From an uncultured Acidobacteriota bacterium (GTDB taxonomy: Bacteria > Acidobacteriota > Vicinamibacteria > Vicinamibacterales > SCN-69-37), in assembly GCA_963752045.1 (NCBI GenBank), contig CAVVWN010000007.1:9978-73977 (forward strand): 64,000 nucleotides of DNA, read 5' to 3'. This document shows, one piece after another, positions 1 through 64,000 of the stretch. The notes under the pieces were generated by a model, which saw nothing but the letters and a program-made list of their open reading frames with translations, did no database searches and was not told the origin of the DNA. The stretch's first letter is position 1. Each line of letters opens with the position of its first letter. The translations under genes and the position numbers were made by a program.

Positions 1-489
1 ACCCGGCACGCCGTGACTTGACCTGCCAGGCGTTCAGGTTGCTCGGGTGGTTGTCCGAGAAGAGCAGCACGTCGTCGCCCGGACCGAGATCGAGGCCGCT
101 CGACACGAGGTTGTTCGATTCGCTCGTGTTCCGCGTGAGGATGACGGTCTCCGGCGTCGCGCCAATGAACGCGGCCACGCGCCGGCGAGCTTCTTCCCGC
201 CCTTCGCCGAGCTGCCGCCGATTGGCGGGAGATGGATCCCGGTCGATCTCGCGGCTCGCCCGCTCGAGGACGCCGACGACGCGGCGCGACGCCGGACAGA
301 GGTTGGCCGCGTTGAACATCGCGAGATCGCCGTCCATCAGGAACGCCGCGCGCACGTTCTCCCAGGCGGCTTCACCCGGCGCCTGACCGAGCCAGTCACT
401 CGACCGCGCCGGCATCGGAACGAGGGCCGCCGAGCCGCCAAGGGCGAGCACTCTGCCAAAGTCCCGTCGGCTCCATCCTGTCGCGCGCA
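1..489 (-). CDS. PLP-dependent class V aminotransferase-like enzyme (cysteine desulfurase / isopenicillin-N epimerase type), N-terminal part only; the gene runs off the left edge
   Basis: Own translation of the minus strand from ATG at 489-487: MRATGWSRRDFGRVLALGGSAALVPMPARS...AAWENVRAAFLMDGDLAMFNAANLCPASRRV...VILTRNTSESNNLVSSGLDLGPGDDVLLFSDNHPSN. It has a twin-arginine style leader (RRDF) and the class V N-terminal layout. It is absent from the ORF track because it is open at the window edge. Confidence 0.6.
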
Positions 490-598
490 TGTCGCCCCTC
501 CTCCTGTTGTCCGTCCCCGCACATGCCGGGTCCGCCACGGCCGTCCCGACGACGCCCAGTGAAACGCAAACCCCCGGAACGCGCTATTGTAGGGTGTT

Positions 599-2434
599 AT
601 GCACAGCCGAACCATCGTGCGCCGCCTTGCGCTCTCTGTCTTCGCTCTTGCGGCGGCCACGACCGTCCTTCGGTCGGCGGCGCCCGAACCGGCCGACCAG
701 CGCCGCTTCATCGGCGGTGTCGAGCTCGTCGCCGTGGACTTCGTGGCGCTCGACGCGGCCGGCCAGCCCGTGCCGGACCTGCGCGAGGACGAAGTCACCG
801 TCAAGATCGACGGACGGAACCGCGTCATCCGCTCGCTGCAGTACGTGGAAGTGGCCCGCCCGCTTTCGGCATCGGCGCCGGCGGCCCCGCTGCCGCCGCC
901 GTATGGCAGCAACGCGCCCGAAGACGCCGGCCGCTCGTTCGTCATGGTCATCGACGACGAGTCGTTCCGGCCGGGCAAGGAATCGCTCATGCGGGCGGCC
1001 GTCGGCCAGTTCCTCGACACGCTCTCGCGCCGCGACCGGGTGGCGCTCGTGACCGTGCCGCACGGCAGCACGCGTACCGATCTGACGACCGATCACGCGC
1101 GCGTGAACGAGATCCTGCAGACCATCGTGGGCCACGCACCCCAGCAACTCGACGCATCCGAGGAAGCGTGCCGCACGCGCCGCACGCTCGAGGCGCTCGA
1201 CAGCCTGCTCAGGGGCATCGTCAATCCCGACGGCCCGACCCACGTGCTCTTCTTCTCATCGAGCATGCTCCCGCCCCGGCGGGACTCGGTGGCCACGCGC
1301 GCGCCGGGCATGTGCGAGATCACGCCTGAGCACTTCCTGTTCGTGGGCGAAGCGGCCGGAAACGCCCGCGCCCAGTTCTACGTCATCATGCCGACCGAGG
1401 TCATGCCCGACCCGGCGTACGAGGTCACGAACTTCAACTCGCCGTCCGGATCGGCCAACCCGATCGAGGGCCTCGAGCACCTCGCCGGCGTCACCGGCGG
1501 CGAGCGCATGACCCTCGTCACGAACCAGGCACGCCCGCTCGACCGCGTGCTCACGGAAACGTCGGGGTACTACATCGTGGCGTTCGAGCCGGAACCGTCG
1601 GATCGGAACTCCGAGCATCACGGCCTCGAGATCAGCGTGTCGCGTGAGGGCGTTGCCGAGCGCGCGCGGCCCACGATTGCGATCGCCGAGCGCGTCGACG
1701 ACCCGATCCCCACCGTGACGCCGGCCGACATGCTGCGCGAAGCCCGCGTGTACCGCGACCTGCCGCTCAGAACCACCGGCTACATCTCGCGCGGGCCGAC
1801 GGCCGAAGAACCGCGGGTTGTCGTCATGGGCGAGGCGTTCGATCCGGCAGCCGCGCTCGTGGCCGCCGCCGCCGGCCTCTTCGACCAGCAGGGACGACTC
1901 GTCGCACAGTGGACGGCCAACTCGTCGGATCTCGGCCGGCGCGCCACGATCGGCGCGCTCGCGGCGCCGCCGGGCACCTATCGCCTGCGCTTTGCCGCCC
2001 GCGACGCCGACGGGCGCACGGGCACGGCCGACACGCAAGTGGAGGTCGGCCTGATGGGAGGAACCGGGTTCGAGCTGAGCTCGGTGGTGCTGGGCCTGTC
2101 GAGATCGGGCGGCGCCGGCATGGGCGTCTCGTTCCAGCCACGTCTGGAGTTCACGACCGAGCCGGTGGCGATTGCCTACGTCGAAGTGTACGGCGGCCAG
2201 GCCGGAGACCGGGTTGGCGCCATGGTGGAGATCACGACGTCGGTGGACGGCCCGGCGATCGTCGCCCTGCCGCTCGCGCTCGAGCCCACGCGTGACGCCG
2301 ACCGGTTCCAGGCCACGGGCGCCGTGCCCATCGGCGCTCTCCCGGCGGGCGATTACCTCGTTCGCGTGAGCGTCGGCCCGGAGGGTCAGGCCGGAACGAC
2401 CGTGTTCCGGACGCTGCGCAAGTCGGCCGGATAG
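599..2434 (+). CDS. VWFA-related Acidobacterial domain protein (secreted)
   Basis: 611-aa ORF. A signal-like N-terminus (RRLALSVFALAAATTVLRS) is followed by FIGGVELVAVDFVALDAAGQPVPDLREDEVTVKIDGRNRVIRSLQYVE, the typical opening of this Acidobacteria-specific family, and then a VWA-like core (SFVMVIDDESF...DRVALVT). The stop lies 1 nt before the next ATG. Confidence 0.7.
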   Translation: MHSRTIVRRLALSVFALAAATTVLRSAAPEPADQRRFIGGVELVAVDFVALDAAGQPVPDLREDEVTVKIDGRNRVIRSLQYVEVARPLSASAPAAPLPPPYGSNAPEDAGRSFVMVIDDESFRPGKESLMRAAVGQFLDTLSRRDRVALVTVPHGSTRTDLTTDHARVNEILQTIVGHAPQQLDASEEACRTRRTLEALDSLLRGIVNPDGPTHVLFFSSSMLPPRRDSVATRAPGMCEITPEHFLFVGEAAGNARAQFYVIMPTEVMPDPAYEVTNFNSPSGSANPIEGLEHLAGVTGGERMTLVTNQARPLDRVLTETSGYYIVAFEPEPSDRNSEHHGLEISVSREGVAERARPTIAIAERVDDPIPTVTPADMLREARVYRDLPLRTTGYISRGPTAEEPRVVVMGEAFDPAAALVAAAAGLFDQQGRLVAQWTANSSDLGRRATIGALAAPPGTYRLRFAARDADGRTGTADTQVEVGLMGGTGFELSSVVLGLSRSGGAGMGVSFQPRLEFTTEPVAIAYVEVYGGQAGDRVGAMVEITTSVDGPAIVALPLALEPTRDADRFQATGAVPIGALPAGDYLVRVSVGPEGQAGTTVFRTLRKSAG

Positions 2435-2435
2435 C

Positions 2436-4034
2436 ATGGCGCGACGGGCAGCTCTGCTGTTCGCACTGCTCGCTGCCCTTCACACCTGGCCGCTCGCGAG
2501 CGCGCCGGCGCGGCTGTCGCTCAACTACAACGCCGACGCCGAACTGAACGCGTGGATTCTCTCGTGGGTGGCCCGCACGCTGCCGGCCGACCCGGCCAGC
2601 CTCTTCAACGGGAACATCTTCGAGCCCGAGCGCGCCACATTGGCCTACTCGGAGCCGCTCATCGTGCCGGCGCTCATCGGGGCGCCGGCGAGATGGCTCG
2701 GCGGCTCGCCCGTGCTCACGTTCAATCTGGTGCTCGTCGCCGGCCTGGTGCTCACGGCGCTCAGCGGCTGGTACGTCACCTGGAAGTGGACCGGATCGAA
2801 CGGCGCGGCGCTCGTGGCCGGGGCGCTCCTGGCTTTCAACGAACATCTGCTGATTCGCCTGCCGCACACGGCGGCCTCGCACCTGTGGGGACCGCCGCTC
2901 GCGCTGTATCTGGCCGATCGGCTGCTGGCTTCGCCGGAACGCCGCCACGCGGCATGGCTTGCGCTCGTCGTGGCCGCCACGGCCGCGACGTCGGTCTACT
3001 CGCTGGCGCTCTCGGGCATCGTCGTCGGCTGCGTGATCGTGTCGGGCGTGCTCACAAGACGATGGCGGGCGGCTGCCGTCGTCGCGGCGTCGGCGATGGC
3101 GGGCCTCGTCGTCGCCTCACCGGTCCTCGTGCCGTACGCGCGCCTGGCCTCGAGCGGGGCGACGCGGCCGCTCGAGATCGTGTCGCAGTTCACGGCGGCG
3201 CCGGCGGCCTATCTCACGTCGATGAGCCGCCTGCACGCCGGCTGGTCGTCGGTGTTCTTCCGTGACGACCTCAACGTGTTTTTCGCCGGGTTCACCGCGC
3301 TCGTGCTGGCCGGCATCGGCCTCGTGACTGCCGTCGGCGACGAGGCGCAGAGGCGGCGCGCGCTCGTCCTCGTGCTCATCGCCGCGGTGGGCGTGCTCTT
3401 GTCGTTCGGACCCGGGACGTCCGTTTACGTGTGGCTCTACGAGCACTTCCCTCCGCTCCGCGGCATTCGCGCGCCCGTCCGGTTCGGCTATCTCTATCTG
3501 ATGGTGGTGGGTCTCTCTGCCGGCTTCGGTGTGGCTTTCGTGCTCGCGCGCGCGCGCCGCGGCCGGTGGGCGACTGCCGCGTGTGCGCTCGTTCTGGTGA
3601 CGGCCGAGGCGGCGCACGCGCCGATTCGCACGGCGCCGTTCACCGAGGTTCCGCCCATCTACACGCTGCTTCGCGACATCGACGCGCCCGTCGTGCTCGT
3701 CGAAACGCCGTTCTGGCCGCCCGACGTCATGCACGAAAACGGCGAGTACGTGCTCAACGCCACGGCCCACTGGCGACCGGTGATGAACGGCTACAGCGGG
3801 TTCACGCCGATGTCGTACCGCGAGCGGGCGGCCACGTTCTGGTACTTCCCACGCGAGGGCACGGTCGAGGCCATGCGGCGGGAAGGCGCCACGCACGTCA
3901 TGGTGCACCTCGAACGATTCGACGAACGCGAAAGCCGCGAGGTCGCCGAGAACCTCGCCGGCCGCCGCGACCTCTGGCTCGTGGCGACCGACAGCTTCGG
4001 CCACCGGCTCTACGAACTACGAGGCGGCAAGTGA
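2436..4034 (+). CDS. Polytopic membrane protein, GT-C-like putative glycosyltransferase
   Basis: 532 aa with many hydrophobic spans in the first ~390 aa. N-terminal motifs are reminiscent of ArnT/PMT-like GT-C enzymes (AELNAWILSWVARTL, NIFEPERATLAYSEPLIVPAL). The C-terminal domain looks soluble. Family assignment is tentative. Confidence 0.5.
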   Translation: MARRAALLFALLAALHTWPLASAPARLSLNYNADAELNAWILSWVARTLPADPASLFNGNIFEPERATLAYSEPLIVPALIGAPARWLGGSPVLTFNLVLVAGLVLTALSGWYVTWKWTGSNGAALVAGALLAFNEHLLIRLPHTAASHLWGPPLALYLADRLLASPERRHAAWLALVVAATAATSVYSLALSGIVVGCVIVSGVLTRRWRAAAVVAASAMAGLVVASPVLVPYARLASSGATRPLEIVSQFTAAPAAYLTSMSRLHAGWSSVFFRDDLNVFFAGFTALVLAGIGLVTAVGDEAQRRRALVLVLIAAVGVLLSFGPGTSVYVWLYEHFPPLRGIRAPVRFGYLYLMVVGLSAGFGVAFVLARARRGRWATAACALVLVTAEAAHAPIRTAPFTEVPPIYTLLRDIDAPVVLVETPFWPPDVMHENGEYVLNATAHWRPVMNGYSGFTPMSYRERAATFWYFPREGTVEAMRREGATHVMVHLERFDERESREVAENLAGRRDLWLVATDSFGHRLYELRGGK

Positions 4035-4120
4035 ATCTGGGATCTGGAATCTGGGATCTGGGATCTGAGTTTCCAGATTCCAGATGCCCGTAGATCCCAG
4101 ATTCCCGATCCCAGATTCAC
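4031..4120. repeat. Hairpin built from tandem 7-mers (GGGATCT/GGAATCT on the left arm, their complement CCAGATT/CCCAGAT on the right arm); probable terminator of the upstream gene
   Basis: Read directly: GTGAATCTGGGATCTGGAATCTGGGATCTGGGATCTG ... CAGATTCCAGATGCCCGTAGATCCCAGATTCCCGATCCCAGATTCAC. The outer 14 nt pair perfectly. It overlaps the stop codon at 4032-4034 and sits 37 nt before tRNA-His. Confidence 0.7.
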
Positions 4121-4157
4121 CGATCGAGCTGTGCTAGAGTGGTGAGTCCTGCCGTGT

Positions 4158-4233
4158 GGTGAGTGTAGCTCAATGGCAGAGCACCGGACTGTGGCTCCGG
4201 TGGTTGCGGGTTCGATCCCCGTCACTCACCCCA
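4158..4233 (+). tRNA. tRNA-His (anticodon GTG) with genomically encoded G-1 and CCA end
   Basis: Folded by hand. Acceptor stem is GTGAGTG/CACTCAC, with the extra 5' G (4158) pairing with discriminator C4230. D arm is GCTC/GAGC. Anticodon stem is CCGGA/TCCGG with loop CTGTGGC, giving anticodon GTG at 4191-4193. T arm is GCGGG-TTCGATC-CCCGT. CCA lies at 4231-4233. Confidence 0.92.
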
Positions 4234-4386
4234 AAACCCGGTTCGCGGTTCTCGGGCCACCCGTCCAGCCGTTTCGCGAGGACGCTCCATTCCGCCCGAC
4301 TCTCGATCAGGGCTATCCGGCCCTGACGTAGTCCGTCGCAGGCAGTATCCCGGCGCACGTGCTGAGGAAGATCAAGGAGGAACTCG

Positions 4387-4659
4387 ATGGCGGCTCGTAA
4401 GCGGAACATTGGCCTCGAAATCCTCGAGGGCATTCGGGAGCTCAAGCGGGGTGAGCACGGACGCATCATCAACGTGCCGTCCATCTCGAGCATTCGTGAG
4501 AAGACCGGGCTCTCGCAGTCGCAGTTCGCAGGAGTGCTGGGGGTGTCCGTACGCACTCTCCAGGAATGGGAGCAGGGCCGGCGCACGCCATCCGGCGCGG
4601 CGCGAACCTTGCTGCTGATCGCCGCCAGGAACCCGAAGGCGTTGTTGGACGTCGCCTGA
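4387..4659 (+). CDS. XRE-type HTH antitoxin (COG2944/NadS-like antitoxin of RelE/HigB-type toxins), apparently orphaned
   Basis: 90 aa: MAARKRNIGLEILEGIRELKRGEHGRIINVPSISSIREKTGLSQSQFAGVLGVSVRTLQEWEQGRRTPSGAARTLLLIAARNPKALL. It has the HTH core and the typical C-terminal RTPSGAARTLL...P.AL tail. RBS-like AAGGAGGAA lies 5 nt upstream. Confidence 0.75.
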   Translation: MAARKRNIGLEILEGIRELKRGEHGRIINVPSISSIREKTGLSQSQFAGVLGVSVRTLQEWEQGRRTPSGAARTLLLIAARNPKALLDVA

Positions 4660-4681
4660 CGAAGGGCGCCGGGCTTGAGCC

Positions 4682-4984
4682 ATGGCTCTTACCCGGGACT
4701 TCAAGGAAACGGTCCAGGCGCGGATTCGGCGAGACCCCGCGTACCGGAAGGAACTGCTCCGAGAGGGCGTGCAGTGTCTTCTGGAGGGCGACCTGGACAC
4801 GGGAAAGGCGATCCTGAGCCACGGATTGCCCGGGCCACCTTCGCCATTGCGAAGTGGCCCGGCGGCGGCAGCGCGCAATCCGCGCGGACGGAGGTGGCGG
4901 TTTCTCGTGTCACCTCGCCCGGAGGCCGCACGGCGTCAACGCCGGCGCGCTTCGGACGGCTCGGCGCACTTGAAAGAAACTTGA
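4682..4984 (+). pseudogene. Degraded addiction-module antidote / HTH regulator gene (only the first ~45 codons look genuine)
   Basis: The N-terminus MALTRDFKETVQARIRRDPAYRKELLREGVQCLLEGDLDTGKAIL matches the conserved start of ~100-aa antidote proteins. After about position 4815 the translation turns into low-complexity P/R/A-rich sequence with no HTH. Confidence 0.4.
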
Positions 4985-5009
4985 AACGCGCACCGCGGGC
5001 AGGCCAGCA

Positions 5010-6278
5010 TCATCGTGACCGTGACGCTCTGCGCGCGCGCGCCAGGTCGTCGTGCTCGAAGGCCGAGGCCATGCGGTCGATGTCCGGCTGCGTGAGGCCG
5101 CGTCTTGCTGCCTCCGCGCGCCAGCGCGACACTGCGGCGGCTACTTCGGCCGCGATCTGCTTCGCGCGGGCTTCGGTCAGCTCGAAGTATCCCGCCGCCT
5201 CGAACGCCAGCACCATCGAGGCCGTGTTGTCATCCTCGGTGATCGCCGTCGTCATGACCCGCGGCTTGATGTCGACGGGGACCGGATTGAGGTCGTAGGC
5301 AGGAGACAGCCGCCAGCCGTTCTGCCCGGCGTAGAGGAAGGCGTGGTTGCGCAGGTGGTCGTCGGTGTTGGAGATCAGCACGTTGAAGACAAGCCTCCGC
5401 CAGAGTTGCTCCATATCCTGTTGCGGCGCGGCCCCGTACTGGCGCAGGGCGTCCACCAGTTCGAGATAGCTGTGCATCTCGTTGGCCCTTGCGCCCAGCA
5501 TGCTCATCGCCGACAGGAACGGGACGCGCGTTCCGCCGCTTCGATCGAAGCGCGTGACGATCACAACCGGCTTTCCGGCAACAGCCTCGAGGCTGAATTC
5601 GGGCACGGAGATACCAGAGGCTTGCGCAAGCGACAGGGCGACCGCCTCCCAGGCGACGGTATTGATTTCGTCGTCGCGGTGCGGGAACTTCGCGATCGCA
5701 AGTCGGCCGTCGCGCAATCGCACCGAAGCCTTGGGACGCGCGCCACCGAGTGAAGATCCGGGCGCAAACAGCAGCCGCAGGTCTTCGTCAGTGTCCCGCT
5801 CGTCGACCACGCGTTCCGAAGCCGCGAGGAGCCCTGGCAGTTCCATGAGAGGCGGAATGCGCTGTCCGTCGTCCGCCTCGCGCAGGAATGGTCCCCCTTC
5901 CTGCATGGCGAATCGCAACGCGCCCTGCCTCGCTTCATCGTCAACCAGCAGCAGGTAGTCGATTTCGCGCAGGAAGCGCACGGCCTGCCCACGGCGTTCC
6001 GCCTGCCGCCGCGCACGACGGCGCATGAGCGCGCGTCCCCACCGGTCGGGCGCGGAGTCTCCCACCGCGCCAAACATCGGCATGTCGGCTGGCGTGTGGA
6101 ACGCTCCCCCGCCGAGCACAAGCGCCGGCTCGAGTGAGAACCGTGCCGGATGCCGTAACCACGCGGAGTCGTATTCGAAGCTGGCGGTTTCCTTGTTCTT
6201 GCGCAGCCGCGCCCAGAGGCGCCCCGAGAGATGGGCGACGCCGTCGAGATCGACGTAGACGAGCACCTCGGTGTCCAT
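5010..6278 (-). CDS. hipA: HipA-family Ser/Thr kinase toxin
   Basis: Start MDTEVLVYVDLDGV, with ATG at 6278-6276 sharing one base with the upstream stop. Contains the HipA N-terminal and C-terminal regions, including GSSLGGARPKA and NTDDHLRNHAF (catalytic loop). The 5' extension in the ORF track (to 6629) overlaps the hipB frame and is not coding. Confidence 0.88.
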   Translation of the reverse strand: MDTEVLVYVDLDGVAHLSGRLWARLRKNKETASFEYDSAWLRHPARFSLEPALVLGGGAFHTPADMPMFGAVGDSAPDRWGRALMRRRARRQAERRGQAVRFLREIDYLLLVDDEARQGALRFAMQEGGPFLREADDGQRIPPLMELPGLLAASERVVDERDTDEDLRLLFAPGSSLGGARPKASVRLRDGRLAIAKFPHRDDEINTVAWEAVALSLAQASGISVPEFSLEAVAGKPVVIVTRFDRSGGTRVPFLSAMSMLGARANEMHSYLELVDALRQYGAAPQQDMEQLWRRLVFNVLISNTDDHLRNHAFLYAGQNGWRLSPAYDLNPVPVDIKPRVMTTAITEDDNTASMVLAFEAAGYFELTEARAKQIAAEVAAAVSRWRAEAARRGLTQPDIDRMASAFEHDDLARARRASRSR

Positions 6279-6622
6279 CACGTCGTCCCTCGGGGTTTGA
6301 TCCGGCGCGTGGTGCGGATGCGCTGCGGCAGGAATTCCTCTTCGAGTTGGAGGCCCAGGGCGTCGTTCCTCGGGTCGGCGAGATTGCCCAGTGGCTCCAG
6401 GAGGCCGAGCACAAAGAGAACTGTCGCGTAGATGCCCATGGCAACCCCGGCGTTGCCCTTTTCGAGTTTCACGAGCGTGGTCTGGCTGATGGACGCGCGC
6501 TCGGCGACGATCGCCAGGGGAAGACGCCGCCGCCGCCGCGCATCGCGGATATCGCGACCCAGCTTCCGCAGGGCGTTGCGAACCGGGATGGGGAGGGCGA
6601 TAGCAGCCCGACTTGTCCTCAT
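6278..6622 (-). CDS. hipB: HipB-like XRE-family antitoxin/repressor
   Basis: 114 aa. NALRKLGRDIRDARRRRRLPLAIVAERASISQTTLVKLEKGN is an XRE helix-turn-helix. It lies immediately upstream of and overlaps hipA (TGATG junction). Confidence 0.72.
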   Translation of the reverse strand: MRTSRAAIALPIPVRNALRKLGRDIRDARRRRRLPLAIVAERASISQTTLVKLEKGNAGVAMGIYATVLFVLGLLEPLGNLADPRNDALGLQLEEEFLPQRIRTTRRIKPRGTT

Positions 6623-6700
6623 GTAGCATCCATATTAATTGTCTTTATATGATTTAAAATATATTATTATGTAGTCTAACTAAAGCACAACCAAACCTCG
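6623..6700 (-). promoter_or_regulatory. Extremely AT-rich hipBA upstream region (probable promoter/operator)
   Basis: ATCCATATTAATTGTCTTTATATGATTTAAAATATATTATTATGTAGTCTAACTAAAGC sits in a genome that is otherwise about 70 percent GC. It contains several TATAAT-like hexamers and a TTTAAA-centred partial palindrome (ATATGATTTAAAATATAT). Confidence 0.45.
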
Positions 6701-6772
6701 ACAGCCAGCAACCCCGCCGCCTGGTCCACCGTCCAACCTGCCGATAGCGGCCTCGCCGCTCCCCGGTGGCTC

Positions 6773-9199
6773 ATGGACAACAGGTTTCCTCCCCTCATCG
6801 GTGATCTCCTGCAGGACGCTCGGATTGCGGCACGCTCGTGGCCCAGGCAACCGGCCGTCCTCATCACAGCGCTCGTCACCATGGCGGTCGGCATCGCCGG
6901 CACGGTTGCCATGTTCGGGGTGCTCGACGCCTCGATCATCAGGGCCCTCCCCTATCCCGAGAGCGAACGCCTGGTCCTGGGACGCTCGATCTTCGGCACC
7001 GAGCCAGGCCCGGTGGTGTCGGCGCACGACTTCGAGGACTACCGGGATCGTGTCGAGGGCTTCGAGGCGCTCGGCGCGATCGCCCCGTTCCCGGGTCGTC
7101 TCACGCTGACCGGCCTCGGAGATGCCGAACGGCTCGACCGGATCGTCGTGTCGCACGACTTCTTTCGTGTGCTCTCGGTCGACCCGATCGTGGGCCGCCA
7201 CTTCACGCACGACGAAACCCGACCGGGAGCCGCGCGCGTCCTCATGCTGTCGTACGGCTACTGGCAGCGCCGGTTCGGCGGCGATCCGGGCATCGTCGGC
7301 CGACTGCTGACGCTCAACGGCGTCGCGTACCAAGTGATCGGCGTCATGCCGAGCGAGTTTCGGTTCTATCTGGACACGGACGTCTGGAGTCCGTATCAGC
7401 TGGGCACCGACTTCGCCGCGGGACGCGGCTTCCACAACTTCCTGGTCGTAGGCCGACTCGAGCGCGGCCTGACCCTTCTGCAGGCTCAGGCCCAGGCCAA
7501 TGCCGTCTCGACGGCGCTTCAAGCGGAACACCCGGAGACGAACGAGGACAAAGGGCTGACGTTGACCCCGCTTCGGGAGGCGTTGGCCGAGCCGTACGTC
7601 TCGACGCTCACCGTGCTGGGCGCCGCTGCGGTGCTCATCCTGCTCGTCGCCTGCGCCAATGTCGCCGGCCTGCTGGCGGCCCGCGGCGCGTCGCGACGGG
7701 AGGAAATGGCCGTGCGCTCGGTGATGGGCGCCCCGGGCGGCCGCCTGGTGCGTCAACTTCTGACGGAGAACGCGCTGCTGGCTGGAACGGCCGGCATCCT
7801 CGGCACGCTCCTGGCCCTGTGGATTGAACGCGGCGTGCTCGCGTTCCTGTCGCTCGACCGGCTGGGGGATCTCGACGCGGGACTCTCGGCGCCGACGCTG
7901 GCATTCGCCCTTGCGATCTCGACCGCGACCGTCCTGCTGGCCGGCCTCGCGCCCGCGCGTCGCGCTGCCCGCGTCGACCCGGCCGCAGACCTGCGGTCCG
8001 GGAGGCGCACGGTGGGCGCGCGCGAGGCCACGCGCTTTCGAAGCGCCATGGTGGTGGCCCAGATTGCGCTGACGTCCGTCCTCATCGTCGTCTCCGGCCT
8101 GCTGCTCCGGAGCTTCGTGGAACTGCAGCGCGTCGACCTGGGCTTCGACGCCCGATCGATCCTGACCGCCGAGGTCCAGGTGGCCGGAACCAGCAGCACC
8201 GAGGAACGCATCAGCTTCCCGGTCGCACTCAAGCAGCGCATCGAGGCCGTTCCCGGCGTCGTTTCGGTAGCGATGAGCAGTCATCTCCCCGTGCGCGATC
8301 CGGGAAACACGATGAACGTCGAGCGACGCGATGAGGTCTCGGGCGAGCCGGTGAGTCTCTCGACGTCGCAGCGGCTGGTACTTCCGGGGTACTTCGAGGC
8401 GATGGGCATTCCGCTCCTCTCCGGCCGCGGCATCGAGCCGTCGGACGGCCCGGACACCGAGCGCATCATCGTGTTGAGTGAGAGCACGGCGCGGCGGCTC
8501 TTCGGAACCGAGGAGCCGGTCGGAGGACTCGTCGACGCCCCGGCGCAGAACGGGCGCCTCGCCCCACACCGCGTCGTGGGCACCGTCGGCGACGTCGTCC
8601 TGGGCGATCCGGCGAACGGCCCCAACATCGCGATGTACCAGGCGCACGCCCAGATCCCGCGAACACGGCTGCGGCTGGGCATCCGCGTGGCCGACGGCGC
8701 GGCGGTGATCGACCCGATTCGAGCCATCCTGCGCGAGCTCGACCCCGACGTGCCGCTCGACGACGTGCGATGGATGGATGCGGTGATCGCAGGTTCGCTC
8801 TACGACCAGAAGACGGTCACGGCCGTGCTCGCGGTGTTCGCCGCAACCGCGCTCGTACTCGCAGCCGTCGGGCTCTACGGGCTTCTCACGTTCCAGGTCT
8901 CGGTACGACGTGCCGAGATCGGCATACGGATGGCGCTCGGAGCGTCACGCGCGGGAATCACCGGGCACGTGCTTCGAGGCGGCCTCGCGCTTGTGGCCGG
9001 CGGGCTCGTCCTGGGCGGCATGCTCGCGCTCATCGCTGGAAGGCTGATGACGGGAATGCTGTTCGGCGTGACCGGGTACGACCCGATCACGTATGTGGGC
9101 CTGGCTGCCGTTCTCGGTCTGGTCGGCACCGTCGCGTGCGTGCTGCCGGCCCGCCGGGCGACCGCCATCAACCCGGTGGACGCCATGCGGACCGACTGA
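6773..9199 (+). CDS. ADOP-family duplicated FtsX/MacB-type ABC permease (acidobacterial duplicated orphan permease)
   Basis: 808 aa. The N-terminus DLLQDARIAARSWPRQPAVLITALVTMAVGIAGTVAMFGVLDASIIRALPYPESERLVL is the classic ADOP opening. Two TM-periplasmic domain-FtsX units are present, and the C-terminus ends ARRATAINPVDAMRTD. Confidence 0.82.
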   Translation: MDNRFPPLIGDLLQDARIAARSWPRQPAVLITALVTMAVGIAGTVAMFGVLDASIIRALPYPESERLVLGRSIFGTEPGPVVSAHDFEDYRDRVEGFEALGAIAPFPGRLTLTGLGDAERLDRIVVSHDFFRVLSVDPIVGRHFTHDETRPGAARVLMLSYGYWQRRFGGDPGIVGRLLTLNGVAYQVIGVMPSEFRFYLDTDVWSPYQLGTDFAAGRGFHNFLVVGRLERGLTLLQAQAQANAVSTALQAEHPETNEDKGLTLTPLREALAEPYVSTLTVLGAAAVLILLVACANVAGLLAARGASRREEMAVRSVMGAPGGRLVRQLLTENALLAGTAGILGTLLALWIERGVLAFLSLDRLGDLDAGLSAPTLAFALAISTATVLLAGLAPARRAARVDPAADLRSGRRTVGAREATRFRSAMVVAQIALTSVLIVVSGLLLRSFVELQRVDLGFDARSILTAEVQVAGTSSTEERISFPVALKQRIEAVPGVVSVAMSSHLPVRDPGNTMNVERRDEVSGEPVSLSTSQRLVLPGYFEAMGIPLLSGRGIEPSDGPDTERIIVLSESTARRLFGTEEPVGGLVDAPAQNGRLAPHRVVGTVGDVVLGDPANGPNIAMYQAHAQIPRTRLRLGIRVADGAAVIDPIRAILRELDPDVPLDDVRWMDAVIAGSLYDQKTVTAVLAVFAATALVLAAVGLYGLLTFQVSVRRAEIGIRMALGASRAGITGHVLRGGLALVAGGLVLGGMLALIAGRLMTGMLFGVTGYDPITYVGLAAVLGLVGTVACVLPARRATAINPVDAMRTD

Positions 9200-9264
9200 C
9201 GATCCACCACCGGAACCGCCTCAGGGCCCGGTGAGCCGGTGCCACCACGGCGCGTCTGTCAGGC

Positions 9265-9558
9265 TCACGGCAGGCCGAGCCTCGTCTGCTCGCTGACGTA
9301 GATGGCGACGAGCGCGGCGCTGACCCAGAGCACCAGCTGCAGGAAGAACCGGGCGACCGGCCCGAACCGCGCCTTCCACTGCTGCTCGACCGCCACCACC
9401 CAGATGCTGCCGGCCACGCCCCACCCGATGATGCGCGCCACCTCGATCGACACCCATCGCACGAGCACGTCCGGGACGACCACCAGAATCACGGTCATGA
9501 GGATCCAGACGACGACGTTCGTGACGACGAAGACGGCGCGCGAGGTCCGTTCGGCCAT
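9265..9558 (-). CDS. Small integral membrane protein (3 predicted TM helices), unknown function
   Basis: 97 aa, strongly hydrophobic (AVFVVTNVVVWILMTVILVVV, IIGWGVAGSIWVVAV, FFLQLVLWVSAALVAIYV). The frame is clean and no family was recognised. Confidence 0.5.
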   Translation of the reverse strand: MAERTSRAVFVVTNVVVWILMTVILVVVPDVLVRWVSIEVARIIGWGVAGSIWVVAVEQQWKARFGPVARFFLQLVLWVSAALVAIYVSEQTRLGLP

Positions 9559-9590
9559 GTCGGCTCGGGTTCCTTATAGCAGACAACCCG

Positions 9591-9596
9591 TATAAT
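9591..9596 (+). promoter_or_regulatory. Consensus -10 hexamer TATAAT, 6 nt before the GTG start of the ExeA-like gene (leaderless-type arrangement)
   Basis: Read directly: CCCGTATAATCGCTCCGTGGAT. The hexamer ends at 9596 and the GTG lies at 9603. Confidence 0.35.
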
Positions 9597-9602
9597 CGCT
9601 CC

Positions 9603-10787
9603 GTGGATCCGCAGGCCCCCTCCAGGCCACACATCAACCCGATCTACGAGACCTACTACGGTCTCACCGAGCAGCCGTTTGCCATTTCGACCGATCCCCG
9701 CTTCCTGTACATGAGCACGTCGCACGCGCGGGCCTTCGAGGACCTCGTGGCCGGTCTGCGCCGCGACGAGGGCCTGGTGCTGCTCACGGGCGAGGCCGGC
9801 ACGGGCAAGACGACGCTCTGCCGTGCGGTCATCAGCGCGCTCGGCGAGCGCACCTTCTCGTGCATCGTGCTCAACCCGTACATGACGGGCGCGGAACTGC
9901 TCAAGGTGGTGCTGCGCGACTTCGGCCTGGTGTCGCGCGACGAGCTTCGCAGCGGCGCGCTCGCGCGCGCCGATGCCGTTCAGCTCATGGACACGCTCGA
10001 AGGCTTCCTGCTCACCGTGCGCTCGGTCGACTCGCGGGCGATTCTGGTGGTGGACGAAGCGCAGAGCCTCGCGCCGGCCGTCCTCGACCAGGTGCGCCTC
10101 CTGACGGCGCTCGAGCGCAACGGGCGGCGGCTCATCCAGGTGGTGCTCGGCGCGCAGCCGGCCATCCTCCAGACACTGAAGAAAGACTCGATGTACGCGC
10201 TGAACGAGCGCATCTCGCGCCGCGTCTTCCTCGCGCCGCTCAGCGGCAGCGAGATCAAGGCCTACATCGAGCATCGGCTGGAGGTCGCCGGCGGCAGGAA
10301 CAAGGTGACGTTCACGCCGGAGGCGGTGGCCGTCGTCACGGCCCTCGCCCGGGGGCTGCCGCGGCGCGTGAACCTGCTCTGCGACCGCGCGCTTCAGGTT
10401 GGTCTTGCCGAGCGCGTGAACGTCATCGGGCCGGAGCTTGTGAGCCGGGCGGCACAGTCGATGTCGGGCGGCGCCGGCTCCGGCGCCGCGCCGCCGGCCA
10501 GCCAGCGGCCCGACGAAGAGCCGGTCATCGTCACCACACTGCCGGAGCGCTCGTCGGCGCGCCGGCGGCGCCGGCTGCTCGTGGCCGCGGCCGGCACGTC
10601 GATGCTCCTCGCGGCCGGCGGCCTCGCCTACGGGTACTACGCGCGCGAGACGCTCGCCGCCGACCCGGGCGTGCCCGCCGCCCCGGCGGCGCCGCCGATC
10701 GAGATTGGCCGGCCCGCACCGATGCCAAGGCCGCCGAGCCAGGCTGACCTGGACGAGTGGCTGAAGTTGATGTCGATCGGGGGATGA
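9603..10787 (+). CDS. ExeA/GspA-like AAA ATPase with C-terminal TM segment and proline-rich tail
   Basis: YETYYGLTEQPFAISTDPRFLYMSTSHARAFEDLVAGLRRDEGLVLLTGEAGTGKTTLCR (Walker A), ILVVDEAQSL (Walker B), then RRRRRLLVAAAGTSMLLAAGGLAYGYY (TM). Confidence 0.75.
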   Translation: MDPQAPSRPHINPIYETYYGLTEQPFAISTDPRFLYMSTSHARAFEDLVAGLRRDEGLVLLTGEAGTGKTTLCRAVISALGERTFSCIVLNPYMTGAELLKVVLRDFGLVSRDELRSGALARADAVQLMDTLEGFLLTVRSVDSRAILVVDEAQSLAPAVLDQVRLLTALERNGRRLIQVVLGAQPAILQTLKKDSMYALNERISRRVFLAPLSGSEIKAYIEHRLEVAGGRNKVTFTPEAVAVVTALARGLPRRVNLLCDRALQVGLAERVNVIGPELVSRAAQSMSGGAGSGAAPPASQRPDEEPVIVTTLPERSSARRRRRLLVAAAGTSMLLAAGGLAYGYYARETLAADPGVPAAPAAPPIEIGRPAPMPRPPSQADLDEWLKLMSIGG

Positions 10788-10797
10788 CGGCCGGCGG

Positions 10798-11658
10798 CTA
10801 CCTGGCTGCCCGCTTCTTTGCCACGGCCTTCCCGGCCGCCCGCGCCGGCTTCGACGCCACCTTGGCGGCGCGCTTCTTGTTGACCGACACGCGCTCGAGG
10901 CTCTGGCGAAGCGCCTCCATGAGATTGACGACCTTCGGCGGCGCCTCTTCCGCTGTGGCCACGATCTCTTCGCCGGCCACCTTCGCGTCGATGATCCGCC
11001 GAAGCTCGTTCTGATAGTCGTCCTGGTACTGCGTCAGGTCTCCGCCGGTCTCGAAGTTGCCGATGACCTGTTTCGCCAGCTTGATCTCGTCGGGCTTGAT
11101 CTTCGCGGGCACGGTCTTCAGCTCGTCGATGGCGCTCATCGCACGTACTTCGCTCGCGTGGCGCATCGTGTACATCACCAGGCCGTTCTCGCGCGGCTGG
11201 ATGGCCACGAGGTACTCGCGGCCGTAGAGCGCCAGCTTGCCCACGGCGGCCTTGCCGGCCATGCCTTCCCGCATGACGGCGAACGCCTCGGCCGCCACCT
11301 GCCCGTCCGGCGCCAGGTAGTAGGGCCGCTCGACGTAGACCGGGTCGATCACCGCGGCATCGGCAAACTGCACGATGTTGATGACACGCGTCGATTCGGG
11401 CTTCACCTTCGCGAGGTCGTCCTCGTCGATGACGACGTACTTGCCCTTCTCGACCTCGTAGCCTTTCACCAGGTCGGTGTTGGGCACCTCGGTCTCGCAG
11501 GTCGGACACCATCGCTTCTGCTGAATGCGGGTCCGGCACTCGCGGTGCAGCTGGTTGAAGCTCACCGTCGCCTTCGCGTCCGTGGCTGGGAAGACTCGGA
11601 CGGGAATGTTGACGAGACTGATCTTGAGATAGCCCTTCCAGGTCGGTCGAGCGGCCAT
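10798..11658 (-). CDS. ku: Ku protein (non-homologous end joining)
   Basis: Start MAARPTWKGYLKISLVNIPVRVFPAT (ATG at 11658-11656), then KGYEVEKGKYVVIDEDDL, YYLAPD, and a basic Lys/Ala-rich C-terminal tail. The 45 extra N-terminal codons in the ORF track fall in the repeat array. Confidence 0.9.
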   Translation of the reverse strand: MAARPTWKGYLKISLVNIPVRVFPATDAKATVSFNQLHRECRTRIQQKRWCPTCETEVPNTDLVKGYEVEKGKYVVIDEDDLAKVKPESTRVINIVQFADAAVIDPVYVERPYYLAPDGQVAAEAFAVMREGMAGKAAVGKLALYGREYLVAIQPRENGLVMYTMRHASEVRAMSAIDELKTVPAKIKPDEIKLAKQVIGNFETGGDLTQYQDDYQNELRRIIDAKVAGEEIVATAEEAPPKVVNLMEALRQSLERVSVNKKRAAKVASKPARAAGKAVAKKRAAR

Positions 11659-11749
11659 GTGCTGTTCGGCTCCTGTCAAAGGGTCATTATCGGTCCGGAC
11701 GCGCCGAAAGTGTAATTGCACACTTTGGCACACAAGGGGGAGGCGATCA

Positions 11750-11791
11750 GGTACGACGGGTACGACAGGGTACGACGGGTACGACAGGTAC
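11750..11791. repeat. Tandem array of GTACGAC-core 9/10-mers (GGTACGACG/GGTACGACAG x4)
   Basis: Read directly: GGTACGACGGGTACGACAGGGTACGACGGGTACGACAGGTAC. It is the inverted partner of the array at 11958-12020. Confidence 0.8.
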
Positions 11792-11957
11792 AAGGGAAGA
11801 GCTGCCGCTGGCCCGCATCGATTGGATGCCGGTCAGTGTCGATTCCTGGCTCGGCATGCGTCCGCGCAACGCCGGCGCTTGCGCACCAGGCGATGCCCGC
11901 ATGCAGTCCGCGTTGGTCAGACCAGTCCAGAATCGACAACGCGCGCCTTTTCGTTCC

Positions 11958-12020
11958 GGGTACCTGTCGTACCTGTCGTACCCTGTCGTACCTGTCGTAC
12001 CCGTCGTACCCGTCGTACCT
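11958..12020. repeat. Tandem array of GTCGTAC-core 9/10-mers (x6-7), reverse complement of the array at 11750-11791
   Basis: Read directly: GGTACCTGTCGTACCTGTCGTACCCTGTCGTACCTGTCGTACCCGTCGTACCCGTCGTACC. It ends 15 nt before the ligD ATG. Confidence 0.8.
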
Positions 12021-12023
12021 GAT

Positions 12024-12029
12024 TACAAT
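12024..12029 (+). promoter_or_regulatory. -10-like hexamer TACAAT, 5 nt before the ligD ATG (leaderless-type arrangement)
   Basis: Read directly: CCTGATTACAATCCCCCATGCCC. No Shine-Dalgarno sequence is visible. Confidence 0.3.
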
Positions 12030-12034
12030 CCCCC

Positions 12035-14161
12035 ATGCCCCGTTGGCGCGACGACCCGGCGAAGGTGAGGCCCATGCTGGCATCGCTCGACGACCCGCCG
12101 GTCGTCAAGCGCGGGCTCGTCTACGAACCGAAGTACGACGGCGTGCGGGCGCTTGCGGACCTCCGCCCGCCCGAGAAGCGGGGACAGCCGCCGCACGTGG
12201 CCCTCTACTCGCGTAACGGCCACGACAAGCGGCGCCAGTTCCCGGCTATTGCCGAGGCGCTCGGCACGCTCGTCACGAAGATCGGACGGCCGATCCTCGC
12301 CGATGCGGAGATCGTGGCCGTCGACCCAAAAGGCCGGCCGCTCGGCTTCGGCAAGCTCCAGGGTCGCATTCATCTCACCGCCGAAACCGACATCGCGCGC
12401 GCCGAACGCGACCAGCCGGCGGCCATCGTGATCTTCGACCTGCTGCGCGACGGCGACGAAGACCTGCGCGCCCTGCCACTCGCGGCGCGCCGCCTCCATT
12501 TGCAGAAAGTCGTCAAGCCGAAGGGCGCCCTGGCCCGGTTGATCCGGCTCAGCGAAGTCGAGGCCGACGACGGCCGGCCGATGCTCCGGCGGGCGGAGAA
12601 GGAAGGCTGGGAAGGCCTCATCGTCAAGGACGGCCACAGCGTGTACCAGAGCGGACGCCGCACGCCGGCCTGGCGCAAGCTCAAGCTCACCGGCCAGCAG
12701 GAGCTCGTCGTCGTCGGCTGGACCAATCCCCAGGGCAGCCGGCATCACTTCGGCGCCCTGCTCGTCGCCGTTCACGAAGACGGCGCGCTGCGGTACGCGG
12801 GCAGCGTCGGCACCGGTTTCGACGAGCGCGAGCTGGAACGGGTGGCGAAGCTGCTCGCGAAGCGCGCGCGCACGTCGTCGCCGCTCGCCGACACGCCCAG
12901 GTCGCTCTCGGCCGCGCACTGGGTGGAGCCGTCGCTTGTGGCTGAAGTGCGATTCACCGAGTGGACGAGCGACGGCATGCTGCGTCACCCGGTGTACCTG
13001 GGTCTGCGCGACGACAAGCCCGCGGGGAAGGTCGTGAGGGAGCGGCGAAGGTCCGAAGGTCCGAAGGTCCGGAGGTCCGAAGGTCCGAAGGTCCGGAGGT
13101 CCGAAGGTCCGAAGGTCCGGAGGTCCGGCGGTCCGAAGGTTCGGGGTCCGGGCGGCCGAGAGTCCGGTCACGGGACAGTCACCGGTGACGCCGGTGTCGT
13201 CGAGCAGTTGCTGGCGCTCGAGGACGCGCGCAAGGACGGCGACGTCCTGCTGCCGAATGGCGACCGCCTTCGCGTGACGAATCTCGGCAAGGTGTTCTGG
13301 CCGGCGCTCGGCATCACGAAGGGCGAGCTGCTCCGCTACTACGCGGAGGTGGCGCCGCTCGTCCTGCCGGCCGTCGACGACCGGCCGCTCGTGATGAAGC
13401 GCTTTCCGAACGGCGTGGACAAGAAGGCCTTCTACCAGCAGCGGCATCCAGATCCCGTCCCGGCCGGCGTGAGACGCGAGCGGCTCGCCGAAGACGTCGA
13501 CCCCATCGACGAGGCCGAGGGCGGACGCGAGCGGCTGATTGGCGGCTCGCTCACGACCCTGCTCTACATGACGCAGCTGGCCGCCATCTCGCAGGATCCG
13601 TGGTTCTCCAGGGTGTCCGATCCGCTGGCGCAGGACTACACGGCCATCGATCTCGACCCGGGCGACGGCACCACGTTCGCCCACGTGCTCGACGTCGCGC
13701 GATGGGTGAAAGACGAACTGGACCGGTTCGGCATCCCTGGCGTGCCCAAGACGTCCGGGTCGCGGGGCCTGCACATCTACATTCCGCTTCCGCCGGGCAC
13801 CGGCTACGATGTCGGCCAGTTGCTCGCCCAGATTGTCGCCACGATCGTGTCGAGCGCGCATCCGAAGGTGGCGACGATCGAGCGCATGGTGCGGCGCCGG
13901 CCGAAGGGCACGGTGTATGTGGACTATCTGCAGAACATCCTCGGCAAGACACTCGCCACCGCCTATTCGGCCAGGGCCAGCGACTATGCCGGCGTGTCGA
14001 CGCCACTCACGTGGGACGAAGTGGCCGATGGCATCGACCCGCGGGACTTCACGATACGGTCGGCGCCGCAGCGGTTCCGCGAGGTGGGCGACCTGTGGGC
14101 GCCCCTGCGCTCGGGCGCGCCCGTGAACCTCTCGCGCGTGCTGCGCACGCATCTCCGATGA
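12035..14161 (+). CDS. ligD: ATP-dependent DNA ligase LigD, ligase domain + polymerase/primase domain (no phosphoesterase domain)
   Basis: 708 aa. The N-terminal ligase domain carries the adenylation motif EPKYDGVRA and WEGLIVKD, RTPAWRKLK. The C-terminal LigD polymerase domain carries VTNLGKVFWPALGITKGELLRYYAEVAPLVLPAVDDRPLVMKRFPNGV and SGSRGLHIYIPL. A repeat-encoded linker lies between them. Confidence 0.9.
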   Translation: MPRWRDDPAKVRPMLASLDDPPVVKRGLVYEPKYDGVRALADLRPPEKRGQPPHVALYSRNGHDKRRQFPAIAEALGTLVTKIGRPILADAEIVAVDPKGRPLGFGKLQGRIHLTAETDIARAERDQPAAIVIFDLLRDGDEDLRALPLAARRLHLQKVVKPKGALARLIRLSEVEADDGRPMLRRAEKEGWEGLIVKDGHSVYQSGRRTPAWRKLKLTGQQELVVVGWTNPQGSRHHFGALLVAVHEDGALRYAGSVGTGFDERELERVAKLLAKRARTSSPLADTPRSLSAAHWVEPSLVAEVRFTEWTSDGMLRHPVYLGLRDDKPAGKVVRERRRSEGPKVRRSEGPKVRRSEGPKVRRSGGPKVRGPGGRESGHGTVTGDAGVVEQLLALEDARKDGDVLLPNGDRLRVTNLGKVFWPALGITKGELLRYYAEVAPLVLPAVDDRPLVMKRFPNGVDKKAFYQQRHPDPVPAGVRRERLAEDVDPIDEAEGGRERLIGGSLTTLLYMTQLAAISQDPWFSRVSDPLAQDYTAIDLDPGDGTTFAHVLDVARWVKDELDRFGIPGVPKTSGSRGLHIYIPLPPGTGYDVGQLLAQIVATIVSSAHPKVATIERMVRRRPKGTVYVDYLQNILGKTLATAYSARASDYAGVSTPLTWDEVADGIDPRDFTIRSAPQRFREVGDLWAPLRSGAPVNLSRVLRTHLR
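13047..13150 (+). repeat. In-frame tandem repeat (8-mer GGTCCGAA/GGTCCGGA; 24-nt supra-unit x3 plus degenerate copies) inside the ligD linker
   Basis: GAAGGTCCGAAGGTCCGAAGGTCCGGAGGTCCGAAGGTCCGAAGGTCCGGAGG... encodes (RRSEGPKV)x3-RRSGGPKVRGPGG. It is followed by the 12-nt perfect palindrome GTCACCGGTGAC. Confidence 0.85.
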
Positions 14162-15060
14162 CGGACAGCCACACGCGATTCGCACCGGCACCGACCGGAT
14201 ACCTGCACCTGGGCCACGTGGCCAACGCGATCTTCGTGTGGGGCCTCGCCCGAACGCGCGGCGCGCGCGTCATCCTGCGCGTCGAAGACCACGACCGTCA
14301 GCGTTCGCGCCCGGTCTACGAACACGCCCTCCTGGAGGACCTCGACTGGCTCGGGTTCGTCCCGGACGTCTTCCCCACCGCTGATTTCCGCGCTGGTTCG
14401 TGCGATGGCCGCCAGAGCAATCGGCACGCGCACTACGAAGCCGCCGCACGCCGGCTTGCCGAGGCCGGTCGGCTCTACGGGTGCGGCTGTTCGCGCCAGG
14501 ACCTCGGGGCCGCAACGCCGGATACGACCGGCGAGCGCCGCTATCCAGGTACCTGCAGAGATCGCGGCATCGGTCTCGGGCCCGACGTGGCGTGGCGAGT
14601 CCGGATCGAGCCGGGAACCGAATCGTTCGACGATCTTCTGGCCGGCCCGCAAACCCAGGATCCCGATGGCCAGTGCGGCGACGTCGTCATCCGCGACCGA
14701 CTGGGCAACTGGACCTACCAGTTCGTCGCGAGTGTCGACGACTGGCTGATGGGCGTGGACCTGGTGGTGCGCGGCCGGGATCTGCTGCCATCGACCGGCC
14801 GGCAGATGCGGCTCGCCCGCCTGGCAGGCCGATCTCAGCCGCCGGCCTTCGCGCATCATCCGCTGATCATGAAGTCCTCCGGGCAGAAGCTGAGCAAGTC
14901 GGATCGTGACACCGGCGTCCGCGACCTTCGCTCGAGCGGCTGGACCGCCGCGAGCGTCATCGGCGAAGCCGCCTGGCGCGTGGGCCTCATCCCGGCCGTC
15001 CGGGACGTGGAGGCGGCCGAGGTGTCGGCGTTCTTTCTGGCGGCTTCCAGTTCTCTGTAG
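14158..15060 (+). CDS. gluQ: Glutamyl-Q tRNA(Asp) synthetase (truncated GluRS paralog)
   Basis: 300 aa: RFAPAPTGYLHLGH (HIGH-type), ILRVEDHD, Zn-site-like CGCSRQD...YPGTCR, KLSKS. There is no anticodon-binding domain. The ATG overlaps the ligD stop (ATGA at 14158-14161). Confidence 0.85.
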   Translation: MTDSHTRFAPAPTGYLHLGHVANAIFVWGLARTRGARVILRVEDHDRQRSRPVYEHALLEDLDWLGFVPDVFPTADFRAGSCDGRQSNRHAHYEAAARRLAEAGRLYGCGCSRQDLGAATPDTTGERRYPGTCRDRGIGLGPDVAWRVRIEPGTESFDDLLAGPQTQDPDGQCGDVVIRDRLGNWTYQFVASVDDWLMGVDLVVRGRDLLPSTGRQMRLARLAGRSQPPAFAHHPLIMKSSGQKLSKSDRDTGVRDLRSSGWTAASVIGEAAWRVGLIPAVRDVEAAEVSAFFLAASSSL

Positions 15061-15067
15061 CGGCCCG

Positions 15068-15151
15068 GGTGGGGGAGATTTGCACAGGAGGGGGACGGGT
15101 CTCGCTTGCGCGAGCAAGACCCGTCCCCCTCCTGTGCAAATCTCCCCCACC
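15068..15151. terminator. Near-perfect 84-nt palindrome (about 40-bp stem) between the convergent gluQ and MBOAT genes; probable bidirectional terminator / palindromic element
   Basis: GGTGGGGGAGATTTGCACAGGAGGGGGACGGGTCTCGCTTGCGC|GAGCAAGACCCGTCCCCCTCCTGTGCAAATCTCCCCCACC, read directly. Confidence 0.7.
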
Positions 15152-15220
15152 TTCTCGGTAGGCGCTTCCTGCAAACCGCTTGAGCCGTTTCCGGCCGGCT
15201 ACACCGAAACGGAAACGGCT

Positions 15221-16687
15221 CTAGAACTGAAAATAGATGAAACTCAGCGACTCGCGGCTCCGGAAGACCAGGATCAGCGCGAAGAGGACGCCGCAGAAGA
15301 GCGCCTGTGCCGCAATCCACCCGGGAGCGGAGTACGGCGCGCGGCCCGAATCGGCCCTCCGAACAAACGGCAGCGCGTCCCAGGCGGCATGGATCCAGAG
15401 CGGCAGCGAGTAGACCGCCGAGAGGAGCAGCAGGTAGGCGCCGGCCTGGTTGTCGGCGGTCGAGGCCGCCCAGGGCGAGAGCGCAAGGTCGCGCGCGAGC
15501 GCGGCGAACTCACGCTCGCGGAAGATCAGCCAGCCCACGTTGGTGAGGAGGAACATCACGAACATCTGACCCGGCGCGAGCAGCCAGCGCACGGCGGCGG
15601 GTCGAATGTCGAGGCGCGCGAGCGCCCGCGCCACGAGCAGCAGCACGCCGTGATAGAAGCCCCACAGCACGAAGTTCCAGCTGGCGCCGTGCCAGAACCC
15701 CGACACGACGAACGTGATGACGACGTTCCGAGCCCACATCGGCGTGCCGGTGCGGGACCCGCCCAGCGGAATGTAGACGTAGTCACGAAACCACGTGGAG
15801 AGCGAGATGTGCCAGCGGTGCCAGAAGTCGGCCGGGCTCCTGGCCACGTACGGATGGTCGAAGTTCTTCATCACGTCGAAGCCCAGCCACCGGGCCGTGC
15901 CGCGCGCGATGTCGCTGTAGGCTGAAAAGTCGGCGTAGATCTGAATCCCGAACGCGAACACGCCGGCCCAGAGCACCGGAAACGTCGGGTCGGCGAGCGC
16001 GAACACCTTGTTCGCGACAACGCCGACGTTGTCGGCGATCACGAGCTTCTTGAAGAAGCCCCAGAGCATCAGCACGAGGGCGTTGCGGGCAAGATCGGCC
16101 GAGAACACCCGGGGCCGCTCCACCTGAGGCAGCAGGTGCGAGGCCCGCTCGATGGGCCCGGCCACCAGCTGCGGAAAGAACGACACGAACACGGCGACGT
16201 CGAGAAAGCTCCGCCGCGGCTCCAGCCGCCCGCGATAGACGTCGATCGTGTAGCTGAGCGTCTGGAACGTGTAGAACGAGATCCCGACCGGCAGCACGAT
16301 CTGAAGCGCGGGCTTCGGCACGCCGAGCCCCATGGCGTCGAGCACGACGAACACGTTGTCGACGAAGAAGTCGAAGTACTTGAAGAAGCCGAGCAGGCCG
16401 AGATTGGCGAAGAGACTGACGAGCAGCCAGCGACGGCGCCTGTCAGGGCGGGCTTCAGCCCGCCCACCGATCGACGGCGCGGCCGTCGCGCTGGCCATGG
16501 CTCGCGCGGCCCAGTAGTCCACGAACGTGGACGCGAAGATGAGGCTGAGGAACCACGGATGGACCCACCCGTAGAACACGTAGCTGCCGACCAGGAGCAG
16601 CCAGTTCTGCGCGCGGTGGCCGAGGCGCCAGTAGATCGCGACGATGATCGCGAAGAACGCCAGGAAGTCGAGGCTGTGAAACGTCAC
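15221..16687 (-). CDS. MBOAT-family membrane-bound O-acyltransferase (AlgI/DltB-like)
   Basis: 488 aa: MTFHSLDFLAFFAIIVAIYW...YVFYGW, ISFYTFQTLSYTIDVYRG, and FWHRWHISLSTWFRDYVYIPLGG with the conserved His. Confidence 0.87.
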   Translation of the reverse strand: MTFHSLDFLAFFAIIVAIYWRLGHRAQNWLLLVGSYVFYGWVHPWFLSLIFASTFVDYWAARAMASATAAPSIGGRAEARPDRRRRWLLVSLFANLGLLGFFKYFDFFVDNVFVVLDAMGLGVPKPALQIVLPVGISFYTFQTLSYTIDVYRGRLEPRRSFLDVAVFVSFFPQLVAGPIERASHLLPQVERPRVFSADLARNALVLMLWGFFKKLVIADNVGVVANKVFALADPTFPVLWAGVFAFGIQIYADFSAYSDIARGTARWLGFDVMKNFDHPYVARSPADFWHRWHISLSTWFRDYVYIPLGGSRTGTPMWARNVVITFVVSGFWHGASWNFVLWGFYHGVLLLVARALARLDIRPAAVRWLLAPGQMFVMFLLTNVGWLIFREREFAALARDLALSPWAASTADNQAGAYLLLLSAVYSLPLWIHAAWDALPFVRRADSGRAPYSAPGWIAAQALFCGVLFALILVFRSRESLSFIYFQF

Positions 16688-17730
16688 CGCGGCAGGCGTG
16701 AGATGGCGTCGTGGAAGAGGTCCGTATACCGGATGCGCTCGGACCGGTCGATGTGGTCGCCGTCGTTGTAGACGAGGCTCGCCATCTCCGGGATGTCACG
16801 GTCGTCGATGAGCGCGCCGCCACCGGCCTCGATGTACGCCCGGAGGTCGCGAACGTAGCGTGCGAGCGCCGGCGACTCGGGCGGCGGGCGGCCGGCGACC
16901 GGCCGCCGCAGCACGCGCACGAAACACAGCCGCAGCCCGCGCTCGCGCGCGAGGCGCAGCATCGCCGGCAGCACCGACGACTCCACGTTCCCGGCAAAGT
17001 CCGCGTCGCGGTCGGCGGCGGCGCGCAGGTCGGCCTCCTCCATCGGCCGCAACCGTTCGAGCGCGAACGTGTCGTTCACCCGGCGCAGAAGCTCGTCGCG
17101 GCCGCGGCTGCCGACGACCACGCGCGCGATCCACGACGTGAGCGCAGGCTCGGTCCAGCGGCGCGTGTCGTCGACGCGGTAGGCCCGGCTCGCCAGCGCG
17201 TGCGCACGGTGCCACGCGCCCTCGAGCCGCGCGGCCACGAGCGCGTCGAGCTCCGGCTCCTCGTCGAGCGCCATCGGATCGGTGCGGTCCGGCGCAGGCC
17301 CGTCGATGCGGAAGAGCGTGTCGGTGAGGTTCGTGTCGCGGAAGAACACCACGACCCACTGCGGATCGATCCGGCTCGGAACCACCCAGTTCTTCAGCGC
17401 CAGATACCAGAGGGCCGGGCCGGACGCGGCGTAGCGGATGGGCGCCACCGGCACGCCGCTCGTCTCGGCGAGGTGGTGCTCGTCGATCCGGCCCGCCATC
17501 GAATCGCCGATGACGACAAACCCCGGCTGCATCCGCTCGAGCCCGTCGATGACGCCGGAGTCGAAGGGCGCGCGCGCGCGTGGTCCCTCGAGCGACGGCA
17601 GGTAGCTCGGCGCAAGCGACGTCGGCTCGGGCCCCCAGGCCGCGGAGACCGCGCGCCAGCCGAGGGGCACCGCCAGCGTGACGGCCATCACGAGCACGAT
17701 CGGCACGAGCCCGGTACCGTGCGTGCGCAC
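16684..17730 (-). CDS. MBOAT-associated periplasmic protein, SGNH/AlgJ-X-like (putative acyl-transfer partner)
   Basis: 348 aa. N-terminal TM anchor, then FVVIGDSMAGRID (GDS-type block). Its stop overlaps the MBOAT ATG (ATGA at 16684-16687). The start is a GTG at 17730. The family call rests on context and this one motif. Confidence 0.5.
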   Translation of the reverse strand: MRTHGTGLVPIVLVMAVTLAVPLGWRAVSAAWGPEPTSLAPSYLPSLEGPRARAPFDSGVIDGLERMQPGFVVIGDSMAGRIDEHHLAETSGVPVAPIRYAASGPALWYLALKNWVVPSRIDPQWVVVFFRDTNLTDTLFRIDGPAPDRTDPMALDEEPELDALVAARLEGAWHRAHALASRAYRVDDTRRWTEPALTSWIARVVVGSRGRDELLRRVNDTFALERLRPMEEADLRAAADRDADFAGNVESSVLPAMLRLARERGLRLCFVRVLRRPVAGRPPPESPALARYVRDLRAYIEAGGGALIDDRDIPEMASLVYNDGDHIDRSERIRYTDLFHDAISRLPR

Positions 17731-17772
17731 GTCAGCCCTTCCGGCTCCCGCTCGCGCCCGATGCGCCAGCGG

Positions 17773-18174
17773 TCACGCGCGTTCTGGCACGTAGGCCACG
17801 CAGTCGATTTCGACCCGCAGGCCCTTGCCGGGTAATGCCGCCGCCTGGATGGTGGTTCGCGCCGGCTTGTGGCCCGCGAACAGCCGTTCGTAGACCGCGT
17901 TCATCTTCGGGAACTCCGCCATGTCGACGAGGAAGACGCCGCACCGCAGCACGTGCTGCAGGTCCGAGCCGGCGTCCCTGAGGATGGCCTGAAGATTCCG
18001 GAAACACTGCTCGGTCTGCGACTCGATGTCGGCCCCGGAAAGCTCGCCGGTCGCCGGGTCGGTGGCCCCCTGACCCGACACGAAGACGAGGCGGTCGAAC
18101 ACGGCGGCCGGTGAATACGGGCCGGCCGGCTTCGGCAGATGCGGCGCTGGCTGCACGAGACGATGCGTGGACAT
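17773..18174 (-). CDS. ridA: RidA/YjgF family reactive-intermediate deaminase
   Basis: Start MSTHRLVQPAPHLPKPAGPYSPAAVFDRLVFVSGQG...CFRNLQAILRDAGSDLQHVLRCGVFLVDMAEFPKMNAVY...ARTTIQAAALPKGLRVEIDCVA-type C-terminus. The ATG at 18174 was chosen over the ORF-track 18216. Confidence 0.85.
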   Translation of the reverse strand: MSTHRLVQPAPHLPKPAGPYSPAAVFDRLVFVSGQGATDPATGELSGADIESQTEQCFRNLQAILRDAGSDLQHVLRCGVFLVDMAEFPKMNAVYERLFAGHKPARTTIQAAALPGKGLRVEIDCVAYVPERA

Positions 18175-18316
18175 GCGGCAAATCTTAGCCCAGCCGCGGC
18201 GGGATCGGCGGCGCACATTTCCCCTGTCCGCAAGGGCGGCGCGGTGCTACTTTCTAGAAGTCGTTGGCCGCCATCCGGAAGGCGGCCCGGGACAGGCGCA
18301 GGAGGTGTTCACGGTC

Positions 18317-21300
18317 ATGCCGCGCGCCGCGTTTGCCGCTGCCGACGACGACGTGCTGGCCGGCGGCACGCTTGTCGTCGATGCCGGCGTTGAACACCTC
18401 CGGCTGCGCGAGCTCGATGCCTCGGGCCGTGTCGTCGACGACGCCCTCGTTGCCAACCACGGCGACCTGAAGAAGATTTTCAGCGCGCGAGGGCTGGACC
18501 ACCGCTTCGGCAACGGGCACGGCGGACGCGTGGTGGTCACCGGCAAGCTGGCCGACACTGTTGCTGGCGCCATCGGCCGGGGCCGCACGATTCTGCCGGC
18601 GGCCGCACTCTGGCTGGCCGCCCGCCGCGTCATCGCGCGACCCGAGAACGCCGGTGTCGAGACGCTCGCGCTCGTCGACCTCTCCGCTTCGGGATACCTG
18701 CTCGTCGGCATCAACCGCTCGGGACTCCTCGCGCACGATCTACTCGTCGTCAATCCCCGGTGCGGCGCCGGGTCGGGCATCAATCTCGATCGCGTGCTGC
18801 AGAAACTGGCGGTCGGGCGCGACGAGGTGGACGGTCTGCTCGCCCCGTATCTCGGAGACGCCGGGCGCGCGAAGCGCGCGAGCATCGGCACGCGCGCCGA
18901 CCGCTGCGGCGTGTTCGCATCGTCGGCCACCGTGTCCGACAAGAACCAGGGCATTCCCCTCGACGTGGCCCTGGCCACCACGCTCAAGTCCGAAGTGCTC
19001 AAGACCTGCCGAAAGCTGCCGCCGGGTTTCGAGATGGTCTGTTTCTCGGGCCGTATCTTCCGGTGGCAGTTCGCGCGCGATTCGGCCGAAGACTTCGTGC
19101 GCGACCTCGGTGTGGCACGCGTGGTCTACGACACCGAGAACACGCATGTTCTCGATGCGCTTGCCGATCTCGCCCCGGACGCCGAGACGCCCGACGCGGT
19201 GCCCGAACCGGCGGCCCCGCCCCCACTGACCACGAGCGCGAGACTCTATCCGTCGTTTCGAGACCTCAGAAGCCGGCACGAGGCGGATGGCCTCTACACG
19301 CGGATGCCGTCCGAGCCGATTCCGGCGCCCGATCCCGACGTCCTCGCCGGCCGGCCCGTGATCGTAGGCCTCGACGTAGGATCGACGATGGCCAAGGTGG
19401 CGATTGCCGACGCCAGTGATGGCCGCCTCCTCGCGATGTCGGCGTACAGCAACGCCGGCGACACGGTCGAGACGGTCAAGTGCGCCCTGCGCGATCTGCA
19501 GGCGCGCGGCATCGACACCTTGACCGTCGCTGGCATCGGCATCACCGGGTCGGCCCGCTACCAGGTGCAGCAGGCGCTCATGCGCATCTATCCGGAGGCG
19601 GCCGACCGGGTGAGCGTGCTCGTCGAGAACTACGCGCACGCCCGCGGGTCGATCGATCTCGCGCGGGCCCACGTCGCCGACCTTGCCGCGCGCGGCGTCG
19701 ACGTGAACCGCGACCTGGCGATCCTCGTGGACATCGGAGGCGAAGACACGAAGATCTCGACGATCGCGCTCTCGCGGGCGGAACTGTTCGCCAATGCCAT
19801 GAACCTCAAGTGCTCGGCGGGCACGGGCAGCCTGATGGACACGCTGGCCTCGCTTTTCGGCATCGCGGGCGTGGCCGAGGCGTGCGCCGAGGCGTATCTG
19901 GCGCCACGCTCGCGCGCGATCAACGCCACCTGCGCCGTGTTCCTCATGGAGAACGCGCGCAAGCTCCAGGCCGAGGGCGTGCCCCGCAACGAGATCCTCG
20001 CGTCGGCCAACTGGGCGATTGTCGAGAACATGGCGCGCACGCTCTGGCACCAGATCGACCTGCCGGCACGCGCCGTCGTGCTGCTCCACGGCCAGACGAT
20101 GCTGTCCGATCCGCTGCCGCTTGCGGTGACCGATCGGCTGCAGTCGTTTCTCGGCGCGCCCGCCTGGGCGCTCGTGCCGCCGTATCCGGGTCACCGCGCC
20201 TGCGTCGGCCTCGTCCGCACGATGATGCAGGCCGCGCCGGCCGGCGCCACCGCGATCAGACTCGCCGATTTCGTGGACGCAACGTTCGAGAAGCGCATCA
20301 TCGAGTGTCGCGGGGCCGTGTGCGGCGATGCCGACGCGCGCTGCAACCGTACGTCGCTCGCCTGTCTGGGCAAGGACGGCGGCCGGTTCACGTTCACGCT
20401 GGGCGGCTGCACCGCGATCAACGAGCTGTTCGGCCGCCGGGGCCAGCCGCGCGACGCGCCGCCGCGCGACGCCTACAAGGAGATCTGGGACGCGATTGCC
20501 GCGCGGCAACCGAAGTCCGACGCGCCAAACCGGCTGGTGCTCGCGCGCAGCTTCTGCGTGTCGGAGTGGGCGTACCTGTTTGCGCGCACGTTCGAGCGGT
20601 TCGGCATTCCCGTGCACGTCGACGAGGTGCGCGAGGCCGACCTCATGAGCGCGCAGGGCCTCTTCAACATCGACACCTGCGCGCCGCACATGGGCGCCGT
20701 CGGGCAGTACCGACGCCTTGCGGCCGAACCGCACGGCGTCATTCTCGTGCCGCAGATTGTCGACCTGCCAACCGGCGGCCGCAGCCGCGGGCATACGTGC
20801 ACGCTCAACCAGGGCGGCGTGGCCGTGGCCCAGAACCTGGCGTCGATGGCCTCGCCCGAGGCGCGTTTTCATCCATTCGGCGTGCGCCTGTCCGACCTCG
20901 ATGCCGACGCCATCTGCGATCAGCTCGAGCCGGGCTTTCGCGGCGTGTTCGCGCGCTACGGCCTTGCGCCTTCGGCCGCCGACCTCTGCGCCGCGCTCGC
21001 CGGGGCCATCGACGATCACCTGGCCCTGCGCCGTGAGGCCGCCGACCTTGCGGCCGACCTGGCCGAAGCCGCACTCGCCGAGGGCCGGCAGATCGCGGTC
21101 GTCGTCGGCCGGGAGTACGTGCTCAACCCCGGCCTGTACGACAGCTCCGTGCGGCGCCTGCTGCGCGACAAGCGGATGACGGCCATTCCGTCCTACGTGC
21201 TCGACGTCGACCTCGATCCGGAGTTCAGCAACATCTACTGGCGCAACCCGCACGCCATCGTCACGATCCTGAACGCGATCGCCAACAAGGCGCTCCACGA

Positions 21301-23077
21301 GCGCCTGCGCCACCCTCGATTGGCCGCGGTCTTCCGCAGCATCGAGGCTCGCGACCCGCCCGGACCGCTCCTGCCCGTCGTGCAGGTCTCGACCTTCTCG
21401 TGCGGACCCGACAGCGTGACGACGCATCTGGTGGCCGACATCATGCGGCGGCGGCCCTTCCTGCTGCTGCAGTCGGACGCGATCCTCAAGGAGCTGGCGC
21501 ACCTCGAGAATCGCGTGAACACGTACGTGAAACAGCTCGAGCTTGGTCTGCATGGCGAGCTGCGGCTCGATGACGGCACGCCGTTCGAGGTCAAGCGCCT
21601 GCACGAGCTGCAGCATGGCGACCCGATCGACCGCGAGCGTGACGTCCTCTACTTCCCGACGCTTGGCGACAACCGGCCGGTGACCTCGGTTCTGCGAGGC
21701 GCGGGCTTCACGTGCATCGACAACTGGACCGAGGCGTACGACCTCGGCGCGGTCATTCGCGAGGGGCGGCGCTTTGCAGGCGATGCGGTGTGCGCGCCGC
21801 TGGCCGCCGTGTACGGCGACCTCGTCGGCGCCGTCGAGGATTTTGCCGAGCGCCATCGGCGCGGCGACCCGCTCGTCCGCAACAAGCGGCGCGTGCTGTA
21901 TTTCGACAACCAGGGCGACGGCCCGTGCCGTCAAGGCCAGTACGCCGAGGTGCACGCCATGCTCGCGCGTGGCGCGCTGGAAACCAGCGGACGTTCCGGG
22001 CCGGACGGCCGGGGCGACTTCGCGCTGCGCCTGCTCGTCGGCGCCGAGGAGCGCGACTTCGACATCGGGATCGAGGAGTGGACGATGTACCGCGCGTATC
22101 AGGCGGTGGTCGTCCACGCGGTGCTGCAGGATCTGCTCTTCCAGGGCGGGTCGCGCTGCCGCGACCGCGCGGATTACGGAGAGTTCATCGCCGACCATCG
22201 CCGGCTGAAGCGCGAGGTGCATGCGGCCCTCGAGTCGTTCCACGGACCCGGTCCGAACGCGCGGCGCCTGATCCGGGCCGCCGGAGAACGGACGGCCGCA
22301 GGCGCCGCCATCAAGTACTTCGCCTACCGTCTCGACGGGCGGGATCTCAGGCCGCTGTTGCGGCGGTTTGCGCGGCGATGGGTCCACGGCCGAACGCTTG
22401 CGCCCGGCCACCTTCGCATTCACGTGTCGGGCGAGGTCTACATGCGAATCGCCCAGGCCGAACAGGTCTTCGAGGCGCTCCTGTCGATCGTCGGGTTCAA
22501 GAGGTTCCACATGTCGCTCTCACCGATCTGGGCGTACCTCGAGTACCTGCCTGAGTACCGGGTCGAGGAGGCGAAGGAGGCGATCGGCGTGTGGGAAGCC
22601 AGACGCCGGCGCGCCGCCGCACCGGAGGACGTGCGGGCATCCGACGAGGGCATTCGCGCCGAACGACAGCGCATCAGGGACGCCGAGCGGCTCGGCGCCG
22701 TGCTCCGCACGCGCGTGGCGCGACCACTCTACCGGGCGGCCGGCCTGCCGCTGCCCGACCCGCCGCGCCACCTGCTGGACACGGCCAGGGACATCCTGCC
22801 GACGCTCCGCCCGGCCGGCGAGCTGGGGCTGTACGTGGGCGAGGCGCTGCTCGAACTGCGGGCCGGCGCGGACATCTTTCTCAGCATCGCGCCGACCGGT
22901 TGCATGGTGACGTCGATGGGCGAAGTCATGACACCCAAGCTCCAGCAGGCCGGCGCGGGACGGATCCAGAGCCTGTTCTCGGCCGACGGCGACGTCGACC
23001 GCGAACTGCTCGGCGTCTCGCTCCTGCGTGCCCTGGGCCCGGAACGGTTCGTCGAGGCGCAGAGCGCCGCCTCATAG
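18317..23077 (+). CDS. Giant acyl-CoA dehydratase activase-related protein: two BcrAD/BadFG-type ATPase modules fused to a large dehydratase-like / DUF2229-like region
   Basis: 1,586 aa from the ATG at 18317 (AGGAGG 12 nt upstream; the ORF-track start at 18167 overlaps ridA). Module 2 is canonical: VIVGLDVGSTMAKV, VDIGGEDTKIS, KCSAGTGSLMD, TCAVFLMENA. Module 1 keeps RCGAGSGINLD and RCGVFASSA but has VVDAGVEHL and VDLSASGYL instead of the ATP motifs. A Cys-rich junction follows: CRGAVCGDADARCNRTSLAC. Confidence 0.7.
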   Translation: MPRAAFAAADDDVLAGGTLVVDAGVEHLRLRELDASGRVVDDALVANHGDLKKIFSARGLDHRFGNGHGGRVVVTGKLADTVAGAIGRGRTILPAAALWLAARRVIARPENAGVETLALVDLSASGYLLVGINRSGLLAHDLLVVNPRCGAGSGINLDRVLQKLAVGRDEVDGLLAPYLGDAGRAKRASIGTRADRCGVFASSATVSDKNQGIPLDVALATTLKSEVLKTCRKLPPGFEMVCFSGRIFRWQFARDSAEDFVRDLGVARVVYDTENTHVLDALADLAPDAETPDAVPEPAAPPPLTTSARLYPSFRDLRSRHEADGLYTRMPSEPIPAPDPDVLAGRPVIVGLDVGSTMAKVAIADASDGRLLAMSAYSNAGDTVETVKCALRDLQARGIDTLTVAGIGITGSARYQVQQALMRIYPEAADRVSVLVENYAHARGSIDLARAHVADLAARGVDVNRDLAILVDIGGEDTKISTIALSRAELFANAMNLKCSAGTGSLMDTLASLFGIAGVAEACAEAYLAPRSRAINATCAVFLMENARKLQAEGVPRNEILASANWAIVENMARTLWHQIDLPARAVVLLHGQTMLSDPLPLAVTDRLQSFLGAPAWALVPPYPGHRACVGLVRTMMQAAPAGATAIRLADFVDATFEKRIIECRGAVCGDADARCNRTSLACLGKDGGRFTFTLGGCTAINELFGRRGQPRDAPPRDAYKEIWDAIAARQPKSDAPNRLVLARSFCVSEWAYLFARTFERFGIPVHVDEVREADLMSAQGLFNIDTCAPHMGAVGQYRRLAAEPHGVILVPQIVDLPTGGRSRGHTCTLNQGGVAVAQNLASMASPEARFHPFGVRLSDLDADAICDQLEPGFRGVFARYGLAPSAADLCAALAGAIDDHLALRREAADLAADLAEAALAEGRQIAVVVGREYVLNPGLYDSSVRRLLRDKRMTAIPSYVLDVDLDPEFSNIYWRNPHAIVTILNAIANKALHERLRHPRLAAVFRSIEARDPPGPLLPVVQVSTFSCGPDSVTTHLVADIMRRRPFLLLQSDAILKELAHLENRVNTYVKQLELGLHGELRLDDGTPFEVKRLHELQHGDPIDRERDVLYFPTLGDNRPVTSVLRGAGFTCIDNWTEAYDLGAVIREGRRFAGDAVCAPLAAVYGDLVGAVEDFAERHRRGDPLVRNKRRVLYFDNQGDGPCRQGQYAEVHAMLARGALETSGRSGPDGRGDFALRLLVGAEERDFDIGIEEWTMYRAYQAVVVHAVLQDLLFQGGSRCRDRADYGEFIADHRRLKREVHAALESFHGPGPNARRLIRAAGERTAAGAAIKYFAYRLDGRDLRPLLRRFARRWVHGRTLAPGHLRIHVSGEVYMRIAQAEQVFEALLSIVGFKRFHMSLSPIWAYLEYLPEYRVEEAKEAIGVWEARRRRAAAPEDVRASDEGIRAERQRIRDAERLGAVLRTRVARPLYRAAGLPLPDPPRHLLDTARDILPTLRPAGELGLYVGEALLELRAGADIFLSIAPTGCMVTSMGEVMTPKLQQAGAGRIQSLFSADGDVDRELLGVSLLRALGPERFVEAQSAAS

Positions 23078-23142
23078 ACCCGACGCTCGGGCCCGCGCCG
23101 GCCGCGCGCAGAGGGCATCCAGAACGCAGGATAGAATTCCGC

Positions 23143-24015
23143 ATGCCGCTCACCCCGCTACCGCCGACCGACACTCGCGCGCTCTTTCGCCCTGTTTCCT
23201 CCGAGCTCGTCACGCTCTTGCGCAGCCTCGAACCCGACGACTGGCAGAAGCCGACCATTGCCGGCACCTGGGTCGTGCGAGACATCGTCGCGCACCTGGT
23301 GGATCTGACGTTCCGGCGCCTGTCGTTCCATCGCGACGGGATGACGCCGCCTCCCCCACCGAAGCCGATCACATCCGAGCGGGACTTCGTCGAGTTCATC
23401 AACTGGCTGAATGCCGAGTGGGTGGGCACGACGCGGCGTTTCAGCCCGCGCGTGCTCACCGACCTCGTGGAGCTGGCCAGCCGTGACATCGCCACATGGT
23501 TCGAGGCGCTCCCCCTCGACGCGCCGGCGCTGTTCGGCGTGTCGTGGGCCGGCGAAATGGAGTCTGAGGGCTGGTTCGACGTCGGGCGCGAGTTCACCGA
23601 GCTCTGGCATCACCAGCAGCAGATCCGGCTGGCCGTGGGCGCACCGCCGCTTGCCGATCCCCGATACCTGCGCGCCGTGCTCGCGATCGCGATGCGCGGC
23701 CTTCCACACGCGTTCCGGAACCAGCAGGCCGAGCCGGGCCAGACGGTAGTCGTCGACGTCGGCGGCGCTGCGGGCGGCACCTGGACGCTTCGCCGGGAAG
23801 CCGATCGCTGGACGCTCCACGCAGGCGAGCCGCCCACGGCGACCGCACGCGCGCGCCTGTCGGATGAGGCGGCGTGGAAGCTGCTTCACAACGCACTGGA
23901 CCGTGAGGAGGCAGGCCGGGAGGTCCGGATCGAGGGACTGGCCTCGCTTGCCGAGCCCATCTTCGGCGCGCGGGCGGTCGTCGTGGAGACCGGTCAAAGA
24001 CCGGGCACCGTGTAA
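23143..24015 (+). CDS. DinB-like / maleylpyruvate isomerase (mycothiol-dependent) N-terminal domain family protein
   Basis: 290 aa: FRPVSSELVTLLRSLEPDDWQKPTIAGTWVVRDIVAHLVD (DinB-type metal-binding His region) and EFTELWHHQQQI. Confidence 0.6.
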   Translation: MPLTPLPPTDTRALFRPVSSELVTLLRSLEPDDWQKPTIAGTWVVRDIVAHLVDLTFRRLSFHRDGMTPPPPPKPITSERDFVEFINWLNAEWVGTTRRFSPRVLTDLVELASRDIATWFEALPLDAPALFGVSWAGEMESEGWFDVGREFTELWHHQQQIRLAVGAPPLADPRYLRAVLAIAMRGLPHAFRNQQAEPGQTVVVDVGGAAGGTWTLRREADRWTLHAGEPPTATARARLSDEAAWKLLHNALDREEAGREVRIEGLASLAEPIFGARAVVVETGQRPGTV

Positions 24016-24106
24016 GGCACGCGAAGGCGGACGAAAAGAAGAAGGACTTCTGGTCGCGCGTCGCCGGCGTCTTCAAGCGCGGCGGCTGACGCGCCGCGCG
24101 CCCGGG

Positions 24107-26465
24107 CTACTGCACCTGGACCGTGACGCGGTGAATCCTGCCGGTAAACCGGTTGGCGCCCTCCCGGTATTCGGGGGTCACGGGCGTCTCGTTGTCCGTG
24201 CCGACGTCGATGCCCTCGTCGGCGGAGTAGACGAAGGGCATCGTCCTCGGCACGCGGCCCTCGACCGCCGGCTGGCCGTCGACGCTCAGGCGGCTCATGC
24301 CGCCCGAGCCCGGATTGCCGCCGTCGTACGCAAACTCGTAGAGGATCGTGTGACGTCCCGGTGCGAGCGCTGCCGATGAGACGACCGTACGCTCGAGGCC
24401 GCCGAAGTTGTAGACGTGATGGACGCGTCCCGCCTTCATGTAGAGGCTCCAGCCACCGAACCGTCCGGCCTGCGCGATGATGACGCCGTCGGCGCCGCCC
24501 GAGGGCACCTCCACCTCGGCCGTGATCGTGTGCGACTTGCCCTTGATGTTGATGAACGCATTTTCCGCAATGCCGGTCATGCCCTCGTAGAGCGTGAGCG
24601 AGGTGCGCGGGCCCATCAGGTCCGGCCGGCCGGCCAGCGCCGCATCGAAACGCTCCACGCGGCGGTCGTCGAGCGGATACACCTTGTTGCGAATCGCTTC
24701 CGTGTCGAAGACGGCCTGAAGCTCGCGGAGCTTCTCCGGGTTCTCGGCCGCCAGATCCCGGGCCTGGCTGAAGTCCTCCACGACGTTATAGAGCTCCCAG
24801 CGGTCCTCGTCGAAGGACGGAAGCGGCGCCATGAGCCACGGAATGGAATGGCGCGTGGCCGCGACCCAGCCCTCGTGATAGATGGCGCGATTGCCGAACA
24901 TCTCGAAGTACTGCGTCGTGCGGCGCTCGGGCGCCGCCGCATCCGCGAACGTGTAGGCCATCGACACGCCGTCCATCGCCCGCTGCGTCGACGCCGTTCA
25001 CCATCGTCGGCTCGGGCAGGGTCGCCGCCTCGAGCACGGTCGGTGCGATGTCGATCACATGATGGAACTGCGAGCGCACTTCGCCGCGCGCCGTGATGCG
25101 GCTCGGCCAGTGCATCACCATGGCGTTGCGCGTGCCGCCGAAGTGCGAGGCGACCTGTTTGGTCCACTGAAACGGCGTATTGCCGGCATGGGCCCAGCCG
25201 ACCGCGAAGTGGGGGAACGTCTCCGGGCCGCCCCAGTCTTCGAGGTGGGGCAACTGCGACGCGATGTCGCTCACGATGCCGTTGAGCGCGAGGAGCTCGT
25301 TGTAGGTACCGTCGGGCCCGCCCTCCGCACTGGCGCCGTTGTCACCCGCGATGTAGATGACGAGCGTGTTCTCGAGCTCCCCCATGTCGCGGATGGCCCC
25401 GATCAGCCGCCCGATCTCGAAATCGGTGTGCTCGCCGAATCCGGCGAACGTCTCCATCTGCCGGGCGAAGAGCCGCTTCTGATCGTCGGTGAGCGAGTCC
25501 CAGGCCGGGATCTCGGCGGGTCGCTCGGTGAGCGCCGTCCCGGCCGGCACGACGCCGTCGGCAATCTGACGCGCCAGCGTTTCCTCGCGCAGACGGTCCC
25601 ACCCCTCGTCGAACCGGCCCCGGTACTTCTCGATCCACTCCTTCGGCACGTGATGCGGTGCGTGGGTCGCGCCCGTGGCGAAGTAGACGAAGAACGGCTT
25701 GTCGGGCGTCAGCGACTGCTGAAAGCGCACCCACGAGATCGCCTGGTTCGTCATGTCGGTCGTGAAGTGGTATTCGGGGTCGTGGGGCACCTCGACCCGC
25801 GTCACGCCGTCGTAGACCGCGGGAGCCCACTGGTTGGTCTCGCCGCCGATGAAGCCGTAGAACTTGTCGAATCCGGAACGCGTCGGCCAGCGATCGTACG
25901 GACCGGACACCGACGCCTCCCACGGCGCGGTCTCGTGGTACTTGCCGAAGGCCGCCGTGCTGTACCCGTTCTGGCGGAGGATCTCGGCGAGCGGCGTGAC
26001 GCTCGCTGGGCGCACGCCGGTGTTGCCTGGAAACGCCGTCGCCAGCTCCATGATGGCGCCGGCGTTGTTCACATGATGGTTGCGGCCCGTGAGCAGGGCC
26101 GTCCGCGTCGGCGAGCAGAGCGCCGTCGTGTGGAACCGGTTGAAGCGCAGGCCGTTGTCGGCGAGACTCTCGAGCGTCGGTGTGCTGATCGGACCGCCGA
26201 ACGTGCTGCTGTGCCCGAAGCCGAAGTCGTCGACGAGAACGATGACGACGTTCGGCGCGCCAGCCGGCGGGGTCACTTCGAACCGTGGTGGCGCCTGCGC
26301 GTTGCGCGCGTCACGCTCTGTAATCGGCGGGTACTCGGGCTCCTGGATTGGCAGCACCGAGCGGTCGAGACCGCCCGCCGGCGGCGTTTCCACAGTCGGC
26401 CCGCCGCACGACGACACCACGACCGCCGAGAGGGCGATCAGGACACAACTCCGGTACCACTTCAT
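24107..26465 (-). CDS. Arylsulfatase (formylglycine type), lipoprotein; one frame break as given near 24985-25000
   Basis: N-terminal part (ORF 24786..26483; start MKWYRSCVLIALSAVVVSSCGG with lipobox): VVIVLVDDFGFGH and the Cys-type sulfatase motif LCSPTRTALLTGRNHH. C-terminal part (ORF 24107..24976): MDGVSMAYTFADAAAPERRTTQYFEMFGNRAIYHEGW. The downstream frame can be read back to TQRAMDGVSM, so a 1-nt indel sits right after ...EPTMVNG. Confidence 0.82.
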
Positions 26466-26549
26466 GCTGGATCTCCTGAACAAGGCTCAAGAAGGCTACC
26501 ACGAAGATGCAGCCCCCCTGTCTGCTCCTGCCTGGCGACTTCTACTCGC

Positions 26550-28592
26550 CTACCGGCGCGCCGCCGGTTCGTCCCTGGTGGTCCACTTCTCCCACCAGTA
26601 GCGCAGGTAGAGCTGCGTGCGCAGGAAGTTCGAAGGCGTCGACGACGTGCCGTGCCATTCGTTGTTGAAGCGCAGCATCGCCGTGGGCACGCCCACGGCC
26701 TTGAGCGCCTGGTAGAACTCCTCCGTCTGGCCCATGGGCGTGCGCATGTCGAGGACGCCGGTCATGAGCATCGTCGGCGTCTTCACGTTGCCGACGTACA
26801 TGAGCGGCGACCGGCGCAGGTGCTCGCTGGGATCCTCCCAGGGGAACTTCTCGAAGTCCTCGTACCACCGCAGCGGATTTCCGTCCACGTTCCCTACGAA
26901 CGAGATCCAGTTGATGACCGGGCACTGCGACGCCGCCGCCGCGAACCGGTCCGTGTGCCCCACTGTCCACGCCGTGAGGACGCCGCCGCCCGAACACCCG
27001 TAGACGAACATGTTGCGCTCGTCGACGTAGCCTTTGGCGATGACGGTGTCGACGCCCTTCATCAGATCGTCGAAGTCCTTCGACGGGTAGGCGTACTTGA
27101 TCGCGTTCCCGAACTCGCTGCCGTAGCCGGTCGAGCCGCGCGGGTTGGTGTAGAGCACGAGATATCCGTTGGCAGCGTGCTCCTGCCAGGCGAAGTTGAA
27201 GCCGACGCCGTACATCGAGTGCGGTCCGCCGTGAATCGACAGCATCAGCGGGTACTTCTTCGAGGGATCGAAGTCCGGCGGCTTGATGACCCAGCCCTGC
27301 ACCTTGTAGTTGTCCAGCGAGTCGTACCAGATCTCCTCCACCTCGCCGAGCGTGACATGCCCGAGCACGTCGGCGTTCACGTCGGTGAGCTGCCGCACGT
27401 TCGACGGGTTCGCGAGCGAGAACGACACGATGTCGCCGGGCTTGTGGAAGCTCGTGATCGTGCCGACGGCCTGTCCGCTCCGGTTGACGTCACTCAGACT
27501 CACAAGGTGCGTGCCGGTCGTGACCGAACGGATCGGGCCGTCGAGCGGGGCGTAGTGGAGGTTGCGGGTGCCGCTGTCGTCGGCGGCGAAGTAGATGCCG
27601 TTCGAGTCGGGCGACCAGGTGAGGTTGGCGGGCGACCGGTTGAACGTCGCGGTCATGTGCCGCCGGTTACGGCCGTCGATGCCGACCACGTACAGCTCGT
27701 TGTCGATGTAGGTATCGGTCGTGTAGTCGTAGCCGAGGTAGGCGACCCACCGCCCGTCGGGCGAGACCACCGGGCTTCCGTCCGGGCCGCTCCGGTCGCT
27801 CAGTTGCCTGAGCGCGCCCGTCTCGATGTTCAACGCGTAGACGTCGGACTGCCGGTAGTCGCGCTCGGCCCGTTCGCGATTCGTGTCGCGATTGTCCGAG
27901 AAGATCACTTCCTTCCCGTCTGGCGTGAGCGAGAACCCGCCGTAGTTGTACGGGCCGCTCGTGATTTGCCGCTCGGTGCCGCCTTCGGCCGGCACGATGA
28001 AGATGTGGGTATGCGCCTCGTCAACGAACCCGCGCCGGTCGGCGCGGTAGCTCAGGCTCTCGATGATGCGCGGACCCTCCGTCCAGCGCGCGCCTTCGGG
28101 TCGCGCCGGCATCTGGATGGGCCACGACCGACGGTCCGCAATGCTCATCGTGAAGAGAATCGACTTGCCGTCGGGCGTCCACGCGATCTCCGACGGGCCG
28201 TCTTCAAGCCTGGTGATCTGCGACTCGGCGCCCTCGGCGTCCATCCACCGCACGAAGATCTGCGTGCCGCGCGGCTCGCCCTGGCGCGTGAAGGCGATGC
28301 GCGTGCCGTCGGGCGACCACACGGCGCCGGAGCCCTCGGTGAGCATCCGGTTCTTCGACCCGTCGGCGTTCATGATCCACATGTCCGACTGCCGCCGGTC
28401 GTTGACCTTGTCCACCCACCCGCGCGTGTAGATGATCTGGCTGCCGTCGGGCGAGATCTTCGGGTTCGACACCGATTCCATGTCGAAGAACTGTTCGAGC
28501 GTGAGCTTCGTCACGGGCCGGGACTGCGCGTACGCCGCGGTCGGGGCCGCAAGCGCCGCGACAACGCCGAGAACGGTGAGGGTTCGCGTCAT
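26550..28592 (-). CDS. S9-family serine peptidase with N-terminal TolB-like beta-propeller (prolyl oligopeptidase / DPP type)
   Basis: Start MTRTLTVLGVVAALAAPTAAYAQ (signal; GGAGG RBS). Repeated SPDG propeller blades, a catalytic block VYGCSGGGVLTAW (GxSxG), and a C-terminal hydrolase domain. Confidence 0.87.
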   Translation of the reverse strand: MTRTLTVLGVVAALAAPTAAYAQSRPVTKLTLEQFFDMESVSNPKISPDGSQIIYTRGWVDKVNDRRQSDMWIMNADGSKNRMLTEGSGAVWSPDGTRIAFTRQGEPRGTQIFVRWMDAEGAESQITRLEDGPSEIAWTPDGKSILFTMSIADRRSWPIQMPARPEGARWTEGPRIIESLSYRADRRGFVDEAHTHIFIVPAEGGTERQITSGPYNYGGFSLTPDGKEVIFSDNRDTNRERAERDYRQSDVYALNIETGALRQLSDRSGPDGSPVVSPDGRWVAYLGYDYTTDTYIDNELYVVGIDGRNRRHMTATFNRSPANLTWSPDSNGIYFAADDSGTRNLHYAPLDGPIRSVTTGTHLVSLSDVNRSGQAVGTITSFHKPGDIVSFSLANPSNVRQLTDVNADVLGHVTLGEVEEIWYDSLDNYKVQGWVIKPPDFDPSKKYPLMLSIHGGPHSMYGVGFNFAWQEHAANGYLVLYTNPRGSTGYGSEFGNAIKYAYPSKDFDDLMKGVDTVIAKGYVDERNMFVYGCSGGGVLTAWTVGHTDRFAAAASQCPVINWISFVGNVDGNPLRWYEDFEKFPWEDPSEHLRRSPLMYVGNVKTPTMLMTGVLDMRTPMGQTEEFYQALKAVGVPTAMLRFNNEWHGTSSTPSNFLRTQLYLRYWWEKWTTRDEPAARR

Positions 28593-28628
28593 GGGAGCCT
28601 CCAGGGTCCTTGCTGAACGGATGACCGG

Positions 28629-28634
28629 ATTATA
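28629..28634 (-). promoter_or_regulatory. Consensus -10 hexamer (TATAAT on the minus strand), 36 nt upstream of the S9 peptidase ATG
   Basis: Plus strand GGATTATAGCGG; minus strand CCGCTATAATCC. Confidence 0.3.
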
Positions 28635-28653
28635 GCGGCGTACGGCACGCCCG

Positions 28654-30115
28654 TTACGGCCTGCGGACGATCTTGATCGACGAAGTGGCCACCCGGGCCG
28701 CCGTGGCACGCCCGTCAGGACCGACGTCGAAAACGACCAGCTCGCCGCTCGTGCCGCCGCCCCGCATGCGGAACGTGTGCGGTCCGGCCGGCACGAGCGT
28801 GACCCGCCCATTCCATCGAGAGCCGGTCGTGACCATCGTCAGCTCGTTGCCGAGCACGAGAAACTCTGTCTGGGTATCAGGATCATCGGGACGAGCGTAG
28901 ATGCCCACGTAGGCTTGCCAGGCCGGGTCGGCCTTCGGCTCGGGGCGGGGCCGCGCCGTCGCGGCCGCGATAGCCGGCCCGATGGTGCCGAGCACCTCTT
29001 CCAGATAGCTTCCCGGGTCGCCATCGTCGGCATTGGTGAGGACGATGACGGCGAGTCTTCGCGGCTGGGACGATCTGAATCTGCGTCCGGAAACCCGGCG
29101 TGCTGCCGCCGTGACCGACCTGCACCTGGTCATCCACGCGGCGAATGGCGAAGCCGAGCCCCTGCCCGCTCTGCCAGTCCGGGCGAAGCCACTCGACGCG
29201 GTGCATCTCGCGGATGGTGGACCCGCGCAGAATCTGGGCGCCGCCGGCCGGGCCGTTCCGGAACTGCAGCGACGCGAACTTCGCCAGGTCCTCGACCGAC
29301 GTGGCCAGATTGGCCGCCGGCGTCATCCCGGCCCAGTCGGAGAAGCGCTGAACGCGGCGGGGCTTTCCCGGCACGCGTCGCGAGTACGGCGTGGCCAGAC
29401 CGGGCATGTCCGGCGTGGGACGCATCGTGCTCGAGGTCATGCCCAGCGGCTGCAGGATGTGCGCGGCGACGTACTCATCGTACGGCTGCCCGGAGACGGC
29501 GGCGACCACTTCGCCGGCCAGGGCCCACGCGAGGTTGGAGTACTTGAACTCCGTGTCGCGGTCGAGCACGGTCGCCTGCGCGGGCAGCGCATCGATCATC
29601 TGCTGACGGGTTGGCCACCCCACCTCGCCGTCGGGCATGCCGGCCGAGTTGCGCGGCAGCCCGGACGTGTGGGTCATCAGGTGCCGAATCGTGATTGGCG
29701 GGCTGTCGGCGAACGTGTCGCTCACCTTGAACCACGGCAGGTAGCTCACCACCGGGTCGTCGAGGCGGATCTTCCCGGCGTCACGCAGCTGCATGAGCGC
29801 GGTTGCCGTGAAGAGCTTCGAGATCGACGCGACCCGGTAGATCGTCGACGGTGTGGCGGGCCGTTTCGCCTCGACGTCGGCGAACCCGTAGCCGCGCGAC
29901 CAGATGAGATCCTGGTCGTACACGATCCCCACCGAGATGGCAGGCTGCTCGCGCTCGGCCACGGTGTTTGCGAGCCACCGATCGAGCATTTCGAGGCGGG
30001 CCTTGACGTCCGGATGATCGACAAGCGGCTGCTGAGCGGCAGGCAGCCGAGCGGCGAGTGGGTGCGCGAGGAAGAGGGTGACCGCCGCGACGATCGGCGC
30101 GAGAGCGTGGCGCAT
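28654..30115 (-). CDS. Beta-lactamase-family serine hydrolase (class C / PBP4*-like) with extra C-terminal domain; one frame break as given near 29060-29075
   Basis: Start MRHALAPIVAAVTLFLAHPLAA (signal), SxxK motif YRVASISKLF, and YSNLAW. Frame A ends ...GHGGSTPGFRTQIQIVP, and frame B continues ...RRLAVIVLTNADDGDPGSYLEEVL. Homologous proteins read straight through this block. Confidence 0.78.
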
Positions 30116-30145
30116 GACGTGTCCTTTCCTGCTGGTGAAGGTGGG

Positions 30146-30151
30146 ATTATA
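30146..30151 (-). promoter_or_regulatory. Consensus -10 hexamer (TATAAT on the minus strand), 30 nt upstream of the beta-lactamase-family gene
   Basis: Plus strand GGGATTATACGCG; minus strand CGCGTATAATCCC. Confidence 0.3.
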
Positions 30152-30180
30152 CGCGCCTGCCTTCGAGCGCGGGCACTTGC

Positions 30181-32814
30181 TCAACGCCGGTCGAGCGTTT
30201 GCAGCCAGTTGGTGACGAAGTCGAGCGAGCGCGCACCCGGCTCTTCGCGCACGAACAAGAAGTGCTTCCCGTCCGGGCTCAGGCTGTAATGCGGGATCGA
30301 GAGGTTTGGGCCGAACCGGTACTGCTGGTCGAAGAGCAGTCGCGGCGGCGATAGATTGGGGTCGGGGCCGAGCGCGACGTCGACGGCCATCAGGCGCTGG
30401 CCGTCGCGATAGTAGATGTGGCGGCCGTCCGGACTCCACAGCGGATGCAGGCCGCCGCCCGCCGACACCGAGTACCGTCGATCGGCCTGCGGATACGGCG
30501 AGAGATAGACCTGGGCCTCCCCGCCTTCATCAGACGTGTACACCATCCATCGCCCGTCCGGCGAAAACTGGCCCCCGCCTTCGTAGGCCGGCGTCTCGAA
30601 CAGCGACCGCGGGGCCTCGGTGTTGTCAAGGGGGACGACGTAGATGTCGCCGCTCGTCACGGGCGAGATTCTGATGAACGCCAGCGTACGGCCGTCGGGA
30701 GATACCGATGCCGGAAAGTCACTGGAACCCGTTGCGGCCAAGGCCTGCTCCCCGCCGGTGCCATCCGCCTTGATCATCGCGAGTGTCGTCGTGGATCTGA
30801 AGACGATGTGGTCCGGGCCTGCCCACTGGGCGTAGCCGGCACCGGAGGGTGCCAGTTTCGTCAAGGCGCCGCGCGCGAGGTCGAGCGTCCACAGGCCGTC
30901 ACCGCCGGAAAACACGAGGCGCCGCCCGTCGGGCGAGACGCGCGGGTTGGAGTACTCGCGCGAAGGTCCGATCACTGGCGTCTCCGTGCCGTCGCTGGTC
31001 ACCCAGACCAGCCGACCCAGTGACACGGCACTGCCGGCCGCGATCAGATCACCACTGGCCGACACGCTTGCGGCAAACCCGAGATTGGCCGCGAACGTCA
31101 CATCCTCTCGAACCCGGATCGGCGTCTCGGTGACCTGGCCGTCGCGGAGGCGCGCGGCGTAGAGCGCGCCGTCGCGGGCGAGCACCAGGCGGTCGGGAAA
31201 CGCCGCGATGGCCTGATACGCCTCCGGCAACGCCACGAACTGCCGCCCGGTCGAGAGGTCGACGCCGTGGAGCGCGTCGTGACCGTCCGTGGAGGTGCTG
31301 GTATAGAAGACGAAGGCCGAGTCGGTCGACGCGACCGGCAGCCTGTGCGCGATCTCACCGCGGGCCACGTCGAGCGTGGTCAGCGCCCGCGCATCCCCGC
31401 CGGCGGCCGGTATCGCCCAGAGACTGCCCTCGCGACCAAAGACGATCTGGTCATCTGCGCTCCAGGCCAGTCCTGCAACGAAGTCGGCGCGGGTGGCGAG
31501 CCGTTGAGAGGCGGTGCCGTCGACCGACAGCTTCATGAGGTCGCCCGTATTCGACACCTGGGCCACCTGGGCGCCGTCTGGCGACACGGCCAGCGCGCTG
31601 GTCGACGCACTGCCGGGGACCTCTCTCATCTCCCGATCATCGAGCCGCCGAGTGAAGATCTGGCGTACGCCGGCGCGGACGGCGAAGAAGGCCGCGACGG
31701 ATCCATCAGCCGAGAGCCGCGGCACGCCAAAGAACTCGATGTCCGAGGGCATGTTGAGCGACGCGGCGACCAGCCGCGCGTCGCCGTCGCCGCCTCGATC
31801 CCCGAGCGCCACCGCGAACGCCACGAGGAGCAGTCCGGCCACCGACCAGGAGAGCAGCGGCGATGCGAACCAGCGGCGCGATGACGACCCGGAGGAAGCC
31901 CCCGCGTCTTCCGGCGCCGCCTCGTCGTGTCCGGCAATGACCTCGTCGAGCAGAATGCGCGCTTCGCCGATGTCGCGCAGCCGCTGCCGCGGATCCTTCG
32001 TCAGGCATCGCGAGAGAAGCCGACGTATCGACCTGGGCGTCGCGGGCGGCAGTTGCGCAAGGTCCGGCTCGCGCTCGATCACCTTCGCGAGGACATCCGT
32101 GATGTCGTCGCCGGGGAACGCACGCGTGCCCGTGATCATCTCGTAGAGCACGACGCCGAACGCCCAGACGTCGGCCCGCCGGTCTACGGCCTTGCCGCGC
32201 GCCTGCTCGGGCGGCATGTAGGCGGCCGTGCCCATGATCATCCCGAGCTCGGTGGCGCGCGCCGTGAGGGTCGGGGAATTGGCGACGTGTTGGGCGGACT
32301 GCAGTTCAGTCCGCCCTGCGACTTCAGCCTTGCCCAATCCGAAGTCGAGCAGCTTGGCCTGCCCGTCGGGAGTGACCCGGATGTTGGCCGGCTTGAGGTC
32401 ACGATGGATGATGCCGCGCTCGTGCGCCGCCTCGAGCGCGTCGGCGATCTGCCGGCCGATGGCCCACGCCTCGGCAAACGGCAGCGCGGCGGGTGAAGCG
32501 CCGGCCGGGCGCAGCATCTCTTCGAGCGTCCGGCCCTCGACGAGCTCCATCACGATGACCGGGCCGGCGCCAGACTGCTCGAGGCCGTAGATGGACGCGA
32601 TGTGCGGGTGATTGAGCGACGCGAGCAGCTGCGCTTCGCGCTCGAATCGCGCCAGCCGGTCCGGATCCGACGCCACGATCTCCGGCAGGGACTTGATGGC
32701 GACGTCCCGCCGAAGCCGATCGTCGTGCGCCCGATAGACCTGCCCCATGCCCCCCTCGCCGATGAGAGCGGTCAGCTCGTAGGGGCCGATGCGTGTGCCG
32801 GGCGCGAGACTCAT
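30181..32814 (-). CDS. Ser/Thr protein kinase with TM segment and C-terminal TolB-like beta-propeller
   Basis: 877 aa: GPYELTALIGEGGMGQVYRAHD...VAIK, HRDLKPANI, DFGLGK, AYMPPEQ. Then a TM segment (LLSWSVAGLLLVAFAVAL) and repeated SPDG/propeller blades. Confidence 0.88.
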   Translation of the reverse strand: MSLAPGTRIGPYELTALIGEGGMGQVYRAHDDRLRRDVAIKSLPEIVASDPDRLARFEREAQLLASLNHPHIASIYGLEQSGAGPVIVMELVEGRTLEEMLRPAGASPAALPFAEAWAIGRQIADALEAAHERGIIHRDLKPANIRVTPDGQAKLLDFGLGKAEVAGRTELQSAQHVANSPTLTARATELGMIMGTAAYMPPEQARGKAVDRRADVWAFGVVLYEMITGTRAFPGDDITDVLAKVIEREPDLAQLPPATPRSIRRLLSRCLTKDPRQRLRDIGEARILLDEVIAGHDEAAPEDAGASSGSSSRRWFASPLLSWSVAGLLLVAFAVALGDRGGDGDARLVAASLNMPSDIEFFGVPRLSADGSVAAFFAVRAGVRQIFTRRLDDREMREVPGSASTSALAVSPDGAQVAQVSNTGDLMKLSVDGTASQRLATRADFVAGLAWSADDQIVFGREGSLWAIPAAGGDARALTTLDVARGEIAHRLPVASTDSAFVFYTSTSTDGHDALHGVDLSTGRQFVALPEAYQAIAAFPDRLVLARDGALYAARLRDGQVTETPIRVREDVTFAANLGFAASVSASGDLIAAGSAVSLGRLVWVTSDGTETPVIGPSREYSNPRVSPDGRRLVFSGGDGLWTLDLARGALTKLAPSGAGYAQWAGPDHIVFRSTTTLAMIKADGTGGEQALAATGSSDFPASVSPDGRTLAFIRISPVTSGDIYVVPLDNTEAPRSLFETPAYEGGGQFSPDGRWMVYTSDEGGEAQVYLSPYPQADRRYSVSAGGGLHPLWSPDGRHIYYRDGQRLMAVDVALGPDPNLSPPRLLFDQQYRFGPNLSIPHYSLSPDGKHFLFVREEPGARSLDFVTNWLQTLDRR

Positions 32815-32857
32815 GAAGTGGCGAAAGAATACACCAGCCGCTCAGCGGGCCAGCGTC

Positions 32858-32988
32858 AGGGGGACGGGTCTGTTTTCCACAGATTTGCGCAGTTGGGGGC
32901 CAGGTCTCCGTGGGTCTCCGTGGGGCATCTGACCCACGGAGACCTGGCCCCGAACGCGCAAATCTGTGGAAAACAGACCCGTCCCCCT
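32858..32988. repeat. 131-nt near-perfect palindrome (about 58-bp arms) in the divergent region between the two kinase genes
   Basis: AGGGGGACGGGTCTGTTTTCCACAGATTTGCGCAGTTGGGGGCCAGGTCTCCGTGGGTC-loop-GACCCACGGAGACCTGGCCCCGAACGCGCAAATCTGTGGAAAACAGACCCGTCCCCCT. One arm mismatch was seen. It shares the GGGGGACGGGTCT and AGATTTGC modules with the palindrome at 15068-15151. Confidence 0.8.
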
Positions 32989-33022
32989 CTTTCGCGGTAC
33001 CATGCCGGCCTCGGAGGCATGC

Positions 33023-35662
<2,640 letters not shown>

Positions 35663-35673
35663 AGCGCTCCCAC

Positions 35674-36246
35674 TCACATGTGCTCTGCCAGCTTGACCAG
35701 CGCGCGCACGACGGCCATCCGGGCGGCGTCGGGCGACGGCCTGTCGAGCAGCTCCGCGATTTCGGCGTAGCTCAGTTTCAGCTCCACACGAGCCACGACG
35801 GCGGCGCGAGCCTCCGGCTCCAGCTTGGCCAGGGCGGCTTCATAGCGCGCGACCGCCTCGCGCCCGATGGCGGCCTCGAGCGGCGACGTCCCGTCGTCCA
35901 CCATCCCCGAATCGAGCGCGGCGGCGGGCGGCTTGACCGCCGAATTTCGCAAGCGTGTCCGCACCCGGTTGACGAAAGCCTGGCGCAGGTAGGCCTGGAG
36001 CGCGCCTTCGCCGCGGGGTTCGAAGCCCTCCAGATTGCGAAACGCCCCCAGCATCGTCTCCTGGACGAGGTCGACAGTGTCGACCGCGTCACGTGCCCAC
36101 TGGGGCAGCCGCCCGGCGGCCCAGCGGCGAAGCAGCGGCGTGTGCCGGGCAAAGAGCTCATCGAGGGCCTCGCGGTCGCCCGCGCGGGCGCGTTGCAGGA
36201 GGTCCGCCGTCAGGTCGGGCGGATGGGGGACGTCTTCGGGAGCCAT
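35674..36246 (-). CDS. ECF-type RNA polymerase sigma factor (sigma-70 family, regions 2 and 4)
   Basis: LLQRARAGDREALDELFARHTPLLRRWA...DLVQETMLGAFRNLEGFE (region 2) and LSYAEIAELLDRPSPDAARMAVVRALVKLAEHM (region 4 HTH). The start could be 36246 or 36285. Confidence 0.8.
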   Translation of the reverse strand: MAPEDVPHPPDLTADLLQRARAGDREALDELFARHTPLLRRWAAGRLPQWARDAVDTVDLVQETMLGAFRNLEGFEPRGEGALQAYLRQAFVNRVRTRLRNSAVKPPAAALDSGMVDDGTSPLEAAIGREAVARYEAALAKLEPEARAAVVARVELKLSYAEIAELLDRPSPDAARMAVVRALVKLAEHM

Positions 36247-36392
36247 GGGACGGGCCGATCTTAATGCGTTCGGTTCGGCCTCCAACCGAGTTTTGGACAG
36301 GGAGCCGACACCACATCGGGTTGCGCCGTCCTGTCAGGCCGCTTTGGGCCGGCCGGACGCGGCCCCTAACCGAGCTCACAGGAGGCCTTTCT

Positions 36393-37142
36393 ATGGTCCG
36401 CACGACACGAATGATGGTCATCGCCGTCGCCACCCTCGCTCTCGCCGCAACAGCGGGAGGGCCCATCCGTGCTCAGGGGAAAGGCGGAAAGCCGAAGCCG
36501 CCGTCCGCGCCGTCGAGCTACCCGGGAACCCTGACTTTTCGCTGCGTCGTCGGCGCGTGCGCCGATGGACTCATCGGTGATGGCTCCGACTACCTCGGCG
36601 GTGGCGATCCCGAGACGGGCTACGGTGCCCACCTGAAGACGTCAAGCGGCGAGCTATGGCTGGGGTTTGGCAACGCCGCCTACGAAATCACGATCGACCT
36701 TGGCGACCGGCTGTCGACCCTATGTGGCGAGCCCGGAGAGCCGGCGTGCCGCTGGCCGTGGCCCATGTCCACATGGACGATCAACTCTGGAGAGATCCAA
36801 TCGAACGTCGTCGATGGGCCAACCGGAGCGGAAGTGGCCGGGGGGCTGCTCTCGATCGACCCAGGCGCCATCGGATGGGCCCGCCTCAAAGTGAACTTCG
36901 CGGGCCCGGTCGGCAGTTACCTGTACCTCCTCAATTTCAACGGGACGGACGATGAGGGTGCAACGGCCGTTGAGGTCGAGCGGGGCACGGTCGCGGAGGG
37001 AACAGAGTGCACGTGGGTATTCAATGGGGACAACGCCACTGCGATGCTCAAATCGGGCGTTCGGAAGAACCTCGTGAAGGAAGGGCTCTTCTATATGCCG
37101 TTCGAGATCACCTTCACCGCACCTGGCTGCATGGGAAGCTGA
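36393..37142 (+). CDS. Secreted protein of unknown function (distant paralog of the 59457..60212 lipoprotein)
   Basis: 249 aa from the ATG at 36393 (AGGAGG 7 nt upstream). Signal MVRTTRMMVIAVATLALAATAGGPIRAQG. No known domain was recognised. Blocks LIGDGSDYLGGG, EITIDLGD and GLFYMPFEITFTAP resemble ILGDGLGAYVHNVGG, GIALDLDD and GTFYARFRIHVTRP in the other protein. Confidence 0.55.
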   Translation: MVRTTRMMVIAVATLALAATAGGPIRAQGKGGKPKPPSAPSSYPGTLTFRCVVGACADGLIGDGSDYLGGGDPETGYGAHLKTSSGELWLGFGNAAYEITIDLGDRLSTLCGEPGEPACRWPWPMSTWTINSGEIQSNVVDGPTGAEVAGGLLSIDPGAIGWARLKVNFAGPVGSYLYLLNFNGTDDEGATAVEVERGTVAEGTECTWVFNGDNATAMLKSGVRKNLVKEGLFYMPFEITFTAPGCMGS

Positions 37143-37248
37143 ACCAGGCGTAGACCCGGGCGGCGCGCAGGCCGGTGCCACGCGCCGCCCCAGGGTCGGT
37201 CCTTGGCCGCAGCAATGCTGAACTACAATCCGGGTCAGTCTCCGGACC

Positions 37249-38135
37249 ATGCCTCCTTCCGATCGCGAGCTGGCGGATCTTGCTGCAGCCGTTGCTGACG
37301 GCGCGTCACCAGACTGGGCAGACGCCGAGTCGTCGGCTGCGGACGAGAAGACCCGTACACTCATCGGGCGGCTTCGGACCATCTCCGAGATCGCCCGGGC
37401 GCACGACGCCGACGGCATGCCGTCGGGCGAGCACTCGCCCGTAGACATTCCAGCCGCCGCTCCGGCCGGTTTCAGCGGGAACCCGGGCCAGTGGGGCCCG
37501 TTGCGCATCCTCGAGCACGTGGCCAGCGGCCGCTTTGGCGACGTCTACCGCGCGTTCGATCCGAATCTCGATCGGGACGTCGCGCTCAAGCTGCTGCGCC
37601 ACCGCACGTCCGACCCGGGGTCTGAGGACACGACGCTCGACCTGCGCGCGTGCCGCGCCGCATCACCAACCCACGCCGCATTCACCGGCTGGATCTGGCG
37701 ACGAGGGCCACGTCCGTGGTTTACGACGCTTCACAGGATGGGCCTCTCGGCTCTGATGCATTTGCCGTGTCACCTGACGGGAATGACCTGTTGGTCGTCG
37801 CGCTGCGCAACGAGAATGGACGCGTCGACCACGTGCTGCGCATCGTCCGGTCCGATGGATCGACGCTTGACCGCCACGTGATGGATGTGGATTGTGCCGG
37901 CACGGTTGCGTGGAGTCCGGACGGCGCGCACATCATCGCCACCTGCATGACGTCTCGGGACCGTCCGGTCGTGCTGTGGATGATGCAGGCTGAATCGGGC
38001 GAGCCGACCGAAGTCACGATCGATGTCGAGAACATCACGGACCTTGCGATCCGGCCGGATGGTCGCGCGATTACGTTCACCGCAGGGAATCCGGCACCGG
38101 CGTACTACGCACTGAGCGGAATCCGCTGGAACTGA
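37249..38135 (+). pseudogene. Ser/Thr kinase gene with a large internal deletion (N-terminal extension + kinase subdomains I-II joined out of frame to the last propeller blades)
   Basis: ORF 37249..37881 reads WGPLRILEHVASGRFGDVYRAFDPNLDRDVALKLLR (Gly-loop and VAIK-type Lys) and then degenerates. ORF 37650..38135 reads ...LDLATRATSVVYDAS...FAVSPDGNDLLV...VAWSPDGAHIIAT...LAIRPDGRAITFT (propeller). The catalytic loop, DFG and TM segment are all missing. Total length is about 295 codons, against about 880 in the intact paralogs. Confidence 0.65.
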
Positions 38136-38151
38136 GCCGTCGGCGAACGGT

Positions 38152-38193
38152 CAAAGCAACGCGATCCACGCCATTCTGAACTGGCGCCGCTAG
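38152..38193 (+). pseudogene. Orphan 3'-end fragment of a kinase paralog (QSNAIHAILNWRR-stop)
   Basis: CAAAGCAACGCGATCCACGCCATTCTGAACTGGCGCCGCTAG compared with the end of the 33023..35662 kinase, CAGAGCAACGCGATCCACGCCATTCTCAACTGGCGGCGGTAG. The encoded peptide is identical and the DNA differs at about 4 of 42 nt. Confidence 0.6.
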
Positions 38194-38444
38194 TCTGTCC
38201 GGCGGAGCGCCGCCCGCAGTCTGACCTTGACGGCTTCATCGAAGTCGCCGGCGTACAGACGGTCGAAGATCCGGACCCGCAGCTCGGCCTCCGAGATGTC
38301 GGGCTCGGCGCTGCGTATGCTGGCCGCAATCAGGCGCTTGGCCGACTCGAACATCTCGCTCACCATCCGCAGGCGGTCGATGGGCGCCACCGCGGCGAAC
38401 CGGCGCGCGAAGGCAATCTCCGAGTCGTTGAACGTGTCCTTCAT
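38190..38444 (-). CDS. Small helical protein, probable partner of a nucleotidyltransferase-type (TA-like) pair
   Basis: 84 aa: MKDTFNDSEIAFARRFAAVAPIDRLRMVSEMFESAKRLIAASIRSAEPDISEAELRVRIFDRLYAGDF. The ATG overlaps the stop of the upstream fragment (ATGA at 38441-38444). The long N-terminal extension in the ORF track is not coding. Confidence 0.5.
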   Translation of the reverse strand: MKDTFNDSEIAFARRFAAVAPIDRLRMVSEMFESAKRLIAASIRSAEPDISEAELRVRIFDRLYAGDFDEAVKVRLRAALRRTD

Positions 38445-38623
38445 GGACGAACCTCGGCGAGCAGCGACTTGACCGTCAGGCGTACGGCCCAGCAATCGAT
38501 GTAGTCCCAGTCGAGGTCCTGCTGCACGACAATCATCGCCCGGACGTCGCGAAGCTGCAATTCCGACGGGCTTTGCTTGGCCCACGCGAGCTTCGACAGG
38601 ATGAGGTCCTCTGGAGCGATCAC
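38441..38623 (-). pseudogene. C-terminal fragment (60 codons) of a nucleotidyltransferase-like protein, N-terminus lost
   Basis: IAPEDLILSKLAWAKQSPSELQLRDVRAMIVVQQDLDWDYIDCWAVRLTVKSLL resembles the C-terminal third of ~190-aa proteins of this type. The upstream DNA is instead a kinase 3'-end scar (LNWRR-stop at 38651-38668). Confidence 0.4.
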
Positions 38624-38741
38624 CCAGACGAGCTGGCCCTCGACCTCGATCTGAACTGGCGGCGGTAAAGGTCTGCGACGGCCGGGTGTAAGATCGACCG
38701 TCGCATCGGGTGCCGTTCACATCCCAGTCGAGGAGACCGCC

Positions 38742-39005
38742 ATGAGCGCTGTTGCCGACGCTTTCTGCGAAACGGGCTTCGCTCGCTTCATCAACCGCCC
38801 AGCGGGCCGCGTCGCACGCATCGTCGCGGGCCTCGCGCTCATCGGCTGGGGTTACGCCCAGGGCGGAGGTGGCCTCGGGCTGGCCCTGCTCGTGGCGGGT
38901 CTCGTTCCGCTCCTGGCCGGCGTGTTCAACTGGTGCCTCATCAGCGCGCTCCTGGGCGGACCGATCAGCGGCGCACTGATCGCCTCGCGCAAGCCGCACG
39001 CCTGA
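38742..39005 (+). CDS. DUF2892 / YgaP-like small membrane protein
   Basis: 87 aa: RVARIVAGLALIGWGY...LALLVAGLVPLLAGVFNWCLISALLG, the characteristic two-helix DUF2892 pattern ending in F.WC. Confidence 0.7.
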   Translation: MSAVADAFCETGFARFINRPAGRVARIVAGLALIGWGYAQGGGGLGLALLVAGLVPLLAGVFNWCLISALLGGPISGALIASRKPHA

Positions 39006-39228
39006 GCGCTGTCGAGACTCGCCGCCGCCGGTGCGGCGAACCGCATGCACGTCGGAAGCGCTCGATTCCAGCCGCGGCAATAGCGGCCCAGCCGCCGCGC
39101 CATCTGGGGTATAAGTGGCGCTGAGGGCTGAAGGTCGCGCCCACGCTCTTCAGGGCGCCGCTCAGGAAAGCACACGCCGTCGCGGCGCCCAGCCGCGCGG
39201 CTGGCTCCCGTCTCAACGGAGGTGGAGC

Positions 39229-39918
39229 ATGCGCCACGTGCCCCGATGGCTGAACGAGCTCGGCAACTCGCCCGATGCCGTCTTTGCCGTCGACGAGACC
39301 CAGCGGATCCTGACCTGGAACCGGGCAGCCGAGAAGGTCTTCGGCCTGCCCGCATCGGACGCGATCGGCCGCTTCTGCTACGACGTCGTCGGGGGGCGGC
39401 TGCGATCCGGCCGTTGCTTCTGTCGTCCCGATTGCCTGGCGCAGCAGACCGTGCGCCGCGGCGACACGTGCCACGCGTTCGAACTGCAGACGCGCAACGC
39501 GCGCGGCGAGCGGTCGTGGGTGGACGTCAGCGTCACGACGCTCTCGACGAGCCGTGGCCCATTGGCCCTGCACACGCTGCGCGTGGATCGGCCGCGCGAT
39601 CGCAGTGAAGACGCCATCGGGGAAATCGTGGAGACGCTGACGGCCCACGGGCTCGTGCCGAAACCGAGCCCGACCGAGGAGGCAGCGCAGGATTCCGGCC
39701 ATTCGAACAGCCAGCCGAACGACCCGCTGGCGGCGCTCAGTCCACGGGAACAGGAAGTGCTGGCCCTGCTGACTCGCGGGTGCTCCACCGAGCAGATTGC
39801 CGGCACGCTCGGCGTGAGCGTGCTGACGGCACGCTGCCACATCCGCAACATGCTGCGCAAAGCGCGCGCGCACAGCCGAACGGAACTGGTGTCTCTGGCG
39901 CTGCGCCCCACCCGCTGA
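39229..39918 (+). CDS. PAS-domain / LuxR-type HTH transcriptional regulator with a Cys-rich insert in the PAS core
   Basis: 229 aa from the ATG at 39229 (GGAGGTGGAG upstream). SPDAVFAVDETQRILTWNRAAEKVFGL (PAS). C-terminal LSPREQEVLALLTRGCSTEQIAGTLGVSVLTARCHIRNMLRK (LuxR/GerE HTH). Cys cluster: RFCYD...GRCFCRPDC...DTCH. Confidence 0.78.
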   Translation: MRHVPRWLNELGNSPDAVFAVDETQRILTWNRAAEKVFGLPASDAIGRFCYDVVGGRLRSGRCFCRPDCLAQQTVRRGDTCHAFELQTRNARGERSWVDVSVTTLSTSRGPLALHTLRVDRPRDRSEDAIGEIVETLTAHGLVPKPSPTEEAAQDSGHSNSQPNDPLAALSPREQEVLALLTRGCSTEQIAGTLGVSVLTARCHIRNMLRKARAHSRTELVSLALRPTR

Positions 39919-39997
39919 GCGCCGACGCAGGCGACGCGCGCGCAGTACCCGCGGCGCCAGACCCCGGTCGTCCACATGGAGGAGAAAATTACTCCAC

Positions 39998-41404
39998 ATG
40001 GGGGATTGCGGGCGCGTCCGGCTGCGCGTCTACTGGACCCCAGTGGGCGACCAGCAGCTTCGGCTCGAGGACGGGTCACGGGTGGCGGTCATCGGCAGCG
40101 GCCCAGCCGGGTCGTTCTTCACCTACTTCCTCCTGCAGATGAGCGGGCGCCTGGGAATGTCGGTGGACGTCGACGTGTACGAACCGCGGACGTTCGCCGT
40201 GCCGGGCCCGCAGGGTTGCAACATGTGCGGCGGCATCATCTCCGAGTCGCTCGTGCAGAACCTCGCCGCGGAGGGCATCGCGCTGCCGCCCACCGTCGTG
40301 CAGCGCGGCATCGACTCCTACGTGCTGCACATGGACGTCGGGTCGGTACGCATCGCCACGCCGCTCGCCGAGATGCGCATCGGCGCCGTGCATCGGGGCG
40401 CCGGGCCGCGCGACGCGACCGAAGCGCGCTGGGAGAGCTTCGACCATCACCTCCAGGCGCTGGCCGTGGGCAACGGCGCCCGCGTCGTGAACGCCCGCGT
40501 CGACGACGTGCTGCGCGAGAACGGCCGGCCGGTCCTCAAGGTGCGCAACGGCGACCCGCAGACCTACGATCTGGTGGTCGTCGCCGCCGGCATCAACTCG
40601 ACCATCCTCAAGGCCTTCGAAGGCCTGGGCATCGGCTACGCCCGCCCGAAGGTGACCAAGACGCTCATCCGCGAGTACTACCTGGGCGGCGACGTGATCA
40701 ACCGGACGCTCGGCACCTCGATGCACGTGTTCCTGCTGAGCATTCCCCGGCTGGAGTTCGCCGCGCTCATCCCGAAGGGCGACTACGTGACGATGTGCCT
40801 GCTCGGGGAAGACATCGACAAGGAGTTGATCGACGCGTTCGTGGCCGCGCCCGAGGTGCGCGCCTGCATGCCCGATGGATGGACGCCGGAGGCCAAGTCC
40901 TGCCAGTGCATGCCGCACATCAACGTGCGCGGCGTCGAGAAGCCCTACGCGGACCGCGTCCTGTTCATCGGCGACGCGGGCGTCACGCGGCTCTACAAGG
41001 ACGGCATCGGCGCCGCCTACCGGACGGCCAAGGCGGCGGCTCGCGCGGCGGTCTTCGGCGGGCTCTCCGAGGACGCCTTCCGCCGTCATTACCACCCGGT
41101 GTGCCGGCGGATTGCCGACGACAACCGCATCGGCCGGGCGGCGTTCCTGTTCACACGGCTCGCGCAGCGCTCCTCGCCCATGCGCCGGGCGGTGCTCGAC
41201 ATGACCGTCCGGGAGCAGGCAGCCCGCGACGGTCGGGGGCGCATGAGCGGCGTGCTCTGGGACCTGTTCTCGGGGAGCGCGCCCTACGCCGACATCTTCA
41301 CGCGCATGCTGCATCCGGCCTTCGTCAGCCGGTTCACGTGGTCGGTCGCCGCCGGCAACCTCCGGCGCGGCGGTGCCCGCTCGCAGGAGTCTCTCCATGA
41401 CTGA
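39998..41404 (+). CDS. FAD/NAD(P)-dependent oxidoreductase (geranylgeranyl-reductase-like fold; specific function unknown)
   Basis: 468 aa: VAVIGSGPAGSFFTYFLL (GxGxxG dinucleotide fold), PQGCNMCGGIISES, FIGDAGVTRLYKDGIGAA. Confidence 0.7.
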   Translation: MGDCGRVRLRVYWTPVGDQQLRLEDGSRVAVIGSGPAGSFFTYFLLQMSGRLGMSVDVDVYEPRTFAVPGPQGCNMCGGIISESLVQNLAAEGIALPPTVVQRGIDSYVLHMDVGSVRIATPLAEMRIGAVHRGAGPRDATEARWESFDHHLQALAVGNGARVVNARVDDVLRENGRPVLKVRNGDPQTYDLVVVAAGINSTILKAFEGLGIGYARPKVTKTLIREYYLGGDVINRTLGTSMHVFLLSIPRLEFAALIPKGDYVTMCLLGEDIDKELIDAFVAAPEVRACMPDGWTPEAKSCQCMPHINVRGVEKPYADRVLFIGDAGVTRLYKDGIGAAYRTAKAAARAAVFGGLSEDAFRRHYHPVCRRIADDNRIGRAAFLFTRLAQRSSPMRRAVLDMTVREQAARDGRGRMSGVLWDLFSGSAPYADIFTRMLHPAFVSRFTWSVAAGNLRRGGARSQESLHD

Positions 41405-41798
41405 AGGCGGGCTCGGCAGGGTCTATCAGGACGGCGAGGTCGTCGTGCGCCAGGGCGACGTCGGCGACTGCCTGTTCGTGGTTCAGGAAGGCCAGGTCGA
41501 CGTGCTCGTCGAGCGCGACGGCAAGACGACGCTGCTACGCACGCTCGGCCCGGGCGAGATGCTGGGCGAGATCGCGATCTTCGAGCGCGTCAAACGGTCC
41601 GCGACCGTGCGGGCCCGGGGATCGGCCCGGCTGCTGACCGTCGACAAGAAGAACTTCCTGCGCCGGATCAACGAGGACCCGTCGATAGCCTTCCGCATCG
41701 TCGAGACGATGTCGCGGCGGATCCGGGAGCTGAGCGCCGAGGTCGTCGAGTTGACCGACCAGGTCGCCGAACACGCCGGCGGCCGCGCCGAGCCGTGA
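41397..41798 (+). CDS. Stand-alone cyclic-nucleotide-binding (CAP/CNB) domain protein, no DNA-binding domain
   Basis: 133 aa: YQDGEVVVRQGDVGDCLFVVQEGQVDVLVE...LGPGEMLGEIAIFERVKRSATVRARGSARLLTVDKKNF (phosphate-binding cassette GE...R.A). Its ATG lies 8 nt inside the end of the upstream gene. Confidence 0.82.
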   Translation: MTEGGLGRVYQDGEVVVRQGDVGDCLFVVQEGQVDVLVERDGKTTLLRTLGPGEMLGEIAIFERVKRSATVRARGSARLLTVDKKNFLRRINEDPSIAFRIVETMSRRIRELSAEVVELTDQVAEHAGGRAEP

Positions 41799-42841
41799 TG
41801 CCCGTTCCCCCGATTCGGTACGTCGCGCCGCCGATCCGAACGGACCGCGCGCCGTGCGTGCTCGTCGCCGGCGCCGGTACGGCCGACGAGTGCCGCCTGC
41901 CCTTCTACAACGAGATCGAGATCGGCCGCGACGACGGACGCCCGGCCGCCCCTGGCGTCGCGCTCGTCGCGGACGCGACGATCTCGCGCCGGCATTGCGT
42001 CGTAGCGCACCGGGGTGATGGCCGCTGCTACGTTCGCGACGTCAGCCGCAACGGCACGCGCCTCGAAGGCCGCCGACTCGTGCCGAACATCGAGATGGAG
42101 TTCTGTTCCGGGCAGCGCCTGTCGCTTTCGGCCGAGCTCGAGCTGATGCTCGAGACCGACGCGGCAGCCACGACCGAGCCGACGGGTCTGGACGAATCCG
42201 AATCGAAAGCGACGGTCGCCATGCCCTCGAGCACGTTTGCCACGCTGCTCGTCGGCGACATCCGCGACTACACGGTGCTCGTGCGGCGGGCGTCCTCCTC
42301 GGACCTGCAGCAGTCGGTCAACCGCGTGTTCGCGGCGCTCAGCCAGGCGGTCGGGCGGCTCGGAGGCACGGTCAAGGAGTACCAAGGTGACGCGGTCGTC
42401 GCCTTCTGGGAAGGCTCGCCCCGAGGCGGGCAGGTCGCAGCGGCCTGCCATGCGGCCCTTGCGCTCGACGGCATCACCGCGCAACTGGCGGCCGACCGCC
42501 GCACCTGGGGACTCACCGAGTTTCCGCTGCAGATGGACTGGGCGCTCGCCACGGGCCCGGTCCTCATCGACTCGATCGGCGGCGCGTCGCCACAAGGTCT
42601 GTCGATGATCGGCGAGGCGATCGTGCTGGCGTTCCGGCTCGAGAAGTTCGCGAATGACAAGGTCGGGCGCATTCTCGCGTGCCGCGTCACGCAGCAGATG
42701 GCGGGCCCGCGATTCCGGTTCCGGGACCTCGGCCTGATGACCGCCAAGGGCTTCGACAAGCCCGACCGCGTGTTCGCGCTCGAGGGGGAACTGCCGGACG
42801 CGGCGGCGGTCGCCTCCCCACGCGCCGCAGGTCTCCCGTGA
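41795..42841 (+). CDS. FHA-domain / class III nucleotidyl cyclase
   Basis: 348 aa. FHA: IEIGRDDG...TISRRHCVVAHRGDGRCYVRDVSRNGTRLEG. Cyclase: ATLLVGDIRDYTVL, VKEYQGDAVVAFW, MIGEAIVLAFRLEKFA. ATGA overlap with the CNB gene. Confidence 0.8.
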   Translation: MMPVPPIRYVAPPIRTDRAPCVLVAGAGTADECRLPFYNEIEIGRDDGRPAAPGVALVADATISRRHCVVAHRGDGRCYVRDVSRNGTRLEGRRLVPNIEMEFCSGQRLSLSAELELMLETDAAATTEPTGLDESESKATVAMPSSTFATLLVGDIRDYTVLVRRASSSDLQQSVNRVFAALSQAVGRLGGTVKEYQGDAVVAFWEGSPRGGQVAAACHAALALDGITAQLAADRRTWGLTEFPLQMDWALATGPVLIDSIGGASPQGLSMIGEAIVLAFRLEKFANDKVGRILACRVTQQMAGPRFRFRDLGLMTAKGFDKPDRVFALEGELPDAAAVASPRAAGLP

Positions 42842-43599
42842 GGGTCCGCATCCTGCCGTCGTCGCCCGACGTCGGCCACCTGCACCACCTGACGACCTTC
42901 GTCGTCGACGGCCACCTCGCGGTCGACGCCGGCTGTCTCGGCCTGTGCGGCACACCGCGCGAGCAGTCGGCCATCACCGACGTCGTGCTCTCGCACAGCC
43001 ATGCCGACCACGTGCTCTCGTTGCCGATGTACGCGATGAACGTCTTCGACGCAACCGAGCGGGGCGTCACCGTGCACGCGCCGCAGCCGGTGATCGACAG
43101 CCTGCGCCGGGACGTCTTCAACTGGCGCGTCTGGCCGGACTTTGCGGCCCTCGGCTGCCCGGACCGTCCGTTCCTCGTGTTCGAGGAGGTAGCCCTGCGC
43201 CAGCCGATCACGTTCGGCAACCTGACGGTCACGCCCATTCCTGTGAACCACCCCGTGCCGACCGTGGGCTACCTGGTCGACGACGGCGCATCGGCGGTCC
43301 TGTTTGCCGTCGACACCGGACCCACCGAGGAGATCTGGCAGGTGGCCGTCGCGAATCCGCGGCTTGCGGCCGCGTTCGTGGACGCGGCGTTCCCCGATCG
43401 GCTGTCCGGCCTCGCCGAGGGCTCGGGCCACCTGACGCCACGGATGCTCGCCGAGCAGGTGGCACGCCTGCCGGAAACGGTCGCGCGCGTGGCCGTGCAC
43501 CTCAAACCGGCGTTCGACGACGAGATCCGCCACGACCTCGATCGCGCGGCGATTCCGAACCTCTCGATTGGCTGCCCCGGACGGGAGTACGACTTCTGA
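42838..43599 (+). CDS. MBL-fold hydrolase resembling class II 3',5'-cyclic-nucleotide phosphodiesterase
   Basis: 253 aa from the GTG at 42838 (GTGA overlap with the cyclase stop): VRILPSS...LTTFVVDGHLAVDAGCLG...VVLSHSHADHVLSLP (HxHxDH), VNHPVPTVGYLV. Confidence 0.65.
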   Translation: MRVRILPSSPDVGHLHHLTTFVVDGHLAVDAGCLGLCGTPREQSAITDVVLSHSHADHVLSLPMYAMNVFDATERGVTVHAPQPVIDSLRRDVFNWRVWPDFAALGCPDRPFLVFEEVALRQPITFGNLTVTPIPVNHPVPTVGYLVDDGASAVLFAVDTGPTEEIWQVAVANPRLAAAFVDAAFPDRLSGLAEGSGHLTPRMLAEQVARLPETVARVAVHLKPAFDDEIRHDLDRAAIPNLSIGCPGREYDF

Positions 43600-43609
43600 G
43601 CCCGCCGGC

Positions 43610-44314
43610 TCATACGGCCGGATGGCCGTCGCAGAGGCGGGCGAACGCCGACTCGCAGTGGGCCTTGAAGCGGTCGAGCGAGTGCGCGGTCACGCGGTTG
43701 TGAATGGACTCCCAGAGCGGGCGGACGGTCCGCGCCCCCAGCCAGTCCCGACGGCCGAAAAAATCGAAGGACACGACGAAGAACATCTGCGTGGCTTCGC
43801 GCTCCCCTTCAGCCGCGATGTTGGACCGGATGTAAATCGAGAAGATGCCCATGGGATAGCCGCCCTCGCACCGGTAGAGCAGGTACCTGGCGTTGTCGAC
43901 GTCAGTCGGCAGCGGCACGGTCTGGCGCCTGATCAGGTCCATCGTGAACAGCGGGATGAAGCTCAGGCCGAGCGCGCGGCCGGGCAGACCGAACGGGAGG
44001 CGGGTCCGGCCGAGCAGGAAGACCTCGACGTGACCGGCCGGCGTTCCCCGGAGGACCCTGGCCAGCGCATTGGGCCAGTAGCCCGCGTCCGGCCGCCACT
44101 GGCCAACCTGGTCGGCGACGAAGGTCGTCGGCGCCTCGATGCCAATGCGATGGATATTGAGCACCGAGTAATCCGCCACGCGGATGCTGAGGCGCTGGAG
44201 GATTCGGTTGTTGTAGTCGTCCCGGTCGGCCGGCGTCCGCAGCGACACGTGCGTTTGCCGCGTCGGCCGCCGAAACACGTAGGTTCTCAGATCAGACCAG
44301 ACGTCCCTCGTCAT
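43610..44314 (-). CDS. Conserved-looking hypothetical protein, no family recognised
   Basis: 234 aa with non-shadow amino-acid composition (YSVLNIHRIGIEAPTTFVADQVGQW, YLLYRCEGGYPMGIFSIYIRSN). Convergent with the phosphodiesterase gene. Confidence 0.5.
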   Translation of the reverse strand: MTRDVWSDLRTYVFRRPTRQTHVSLRTPADRDDYNNRILQRLSIRVADYSVLNIHRIGIEAPTTFVADQVGQWRPDAGYWPNALARVLRGTPAGHVEVFLLGRTRLPFGLPGRALGLSFIPLFTMDLIRRQTVPLPTDVDNARYLLYRCEGGYPMGIFSIYIRSNIAAEGEREATQMFFVVSFDFFGRRDWLGARTVRPLWESIHNRVTAHSLDRFKAHCESAFARLCDGHPAV

Positions 44315-44407
44315 GGATACCCGAGGTGCGCCCGATCATATCGCAGGCGAGAGCCCGTCCGGTACCTTTCCGCTCGAGTGGTGCTATTGTTGGCGAACAC
44401 CAGCCCC

Positions 44408-44776
44408 ATGATCGACCAGCTCTACGAAAAGGTCGGCGGCCGCAAGACGATCAACGAGCTGGTACGTCTTTTCTACGATCGCGTGCTGGCCGACCCGCGC
44501 CTCGCGCCCTTCTTTCCCGACGCGGACATGGAGGGCCTGCGAGCGAAGCAGGTGATGTTCCTGGCCCTGCTGCTCGGGCGCAGCCGGACGTACGCCGGAC
44601 GCGACCTGACGGCGGCCCACGCCGGCGCGCGCGCGCAGGGCCTCACCGACGAGCACTTCGACGCGCTCATCAGCCACTTCGCCGCTTCGCTCGCCGAACT
44701 CGACGTCGACGACGCCTACTCGCGGGAGATCATCGCGCGAATCGAGGCGACGCGCGACGCCGTCCTTGGCCGCTGA
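44408..44776 (+). CDS. glbN: Group I truncated haemoglobin (2-on-2 globin)
   Basis: 122 aa: MIDQLYEKVGGRKTINELVRLFYDRVLADPRLAPFFPDADMEGLRAKQVMFLALLLG...AHAGARAQGLTDEHFDALISHFAASL. Confidence 0.85.
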   Translation: MIDQLYEKVGGRKTINELVRLFYDRVLADPRLAPFFPDADMEGLRAKQVMFLALLLGRSRTYAGRDLTAAHAGARAQGLTDEHFDALISHFAASLAELDVDDAYSREIIARIEATRDAVLGR

Positions 44777-44822
44777 GCCCGCAGACGGAACCGGAGACCT
44801 TCGGCCCCCGTAGGGAGAACCC

Positions 44823-45209
44823 ATGACTCGAATCGCCGGCACCATCGTCGCTACCCTGCTCGCCGTGTGCGTGATCGCGGCCGCGCAGGATCTCTCCGGA
44901 GTCTGGACCGGAGTGTTCAACATCACGGTCGACGGAGAGACCCGGCCGGACGTCGTCCACATGGTCCTCAAGCAATCGGGGACCTCGATCACCGGGACGG
45001 TAGGCCCGAACACCGAGAATCAGTGGCCGATCGCGAACGGCAAGGTCGACGGCGCCAAGGTGACCTTCCAGGTGCAGCCGGAGGGCGAGATGGCCCTGGT
45101 CACGTTCTCGCTCACGCTCGCCGAAGGGCACCTCAAGGGCGAGGCTAATGCTCAGGCCGAGGGGCGGTCGTTCAGCGCCGCGGTGGACGTCGCGCGCAAG
45201 GTGAACTGA
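44823..45209 (+). CDS. Small secreted protein of unknown function
   Basis: 128 aa. Signal MTRIAGTIVATLLAVCVIAAAQD, then DLSGVWTGVFNITVDGETRPDVVHMVLKQSGTSITGTVGP...GKVDGAKVTF, a pattern common in acidobacterial secreted hypotheticals. Confidence 0.55.
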   Translation: MTRIAGTIVATLLAVCVIAAAQDLSGVWTGVFNITVDGETRPDVVHMVLKQSGTSITGTVGPNTENQWPIANGKVDGAKVTFQVQPEGEMALVTFSLTLAEGHLKGEANAQAEGRSFSAAVDVARKVN

Positions 45210-45237
45210 AGGCGCGGCCGCCCCGCCGTTCGGCGTC

Positions 45238-45693
45238 TCACGCCCCGGTGGCAATCAATCGCCGGACCGCCTTCTGCCGGTACGCGAAGATGCGGCCGAG
45301 CTGCGCGCGCACGATCGGGTAGGCCGCCTGGCCGACCGGGAACAGAGGGAGTCGCCACTTCACTTCGTCGACGATCACCGTGCCGCCCGGGACGGACTCG
45401 AACCGGTGAAGGTGCACCCATTCGGCGTACGGACCGCGCCGCTGTTCATCCACGAAGGCATGCGGCGGCTCCCACCTCGTGATCTCGCTCTGCCACCGGA
45501 ACGGAATGCCGAAGAGCCGGAGCTGGTAGTCGATGAGCGTGCCCGCCTGAATCACGATCGGCTGCGGCGTCGTGATGCGGAAGCCGAGCTCCGGCGGCGT
45601 GATCCGCTCGAGATTGGCGGCATCCGAGAAAAAGGCAAACACGCGCTCGATCGGCACCGGCAGCTCGAGCCGGGTCTCCAGAAGGTGCGTCAT
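45238..45693 (-). CDS. SRPBCC-superfamily (cyclase/dehydrase-like ligand-binding) protein
   Basis: 151 aa: LELPVPIERVFAFFSDAANLERITPPELGFRI...YQLRLFGIPFRWQSEITRWEPPHAFVDEQRRGPYAEWVHLHRFE. Confidence 0.75.
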   Translation of the reverse strand: MTHLLETRLELPVPIERVFAFFSDAANLERITPPELGFRITTPQPIVIQAGTLIDYQLRLFGIPFRWQSEITRWEPPHAFVDEQRRGPYAEWVHLHRFESVPGGTVIVDEVKWRLPLFPVGQAAYPIVRAQLGRIFAYRQKAVRRLIATGA

Positions 45694-45732
45694 CGACTCC
45701 TCTCCGAGGGCGCGCCGACCGGCGGCCCGGGC

Positions 45733-46878
45733 CTACCGCCGACCCCACGCGGGCGGCACCGACACGAACGATGGATCGAGGTCGGTGACCGCACCGCACC
45801 CCAGCAGCTTCATCGTCCGCACGATGTCCGTCCGCAGGATCTCGAGCGCGCGCGCCACGCCGGCTTCCCCGCCCGCGCCGAGCCCGTAGGCGTACGCGCG
45901 GCCCGCGAGCACGGCCTTCGCGCCCATCGCAACAGCCTTGACGACGTCGCTGCCGCGGCGCACGCCGCCGTCGAGGAGCACGTCGACGCGTCCACCCACG
46001 GCCTCGACGACCTCCGGCAGGACGCGAAGCGTCGCAGCCACTCCGTCGAGTTGGCGGCCGCCATGATTCGACACGACCACCGCATCGGCGCCCGCGTCGA
46101 TCGCCTTCCGCGCATCGTCGGCGGTGTGCGCGCCCTTGGCGATGACCGGGCCCTGCCACGCGTCCCTGATCCACCGGAAGTCGGCCCACGACACCATCGA
46201 CTTCTCGAGCGCCGCCGTGACGTCCGCGTACGCCATCGGGCCTTCGGGCAACACGATGTTCGGAAACTGCATGAGACCGCCGTCCCGATACGTGTCCCAG
46301 AGCCAGCGCGGCCTGGTCACGACCTGCCCGAGGTGCGGCAGGCTCGCCATGCCACCCGTGATGAGCTCCTTGACGCCGTTGCGCCAGTCGCGCTCGCGCA
46401 GGCCCGCCACGGGCGTGTCGATCGTGACGATGAGCGCGCTGTAGCCGGCGGCCTTCGCGCGGGCAATCGCGCCCAGGGCCACGTCCTTCCCGCCGATGAG
46501 GTAGAGCTGGTACCAGGCCGAGCCTGACGTGGCCGACCGCACGTCCTCGAGCCGGCAACCGGACAGCGTCGACAGCGAGTAGATCGTCCCGGCCTTCCCC
46601 GCCGCCCGGGCCGCCTGTTCCTCGCCACGAGGCCAGAACAGCCGGCTGCTGCCGACCGGCGCGCAGATGACCGGCATCGACACGGACTCTCCGCACACCG
46701 TGGTCGACAGGTCGCAGCTGTAGGTGGCCACGGCCGATCGCGGCCGGAGCAGCACCTCGTCGAAGACGCTCTCGTTGTCGCGCATCGTGCGCTCGGTCTC
46801 GGCGCCGCCGTCGATGTAGTCGAAGACGGCTCGCGGCAGGCGGCGCTTCGCGATGAGCCGCAGATCTCCAATCGTCAT
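45733..46878 (-). CDS. FMN-dependent alpha-hydroxy acid oxidase/dehydrogenase (L-lactate dehydrogenase / glycolate oxidase family)
   Basis: 381 aa: LIAKRRLPRAVFDYIDGGAETERTMRDN, LIVTIDTPVAGLRERD, VVSNHGGRQLDG, GSDVVKAVAMGA. Confidence 0.87.
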   Translation of the reverse strand: MTIGDLRLIAKRRLPRAVFDYIDGGAETERTMRDNESVFDEVLLRPRSAVATYSCDLSTTVCGESVSMPVICAPVGSSRLFWPRGEEQAARAAGKAGTIYSLSTLSGCRLEDVRSATSGSAWYQLYLIGGKDVALGAIARAKAAGYSALIVTIDTPVAGLRERDWRNGVKELITGGMASLPHLGQVVTRPRWLWDTYRDGGLMQFPNIVLPEGPMAYADVTAALEKSMVSWADFRWIRDAWQGPVIAKGAHTADDARKAIDAGADAVVVSNHGGRQLDGVAATLRVLPEVVEAVGGRVDVLLDGGVRRGSDVVKAVAMGAKAVLAGRAYAYGLGAGGEAGVARALEILRTDIVRTMKLLGCGAVTDLDPSFVSVPPAWGRR

Positions 46879-46911
46879 GCGCGTGAGCCAGATGGTTCGA
46901 AGACATGCCCG

Positions 46912-47670
46912 TCACTCCCAGCGAAACACGCGCGCCGACACGGCCGTGAACACCGCGAAGCATGCGGCCAGTCCGGCCACGTCTCCAACATGCGCCGTCC
47001 ACGGCTCGCCGAGGAGCGTGCCTTTGAGCAGCGAGACGGCATAGGTCGTCGGCAGCAGGCGCGACACGAGGTCCAGACCGCCGGGCAGGTCGTCCACCGA
47101 GACGAAGAGCCCGGAGATCGACGAGCATCGGGTAGAGCACGATCGTGCCGATCGGCTGCGCGAACCGCGCCGTCGGCACGACGCTCGCGATGACGAACCC
47201 GAGCGAGAGGATGCTCACGGTGCTGACCAGCGAGCGCCAGCGCCGAAGCTCGACCACGGCACGTCGAGGTCCACCGGGTAGTAGCGCCGGCCGACCAGCA
47301 GCCATGAGCGCCAGGGTGACGCGCCGTGAAGAGCAGCTTCACGAGCGACGTGCGCGCGTCGAGGATCGTCGGCGGGCGGAGCGGCGTCGCGCGGAGCCGC
47401 TTGAGGATGCCGCCCTCGCGATAGATCGCGATGATGGTGACGAGCGAGAGCACGGCGCTCACCGCGATCAGCATGGCCGCGAGCACCGGCACGTCGACGC
47501 GTGAGGTACTCGACGCCCGGATCGGCCCGCGTCGCGCCGTCAGCCCGAACTGCGCCCGAGCACCAGGAAGAGCACCACCGGCATCGCCGACGGTGCCGAT
47601 GAGGCCGAGCGGCTCGCGCACGAAGATCTTGATCTCGAGCCAGGTCAGGTTCCAGCAGTCCGCGCAGCAT
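46912..47670 (-). pseudogene. ABC-2-type transporter permease, at least 3 frame breaks as given
   Basis: Genuine-looking pieces lie in three frames: MLRGLLE.. (start 47670), VPVLAAMLIAVSAVLSLVTIIAIYREGGILKRLRATPLRPPTILDARTSLVKLLFTA, and the C-terminus DDLPGGLDLVSRLLPTTYAVSLLKGTLLGEPW...AVSARVFRWE (ORF 46912..47097). Confidence 0.65.
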
Positions 47671-47679
47671 CGTCAGTCC

Positions 47680-48617
47680 TCAGTCCCGGATCGAATGGCC
47701 GGTCAGCTTGAGGAACACGTCCTCGAGCGTCGGGCATCACCGTGCGGAAGTCGCGTGACGCGAATGCGGCGGTCGGCCAGACACGTGGATCACGCTCGGT
47801 CACGAGGTCGTCGCCGCGCGCCGCGCACGAGCGAGGTCGCGTCCGGTCCGCGTCACCGCGATCGATGCCGGGAATCGCGCCCGAGGACGCCGCCCGCGCG
47901 CCGTCACCGGTCGCTCGAGACACGACGGTGCGCTCCGGGCAGTGCCGCCGGACGAGCTCGGCCGGCGCGCCGATGTCCACGATGCGCGCCGTGCTCGATG
48001 ATCGCGACGCGATCGCACAGCCGCTCGGCCTCTTCCATCAGGTGCGTCGTCAGGAACACGGTCTTGCCGCGCTCGCGGATGCCGGTGACCAGCGTCCCAG
48101 ATCGCGCGCCGCGCCTGCGGATCGAGGCCGGTCGTGAGCTCGTCGAGGAACACGACCTCGGGGTCGTTGATGAGCGCGAGCGCGATGAACAGCCGCTGCT
48201 TCTGGCCGCCGGAGAGCGTCATGAACCACGCGTTGCGCTTCTCGGCAAGCCCGAGCTGATCGAGCAGCCGGTCGCGCATCCACGGGCGTCGGGTAGAGCG
48301 ACGCCCACAGGTCGACCGCCTCGCGGACCTTGATGCGCTTCTGCAGCTGCGCTTCCTGGAGCTGCACGCCGATCCGCTCCTGCAGCGCGTAGCACGTCCC
48401 GGACGCGGGTCGAGCCCGAGCACCGTCGATCCGGCCGGCGTCGGGCGCCCGCAGGCCCTCGACGCATTCCATCGTCGTCGTCTTGCCGGCGCCGTTCGGC
48501 CCGATCAGGCCGAAGATCTCGCCGCGCCGAACCTCGAACGACACGTCGTCGACGGCCACGCGTCCGGCCGTACGCCTTGCGCAGATTCGCGACGTCGACG
48601 ACAGTCTCGGCAGCCAT
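47680..48617 (-). pseudogene. ABC transporter ATP-binding protein, at least 6 frame breaks as given, all motifs otherwise intact
   Basis: Pieces by frame: [19 protein letters not shown] | [43 protein letters not shown] (Walker A) | VLGLDPRPG | [33 protein letters not shown] | [58 protein letters not shown] (signature, Walker B) | [35 protein letters not shown] (own translation) | [21 protein letters not shown] | PTLEDVFLKLTGHSIRD-stop at 47680-47682. Confidence 0.72.
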
Positions 48618-48640
48618 CACACCAGGTGGGCTGGATGCCC

Positions 48641-48682
48641 GATCCCCAGATTCCCAGATTCCCAGATGCTCTGAGATTCCAG
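48641..48682. repeat. CCCAGAT/TCCCAGA 7-mer array (same family as the 4031-4120 hairpin)
   Basis: Read directly: GATCCCCAGATTCCCAGATTCCCAGATGCTCTGAGATTCCAG. Confidence 0.7.
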
Positions 48683-49033
48683 TTGTTCACGTCGCGTGCC
48701 GCGACGCCCGCACCCGACGAACAGGCCTGTGGCGGTACCGGACGCCAGGGCCGGGGGACCGTGGAGACGTGGAGCCCGTGGAGGTGCGCCTCCACCCCGT
48801 GTCGTCAACCGGTCGCCGTGGCCCCGTCGGGGCCGACCGGGCGCCGACGAGCCGCCCCGTCCTGCGCCGGTCCCCCGACTCGGCGGCTCATCGGCGCCCG
48901 GTCGGACCCGACGCCGGCGGCCGGAGGCCGCGCGAGCGCGGCTCGCGGCCACGGCGACAAAGCGCTGCCGCGGCTTGTGGTCGCCAGAGGCCCTCCATGC
49001 ACTCCACGTTCTCAACGGTGGCATTTTCGTAGC

Positions 49034-49055
49034 AGATCCCAGGTTCCAGATTCCC
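49034..49055. repeat. Short copy of the CCAGATTCC 7-mer motif, in direct orientation relative to 48641-48682
   Basis: Read directly: AGATCCCAGGTTCCAGATTCCC, 15 nt downstream of the ggt stop (ggt is on the minus strand). Confidence 0.6.
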
Positions 49056-49069
49056 CCGTGACGACGGTT

Positions 49070-50767
49070 TCAGTACCCAATGGCCAGCCCGTCCTTGCGC
49101 GGATCGGATGAGGCCGCCCATCCTCGCGGCAGCTTCATGATCATCTGCGCGCCGCCGAAGTCGGTGCGCGACTCGTCGGCCAGCTCGTGGCCGAGTGCCA
49201 CGAGCGCGGCGCGCACGGCGTCACCCATCGGTGATTCGATGGCCACGCGCAGGCCGGACAGGTGCCGGAAGCGCGGCGCGTCGTTGGCCTGCTGCAGGTC
49301 CATGCCGAAGAGCAGCACGTTCAGGAGCACCTGCACGTGCCCCTGCGGCTGCATCGCGCCGCCCATGACGCCGAACGACAGGAACGGCTCGTCGCCCAGC
49401 GCGTCGCGCAGCACGCCCGATTCGCGGGTCGTCTTCGTCACGAACGCGGGAATGATCGTGTGGAACGGCCGCTTGCGCGGCCCCACGGTGTTGGCCAGCC
49501 CCTCGGTCATCGTGAAGCCCGTGCCTCGGTCGTGCAGGAGCAGGCCGGTGCCCGGCACGACGATGCCGGAGCCGAAGTAGTCGTAGACGGAGTTGATGAG
49601 CGACACCATGTTGCCGTCGGCGTCGGCGGCCGTGAGGTAGATCGTGTCGCTCGCCGTCATGGCCTCGCCGGGCTCGACGCGCTCGGCGGCCCGCGCGGGA
49701 TCGATGAGCGCGCGCCGCCGGTTCACGAACGCGTCGTCGAGCAGTTGCTCCGGCGGGATCTTCATGTCGGCGGGCTCGCCGACGTAGTGCTGGATGTCCG
49801 CGTAGGCCAGCTTCTTCGCCTCGACGAGGTGGTGCAGGTAGGCGGCCGAGTTGTGCCCCATCGCCGTCAGGTCGTACGGCTCGACGAGTCGCAGCATCTC
49901 GAGCGCCGCGATCCCCTGGCTGTTCGGCGGCAGCTCCCACAGCCTGTAGCCCTTGAACGGCACGGACACCGGCTGCACCCACTCGACCTGATGGGCGCGG
50001 AAGTCCTCCGGCGTCAGGAACCCATCGAGCGCCTGGACGTGGGCGGCCACCTGGCGGCCGAGCTCGCCTCCATAGAGATGACCGGGACCGAGACGGCCGA
50101 CGTCGGTGAGCGTCCGGGCCAGATCGGGATTACTGAACCACTCCCCCGCCGCCGGCGCGCGCTCGCCGTCGATCAGGAACGTGGCGCGGGCCGCTTCGTC
50201 GCGCCGGAGCAGGTTCACCTGCGCAGCCCAGTTCCTGGCGATGATCGGCGTGACCGGAAAACCCTCCCGCGCGATGCGGATGGCCGGGGCGAGCGCCTCG
50301 CCGAGCGAGAGCGTGCCGAACTTCTCGAGGAGCGCGGCCCAGCCCGAGAGCGCGCCGGGCACCGTGACCGCCTCGGCCCCACGGGTGACGCGCGTCAGAC
50401 CGCGCGCCGCCAGGGCCTCGCGCGTCATGAGCGACCCGCTGCGCCCGCTGGCGTTGAGCCCGTGCAGCCGGCGATCCTCCGCGGACCACACCATCGCGAA
50501 GAGGTCCCCGCCCATGCCCGTCATGTGCGGCTCGACGACCGCCAGCACCGCCGCGGCCGTGACGGCGGCGTCGATGGCGTTCCCGCCACTCTGCAGCACC
50601 GCGAGCCCGGCGGCGCTCGCAAGCGGCTGGCTCGTCGCAATGACGCCGCGCGGCGCGTAAACCGTGGAGCGCCCGGCCAGCGTGGTCGGCCGCTGTGCGG
50701 CCGGATGTGCGACCACGGCGATGCCGGCGACCACAGCCAGGAACCAGCCTCGAGCTCTCACGCGCAT
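49070..50767 (-). CDS. ggt: Gamma-glutamyltransferase
   Basis: 565 aa from the ATG at 50767 (GGGAGGG RBS). Signal MRVRARGWFLAVVAGIAVVAHPAAQ, VIATSQPLASAAGLAVLQSGGNAIDAAVTAAAVLAVVEPHMTGMGGD, and the processing-site region SDTIYLTAADADGNMVSLINS...GSGIVVPGTG. Confidence 0.9.
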   Translation of the reverse strand: MRVRARGWFLAVVAGIAVVAHPAAQRPTTLAGRSTVYAPRGVIATSQPLASAAGLAVLQSGGNAIDAAVTAAAVLAVVEPHMTGMGGDLFAMVWSAEDRRLHGLNASGRSGSLMTREALAARGLTRVTRGAEAVTVPGALSGWAALLEKFGTLSLGEALAPAIRIAREGFPVTPIIARNWAAQVNLLRRDEAARATFLIDGERAPAAGEWFSNPDLARTLTDVGRLGPGHLYGGELGRQVAAHVQALDGFLTPEDFRAHQVEWVQPVSVPFKGYRLWELPPNSQGIAALEMLRLVEPYDLTAMGHNSAAYLHHLVEAKKLAYADIQHYVGEPADMKIPPEQLLDDAFVNRRRALIDPARAAERVEPGEAMTASDTIYLTAADADGNMVSLINSVYDYFGSGIVVPGTGLLLHDRGTGFTMTEGLANTVGPRKRPFHTIIPAFVTKTTRESGVLRDALGDEPFLSFGVMGGAMQPQGHVQVLLNVLLFGMDLQQANDAPRFRHLSGLRVAIESPMGDAVRAALVALGHELADESRTDFGGAQMIMKLPRGWAASSDPRKDGLAIGY

Positions 50768-50916
50768 GCTGCCCTCCCGAAGGTGAAGGTGACGAGCTTC
50801 AGATCCTACTCGCCGCTTTGATTCGACGCCATGCTTTCGATGCAGCGACGCCGCGATTCCGACAGAATAGTGAGAGGTTGTCCGATTCGCCATCACCCCG
50901 CCCTCGAGCCCCACGC

Positions 50917-53900
50917 ATGAGACGAGCCAGGCGATTCGTCGTCGCCGCGGCCGCACTGGCTCTGCTCATGGTGGCCGTGGTGCATCTGCCGTTCTCGACC
51001 GCGCTCGTCCTCGAGTGGATGACGGGGTGGCTGCGACGATCTGCCGGCATCGAGCTGTCGTCCTCCGCCCTGCGCTACAACCTGTTCACCCTCTCGGTGG
51101 AGCTCCGGGACGTCCGAGTCGCCTCGACGGCGACACCCGACGATCCCTTCGCCACCGCGAACCGGGTCGAGGCCGATCTCGGATGGCGGACGCTCATGGG
51201 CCGATTCGACCTGCGTCGCCTGGAGATCGATTCGCCGAGCTTCACGGTTCGGCGCGAGCAGGACGGGTCCGGCAACCTGCCCGACTCGGGATCGGAGCCG
51301 ACGAGCCCCACGGCCCCGGCATTCACCCTTCCCGACGTCTCGGTCGAGGACCTCGCTGTCGAGGTGACTCTTCCCGGCCTGGCTGTCAGCCTCCAGAATG
51401 CGTCTGCCACCGTCACGAGCCCGTCGACCGGCGTCATCGATCTCGACCTCCGGGCCACGGCGGGCGTGTCGCTGACGACCGGCGAGACGACCATCACGGC
51501 CGACGCGGCTGCCGCGCGGGCGCGGTACGACGGGCGCGCCATCTCAATCGACGAGTTCTCCGCCACGCGACCCGGCACGTCGGTGACCGCCACGGGATCG
51601 GTCGATATCGCCGGCGACGATCCGCAGATCACGATCGACTTCGCCGGTTCCACGGACCTCGCATCCTGGACCGCCGAGGCCGTCGAGGCCGACCGAATCA
51701 GCGGACGGGTCGAGGGACGCGGTCAGCTGACCGGCGCGCGCTCGAGTCCCGCAGTCATCGCGGAGTTGACCGGCGAGAATCTCGGCTGGTCGACCCTGGA
51801 AGCCGCGTCGGCGAGCGCGAACGGCACGTTCCGCGATGGCGTGCTCGAGGTCGACACGCTCACGGGCAGGCTGGCCGGCGGCTCGGTGGACGGCCGCGCG
51901 CGCATCGCATTCGCCGCCGACAGTGAGCCGAGCACGGCAATTGTCAGCTGGTCCGGTGTGGATCTCTCCGAGATCGCTGGTGGCACCGGGCTGAAGGCCG
52001 GCGTGCTGGCCTCCGGGCGTGCTGCGGTCGAATGGCAGTGGCCCGGCGGACCGGCCGCGACGGTGCGCGCGCGCCTTGATGCCGATGCCCGGCTGACGTC
52101 GGGTGATCAGGCCGTGAATCTCACCGCGAACGCCTCGGGTACCGGAGCCGACTGGCGCGTGGACGTCGAGTCAGCCGACGGCGACGAGACGGTACTCCGG
52201 GCCGGCGTCAACCTGACCCTCGACGACCGGGCCTGGACTGACTCGGCGATCTCCGGAGCGGCGAGCCTCGCAGCACCCGACATCCAGCGCGTCCTGCGAA
52301 TCCTCGACGCGGCCGGCATCCCGCTCGGCGCATTGGATATCTCGTCGGCGTCGGGTTCGGCGGCGCTCGCGGCGACGCTCGACGGCACGCTCGAGGCATT
52401 GACCGTCGCCGGCAACCTCGAGGGCCGGTCCGTCGTCCTCGCCGGATCGCCCCCGGCGCATGCGACAGCCACGTTTGCACTGGCCACCGGTGACGGCACG
52501 TCAACCGGACAATTCCAGCTCGACCTGCCCGACCTCGCGCCCTGGGCCGGCGCCGTGTTTCCCGAGCTCGGCCTGCGCGGCGGGTTGACGGCCACTGGCG
52601 GGTGGTCGGGCCCCCTCGACGACCCGACTGCCATCGTCGACCTCGCTGGTCGAGAGCTAGTGGCGAGCGGCATCGAGATCACCAGCCTCAGCGCCAACGG
52701 CAGCGCGAGCGTGGCGGCCGTCGACATCCTGCGCGCTGAACTGCATGACGCCGGCGGCGGTGTTCTCACGTTCGAGGGGCGCTACGACCTGGTCACCAGA
52801 CACCTCTCGATCACCGCCAGCGGCTCGGGCCTCCAGGCGACCTTTCCAGCCGCGCCAGGCACGCTCACCGACGCGATGACGTTGTCTGACGCGTCGATGT
52901 CGGCCACCGTCGAGGGTCTCGTCGAAGACCTGAGCGGCGAGGCCGCAGTGTCGGTTCGCTCGGTGCGCGCAGGCACACAGGACCTCGGCACGGTCGACAT
53001 CGACGCGACATTCGCCAACGGCACGGCGGCCCTGCGCCTGCGCGTGCCGGCTCTGGGCACGACCGCTCAGGCGAATGTCGACCTCACGGCGCCGTACACG
53101 TTCACCGGCAGTGGCACGCTGGATTCGACCGAGCTCGCCAGGGTGGCGCGCGCCGCGGGCCTGTCGCTCGAAGACCCTGCCGATCTCGCCGGTTCGGTGG
53201 ACGGGTCGATCGACTTCAGCGGGCAGCTCGGGGACGGCTCCGCCCTGTCGGCCACCGTGGCCCTGACGCCGGCCGACGTCGTGCTCTTCGGCGTGCCGAT
53301 ACAGGCGCAGGACGGCCTTCGGCTGATTGTCGCCGACGGCCGTATCGGCATCGACCGCGCTCGCGCTGCTCGTCGGCGACGTCTCGATCGACGCCACGGG
53401 CGAGGTCGGCACGGGTGCTGCTGCCGAGGGGTCGCTGCAACTCGACGTCAACGGCAGATTGGAATCGCTCGGTCCGTGGCTCGCCCGTTTGGATCGGCCA
53501 AGTCCGTGGGCGACCGACGGCCGGATCGCGGGCCGCCTGGAGGCCGTTCGAACGGCGTCGGGTCTCCACGTGACCGGCACGGTCGAGTCGGCAATTGCCA
53601 GCGTCCGCCACGGCGACGAGTCCATAGCCGACGATCTGGCGCTCGCGTTCGAGCTCGACGGCACGCGGGTACATCTCCGCCAACTCACCGGATCGCTGTT
53701 GTCGGGTCAAACGGACATCACGGGAAGCGCGCCTCTCGCCTGGCTCAACGAGTGGCTCCCGGCCAGCGTGCATCTGGCGTCTCCGGCCGTCGACGAACCG
53801 GGCGTCGTCGACGGTACGTTCACATTCGACGTCGCCGCGGCGCTCGCCCGTGCCGACGTACCGCTCCAGCAGGAGGTCGGCGGTATCGTCAGCGTCACGG

Positions 53901-55378
53901 CCAGGCTGAGCGCGACCGCGCTCACGCTCGAGGCAGCCACGGGCGACATCACCATCGACCGCGGCGAGATGACCACGCTCAACCGGACGTTCGCCCAGGC
54001 CCAACCGACGGTTCTGCGACTGGCTGGGCGCCAGCTGATCGTCGAGACGCTGGACTGGAGAGGCCAGAGTGGCGACATCGCCGGGGGCGGGGCGATCGGC
54101 CTGGCGGCCGACGTCGACACGAACCTGAGCTTCGTTTTCGACACGACGCTGCGGGTGCTCGATGCGTTCGTTCCCGGCCGCTCGACCGGCACGATCCGGG
54201 GCACGCTCGACGTCGGCGGACATCCGGGCGACTGGTCCGTCGCGACGGAGGTGACACTGGCCGACGCCAGCTGGCTGCTTCCCGAAGCCCGCCTGTTCTT
54301 CGCCGACTGGTCCGGCCAGATGCAGGTGACCGACGAGGGCGTCGTGGTGTCGGCCCTCGAGGGGCAGCTCAATGGCGGCACGATCACCGTGACCGGACGG
54401 CTGCCGTTCGGGACGGGACCGGAAGGTGACGGCCTGACGATTGTCGCGCGAGAAGTTCTGCTCGACATTCCGAAGGGGCTGCACAGCCAGGCCGTCGCCG
54501 ATCTCCGATGGATCCCACGCGACGGCGCGTCCGTGCTCGCCGGGTCGGTCACGCTCACCGCCAATCGGTATCGGGAGCCCGTCACGCGCATGCTCGAGAT
54601 GGTCGACACACTCTCGAGGTCGAGCCGCGGGAGCGCCAGCGAAGACAGCGCGCTGCCCGACTGGCTGGCCTCGACCACGCTCGACATCGCACTGAGCGTC
54701 ACCGATCCGGTGATTCTCGACAACAGCCTCGGCACCGTGGAGTTCGTGCCGGACCTGCGCCTCACCGGCACGGTTGGCAGCCCGGCTCTTGCCGGCGACA
54801 TCGGCGTGCTCGACGACGGCCGCATCAGCATCGGCGGTCGACGATACAGGCTGCGCGAGAGCCGGCTGCGCTTCGTGCCCGCCGAGGGACTGGCACCCAC
54901 ACTGGATGTGGTCGGCGAAACCCGTGTCGGCGACTACGACGTCGTGTTGCGCATCTCGGGCAGGCCGGATCAGATCGAAACCAGCTTCAGCTCCTCGCCG
55001 CCGCTCAGCGAGCGCGACCTGCGGTCGCTCCTCGTCACCGGACAGGTCGAAAGCGCAGGCACGTCGTCGGACGAATTTGCCCTCGAGGCCGCGTCGACCG
55101 ACATCCTGGGCCTGGCGGGCAAGTTCGTCGGGCTCGATTCGGTCCGGCTGGGCGCCGCCGACCTCGATATCGTGTCGAAGGACGCGCGGACCGCGCAGCA
55201 CCTGACCGTGTCGAAGTCGTTCGGCCGCATGTTCGAGCTCATCCTCTCGGAGAACCTCGAAGACGGGCCGCTGACATGGGTCGTGGTGTGGAAGCCGTTG
55301 ACCGGATACGAGTTCCGGTTCGCGTCAGTCGAGAACACCGAGACAACGGTCGAGTTCCGGCAGGAGCTGCTGTTTGGC
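50917..55378 (+). CDS. tamB: TamB-like (AsmA-family, DUF490 C-terminus) inner-membrane-anchored translocation/assembly protein; one frame break as given near 53340-53360; no stop codon at its natural end
   Basis: Start MRRARRFVVAAAALALLMVAVVHLPF (signal anchor) ...LEIDSPSFTVRREQDGSGNLPD. The first frame is good up to ...LRLIVADGRIGID, and the next frame continues ...ALALLVGDVSIDATGE. The DUF490-type end reads DYDVVLRISGRPDQIETSFSSSPPLSERDLRSLLVTGQ ... LTVSKSFGRMFELILSENL...TTVEFRQELLFG. Confidence 0.78.
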
Positions 55379-57684
55379 CCCGGCGCATCGAGAGCACGGT
55401 CGGCTCGCCCGGACACGCCCGCCACTCCGCAGCCGCAGATTGCCGGCATCGAGATCACGGGGAACCCCGGCTTCAGCGAAGCGGAACTGTCGAGCGCCCT
55501 TCGCCTCAAGCCGGGACAGCGCTTCGACATCCGGCGGTGGATCGACGACCGGGTCCGGCTCGAGCGGTTCTACCGGGACCGCGACTACCATCGCGTCCGC
55601 ATCGTGCCGACCCGCATCGAGGGAGATTCGGTCGGCAGCCCGCGCCGTTTGTCGCTCAGATACGACATCGATCGCGGACCGCGCACCGTTATCGAGGTCG
55701 CGGGCGACGACCTGCCCGCCGACGCGGTGAAAGAGATGCAAGAGGAATGGGGCGGCGTGCCGATCGCCGACATCCTCCGCGATGAATTCGAGCGCATCGC
55801 CCGCCTCGCGTTGGCCCGCCGCGGCTACTTTCGGGCCACCGTCGGCGCCGAGTTCACCACGTTGACCGACGAGCTCGAGCAGGCGGTGCTCACGGTCGAC
55901 CGCGGAGCGCGCACGCGGCACCAGCTGATCGCCTGGAGCGGCAACCGGGCGGTGACGGCCGCGGACCTCGACGCGATCGCCGCGGAACTGCCGGCCGAAC
56001 TGAGTCCGTTCGTCGACCCCCCGGCGCTCGTCAGGGACATCACGGCGCGGTACGCCGAAGCGGGCTTCTTCGATACCGAGGTCGTCGTGGGCGCGACCGC
56101 GTTCGATGGCGACACGGCCACACTGCCCATCGCGATTGTCGAAGGCCCGGTCTCGCGTGTGACGTCACTCGCACTCGAAGGCGTCGCCCCCGATCGACTC
56201 GATGGCGCACGGGCGGCGGTCGACCTGCCCGACGGTTCGACGTTCGGCTCGAGAACCGCCATCGAGGCACACCGGCGCCTCGAAGGTTTCTACGCCGACC
56301 TCGGCTATCGCGATGCCGCGGTCACCTACAGCGTCGACCGCTCGCCCGAGGGTTCGGTCGCCCTGGCGATGACGGTCGACGAAGGGTTGCCGCATGTCGT
56401 GAGCGACGTGCAGGTGTCGGGCGTCGAAAGCACGAGCCGCACGCTGGTCGATCGCGCCGTGACGCTCGCCCCGGGCCAGGAGGCTGGCCGGCAGCGCGCC
56501 CTCGACACACGCCGGAACCTGTACGACATCGGCACGTTCCGCCAGGTGGACGTCACGTTCGAGCCATCGGCGCTGGCCGCCGAACCGGGCGCGACGATTC
56601 CCGTCTGGGCCTCGGTGTCGGTCGAGGAACCGAGAAAGTACCAGCTCCGCTACGGCGTGCAGATATCGAGCAACTACACGGTGGCGACCGGCTTCGGCAA
56701 AACAGCGTTCGGCGCGACCGCCGAACTGCGCGACCGCAACTTCCTGGGACGGGGCATGCAGGCCAGCGTGGGCGCCCGCTACGACACCGACATCCAGGCG
56801 TTCAGCGTGCTGCTCTCGATGCCTCGGACCTTCGGGCGCGAGATTCGCACGAACATCTTCGCGCGCGAGCGCCGCGAGATTACCGACGCCGATGTATTGA
56901 CCTTCGAGGACCGCCGGCGGGACTTCACGTTCGAACAGCGCTGGCGGCCGCGGCAGACGTTCGAGATGGCCTGGAGCTACGCCTTCGGGTACCGGGCCTT
57001 CCGCCTGTCGGCGCCGGGCGATCTGGAAGACGAATCGGGCGGCTTCCTGGCCGGCCCGACCGCTCTCGGTCGTCCTCGACCATCGCGACGATCCGTTCGA
57101 CGCCACGAGCGGCTGGTTTCACTCGTCGAGCATCCAGGGCGGCCTCGAGTGGCTCGGCTCGGACCTCGACTACAGCCGGTACCTCGGACGGCAAACGCAC
57201 TACGTCTCGTTCGGACCGTTGACGTTTGCCGGTGGCGGCAGGTGGGGCACGCTCGACGCCTATCGAGGCGCGCCGCCTCTCTCGGTGCTCGACCTGTTCT
57301 TCACTGCCGGTGGCACGAACACCATCCGTGGCTATCCCGAAGGCTCGCTGTCGGCGGCCACGATCGAAGTCGTCAGGTTCGGCGACCTGCTGCTCATCCT
57401 TCCCGAGCCCCTGAAGGTGGGCGGCCCGGAGCTGCTCGTGCTCAACGGCGAGGTCCGCTATCCGGTTTTCCGACTGGATCCGGGGCGTGATCTTCGTGGA
57501 TGCCGGCAACACGTTCCTCAGCTGGAACGACATCTCGGCATCGAAGATGGCGGTTGGCGGCGGGCTGGGCATCCGCATCCGAACGCCGCTCGCGCCGCTC
57601 CGCTTCGATTTCGCGTATCCGCTCACGACGGGCTTCGGCTACCGCGGGCTGCGTATTCACTTTTCGATCGGGCAGATGTTCTAG
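55379..57684 (+). CDS. Omp85/BamA-like outer-membrane protein portion (20-aa linker, about 5 POTRA repeats, beta-barrel), read in frame from the TamB-like part; two further frame breaks as given (about 57055 and about 57470)
   Basis: Linker PGASRARSARPDTPATPQPQ, then POTRA-like units starting IAGIEITGNPGFSEAEL, EVAGDDLPADAV, LIAWSGNRAVTAADL, LALEGVAPDRLDGAR, VQVSGVESTSRTLVDR. Barrel: LRYGVQISSNY...RDRNFLGRGM...; own translation VVLDHRDDPFDATSGWFHSSSIQGGLEWLGSDLDYSRY; FFTAGGTNTIRGYPEGSL; C-terminus WIRGVIFVDAGNTF...GGGLGIRIRTPLAPLRFDFAYPL...RIHFSIGQMF (terminal Phe). Confidence 0.75.
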
Positions 57685-57715
57685 GCGCTGGGGTAAGATC
57701 CTCGGCGCGCCGCTC

Positions 57716-58159
57716 ATGATCGTCCAGATTGCCGTCGCGCTCGCTCTGACGACCGTTACCGTGCTGATCCACGCGCTCGGCACGATCGCGGCCATCCGGC
57801 GCCTGACGCGAGTGATCCAGACAAAGCAGCGGCTCGACTGGCTCGGGCTCGGCGCGCCGCTGGCCTTCCTCGTGAGCAGTCTCCTCACGCTGGCCGTGGT
57901 CGAGGTGCTCGTGTGGGCGGCCGTCTACCGGTGGGCCGGTCACCTGCCGGACTTCGAAACGGCGGTCTATTTCTCGTTCACGAGTTACACCACGGTCGGC
58001 TACGGCGACGTCGTGCTGCCGCTTGGCGGCCGGCTGCTCGGCCCAATCGAGGGCGCCGTCGGGGTCCTGATGTTCGGCTGGTCGACCAGCGTGCTCGTCG
58101 CAGCCATCAGCCGGATCGCCGCGTCGATGGGCAGCTCGGCTGCCGGCGACGGCCACTGA
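57716..58159 (+). CDS. Minimal two-TM potassium channel (KcsA-like pore, TVGYGD filter)
   Basis: 147 aa from the ATG at 57716: TM1 IAVALALTTVTVLIHALGTIAAI, pore helix/filter AVYFSFTSYTTVGYGDVV, TM2 GAVGVLMFGWSTSVLVAAI. Confidence 0.82.
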   Translation: MIVQIAVALALTTVTVLIHALGTIAAIRRLTRVIQTKQRLDWLGLGAPLAFLVSSLLTLAVVEVLVWAAVYRWAGHLPDFETAVYFSFTSYTTVGYGDVVLPLGGRLLGPIEGAVGVLMFGWSTSVLVAAISRIAASMGSSAAGDGH

Positions 58160-58177
58160 TCGAACCGGTTCTGCGCC

Positions 58178-58435
58178 ATGCTGAAAACGTTACTGATTGT
58201 CGTGTTCGTGGCGTACGGCATTCCGCTCTTCAAGCTGCGGTACCGCTGGCGGGCGACCGTGTATCGAATGACGGACTGGAAAATCAACGTTCTGCCGTGG
58301 TTCGGACACGACATAGCCGCGCTCTTCACCAACCGGTACTTTCACACCGACGACGAGCGCGCGATGGCCCGGCGCTTCCGCTGGTACCTCGCCGGCTACT
58401 TCGCGCTCCTGGCCGTCATCCTCTGGTTACCCTGA
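58178..58435 (+). CDS. Small membrane protein, unknown function
   Basis: 85 aa with hydrophobic ends (LLIVVFVAYGIPLF, LAGYFALLAVILWL). Tightly packed between the channel and DUF1295 genes. Confidence 0.45.
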   Translation: MLKTLLIVVFVAYGIPLFKLRYRWRATVYRMTDWKINVLPWFGHDIAALFTNRYFHTDDERAMARRFRWYLAGYFALLAVILWLP

Positions 58436-58438
58436 CCC

Positions 58439-59206
58439 ATGCCGAACGCACCAGACCTACTCGTCACCCTCGCGCTCAGCCTGGCGATCCAGGCCGTGTT
58501 CTTCGTCTTTGCCGCGTCGTTCAAGACGGACAAGGTGACCGATCTTTCCTACGGCCTGACGTTCATCCTCCTGGCGGTGTTCCTGCTGTTCAGGCACCCG
58601 CCGATGACCGGACCGTCGCTTGCGGTGACCGCGATGGTCGTCCTGTGGGGCGTGCGGCTCGCCGGGTATCTCCTCGTTCGCATCGTGCGCATGAAGCGCG
58701 ACAAGCGGTTCGACGGCATCCGCGAGCACTTCTGGAAGTTCTTTCAGTTCTGGTTCTTCCAGGGTGTCGTCGTGTGGATCATCATGGTGCCGGTCATCTT
58801 CTGGTTCGGCGCGCCTGGCCGGTGGAACCTGTGGATGACGATCGGCGTTCTGGTCTGGGCGACTGGCCTCGTCATCGAAACCGTCGCCGACGCGCAGAAG
58901 TTCCGATTCAAGTCGCAGCCGGGCGGTGGCGGGCGCTGGATCGACGCGGGCCTCTGGCGCCTCAGCCGCCACCCGAACTACTTCGGCGAGATCCTCTGCT
59001 GGTGGGGCGTGTTCCTGTTCACCTCACGGGACCTCGGCGCGTGGATCTGGGCCGGCGCCATCGGACCGGTGACGTTGACCCTGATCCTCCTCTTCTTCAC
59101 CGGCATCCCGACGCTCGAGAAGAGCGCGCGCGAGAAGTGGGGCGACGACCCCGAGTACCGGGCTTACCGCGAGCGGACGCGCCTGCTCGTGCCGTGGCCC
59201 AAGTGA
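58439..59206 (+). CDS. DUF1295 / steroid 5-alpha-reductase-like membrane protein
   Basis: 255 aa: KTDKVTDLSYGLTFILLA, VVLWGVRLAGYLLVRIVRMKRDKRFDGIRE, and GLWRLSRHPNYFGEILCWWGVF (the hallmark block). Confidence 0.8.
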   Translation: MPNAPDLLVTLALSLAIQAVFFVFAASFKTDKVTDLSYGLTFILLAVFLLFRHPPMTGPSLAVTAMVVLWGVRLAGYLLVRIVRMKRDKRFDGIREHFWKFFQFWFFQGVVVWIIMVPVIFWFGAPGRWNLWMTIGVLVWATGLVIETVADAQKFRFKSQPGGGGRWIDAGLWRLSRHPNYFGEILCWWGVFLFTSRDLGAWIWAGAIGPVTLTLILLFFTGIPTLEKSAREKWGDDPEYRAYRERTRLLVPWPK

Positions 59207-59207
59207 T

Positions 59208-59275
59208 GAAGGTCCGAGGGTCCGAGGGTCCGAGGGTCCGAGGGTCCGAGGGTCCGAGGGTCCGAGGGTCCCCGG
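59208..59275. repeat. Tandem 8-mer array (GGTCCGAG x8) starting 2 nt after the DUF1295 stop
   Basis: Read directly: GAAGGTCCGAGGGTCCGAGGGTCCGAGGGTCCGAGGGTCCGAGGGTCCGAGGGTCCGAGGGTCCCCGG. A short inverted copy, CCTCGGACCTTCGGCC, lies at 59340-59355. Confidence 0.85.
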
Positions 59276-59456
59276 AGTTCGCGGATAGGGTACGCTCGCC
59301 AGCCTCGTTTGGAGGAGAGTCGGCGACCGCCAGCTCGTTCCTCGGACCTTCGGCCCCCTTGATCCCTGACACGGCGCAGATTAGCTACTTGGGTCGCCCG
59401 CTCGTCCCTCCGGCCGACGGCCGACCCCAAGGTCTGCAGGTCCCCAGGCCCGAGCT

Positions 59457-60212
59457 CTAGGGCCGGGTGACGTGAATTCTGAACCGCGCGTAGAACGTCC
59501 CGATGTGCGTTCTCGGCCCTTTTCTGTTTTCGCGCATCACGCGCGTGATCGCGGGGTCCTGGCCGATTGGCTCGATGGACCAGTCGTTGCACCCGCCGGC
59601 GTCGGCGGCATTGCAGACCACCAGGGCGTCCGTCGTCTCCAGAAAGCCGTTGGACGAGCGCGCCGCCCCCTTGTGGTACGTAATTCCGCTGAAGACGAAG
59701 TTGGTGCCGAGCGGACATTCAAGAGAACTGCTCGCCGTCATCGTCTTCATGCTGCGGTTGACCTTCGTGCACATGGTGTGGATGTTGCCCGGTACGAGCT
59801 GCGTTCCCCAGTAGGGCGGCGTAGCAGGCACGAGGTAGGCCGGCTCGCCCAGTTGCACGGCGTCGTCCAAATCCAACGCGATGCCGAATCTTCTTCCCGC
59901 TGTCCCCGGCGAAAACTGCCAGTCGCCATGCGTGAGTCCGTTGTACACGTTGGCCGTGAGGATTGATTTCACTCCGCCGACGTTGTGGACATACGCGCCA
60001 AGACCATCGCCGAGTATGTCTGCGGGCAATCCATTTTCGTCAAGGTGCTCGATGTAGGTCGTGACCGAAAGGTCGCCCGACGGCTTCGCGGCCATTGCGT
60101 CTGGGCTTTGTGATGTGGGCGCCACCGGACTCGTCCCCTCAGGTCCGAATTCGGAACACGCCGTGTTGAAAACAAATAGAAGACCGAACGGTGCCAGTGC
60201 TTTCAGTTTCAT
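59457..60212 (-). CDS. Lipoprotein of unknown function (lower-GC gene; distant paralog of 36393..37142)
   Basis: 251 aa. Lipobox-type signal MKLKALAPFGLLFVFNTAC. No known domain. The local GC content is visibly lower than in the flanks. Confidence 0.6.
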   Translation of the reverse strand: MKLKALAPFGLLFVFNTACSEFGPEGTSPVAPTSQSPDAMAAKPSGDLSVTTYIEHLDENGLPADILGDGLGAYVHNVGGVKSILTANVYNGLTHGDWQFSPGTAGRRFGIALDLDDAVQLGEPAYLVPATPPYWGTQLVPGNIHTMCTKVNRSMKTMTASSSLECPLGTNFVFSGITYHKGAARSSNGFLETTDALVVCNAADAGGCNDWSIEPIGQDPAITRVMRENRKGPRTHIGTFYARFRIHVTRP

Positions 60213-60276
60213 GAAATGTCCTCACAAGTAATCAAGTAATAACGACGGCCAGCAGTAAACCGGAAAACTGCTCCAG

Positions 60277-60335
60277 ACTCGGACCGTCGGACCCTAGGAC
60301 CTTCGGACCTTCGGACCTTCGGACCCTCGGACCTC
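60277..60335. repeat. Tandem 8-mer array (CTCGGACC/CTTCGGAC x7), inverted relative to 59208-59275
   Basis: Read directly: ACTCGGACCGTCGGACCCTAGGACCTTCGGACCTTCGGACCTTCGGACCCTCGGACCTCC. Confidence 0.85.
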
Positions 60336-60539
60336 CTGGCCATCGGCGTAGGGATTGCCGTCGGAGCAGATGTCACAGCTTTGGTTGGCTGAGTCCGTAT
60401 CTTCAATCGTCACTGACAGGGCGACCGGTGTCTGACCGCCCCCACCTGCTCCAGGCTTCTTCTTGCCTTGCCTGGCCATCGGCTGAGTGGCCAGCAGGGA
60501 CACGGCGAGGACAGATACGAGCAGGGCGACTCGATTCAT
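60294..60539 (-). CDS. Small secreted protein; the C-terminus and stop codon lie inside the 8-mer array (possible truncated paralog of the downstream lipoprotein)
   Basis: 81 aa from the ATG at 60539: MNRVALLVSVLAVSLLATQPMA (signal) ...VALSVTIEDTDSANQSCDICSDGNPYADGQEVRGSEGPKVRRS-stop. The block ALSVTIEDTDSANQ..DICSDG resembles DLSVTTYIEHLDENGLPADILGDG of the 59457..60212 protein. Confidence 0.4.
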   Translation of the reverse strand: MNRVALLVSVLAVSLLATQPMARQGKKKPGAGGGGQTPVALSVTIEDTDSANQSCDICSDGNPYADGQEVRGSEGPKVRRS

Positions 60540-60687
60540 GGGAAGACTCCCACCCGCGTTTCTACGCAAATGGCCGTCCGGAGTCCTTATGGAAACCTGA
60601 TCTTGGGGTGATCACGCGAGAAACCCGGCCTTCCTGGCCCTGATCCCGAGGCTTCTCCGGGGCGACGTCCGAATCGGCCGCCGCGGC

Positions 60688-61521
60688 CTACGGGCGCCAG
60701 CCGAGCTCCCGCCGGCTGAAATCGAACTGCAGGAAGGAAGAGCCCAGGACGGTTGGCGCAAGGAGGCCCTTCACGGGGCGGGTCGCGACCGGAGCCTCGG
60801 CGACCACTGCCTGCAGGTTGTTCACGCGCCAGGCGCCGACCCTGAGCTCCGGCAGAAGCAGCCCCTGAATCGCCACCGTGCCCCCGAGAATGGACGCGGC
60901 AATCGCCCCCGCCTGTTCGAACGTGCGGTCGCCGGTCGGCAGGAACAGCACGACGTGGCTCGCCCCCGTGTCGACGATGAGCTCGGCGGGAACGCCGCCG
61001 ATGTCGACGCTGACCACGGGGAACACGGGGTCCGGTCCCAGCGGGATGAGGTGACGGGTTCGGGTCCCCACCCCGAACGACAGGCGCCGGCGCGCGTAGT
61101 CGATTGCGAAGCTCGCGCGACCGAGCACGTCCATGCCGATGATCCCGTCGAGCCGGTCGAGTCCAAGCGATTCAGTCGTGGCGGACAAGTCGGTCGAGAC
61201 GACTCTAAGGTCGTCCGCGCGTACGTCACCAATGCGCAGATCGGGAAGCACGACCTCCGCGCCCGCCATCGTCCTCCCGAACGTCAAGACCGACGTGGCC
61301 CGGCCCGTGAGTCCGAGTGAGGCAGCCACCGGTGTGTCGACGACCGTCCGGCTCGTGCCGGTGTCGACCAGCAGCCGAAGCTCGTCGCGGGCTCCGGCGC
61401 TGGCAGAGATGACAATCAGATGGCCCCGGTGGAGCTCAAAGGCCACATCGACGGGTGCGTTCGAGGTCAAGCCGCAGCAGAGAGCTGCGGCCATGACGAG
61501 CATGGCAACTCGGCCTGGCAT
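60688..61521 (-). CDS. Secreted tandem retropepsin-like aspartic protease (two DTG domains in one chain)
   Basis: 277 aa with a signal peptide, then LLVDTGTSRTVVD (domain 1) and LIVDTGASHVVLF (domain 2), each followed by IIGMDVLG/ILGG-type flap/dimer blocks. Confidence 0.75.
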   Translation of the reverse strand: MPGRVAMLVMAAALCCGLTSNAPVDVAFELHRGHLIVISASAGARDELRLLVDTGTSRTVVDTPVAASLGLTGRATSVLTFGRTMAGAEVVLPDLRIGDVRADDLRVVSTDLSATTESLGLDRLDGIIGMDVLGRASFAIDYARRRLSFGVGTRTRHLIPLGPDPVFPVVSVDIGGVPAELIVDTGASHVVLFLPTGDRTFEQAGAIAASILGGTVAIQGLLLPELRVGAWRVNNLQAVVAEAPVATRPVKGLLAPTVLGSSFLQFDFSRRELGWRP

Positions 61522-61647
61522 GGCAATGTCCCCCGCCTACGGTGTATGCGGGGGACCCCAGCCGAGTCCTTATGGCTATGCGAGGTTCTACCGATGAACC
61601 GCCGATGTTCTGGTGATTCTCGGTTCCTCCGTCGTCCGGAGTTTGCG

Positions 61648-64000
61648 TTAGCGAGTCGCCCTTGAGGCGGTGCCGGAAGGCTGTATTCCAGAATCGGCAA
61701 CGAGTTGCGCCGAGGCCTCGAGCTCGCGGAAGAACGGGTGATCGGGATCGGCCACGGACATGAGCTGCCTGACCTGCGCTTCGAGCGCGTCGGCATCATC
61801 GGCCCTGCCGGCCCGACGGTAGGCACCGACCAGCTTCACCTGCGCCTTGATCCACCAGGCGCCAGTCAGCCCAGGAACGTTGTAGACGGGCTGAGTCACG
61901 ACGGCCTCTTCGAGCACGCGAATAGCCTGTGAAGCGCTGCCTGAGCGCTCCCACATGTCGGCCAGCGTGACCGATGTGTCGTAAAAGCCGGATGTCGGGT
62001 TCTCGCGGCGGATGTCCACGACCTGCTGGAGCGCTGTCGCCGCCTCACGGAAACTGCCGCTCGCCGCAGTCTCGAGCGCCCGTACATGAAGGCGGGCGGT
62101 CTCGCTGGCATACCCTCCGGCAATGATCTCATGAGCCCGATCGAACAGGCCAACGTGGGTGTATGGCACCGGATTGTGAGCCCAATCCACTTCCGAGAGC
62201 AGGTCTCGCATACTCGCCAGGTCGTCGAAGAGGTCTGCGATACGGAACAGATTCGTCGCGCGCTGACCGGGGTGGGCGCCACGTTCGAACACCGCGCGCG
62301 CCCGCTCGATCCGCCCAAACGCAAGCCAGAACAAGCCATTCGCCGTGACGAGCGAGTCCCGCATGAACTCTGTCTGTCCGGCTATCGTGTTCTCGATGCC
62401 CTGCACCGATTCAAGGGCAGCCTGGTAATCGCCACCGGCCCACTGCTGGTACGCGTCGAAGTGAAGGACCCAGGCCGCGCGCCAACATGAATTCTCGCGC
62501 TGTCCGGCCTCCGGCGTGAGTAGCGCGCCTGCCCGGTCGGCGTACGAACGAGCCTCTGGGTGGCCCAGCAGGACGAGATCCTGCGCTGCGTCCGCCATCG
62601 CGTCGAAGTCACCGGGCAGCATCCGGGCAATCGCGATGCTCTGGCGGGCCATCGCCTGCCATTGCCCTTTCGCGGAGTACAACGTACGCAGGAGCGTCCT
62701 GGTTCGCAGCTCGAAGACACTCGGCCTCGCCATCTCCAGCGCTTCCAGCGCCGCCAGTGCCTCACTGCTGCGGTCGAGAACGCTGAGTGCCGCCCCGCGG
62801 ATAAAGAGCTGCTCCTCACGCGAAACGCCTTCGGCCAATACGAGGCTCTCCTGTGCCACCTGCCGGTAGGCGTCCGGATTCGGAGTGCCACCCATGTACG
62901 CCAGCCCGCTCTGTTCCGCCGTGCGCAGGACCATCGCCAGCCAGACCTTCGCCATCGCGAACTCGGGATCGAACCGGAGCGCCTCACGGAACTTCTCGAA
63001 GACCGCCTCCCACGGTCCGTCGATGCTCGCCCAATTGGCATCGGCCACCTCGACTGCCTGCGCAAACAACTGGAGGGCCTGGAGCGACGATGTCGTGACC
63101 GAAGGCAGCGGGCTTGCAGGCGGCCGCGAAGCCGTGACGGACGCGAATCTGGCCATCCTGCGCAGGTCCTGTCTCAATTCCGCCTCATTGGCTCCGTGGA
63201 AGGCGAAACTCGCGAGCGCGTCGCCACTCGAGTCGGTCAACTGAACCGACACCATCACGTCGTCGCCGACTTCAAGCGCGCGGCCTGTGACAAGGGCGGC
63301 GATGTCTGTGTCGCGGGCCATCACTTGCCGGGCCGTCTCGGGGTCGAGAATCGCATTTGGGCGGCGCATGCGGGCGAGCACGGCCGACAGCCGCCCGGCC
63401 GGCACGAGCGCAAGGTTGCCGTGACGCCCGACCTCCTGCTCGAGCAGGCCCGTGATCGTGTCGGCCAAATCGCTCCGACTCGTCCGGTTCTCGAACGGCG
63501 CGAGGAGCACGAGCGCGGGCCCGGTGGCTGAGACGGTCTCCGCCCAGGGACGCGACCACAGCAGGAGACTCGCGAACATCGCGACAAGCGAGGCCACGAT
63601 CGCGACACCCCTCTGGGAGGCCCCCGGCGACGTTGCGGATGGCACCGCGTTCGGCCCCTGCGCCGGGATCATCTCGGGTCGCAACGACTCGACGCCAGGA
63701 GGGGCGCCGATGACGGCGATATCGATAGCCGAGACTTCCAGCTGCCCTACTACGGCGGGCATCAACCGGTACCCCCGCTTCGGAATCGTCTCGATGATGC
63801 GCGGCCGGCGTGCATCGTCTCCAAGCGCGCGACGCAGCTCCGACATCGCGCGCGTGAGGGAATCTTCGCCCACGATCACGCCCGGCCACACCGAGTCCAG
63901 CAGCGCCGCTTTGCTCACGACGGCGCCGGACGACTCGGCGAGCCGCACGAAGAGCTCCATCACCTTCGGCTCGACACGGACGACTTCGTCACCGCGGCTG
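61648..64000 (-). CDS. Winged-helix (OmpR/CadC-type trans_reg_C) transcriptional regulator with TM segment and large TPR-like domain; the N-terminus lies beyond the right edge
   Basis: Own translation across the edge: ...SRGDEVVRVEPKVMELFVRLAESSGAVVSKAALLDSVWPGVIVGEDSLTRAMSELRRALGDDARRPRIIETIPKRGYRL. Then a TM segment (VAIVASLVAMFASLLLW) and about 550 aa of helical-repeat sequence. Confidence 0.75.
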   Translation of the reverse strand, partial: SRGDEVVRVEPKVMELFVRLAESSGAVVSKAALLDSVWPGVIVGEDSLTRAMSELRRALGDDARRPRIIETIPKRGYRLMPAVVGQLEVSAIDIAVIGAPPGVESLRPEMIPAQGPNAVPSATSPGASQRGVAIVASLVAMFASLLLWSRPWAETVSATGPALVLLAPFENRTSRSDLADTITGLLEQEVGRHGNLALVPAGRLSAVLARMRRPNAILDPETARQVMARDTDIAALVTGRALEVGDDVMVSVQLTDSSGDALASFAFHGANEAELRQDLRRMARFASVTASRPPASPLPSVTTSSLQALQLFAQAVEVADANWASIDGPWEAVFEKFREALRFDPEFAMAKVWLAMVLRTAEQSGLAYMGGTPNPDAYRQVAQESLVLAEGVSREEQLFIRGAALSVLDRSSEALAALEALEMARPSVFELRTRTLLRTLYSAKGQWQAMARQSIAIARMLPGDFDAMADAAQDLVLLGHPEARSYADRAGALLTPEAGQRENSCWRAAWVLHFDAYQQWAGGDYQAALESVQGIENTIAGQTEFMRDSLVTANGLFWLAFGRIERARAVFERGAHPGQRATNLFRIADLFDDLASMRDLLSEVDWAHNPVPYTHVGLFDRAHEIIAGGYASETARLHVRALETAASGSFREAATALQQVVDIRRENPTSGFYDTSVTLADMWERSGSASQAIRVLEEAVVTQPVYNVPGLTGAWWIKAQVKLVGAYRRAGRADDADALEAQVRQLMSVADPDHPFFRELEASAQLVADSGIQPSGTASRATR

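What the first reader, a model, noticed from the sequence alone, without database searches (positions are those of the whole stretch)
59208..60335. Lower-GC lipoprotein gene bracketed by inverted GGTCCGAG arrays: cassette-like structure
- An 8-copy GGTCCGAG array (59208-59275) and an inverted 7-copy array (60277-60335) flank about 1 kb.
- The only gene in that 1 kb (59457..60212, lipoprotein of unknown function) is visibly less GC-rich than its surroundings. Its flanks include AT-rich stretches such as CAAGTAATCAAGTAATAACGAC.
- The right-hand array also supplies the last 11 codons and the stop of the upstream small ORF. This ORF looks like an N-terminal fragment of a paralog of the same lipoprotein.
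- The pattern suggests insertion or recombination mediated by the repeat arrays, with one family member replaced or truncated by another.
Basis: partly seen in the sequence, partly recalled or inferred. Interest (0 to 1): 0.55.

Follow-up and report, generated by a model that had tools for sequence, protein, structure and literature searches.

The report
Gene trapped between inverted octamer-repeat arms
In a soil Vicinamibacterales (Acidobacteriota) genome, a compositionally foreign lipoprotein gene with its own promoter sits between the two arms of a lineage-specific inverted GGTCCGAG repeat and has replaced about 1.3 kb that relatives still carry, which links these little-studied repeats to genome rearrangement.

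Summary
(GGTCCGAG)x8 lies at 59211-59274 and an inverted (GGTCCGAR)x7 at 60278-60333, 1,003 bp apart.

- **Composition.** The enclosed lipoprotein gene is the lowest-GC kilobase of the window. Its codon usage is an outlier (z = -3.5) and resembles homologues from lower-GC relatives.
- **Synteny.** Three relatives have DUF1295 > DUF2911 > a 226-aa secreted-protein gene at this site. In the window, homology stops at the DUF1295 stop codon and resumes at 60332, inside the 226-aa gene. So 59207-60333 replaced about 1.3 kb and left an 81-codon stump that ends inside the right array.
- **Origin of the gene.** Its closest homologues sit next to an ECF sigma factor, and it kept that conserved upstream block.
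- **The arrays are not special to this site.** They belong to a dispersed Vicinamibacterales family of palindromic 7-10-nt repeat arrays. These usually form tight hairpins that start 0-30 nt after stop codons, and they turn over between relatives. They resemble the GGGNATC repeats of Xanthomonas and Nostoc. A second pair of arms, in other genomes, encloses a 23S-IVS-protein gene and also marks a synteny break.
- **Limit.** None of 84 other loci carrying this lipoprotein family is bracketed by arrays.

Replacement and truncation are shown. Mediation by the arrays is only inferred. I favour breakage and illegitimate joining at a fragile palindromic array.

The parts
58439..59206 (+). DUF1295 gene. 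This is the left syntenic flank; homology to relatives ends at its stop codon (59204-59206).
   Evidence: Pfam PF06966, E = 3e-65. BLASTN synteny with L003-L009 runs up to 59199. Alignment A1.
59211..59274 (+). Left arm: (GGTCCGAG) x8, with 7 perfect units. The G-rich form is on the sense strand of DUF1295 and starts 4 nt after its stop. It fits a G3N5 G-quadruplex motif.
59275..59456 (.). Spacer of 182 bp downstream of the lipoprotein gene. It has no homologue in any fetched locus apart from array-like matches.
   Evidence: Alignment A4. BLASTN with word size 9.
59341..59356 (-). Inner 2-unit inverted copy (GGGCCGAAGGTCCGAG on the minus strand). It can pair with the left arm across a 66-nt loop, and it lies between the convergent DUF1295 and lipoprotein genes.
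   Evidence: The folds are not better than shuffles.
59457..60212 (-). Cargo: a 251-aa predicted lipoprotein of a conserved all-beta family with no Pfam match. GC 0.606, GC3 0.754, atypical codon usage.
   Evidence: 74 homologues. No Pfam hit. AlphaFold2 pLDDT 87.5, no PDB match at E <= 0.001. Composition.
60213..60276 (-). Upstream block carried along with the gene. It is homologous to the ECF-sigma/lipoprotein intergenic region of L010, L011 and L002 (TTTTCCGGTTT...CCGTCGTTATTAC). It contains an 8-bp tandem duplication, CAAGTAAT x2, at 60225-60240.
   Evidence: Alignment A3. BLASTN E = 5e-7 to L011. TRF.
60278..60333 (-). Right arm: (GGTCCGAR) x7 on the minus strand. It abuts the truncation point of the 226-aa gene homologue and supplies that gene's last 12 codons and its stop.
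   Evidence: Alignment A2 shows homology to L003 resuming at CCTCCTGGCCATCG, about 60332.
60294..60539 (-). An 81-codon stump of a secreted protein whose orthologues are 225-229 aa in all 7 homologues found.
60688..61521 (-). Retropepsin-like (Asp_protease_2) gene. This is the right syntenic flank.
   Evidence: Pfam hit. Orthologue in L003 at 8420-9253.

Best explanation
The two arrays are the two arms of one copy of a lineage-wide family of palindromic short-tandem-repeat elements. The unit is GGTCCGAR (GGGTCCGA in another register), and the G-rich arm always comes first.

In Vicinamibacterales these elements normally form tight hairpins with a 0-50 bp loop. They usually start within about 30 nt of a stop codon (in several cases within 0-4 nt), with the G-rich form on the sense strand. 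In this window the arms are 1,003 bp apart because a fragment of about 1 kb lies between them. The fragment holds a lipoprotein gene whose closest homologues lie beside an ECF sigma factor. It also carries the 64-bp upstream block conserved in that context and 182 bp of unrelated 3' sequence.

The whole 1.13-kb unit (59207-60333) occupies the place of about 1.3 kb that all sampled relatives retain. The lost DNA is the DUF2911 gene and the 3' two-thirds of a 226-aa secreted-protein gene.

- **Shown:** the replacement, the exact breakpoints, the truncation, the foreign-looking composition of the cargo, the origin of its promoter block, and the family behaviour of the arrays.
- **Inferred mechanism:** the palindromic, G-rich array is a fragile and recombinogenic site (hairpin, cruciform or G4). 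A break at or beside it was repaired by illegitimate, end-joining-type ligation. That repair captured the gene fragment, probably from a lower-GC relative, and deleted the adjacent DNA. Ku and LigD are encoded in the same window, and the right junction has at most 2-4 nt of microhomology.
- **Afterwards:** each arm sits, as elsewhere in the lineage, at the 3' end of the gene that faces it (DUF1295 on the left, the stump on the right).
For: **Replacement**
- Gene order DUF1295 > DUF2911 > 226-aa gene is found in L003, L004/L008 and L167.
- The homology limits are 59199 and 60332 (alignments).
- All 7 homologues of the 226-aa protein are full length.

**Cargo origin**
- Four homologues of 68-79% identity lie divergently next to an ECF sigma factor, three of them with a Ser/Thr kinase as well.
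- The upstream block is conserved right up to the array.
- GC3 and codon usage match those homologues rather than the window.

**Array family**
- (GGTCCGAR)>=3 occurs in 75 stretches among 185,579 species genomes. These are concentrated in Vicinamibacterales/Acidobacteriota MAGs, with about 10 loci each in two of them.
- All close inverted pairs of this unit put the GGTCCGAR form first. Among 22 tight pairs of any unit family, I counted 17 G-first, 3 C-first and 2 with equal G and C by eye from the table.
- A gene stop lies within 30 nt in the expected orientation in 16 cases, against 1 in the opposite orientation.
- Presence/absence at one site: directly after the TamB/Omp85 stop there is no array in the window, a GGTCCGAR hairpin in L006, and (GGGGTGCGYC)x5 in L167.

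**Second independent case**
- L073 and L077 carry a 23S_rRNA_IVP gene between arms about 505 bp apart.
- Their 90%-identical collinearity ends at the outer edge of the C-arm.

**Repair capacity**
- Ku and LigD are confirmed by Pfam.

**Junction sequences**
-.
Against: - No intermediate state was found. No relative has an empty GGTCCGAR hairpin at this site, and relatives carry GGGTGCG-type arrays there instead.
- The closest relatives are only 78-83% identical in DNA. Several events could therefore have occurred in sequence.
- The left junction coincides with where arrays sit in any case, so only one junction is informative.
- The two arms differ in unit variants: all GAG on the left, mostly GAA on the right. 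This does not look like a freshly split hairpin.
- Breakage, end-joining and the donor are not observed directly.
- RNA folds of the left arm region are no better than shuffles, z = -0.8 and -1.3. No U-tract terminator was detected at either array; the only terminator-like hit in the region (60262-60246, minus strand) lies in the lipoprotein upstream block and is no more than shuffles give. A 3'-end role for the arms is therefore unproven.
Confidence: 0.5

Rival explanations
1. The unit is an array-bounded composite mobile element, similar to a foldback or composite transposon. Any two inverted arms plus what lies between them would be mobilised as a unit by an unidentified enzyme. The short hairpins would be its empty, MITE-like form.
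For: - Hairpins behave as discrete insertions. In L006 about 112 bp sit cleanly between a stop codon and otherwise conserved sequence that is contiguous in the window.
- The same unit families (GGTCCGAR, GGTACGACR) occur at non-orthologous sites in different genomes.
- Two independent loaded pairs exist, with different cargo.
- Both edges of the non-syntenic DNA are array edges.
Against: - There is no target-site duplication, and 1.3 kb is deleted rather than simply interrupted.
- There is no transposase or recombinase inside either loaded unit. One cargo is a lipoprotein and the other a 127-aa four-helix-bundle protein.
- 0 of 84 loci with lipoprotein-family genes are array-bounded.
- Many different unit sequences share one architecture, which is hard to reconcile with a sequence-specific enzyme.
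Confidence: 0.15
2. The arrays are unrelated to the rearrangement. An ordinary illegitimate recombination or horizontal insertion placed the lipoprotein fragment here. 3'-end arrays then colonised or expanded at the new gene ends, as they do throughout the lineage.
For: - Arrays turn over quickly at fixed post-stop positions, with different unit families at the same site in relatives.
- Both arms have the orientation expected for 3' caps of the genes that face them.
- The arms differ in unit variants.
Against: - The right arm begins exactly where homology to the 226-aa gene ends, and it supplies the stop codon. A later insertion would have to hit the breakpoint to the base.
- The same unit family is found on both sides, 1 kb apart, although only three GGTCCGAR arrays of 7 or more units, at two places, occur in 64 kb.
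- A second synteny break at an arm edge is seen in L073/L077.
Confidence: 0.2
3. The structure is an assembly chimera. The MAG contig was joined wrongly through dispersed 60-bp arrays, so the lipoprotein gene does not really lie between DUF1295 and the stump.
For: - The window comes from a metagenome-assembled contig of 319,682 bp.
- The arrays are dispersed repeats.
- The only independent contig with the identical protein is 1,026 bp and does not reach the outer junctions.
Against: - Two chimeric joins would be needed.
- By my arithmetic from the gene position in that 1,026-bp contig, it should extend about 114 bp upstream of the gene, which would reach about 50 bp into the right array. No DNA was returned for it, so this was not checked.
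- The stump is truncated exactly at the array. An artefact would not explain the loss of its 3' part unless that part lies elsewhere in the genome.
Confidence: 0.05
4. The unit is an invertible (phase-variable) segment. The 56-64-bp inverted arms would allow the 1-kb segment to flip.
For: The geometry, inverted repeats flanking a gene plus its promoter, permits homologous inversion.
Against: - Promoter and gene lie together inside the segment, so inversion would not switch expression.
- No recombinase gene is adjacent.
- No alternative orientation was seen in any data.
Confidence: 0.03

Closest known systems
G-rich heptamer SSR arrays (GGGNATC) of Xanthomonas and Nostoc (Rehm et al. 2015, PMC4692102), related to the cyanobacterial STRR repeats
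   Same: - Tandem arrays of 6-9-nt G-rich units, spread over the genome and over-represented in non-coding DNA.
[quoted passage not shown]
- Frequent convergent inverted pairs (70-75 cases per Xanthomonas genome).
- Copy number varies between relatives.
- G3-tract periodicity compatible with G4 formation.

Paper. Here. The window also carries GGGATCT/GGGAATCT arrays close to the Xanthomonas unit.
   Different: - The phylum is different (Acidobacteriota).
- The unit is an octamer, GGTCCGAR, and the GAA variant lacks G3 tracts.
- Many unit families coexist in one genome.
- In the passages I read, that paper does not describe genes enclosed between the arms, arm edges at synteny breakpoints, or in-frame use in a protein. 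It reports increased stability near the repeats.
REP/BIME and REPIN-RAYT systems of Proteobacteria
   Same: Short extragenic palindromic repeats at gene ends, dispersed in hundreds of copies, often as inverted doublets. Proposed roles are mRNA 3'-end stabilisation and termination. A gene (RAYT) can sit between inverted repeats. This rests on established knowledge and on the abstracts of PMC3733652 and PMC3116915 listed.
   Different: REPs are single imperfect palindromes of 20-40 bp with a conserved GTAG or CGTC head, not tandem arrays of variable unit sequence. No Y1-transposase (RAYT) gene was found between the arms here, where the cargo is a lipoprotein or an IVS protein. The rest of the genome could not be searched.
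Foldback elements and composite transposons
   Same: Terminal inverted repeats built from short tandem repeats (the foldback elements of Drosophila; from my own knowledge) that can enclose unrelated DNA.
   Different: Those are eukaryotic, move by a transposase and leave target-site duplications. Here there is no duplication, no transposase, and a concomitant 1.3-kb deletion.
Integron gene cassettes
   Same: A single gene bounded by structured repeats, at a site where relatives carry a different gene.
   Different: Integron cassettes are usually promoterless. They carry one attC site at the 3' end and need an IntI integrase and an attI site. Here the gene has its own promoter block, there are two tandem-repeat arms, and neither immediate neighbour (DUF1295, retropepsin-like) is an integrase; the rest of the window was not scanned for one.
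23S rRNA intervening sequences carrying PF05635 genes
   Same: A small four-helix-bundle gene (23S_rRNA_IVP) enclosed by inverted repeats that can form a long stem. The L073/L077 cargo belongs to this Pfam family, E = 3e-18.
   Different: The element is not inside an rRNA gene. The arms are tandem octamers, and the link to the window's lipoprotein unit is architecture only.

Membership tests
G-rich 6-9-nt SSR arrays (Xanthomonas/Nostoc type, Rehm et al. 2015) | Head-to-tail arrays of a 6-9-nt G-rich unit, far above chance | tested here: met
   Period 8, 7-8 copies. 25 pattern matches against 0.52 expected.
G-rich 6-9-nt SSR arrays (Xanthomonas/Nostoc type, Rehm et al. 2015) | Unit sequence GGGNATC | tested here: not met
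   The unit here is GGTCCGAR. Other arrays in the window (GGGATCT, GGGAATCT) are close to GGGNATC.
G-rich 6-9-nt SSR arrays (Xanthomonas/Nostoc type, Rehm et al. 2015) | Located within about 50 bp of the stop codon, G-rich form on the sense strand | tested here: met
   16 arrays in the expected orientation against 1 in the opposite, using crude ORF calls. The left arm starts 4 nt after the DUF1295 stop.
G-rich 6-9-nt SSR arrays (Xanthomonas/Nostoc type, Rehm et al. 2015) | Frequent convergent inverted pairs | tested here: met
   All close GGTCCGAR pairs are G-first. About 20 tight pairs of other unit families are listed.
G-rich 6-9-nt SSR arrays (Xanthomonas/Nostoc type, Rehm et al. 2015) | Folds into a G-quadruplex | not testable with these tools
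   The left arm matches (G3N5)x7. The right arm and the LigD array do not match the motif. CD spectroscopy would be needed.
REP/REPIN-RAYT | Single 20-40-bp imperfect palindrome with a conserved GTAG or CGTC head | tested here: not met
   The arms are tandem octamers without such a head.
REP/REPIN-RAYT | Cognate RAYT (Y1 transposase) gene in the genome, flanked by the repeats | not tested
   Only 64 kb of the genome was available. The genes between the arms are not transposases.
Transposon (composite, foldback or MITE-like) | Target-site duplication flanking the terminal inverted repeats | tested here: not met
   The flanks are ...AAGTGATGAA | array and array | TCCTGGCC..., with no direct repeat. 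About 1.3 kb of ancestral DNA is missing.
Transposon (composite, foldback or MITE-like) | Several copies of the same element at different sites | tested here: inconclusive
   Empty hairpins are multi-copy. The loaded lipoprotein unit was seen only here, 0 of 84 family loci. The rest of the genome is unavailable.
Integron gene cassette | Promoterless ORF with a single 3' attC site, plus IntI and attI nearby | tested here: not met
   The gene carries a conserved upstream block and is flanked by two tandem-repeat arms. Its neighbours are DUF1295 and a retropepsin-like gene.
Site-specific invertible switch | Inverted repeats plus an adjacent recombinase, with the promoter and its target separated by the inversion | tested here: not met
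   No recombinase gene is adjacent. Promoter block and gene are both inside the segment.
Lipoprotein family of the cargo (unnamed, no Pfam entry) | Full-length match to the family profile, including invariant residues such as GDWQF, GCNDW and RFRIHVTRP | tested here: met
   335 bits over profile positions 14-242. 74 homologues. Alignment A5.
Lipoprotein family of the cargo (unnamed, no Pfam entry) | The small ORF / 226-aa protein is a member | tested here: inconclusive
   Only the N-terminal 60-85 residues match: 19.5 and 31 bits. BLASTP is negative. This indicates a shared module rather than full membership.

The most novel reading that the evidence does not exclude
The arrays may not be passive slippage products. 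They could be the ends, or the products, of an unrecognised DNA-end-processing or mobilisation system in Vicinamibacterales. Such a system would cap gene 3' ends and break junctions with repeat arrays whose G-rich strand runs 5'>3' towards the junction, which is the geometry of two healed ends joined head to head. It could also trap or carry whole genes between the two arms.

This reading would account for several observations at once:
- the near-exclusive G-first polarity across many unit families;
- the rapid replacement of one unit family by another at the same post-stop site;
- arm edges that coincide with synteny breaks in two independent genome pairs;
- the two gene-bearing pairs.
Probability: 0.12. 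Interest if true: 0.8.

Novelty: new variant of a known kind. Interest (0 to 1): 0.45.

Why it matters
Arrays of 6-9-nt repeats at bacterial gene ends have been described in only a few lineages, and no function or origin is established for them. This locus gives a dated, base-resolved example in which the two arms bound a gene replacement. The comparison set shows the same arrays at a second synteny break, around a second gene, and in frame inside LigD.

If arrays are generally enriched at rearrangement junctions, they would be a lineage-specific driver of gene gain and loss in Vicinamibacterales, an abundant and poorly cultured group of soil bacteria. They would also be a practical marker for recent insertions and for assembly-fragile sites in MAGs.

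If they are not enriched, this locus is simply an ordinary horizontal insertion next to common repeats.

Tried and rejected
- **BLASTP of the small ORF against the lipoprotein.** No similarity. The relation appeared only with a family profile.
- **The search for related loci with the single protein in metagenomes.** Nothing found. The alignment-based repeat gave 80 loci, none with flanking arrays.
- **ECF-sigma adjacency across the family.** It holds only for the closer subfamily. Of 55 loci with at least 700 bp of upstream sequence, 8 had the sigma factor by tblastn with one sigma query. It is therefore not a rule for the whole family.
- **RNA folding of the left arm with its inner partner.** No better than shuffles on either strand. 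The consensus scan found no sigma-70 promoter, and no U-tract terminator at the arrays.
- **Rfam on the whole window.** Only one tRNA.
- **Fold search of a confident AlphaFold2 model of the lipoprotein.** No PDB match at E <= 0.001. The best hit was a weak YceI-like match with TM about 0.26-0.36, so I make no functional call.
- **A possible conserved loop motif, GGTCCGAGGAACGAGCTG.** It is shared between this unit and a GGTACGACR element in L060. It occurs only twice in about 1 Mb, roughly what I estimate chance would give. Rejected as evidence.
- **The four-helix-bundle gene as a general partner of the arrays.** Found at one orthologous locus only.
- **L017, a candidate gene-sized inverted pair with an 1,824-bp spacer.** It turned out to be parts of separate elements.
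- **Reading L003's DUF2911 as 'bracketed by inverted 9-mers'.** Better described as a post-stop G-form array plus a separate hairpin.
- **Literature.** No paper links Vicinamibacter with tandem repeats. A text search for GGTCCGAG returns only stem-loop RT-PCR primers.
- **Source contig.** It could not be retrieved.
Full report
**1. Observation**

The region was read directly.
- TRF reports (GGTCCGAG) x7.6 at 59211-59271 with 100% identity. It reports the reverse-complement array at 60279-60334 with 7.0 copies and 87% matches.
- In register the arrays are 59211-59274 (8 units) and 60278-60333 (7 units), 1,003 bp apart.
- A two-unit pattern with up to 2 mismatches occurs 25 times in the window, against 0.52 expected from shuffles.
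One is a 2-unit inverted copy at 59341-59356, 66 nt inside the left array. The other is a third array of 12 units at 13050-13145.
- The only credible gene between the arrays is 59457-60212 on the minus strand, 251 aa.
- The stretch between the arrays is the lowest-GC kilobase of the window: 0.609 against a mean of 0.686 and SD of 0.025.
- The gene's GC3 is 0.754, against about 0.82-0.92 for most credible window genes.
- In a synonymous-codon likelihood test the gene is lower than all 28 window genes (z = -3.5). It groups with its homologues from lower-GC relatives.

**2. Organism and gene**

- The DUF1295 neighbour belongs to a 90%-identity cluster that one source names Vicinamibacterales bacterium. 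The window derives from a MAG contig of 319,682 bp.
- The enclosed protein has a lipobox-like N-terminus and no Pfam match.
- It has 74 homologues in soil metagenomes and Acidobacteriota MAGs.
- An AlphaFold2 model built on 41 sequences is confident (pLDDT 87.5) and all-beta. It has no PDB match at E <= 0.001. The biochemical function stays unknown.
- Four homologues of 68-79% identity (L001, L002, L010, L011) lie divergently next to an ECF sigma factor gene. Three of them (L001, L002, L011) also have a Ser/Thr kinase gene alongside.
- The 64 bp upstream of the window's gene (60213-60276) aligns with the sigma/lipoprotein intergenic block of L010, L011 and L002 (TTTTCCGGTTT...CCGTCGTTATTAC). 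The alignment runs right up to the array.
- The gene therefore sits here without its usual neighbours but with its own upstream block. That this block is the ECF-dependent promoter is an inference.
It contains an 8-bp tandem duplication that the homologues lack.

**3. Synteny**

Relatives at 78-83% DNA identity were recovered through the DUF1295 cluster and through the 226-aa protein.
- L003, L004/L008 and L167 all have DUF1295 > DUF2911 (plus strand) > a 225-229-aa secreted-protein gene (minus strand). In L003 this is followed by the same retropepsin-like gene as in the window.
- Homology between the window and the relatives ends at the DUF1295 stop codon. It resumes at about 60332 (CCTCCTGGCCATCG), inside the 226-aa gene.
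- The window's small ORF (60294-60539, 81 codons) is the N-terminal roughly 70 residues of that gene. It then runs into the right array, which supplies 12 codons and a TAG from a variant unit.
- All 7 homologues of the 226-aa protein are full length, so the window's state is the derived one.
- The 226-aa protein shares only an N-terminal module of about 80 residues with the lipoprotein family (31 bits).

The net result is that 59207-60333 (1,127 bp) replaced about 1.3 kb.

**4. What the arrays are**

- An exact scan of one genome per species found (GGTCCGAR)>=3 in 75 stretches. They are concentrated in Vicinamibacterales/Acidobacteriota MAGs, with about 10 loci each in LejiaF_68_38 and MFD00962.bin.2.118. 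One Rhodothermales MAG also has several. Occurrences elsewhere are scattered singles.
- In the Acidobacteriota loci the usual form is a tight palindrome of G-form array, 0-50 bp, then C-form array. All close pairs of this unit put GGTCCGAR first.
- The same architecture recurs with many other 7-9-nt units. Among 22 tight pairs of any unit family, my count by eye from the table is 17 G-first, 3 C-first and 2 with equal G and C.
- Using crude ORF calls, 16 arrays lie within 30 nt of a stop codon with the G-form on that gene's sense strand. Only 1 lies the other way.
- The arrays turn over. Directly after the TamB/Omp85 stop, the window has no array, L006 has a degenerate GGTCCGAR hairpin of about 112 bp inserted cleanly, and L167 has (GGGGTGCGYC)x5.
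- After the DUF1295 stop, relatives carry GGGTGCG-type arrays of varying copy number where the window has GGTCCGAG.
- This matches the class described for GGGNATC heptamers in Xanthomonas and Nostoc. Those are non-coding, very close to stop codons, often form convergent inverted pairs, and are variable in copy number and G4-prone (PMC4692102).
- The left arm fits a (G3N5)x7 motif, but the right arm does not.
- I found no paper on such repeats in Vicinamibacterales.

**5. Do arrays go with rearrangement?**

- **This locus.** The left junction is uninformative, because an array is expected after a stop codon. The right junction is informative, because the arm edge coincides with the truncation point.
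- **Second case.** L073 and L077 come from two Acidobacteriota MAGs. They are collinear at 90% identity up to the outer edge of a C-arm and unrelated beyond it. L077 continues with tRNA-Gly and another array.
- **Second cargo.** Between the arms of that element, about 505 bp apart and starting 1-2 nt after a stop codon, lies a PF05635 (23S rRNA IVS protein) gene, E = 3e-18. It is frameshifted in L077.
- So gene-bearing inverted pairs of this unit occur at least twice independently, and arm edges coincide with synteny breaks at least twice.
- Against a dedicated cassette, none of 84 further loci (327 kb) carrying lipoprotein-family genes has flanking arrays.

**6. Mechanism**

The following are shown:
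- the replacement and the breakpoints;
- the stump;
- the origin of the cargo's upstream block;
- the atypical composition;
- the family behaviour of the arrays.

Inferred, with a confidence of about 0.5, is that the palindromic G-rich array is a fragile site. A break there would have been repaired by illegitimate end-joining that captured the fragment and deleted neighbouring DNA.
- In favour: no target-site duplication, at most 2-4 nt of microhomology at the right junction, and Ku and LigD encoded in the window.
- Rivals: a composite array-bounded mobile unit (0.15), arrays that arrived afterwards at the new gene ends (0.20), an assembly chimera (0.05) and an invertible segment (0.03).
- The chimera is made less likely by an independent 1,026-bp contig that encodes the identical protein. 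By my arithmetic from the gene position in it, it should reach about 50 bp into the right array. No DNA was returned for it, and it does not reach the outer junctions.
- A 3'-end RNA role for the arms is plausible from their position but unsupported. The folds are not better than shuffles, and no U-tract terminator was found at either array.

**7. Verdict**

Replacement and truncation hold, but mediation by the arrays and a true 'cassette' are unproven.
- The arrays are a new member of a known class of gene-end SSRs. The gene-bearing, breakpoint-marking configuration is a new variant of that class.
- Interest is moderate. Its value lies in pointing to a testable, lineage-wide association between these repeats and genome rearrangement.

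Noticed in passing
window 13050-13145: A 12-unit GGTCCGAR array, with a period-24 superstructure, lies in frame inside the LigD gene (12035-14161). It encodes (RRSEGPKV)n in the linker between the ligase C-terminal domain (ends at residue 328) and the Prim-Pol domain (starts at residue 428). These arrays have no stop codon in any of the six frames.
   Followed up: partly
window 11750-11791 and 11960-12021: An inverted pair of (GGTACGACR)n nonamer arrays, 168 bp apart, occupies the divergent region between ku (10798-11655, minus strand) and ligD (starts at 12035, plus strand). The same unit family forms a pair with a 101-bp spacer at a non-orthologous site in L060 (1183-1354).
   Followed up: partly
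window 4035-4125: A tight G-first palindrome of (GGGATCT)n heptamers starts 1 nt after the stop of the gene at 2370-4034 and lies just upstream of a tRNA gene (4159-4230). The unit is close to the Xanthomonas GGGAATC repeat.
   Followed up: partly
window 48641-48667 and 49033-49054: Two short CCCAGATT-type arrays in direct orientation flank about 370 bp of very GC-rich sequence. I did not check this stretch for ORFs. Rfam finds nothing there at gathering threshold.
   Followed up: no
L073 4627-5276 and L077 6076-6707: A PF05635 (23S rRNA intervening-sequence protein, four-helix-bundle) gene is enclosed by inverted GGTCCGAR/GTTCGAGG arms directly after a 451/455-aa gene (not checked against Pfam; phosphomannomutase-like by eye). 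The gene is intact in L073 and frameshifted in L077. Synteny between the two genomes ends at the outer edge of the C-arm.
   Followed up: yes
L006 1109-1220, window 57684-57707, L167 4725-4790: The same intergenic site, directly after the TamB/Omp85-like stop codon, takes three forms. It holds a GGTCCGAR hairpin in one relative, a (GGGGTGCGYC)x5 array in another, and no array in the window.
   Followed up: yes
L042 7700-8000: A long nested palindrome. (ACGGAG-type) tandem arrays form the base, and a unique, near-perfect inverted repeat of about 190 bp forms the top.
   Followed up: no
window 59328-59349 (minus strand) and L060 1213-1234: A 22-nt match (GGTCCGAGGAACGAGCTG...) lies at the inner border of a G-arm in two elements that have different array units. 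The 11-nt core GGAA[CG]GAGCTG occurs only twice in about 1 Mb, which is roughly what I estimate chance would give.
   Followed up: yes
window 59457-60212 and alignment A5: The lipoprotein family (74 homologues, invariant GDWQF / GCNDW / RFRIHVTRP motifs) gives a confident all-beta AlphaFold2 model. It has no Pfam family and no PDB structural match at E <= 0.001. It is an uncharacterised family whose closer members are paired with an ECF sigma factor.
   Followed up: partly
window 60294-64000: The genes to the right of the unit also have somewhat atypical codon usage for this window: the stump (-0.115), the retropepsin-like gene (0.002) and the 771-aa Trans_reg_C regulator (-0.033), against a window mean of 0.043. 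The whole right-hand neighbourhood may be a variable region. The relatives L167 and L168 also differ there.
   Followed up: no
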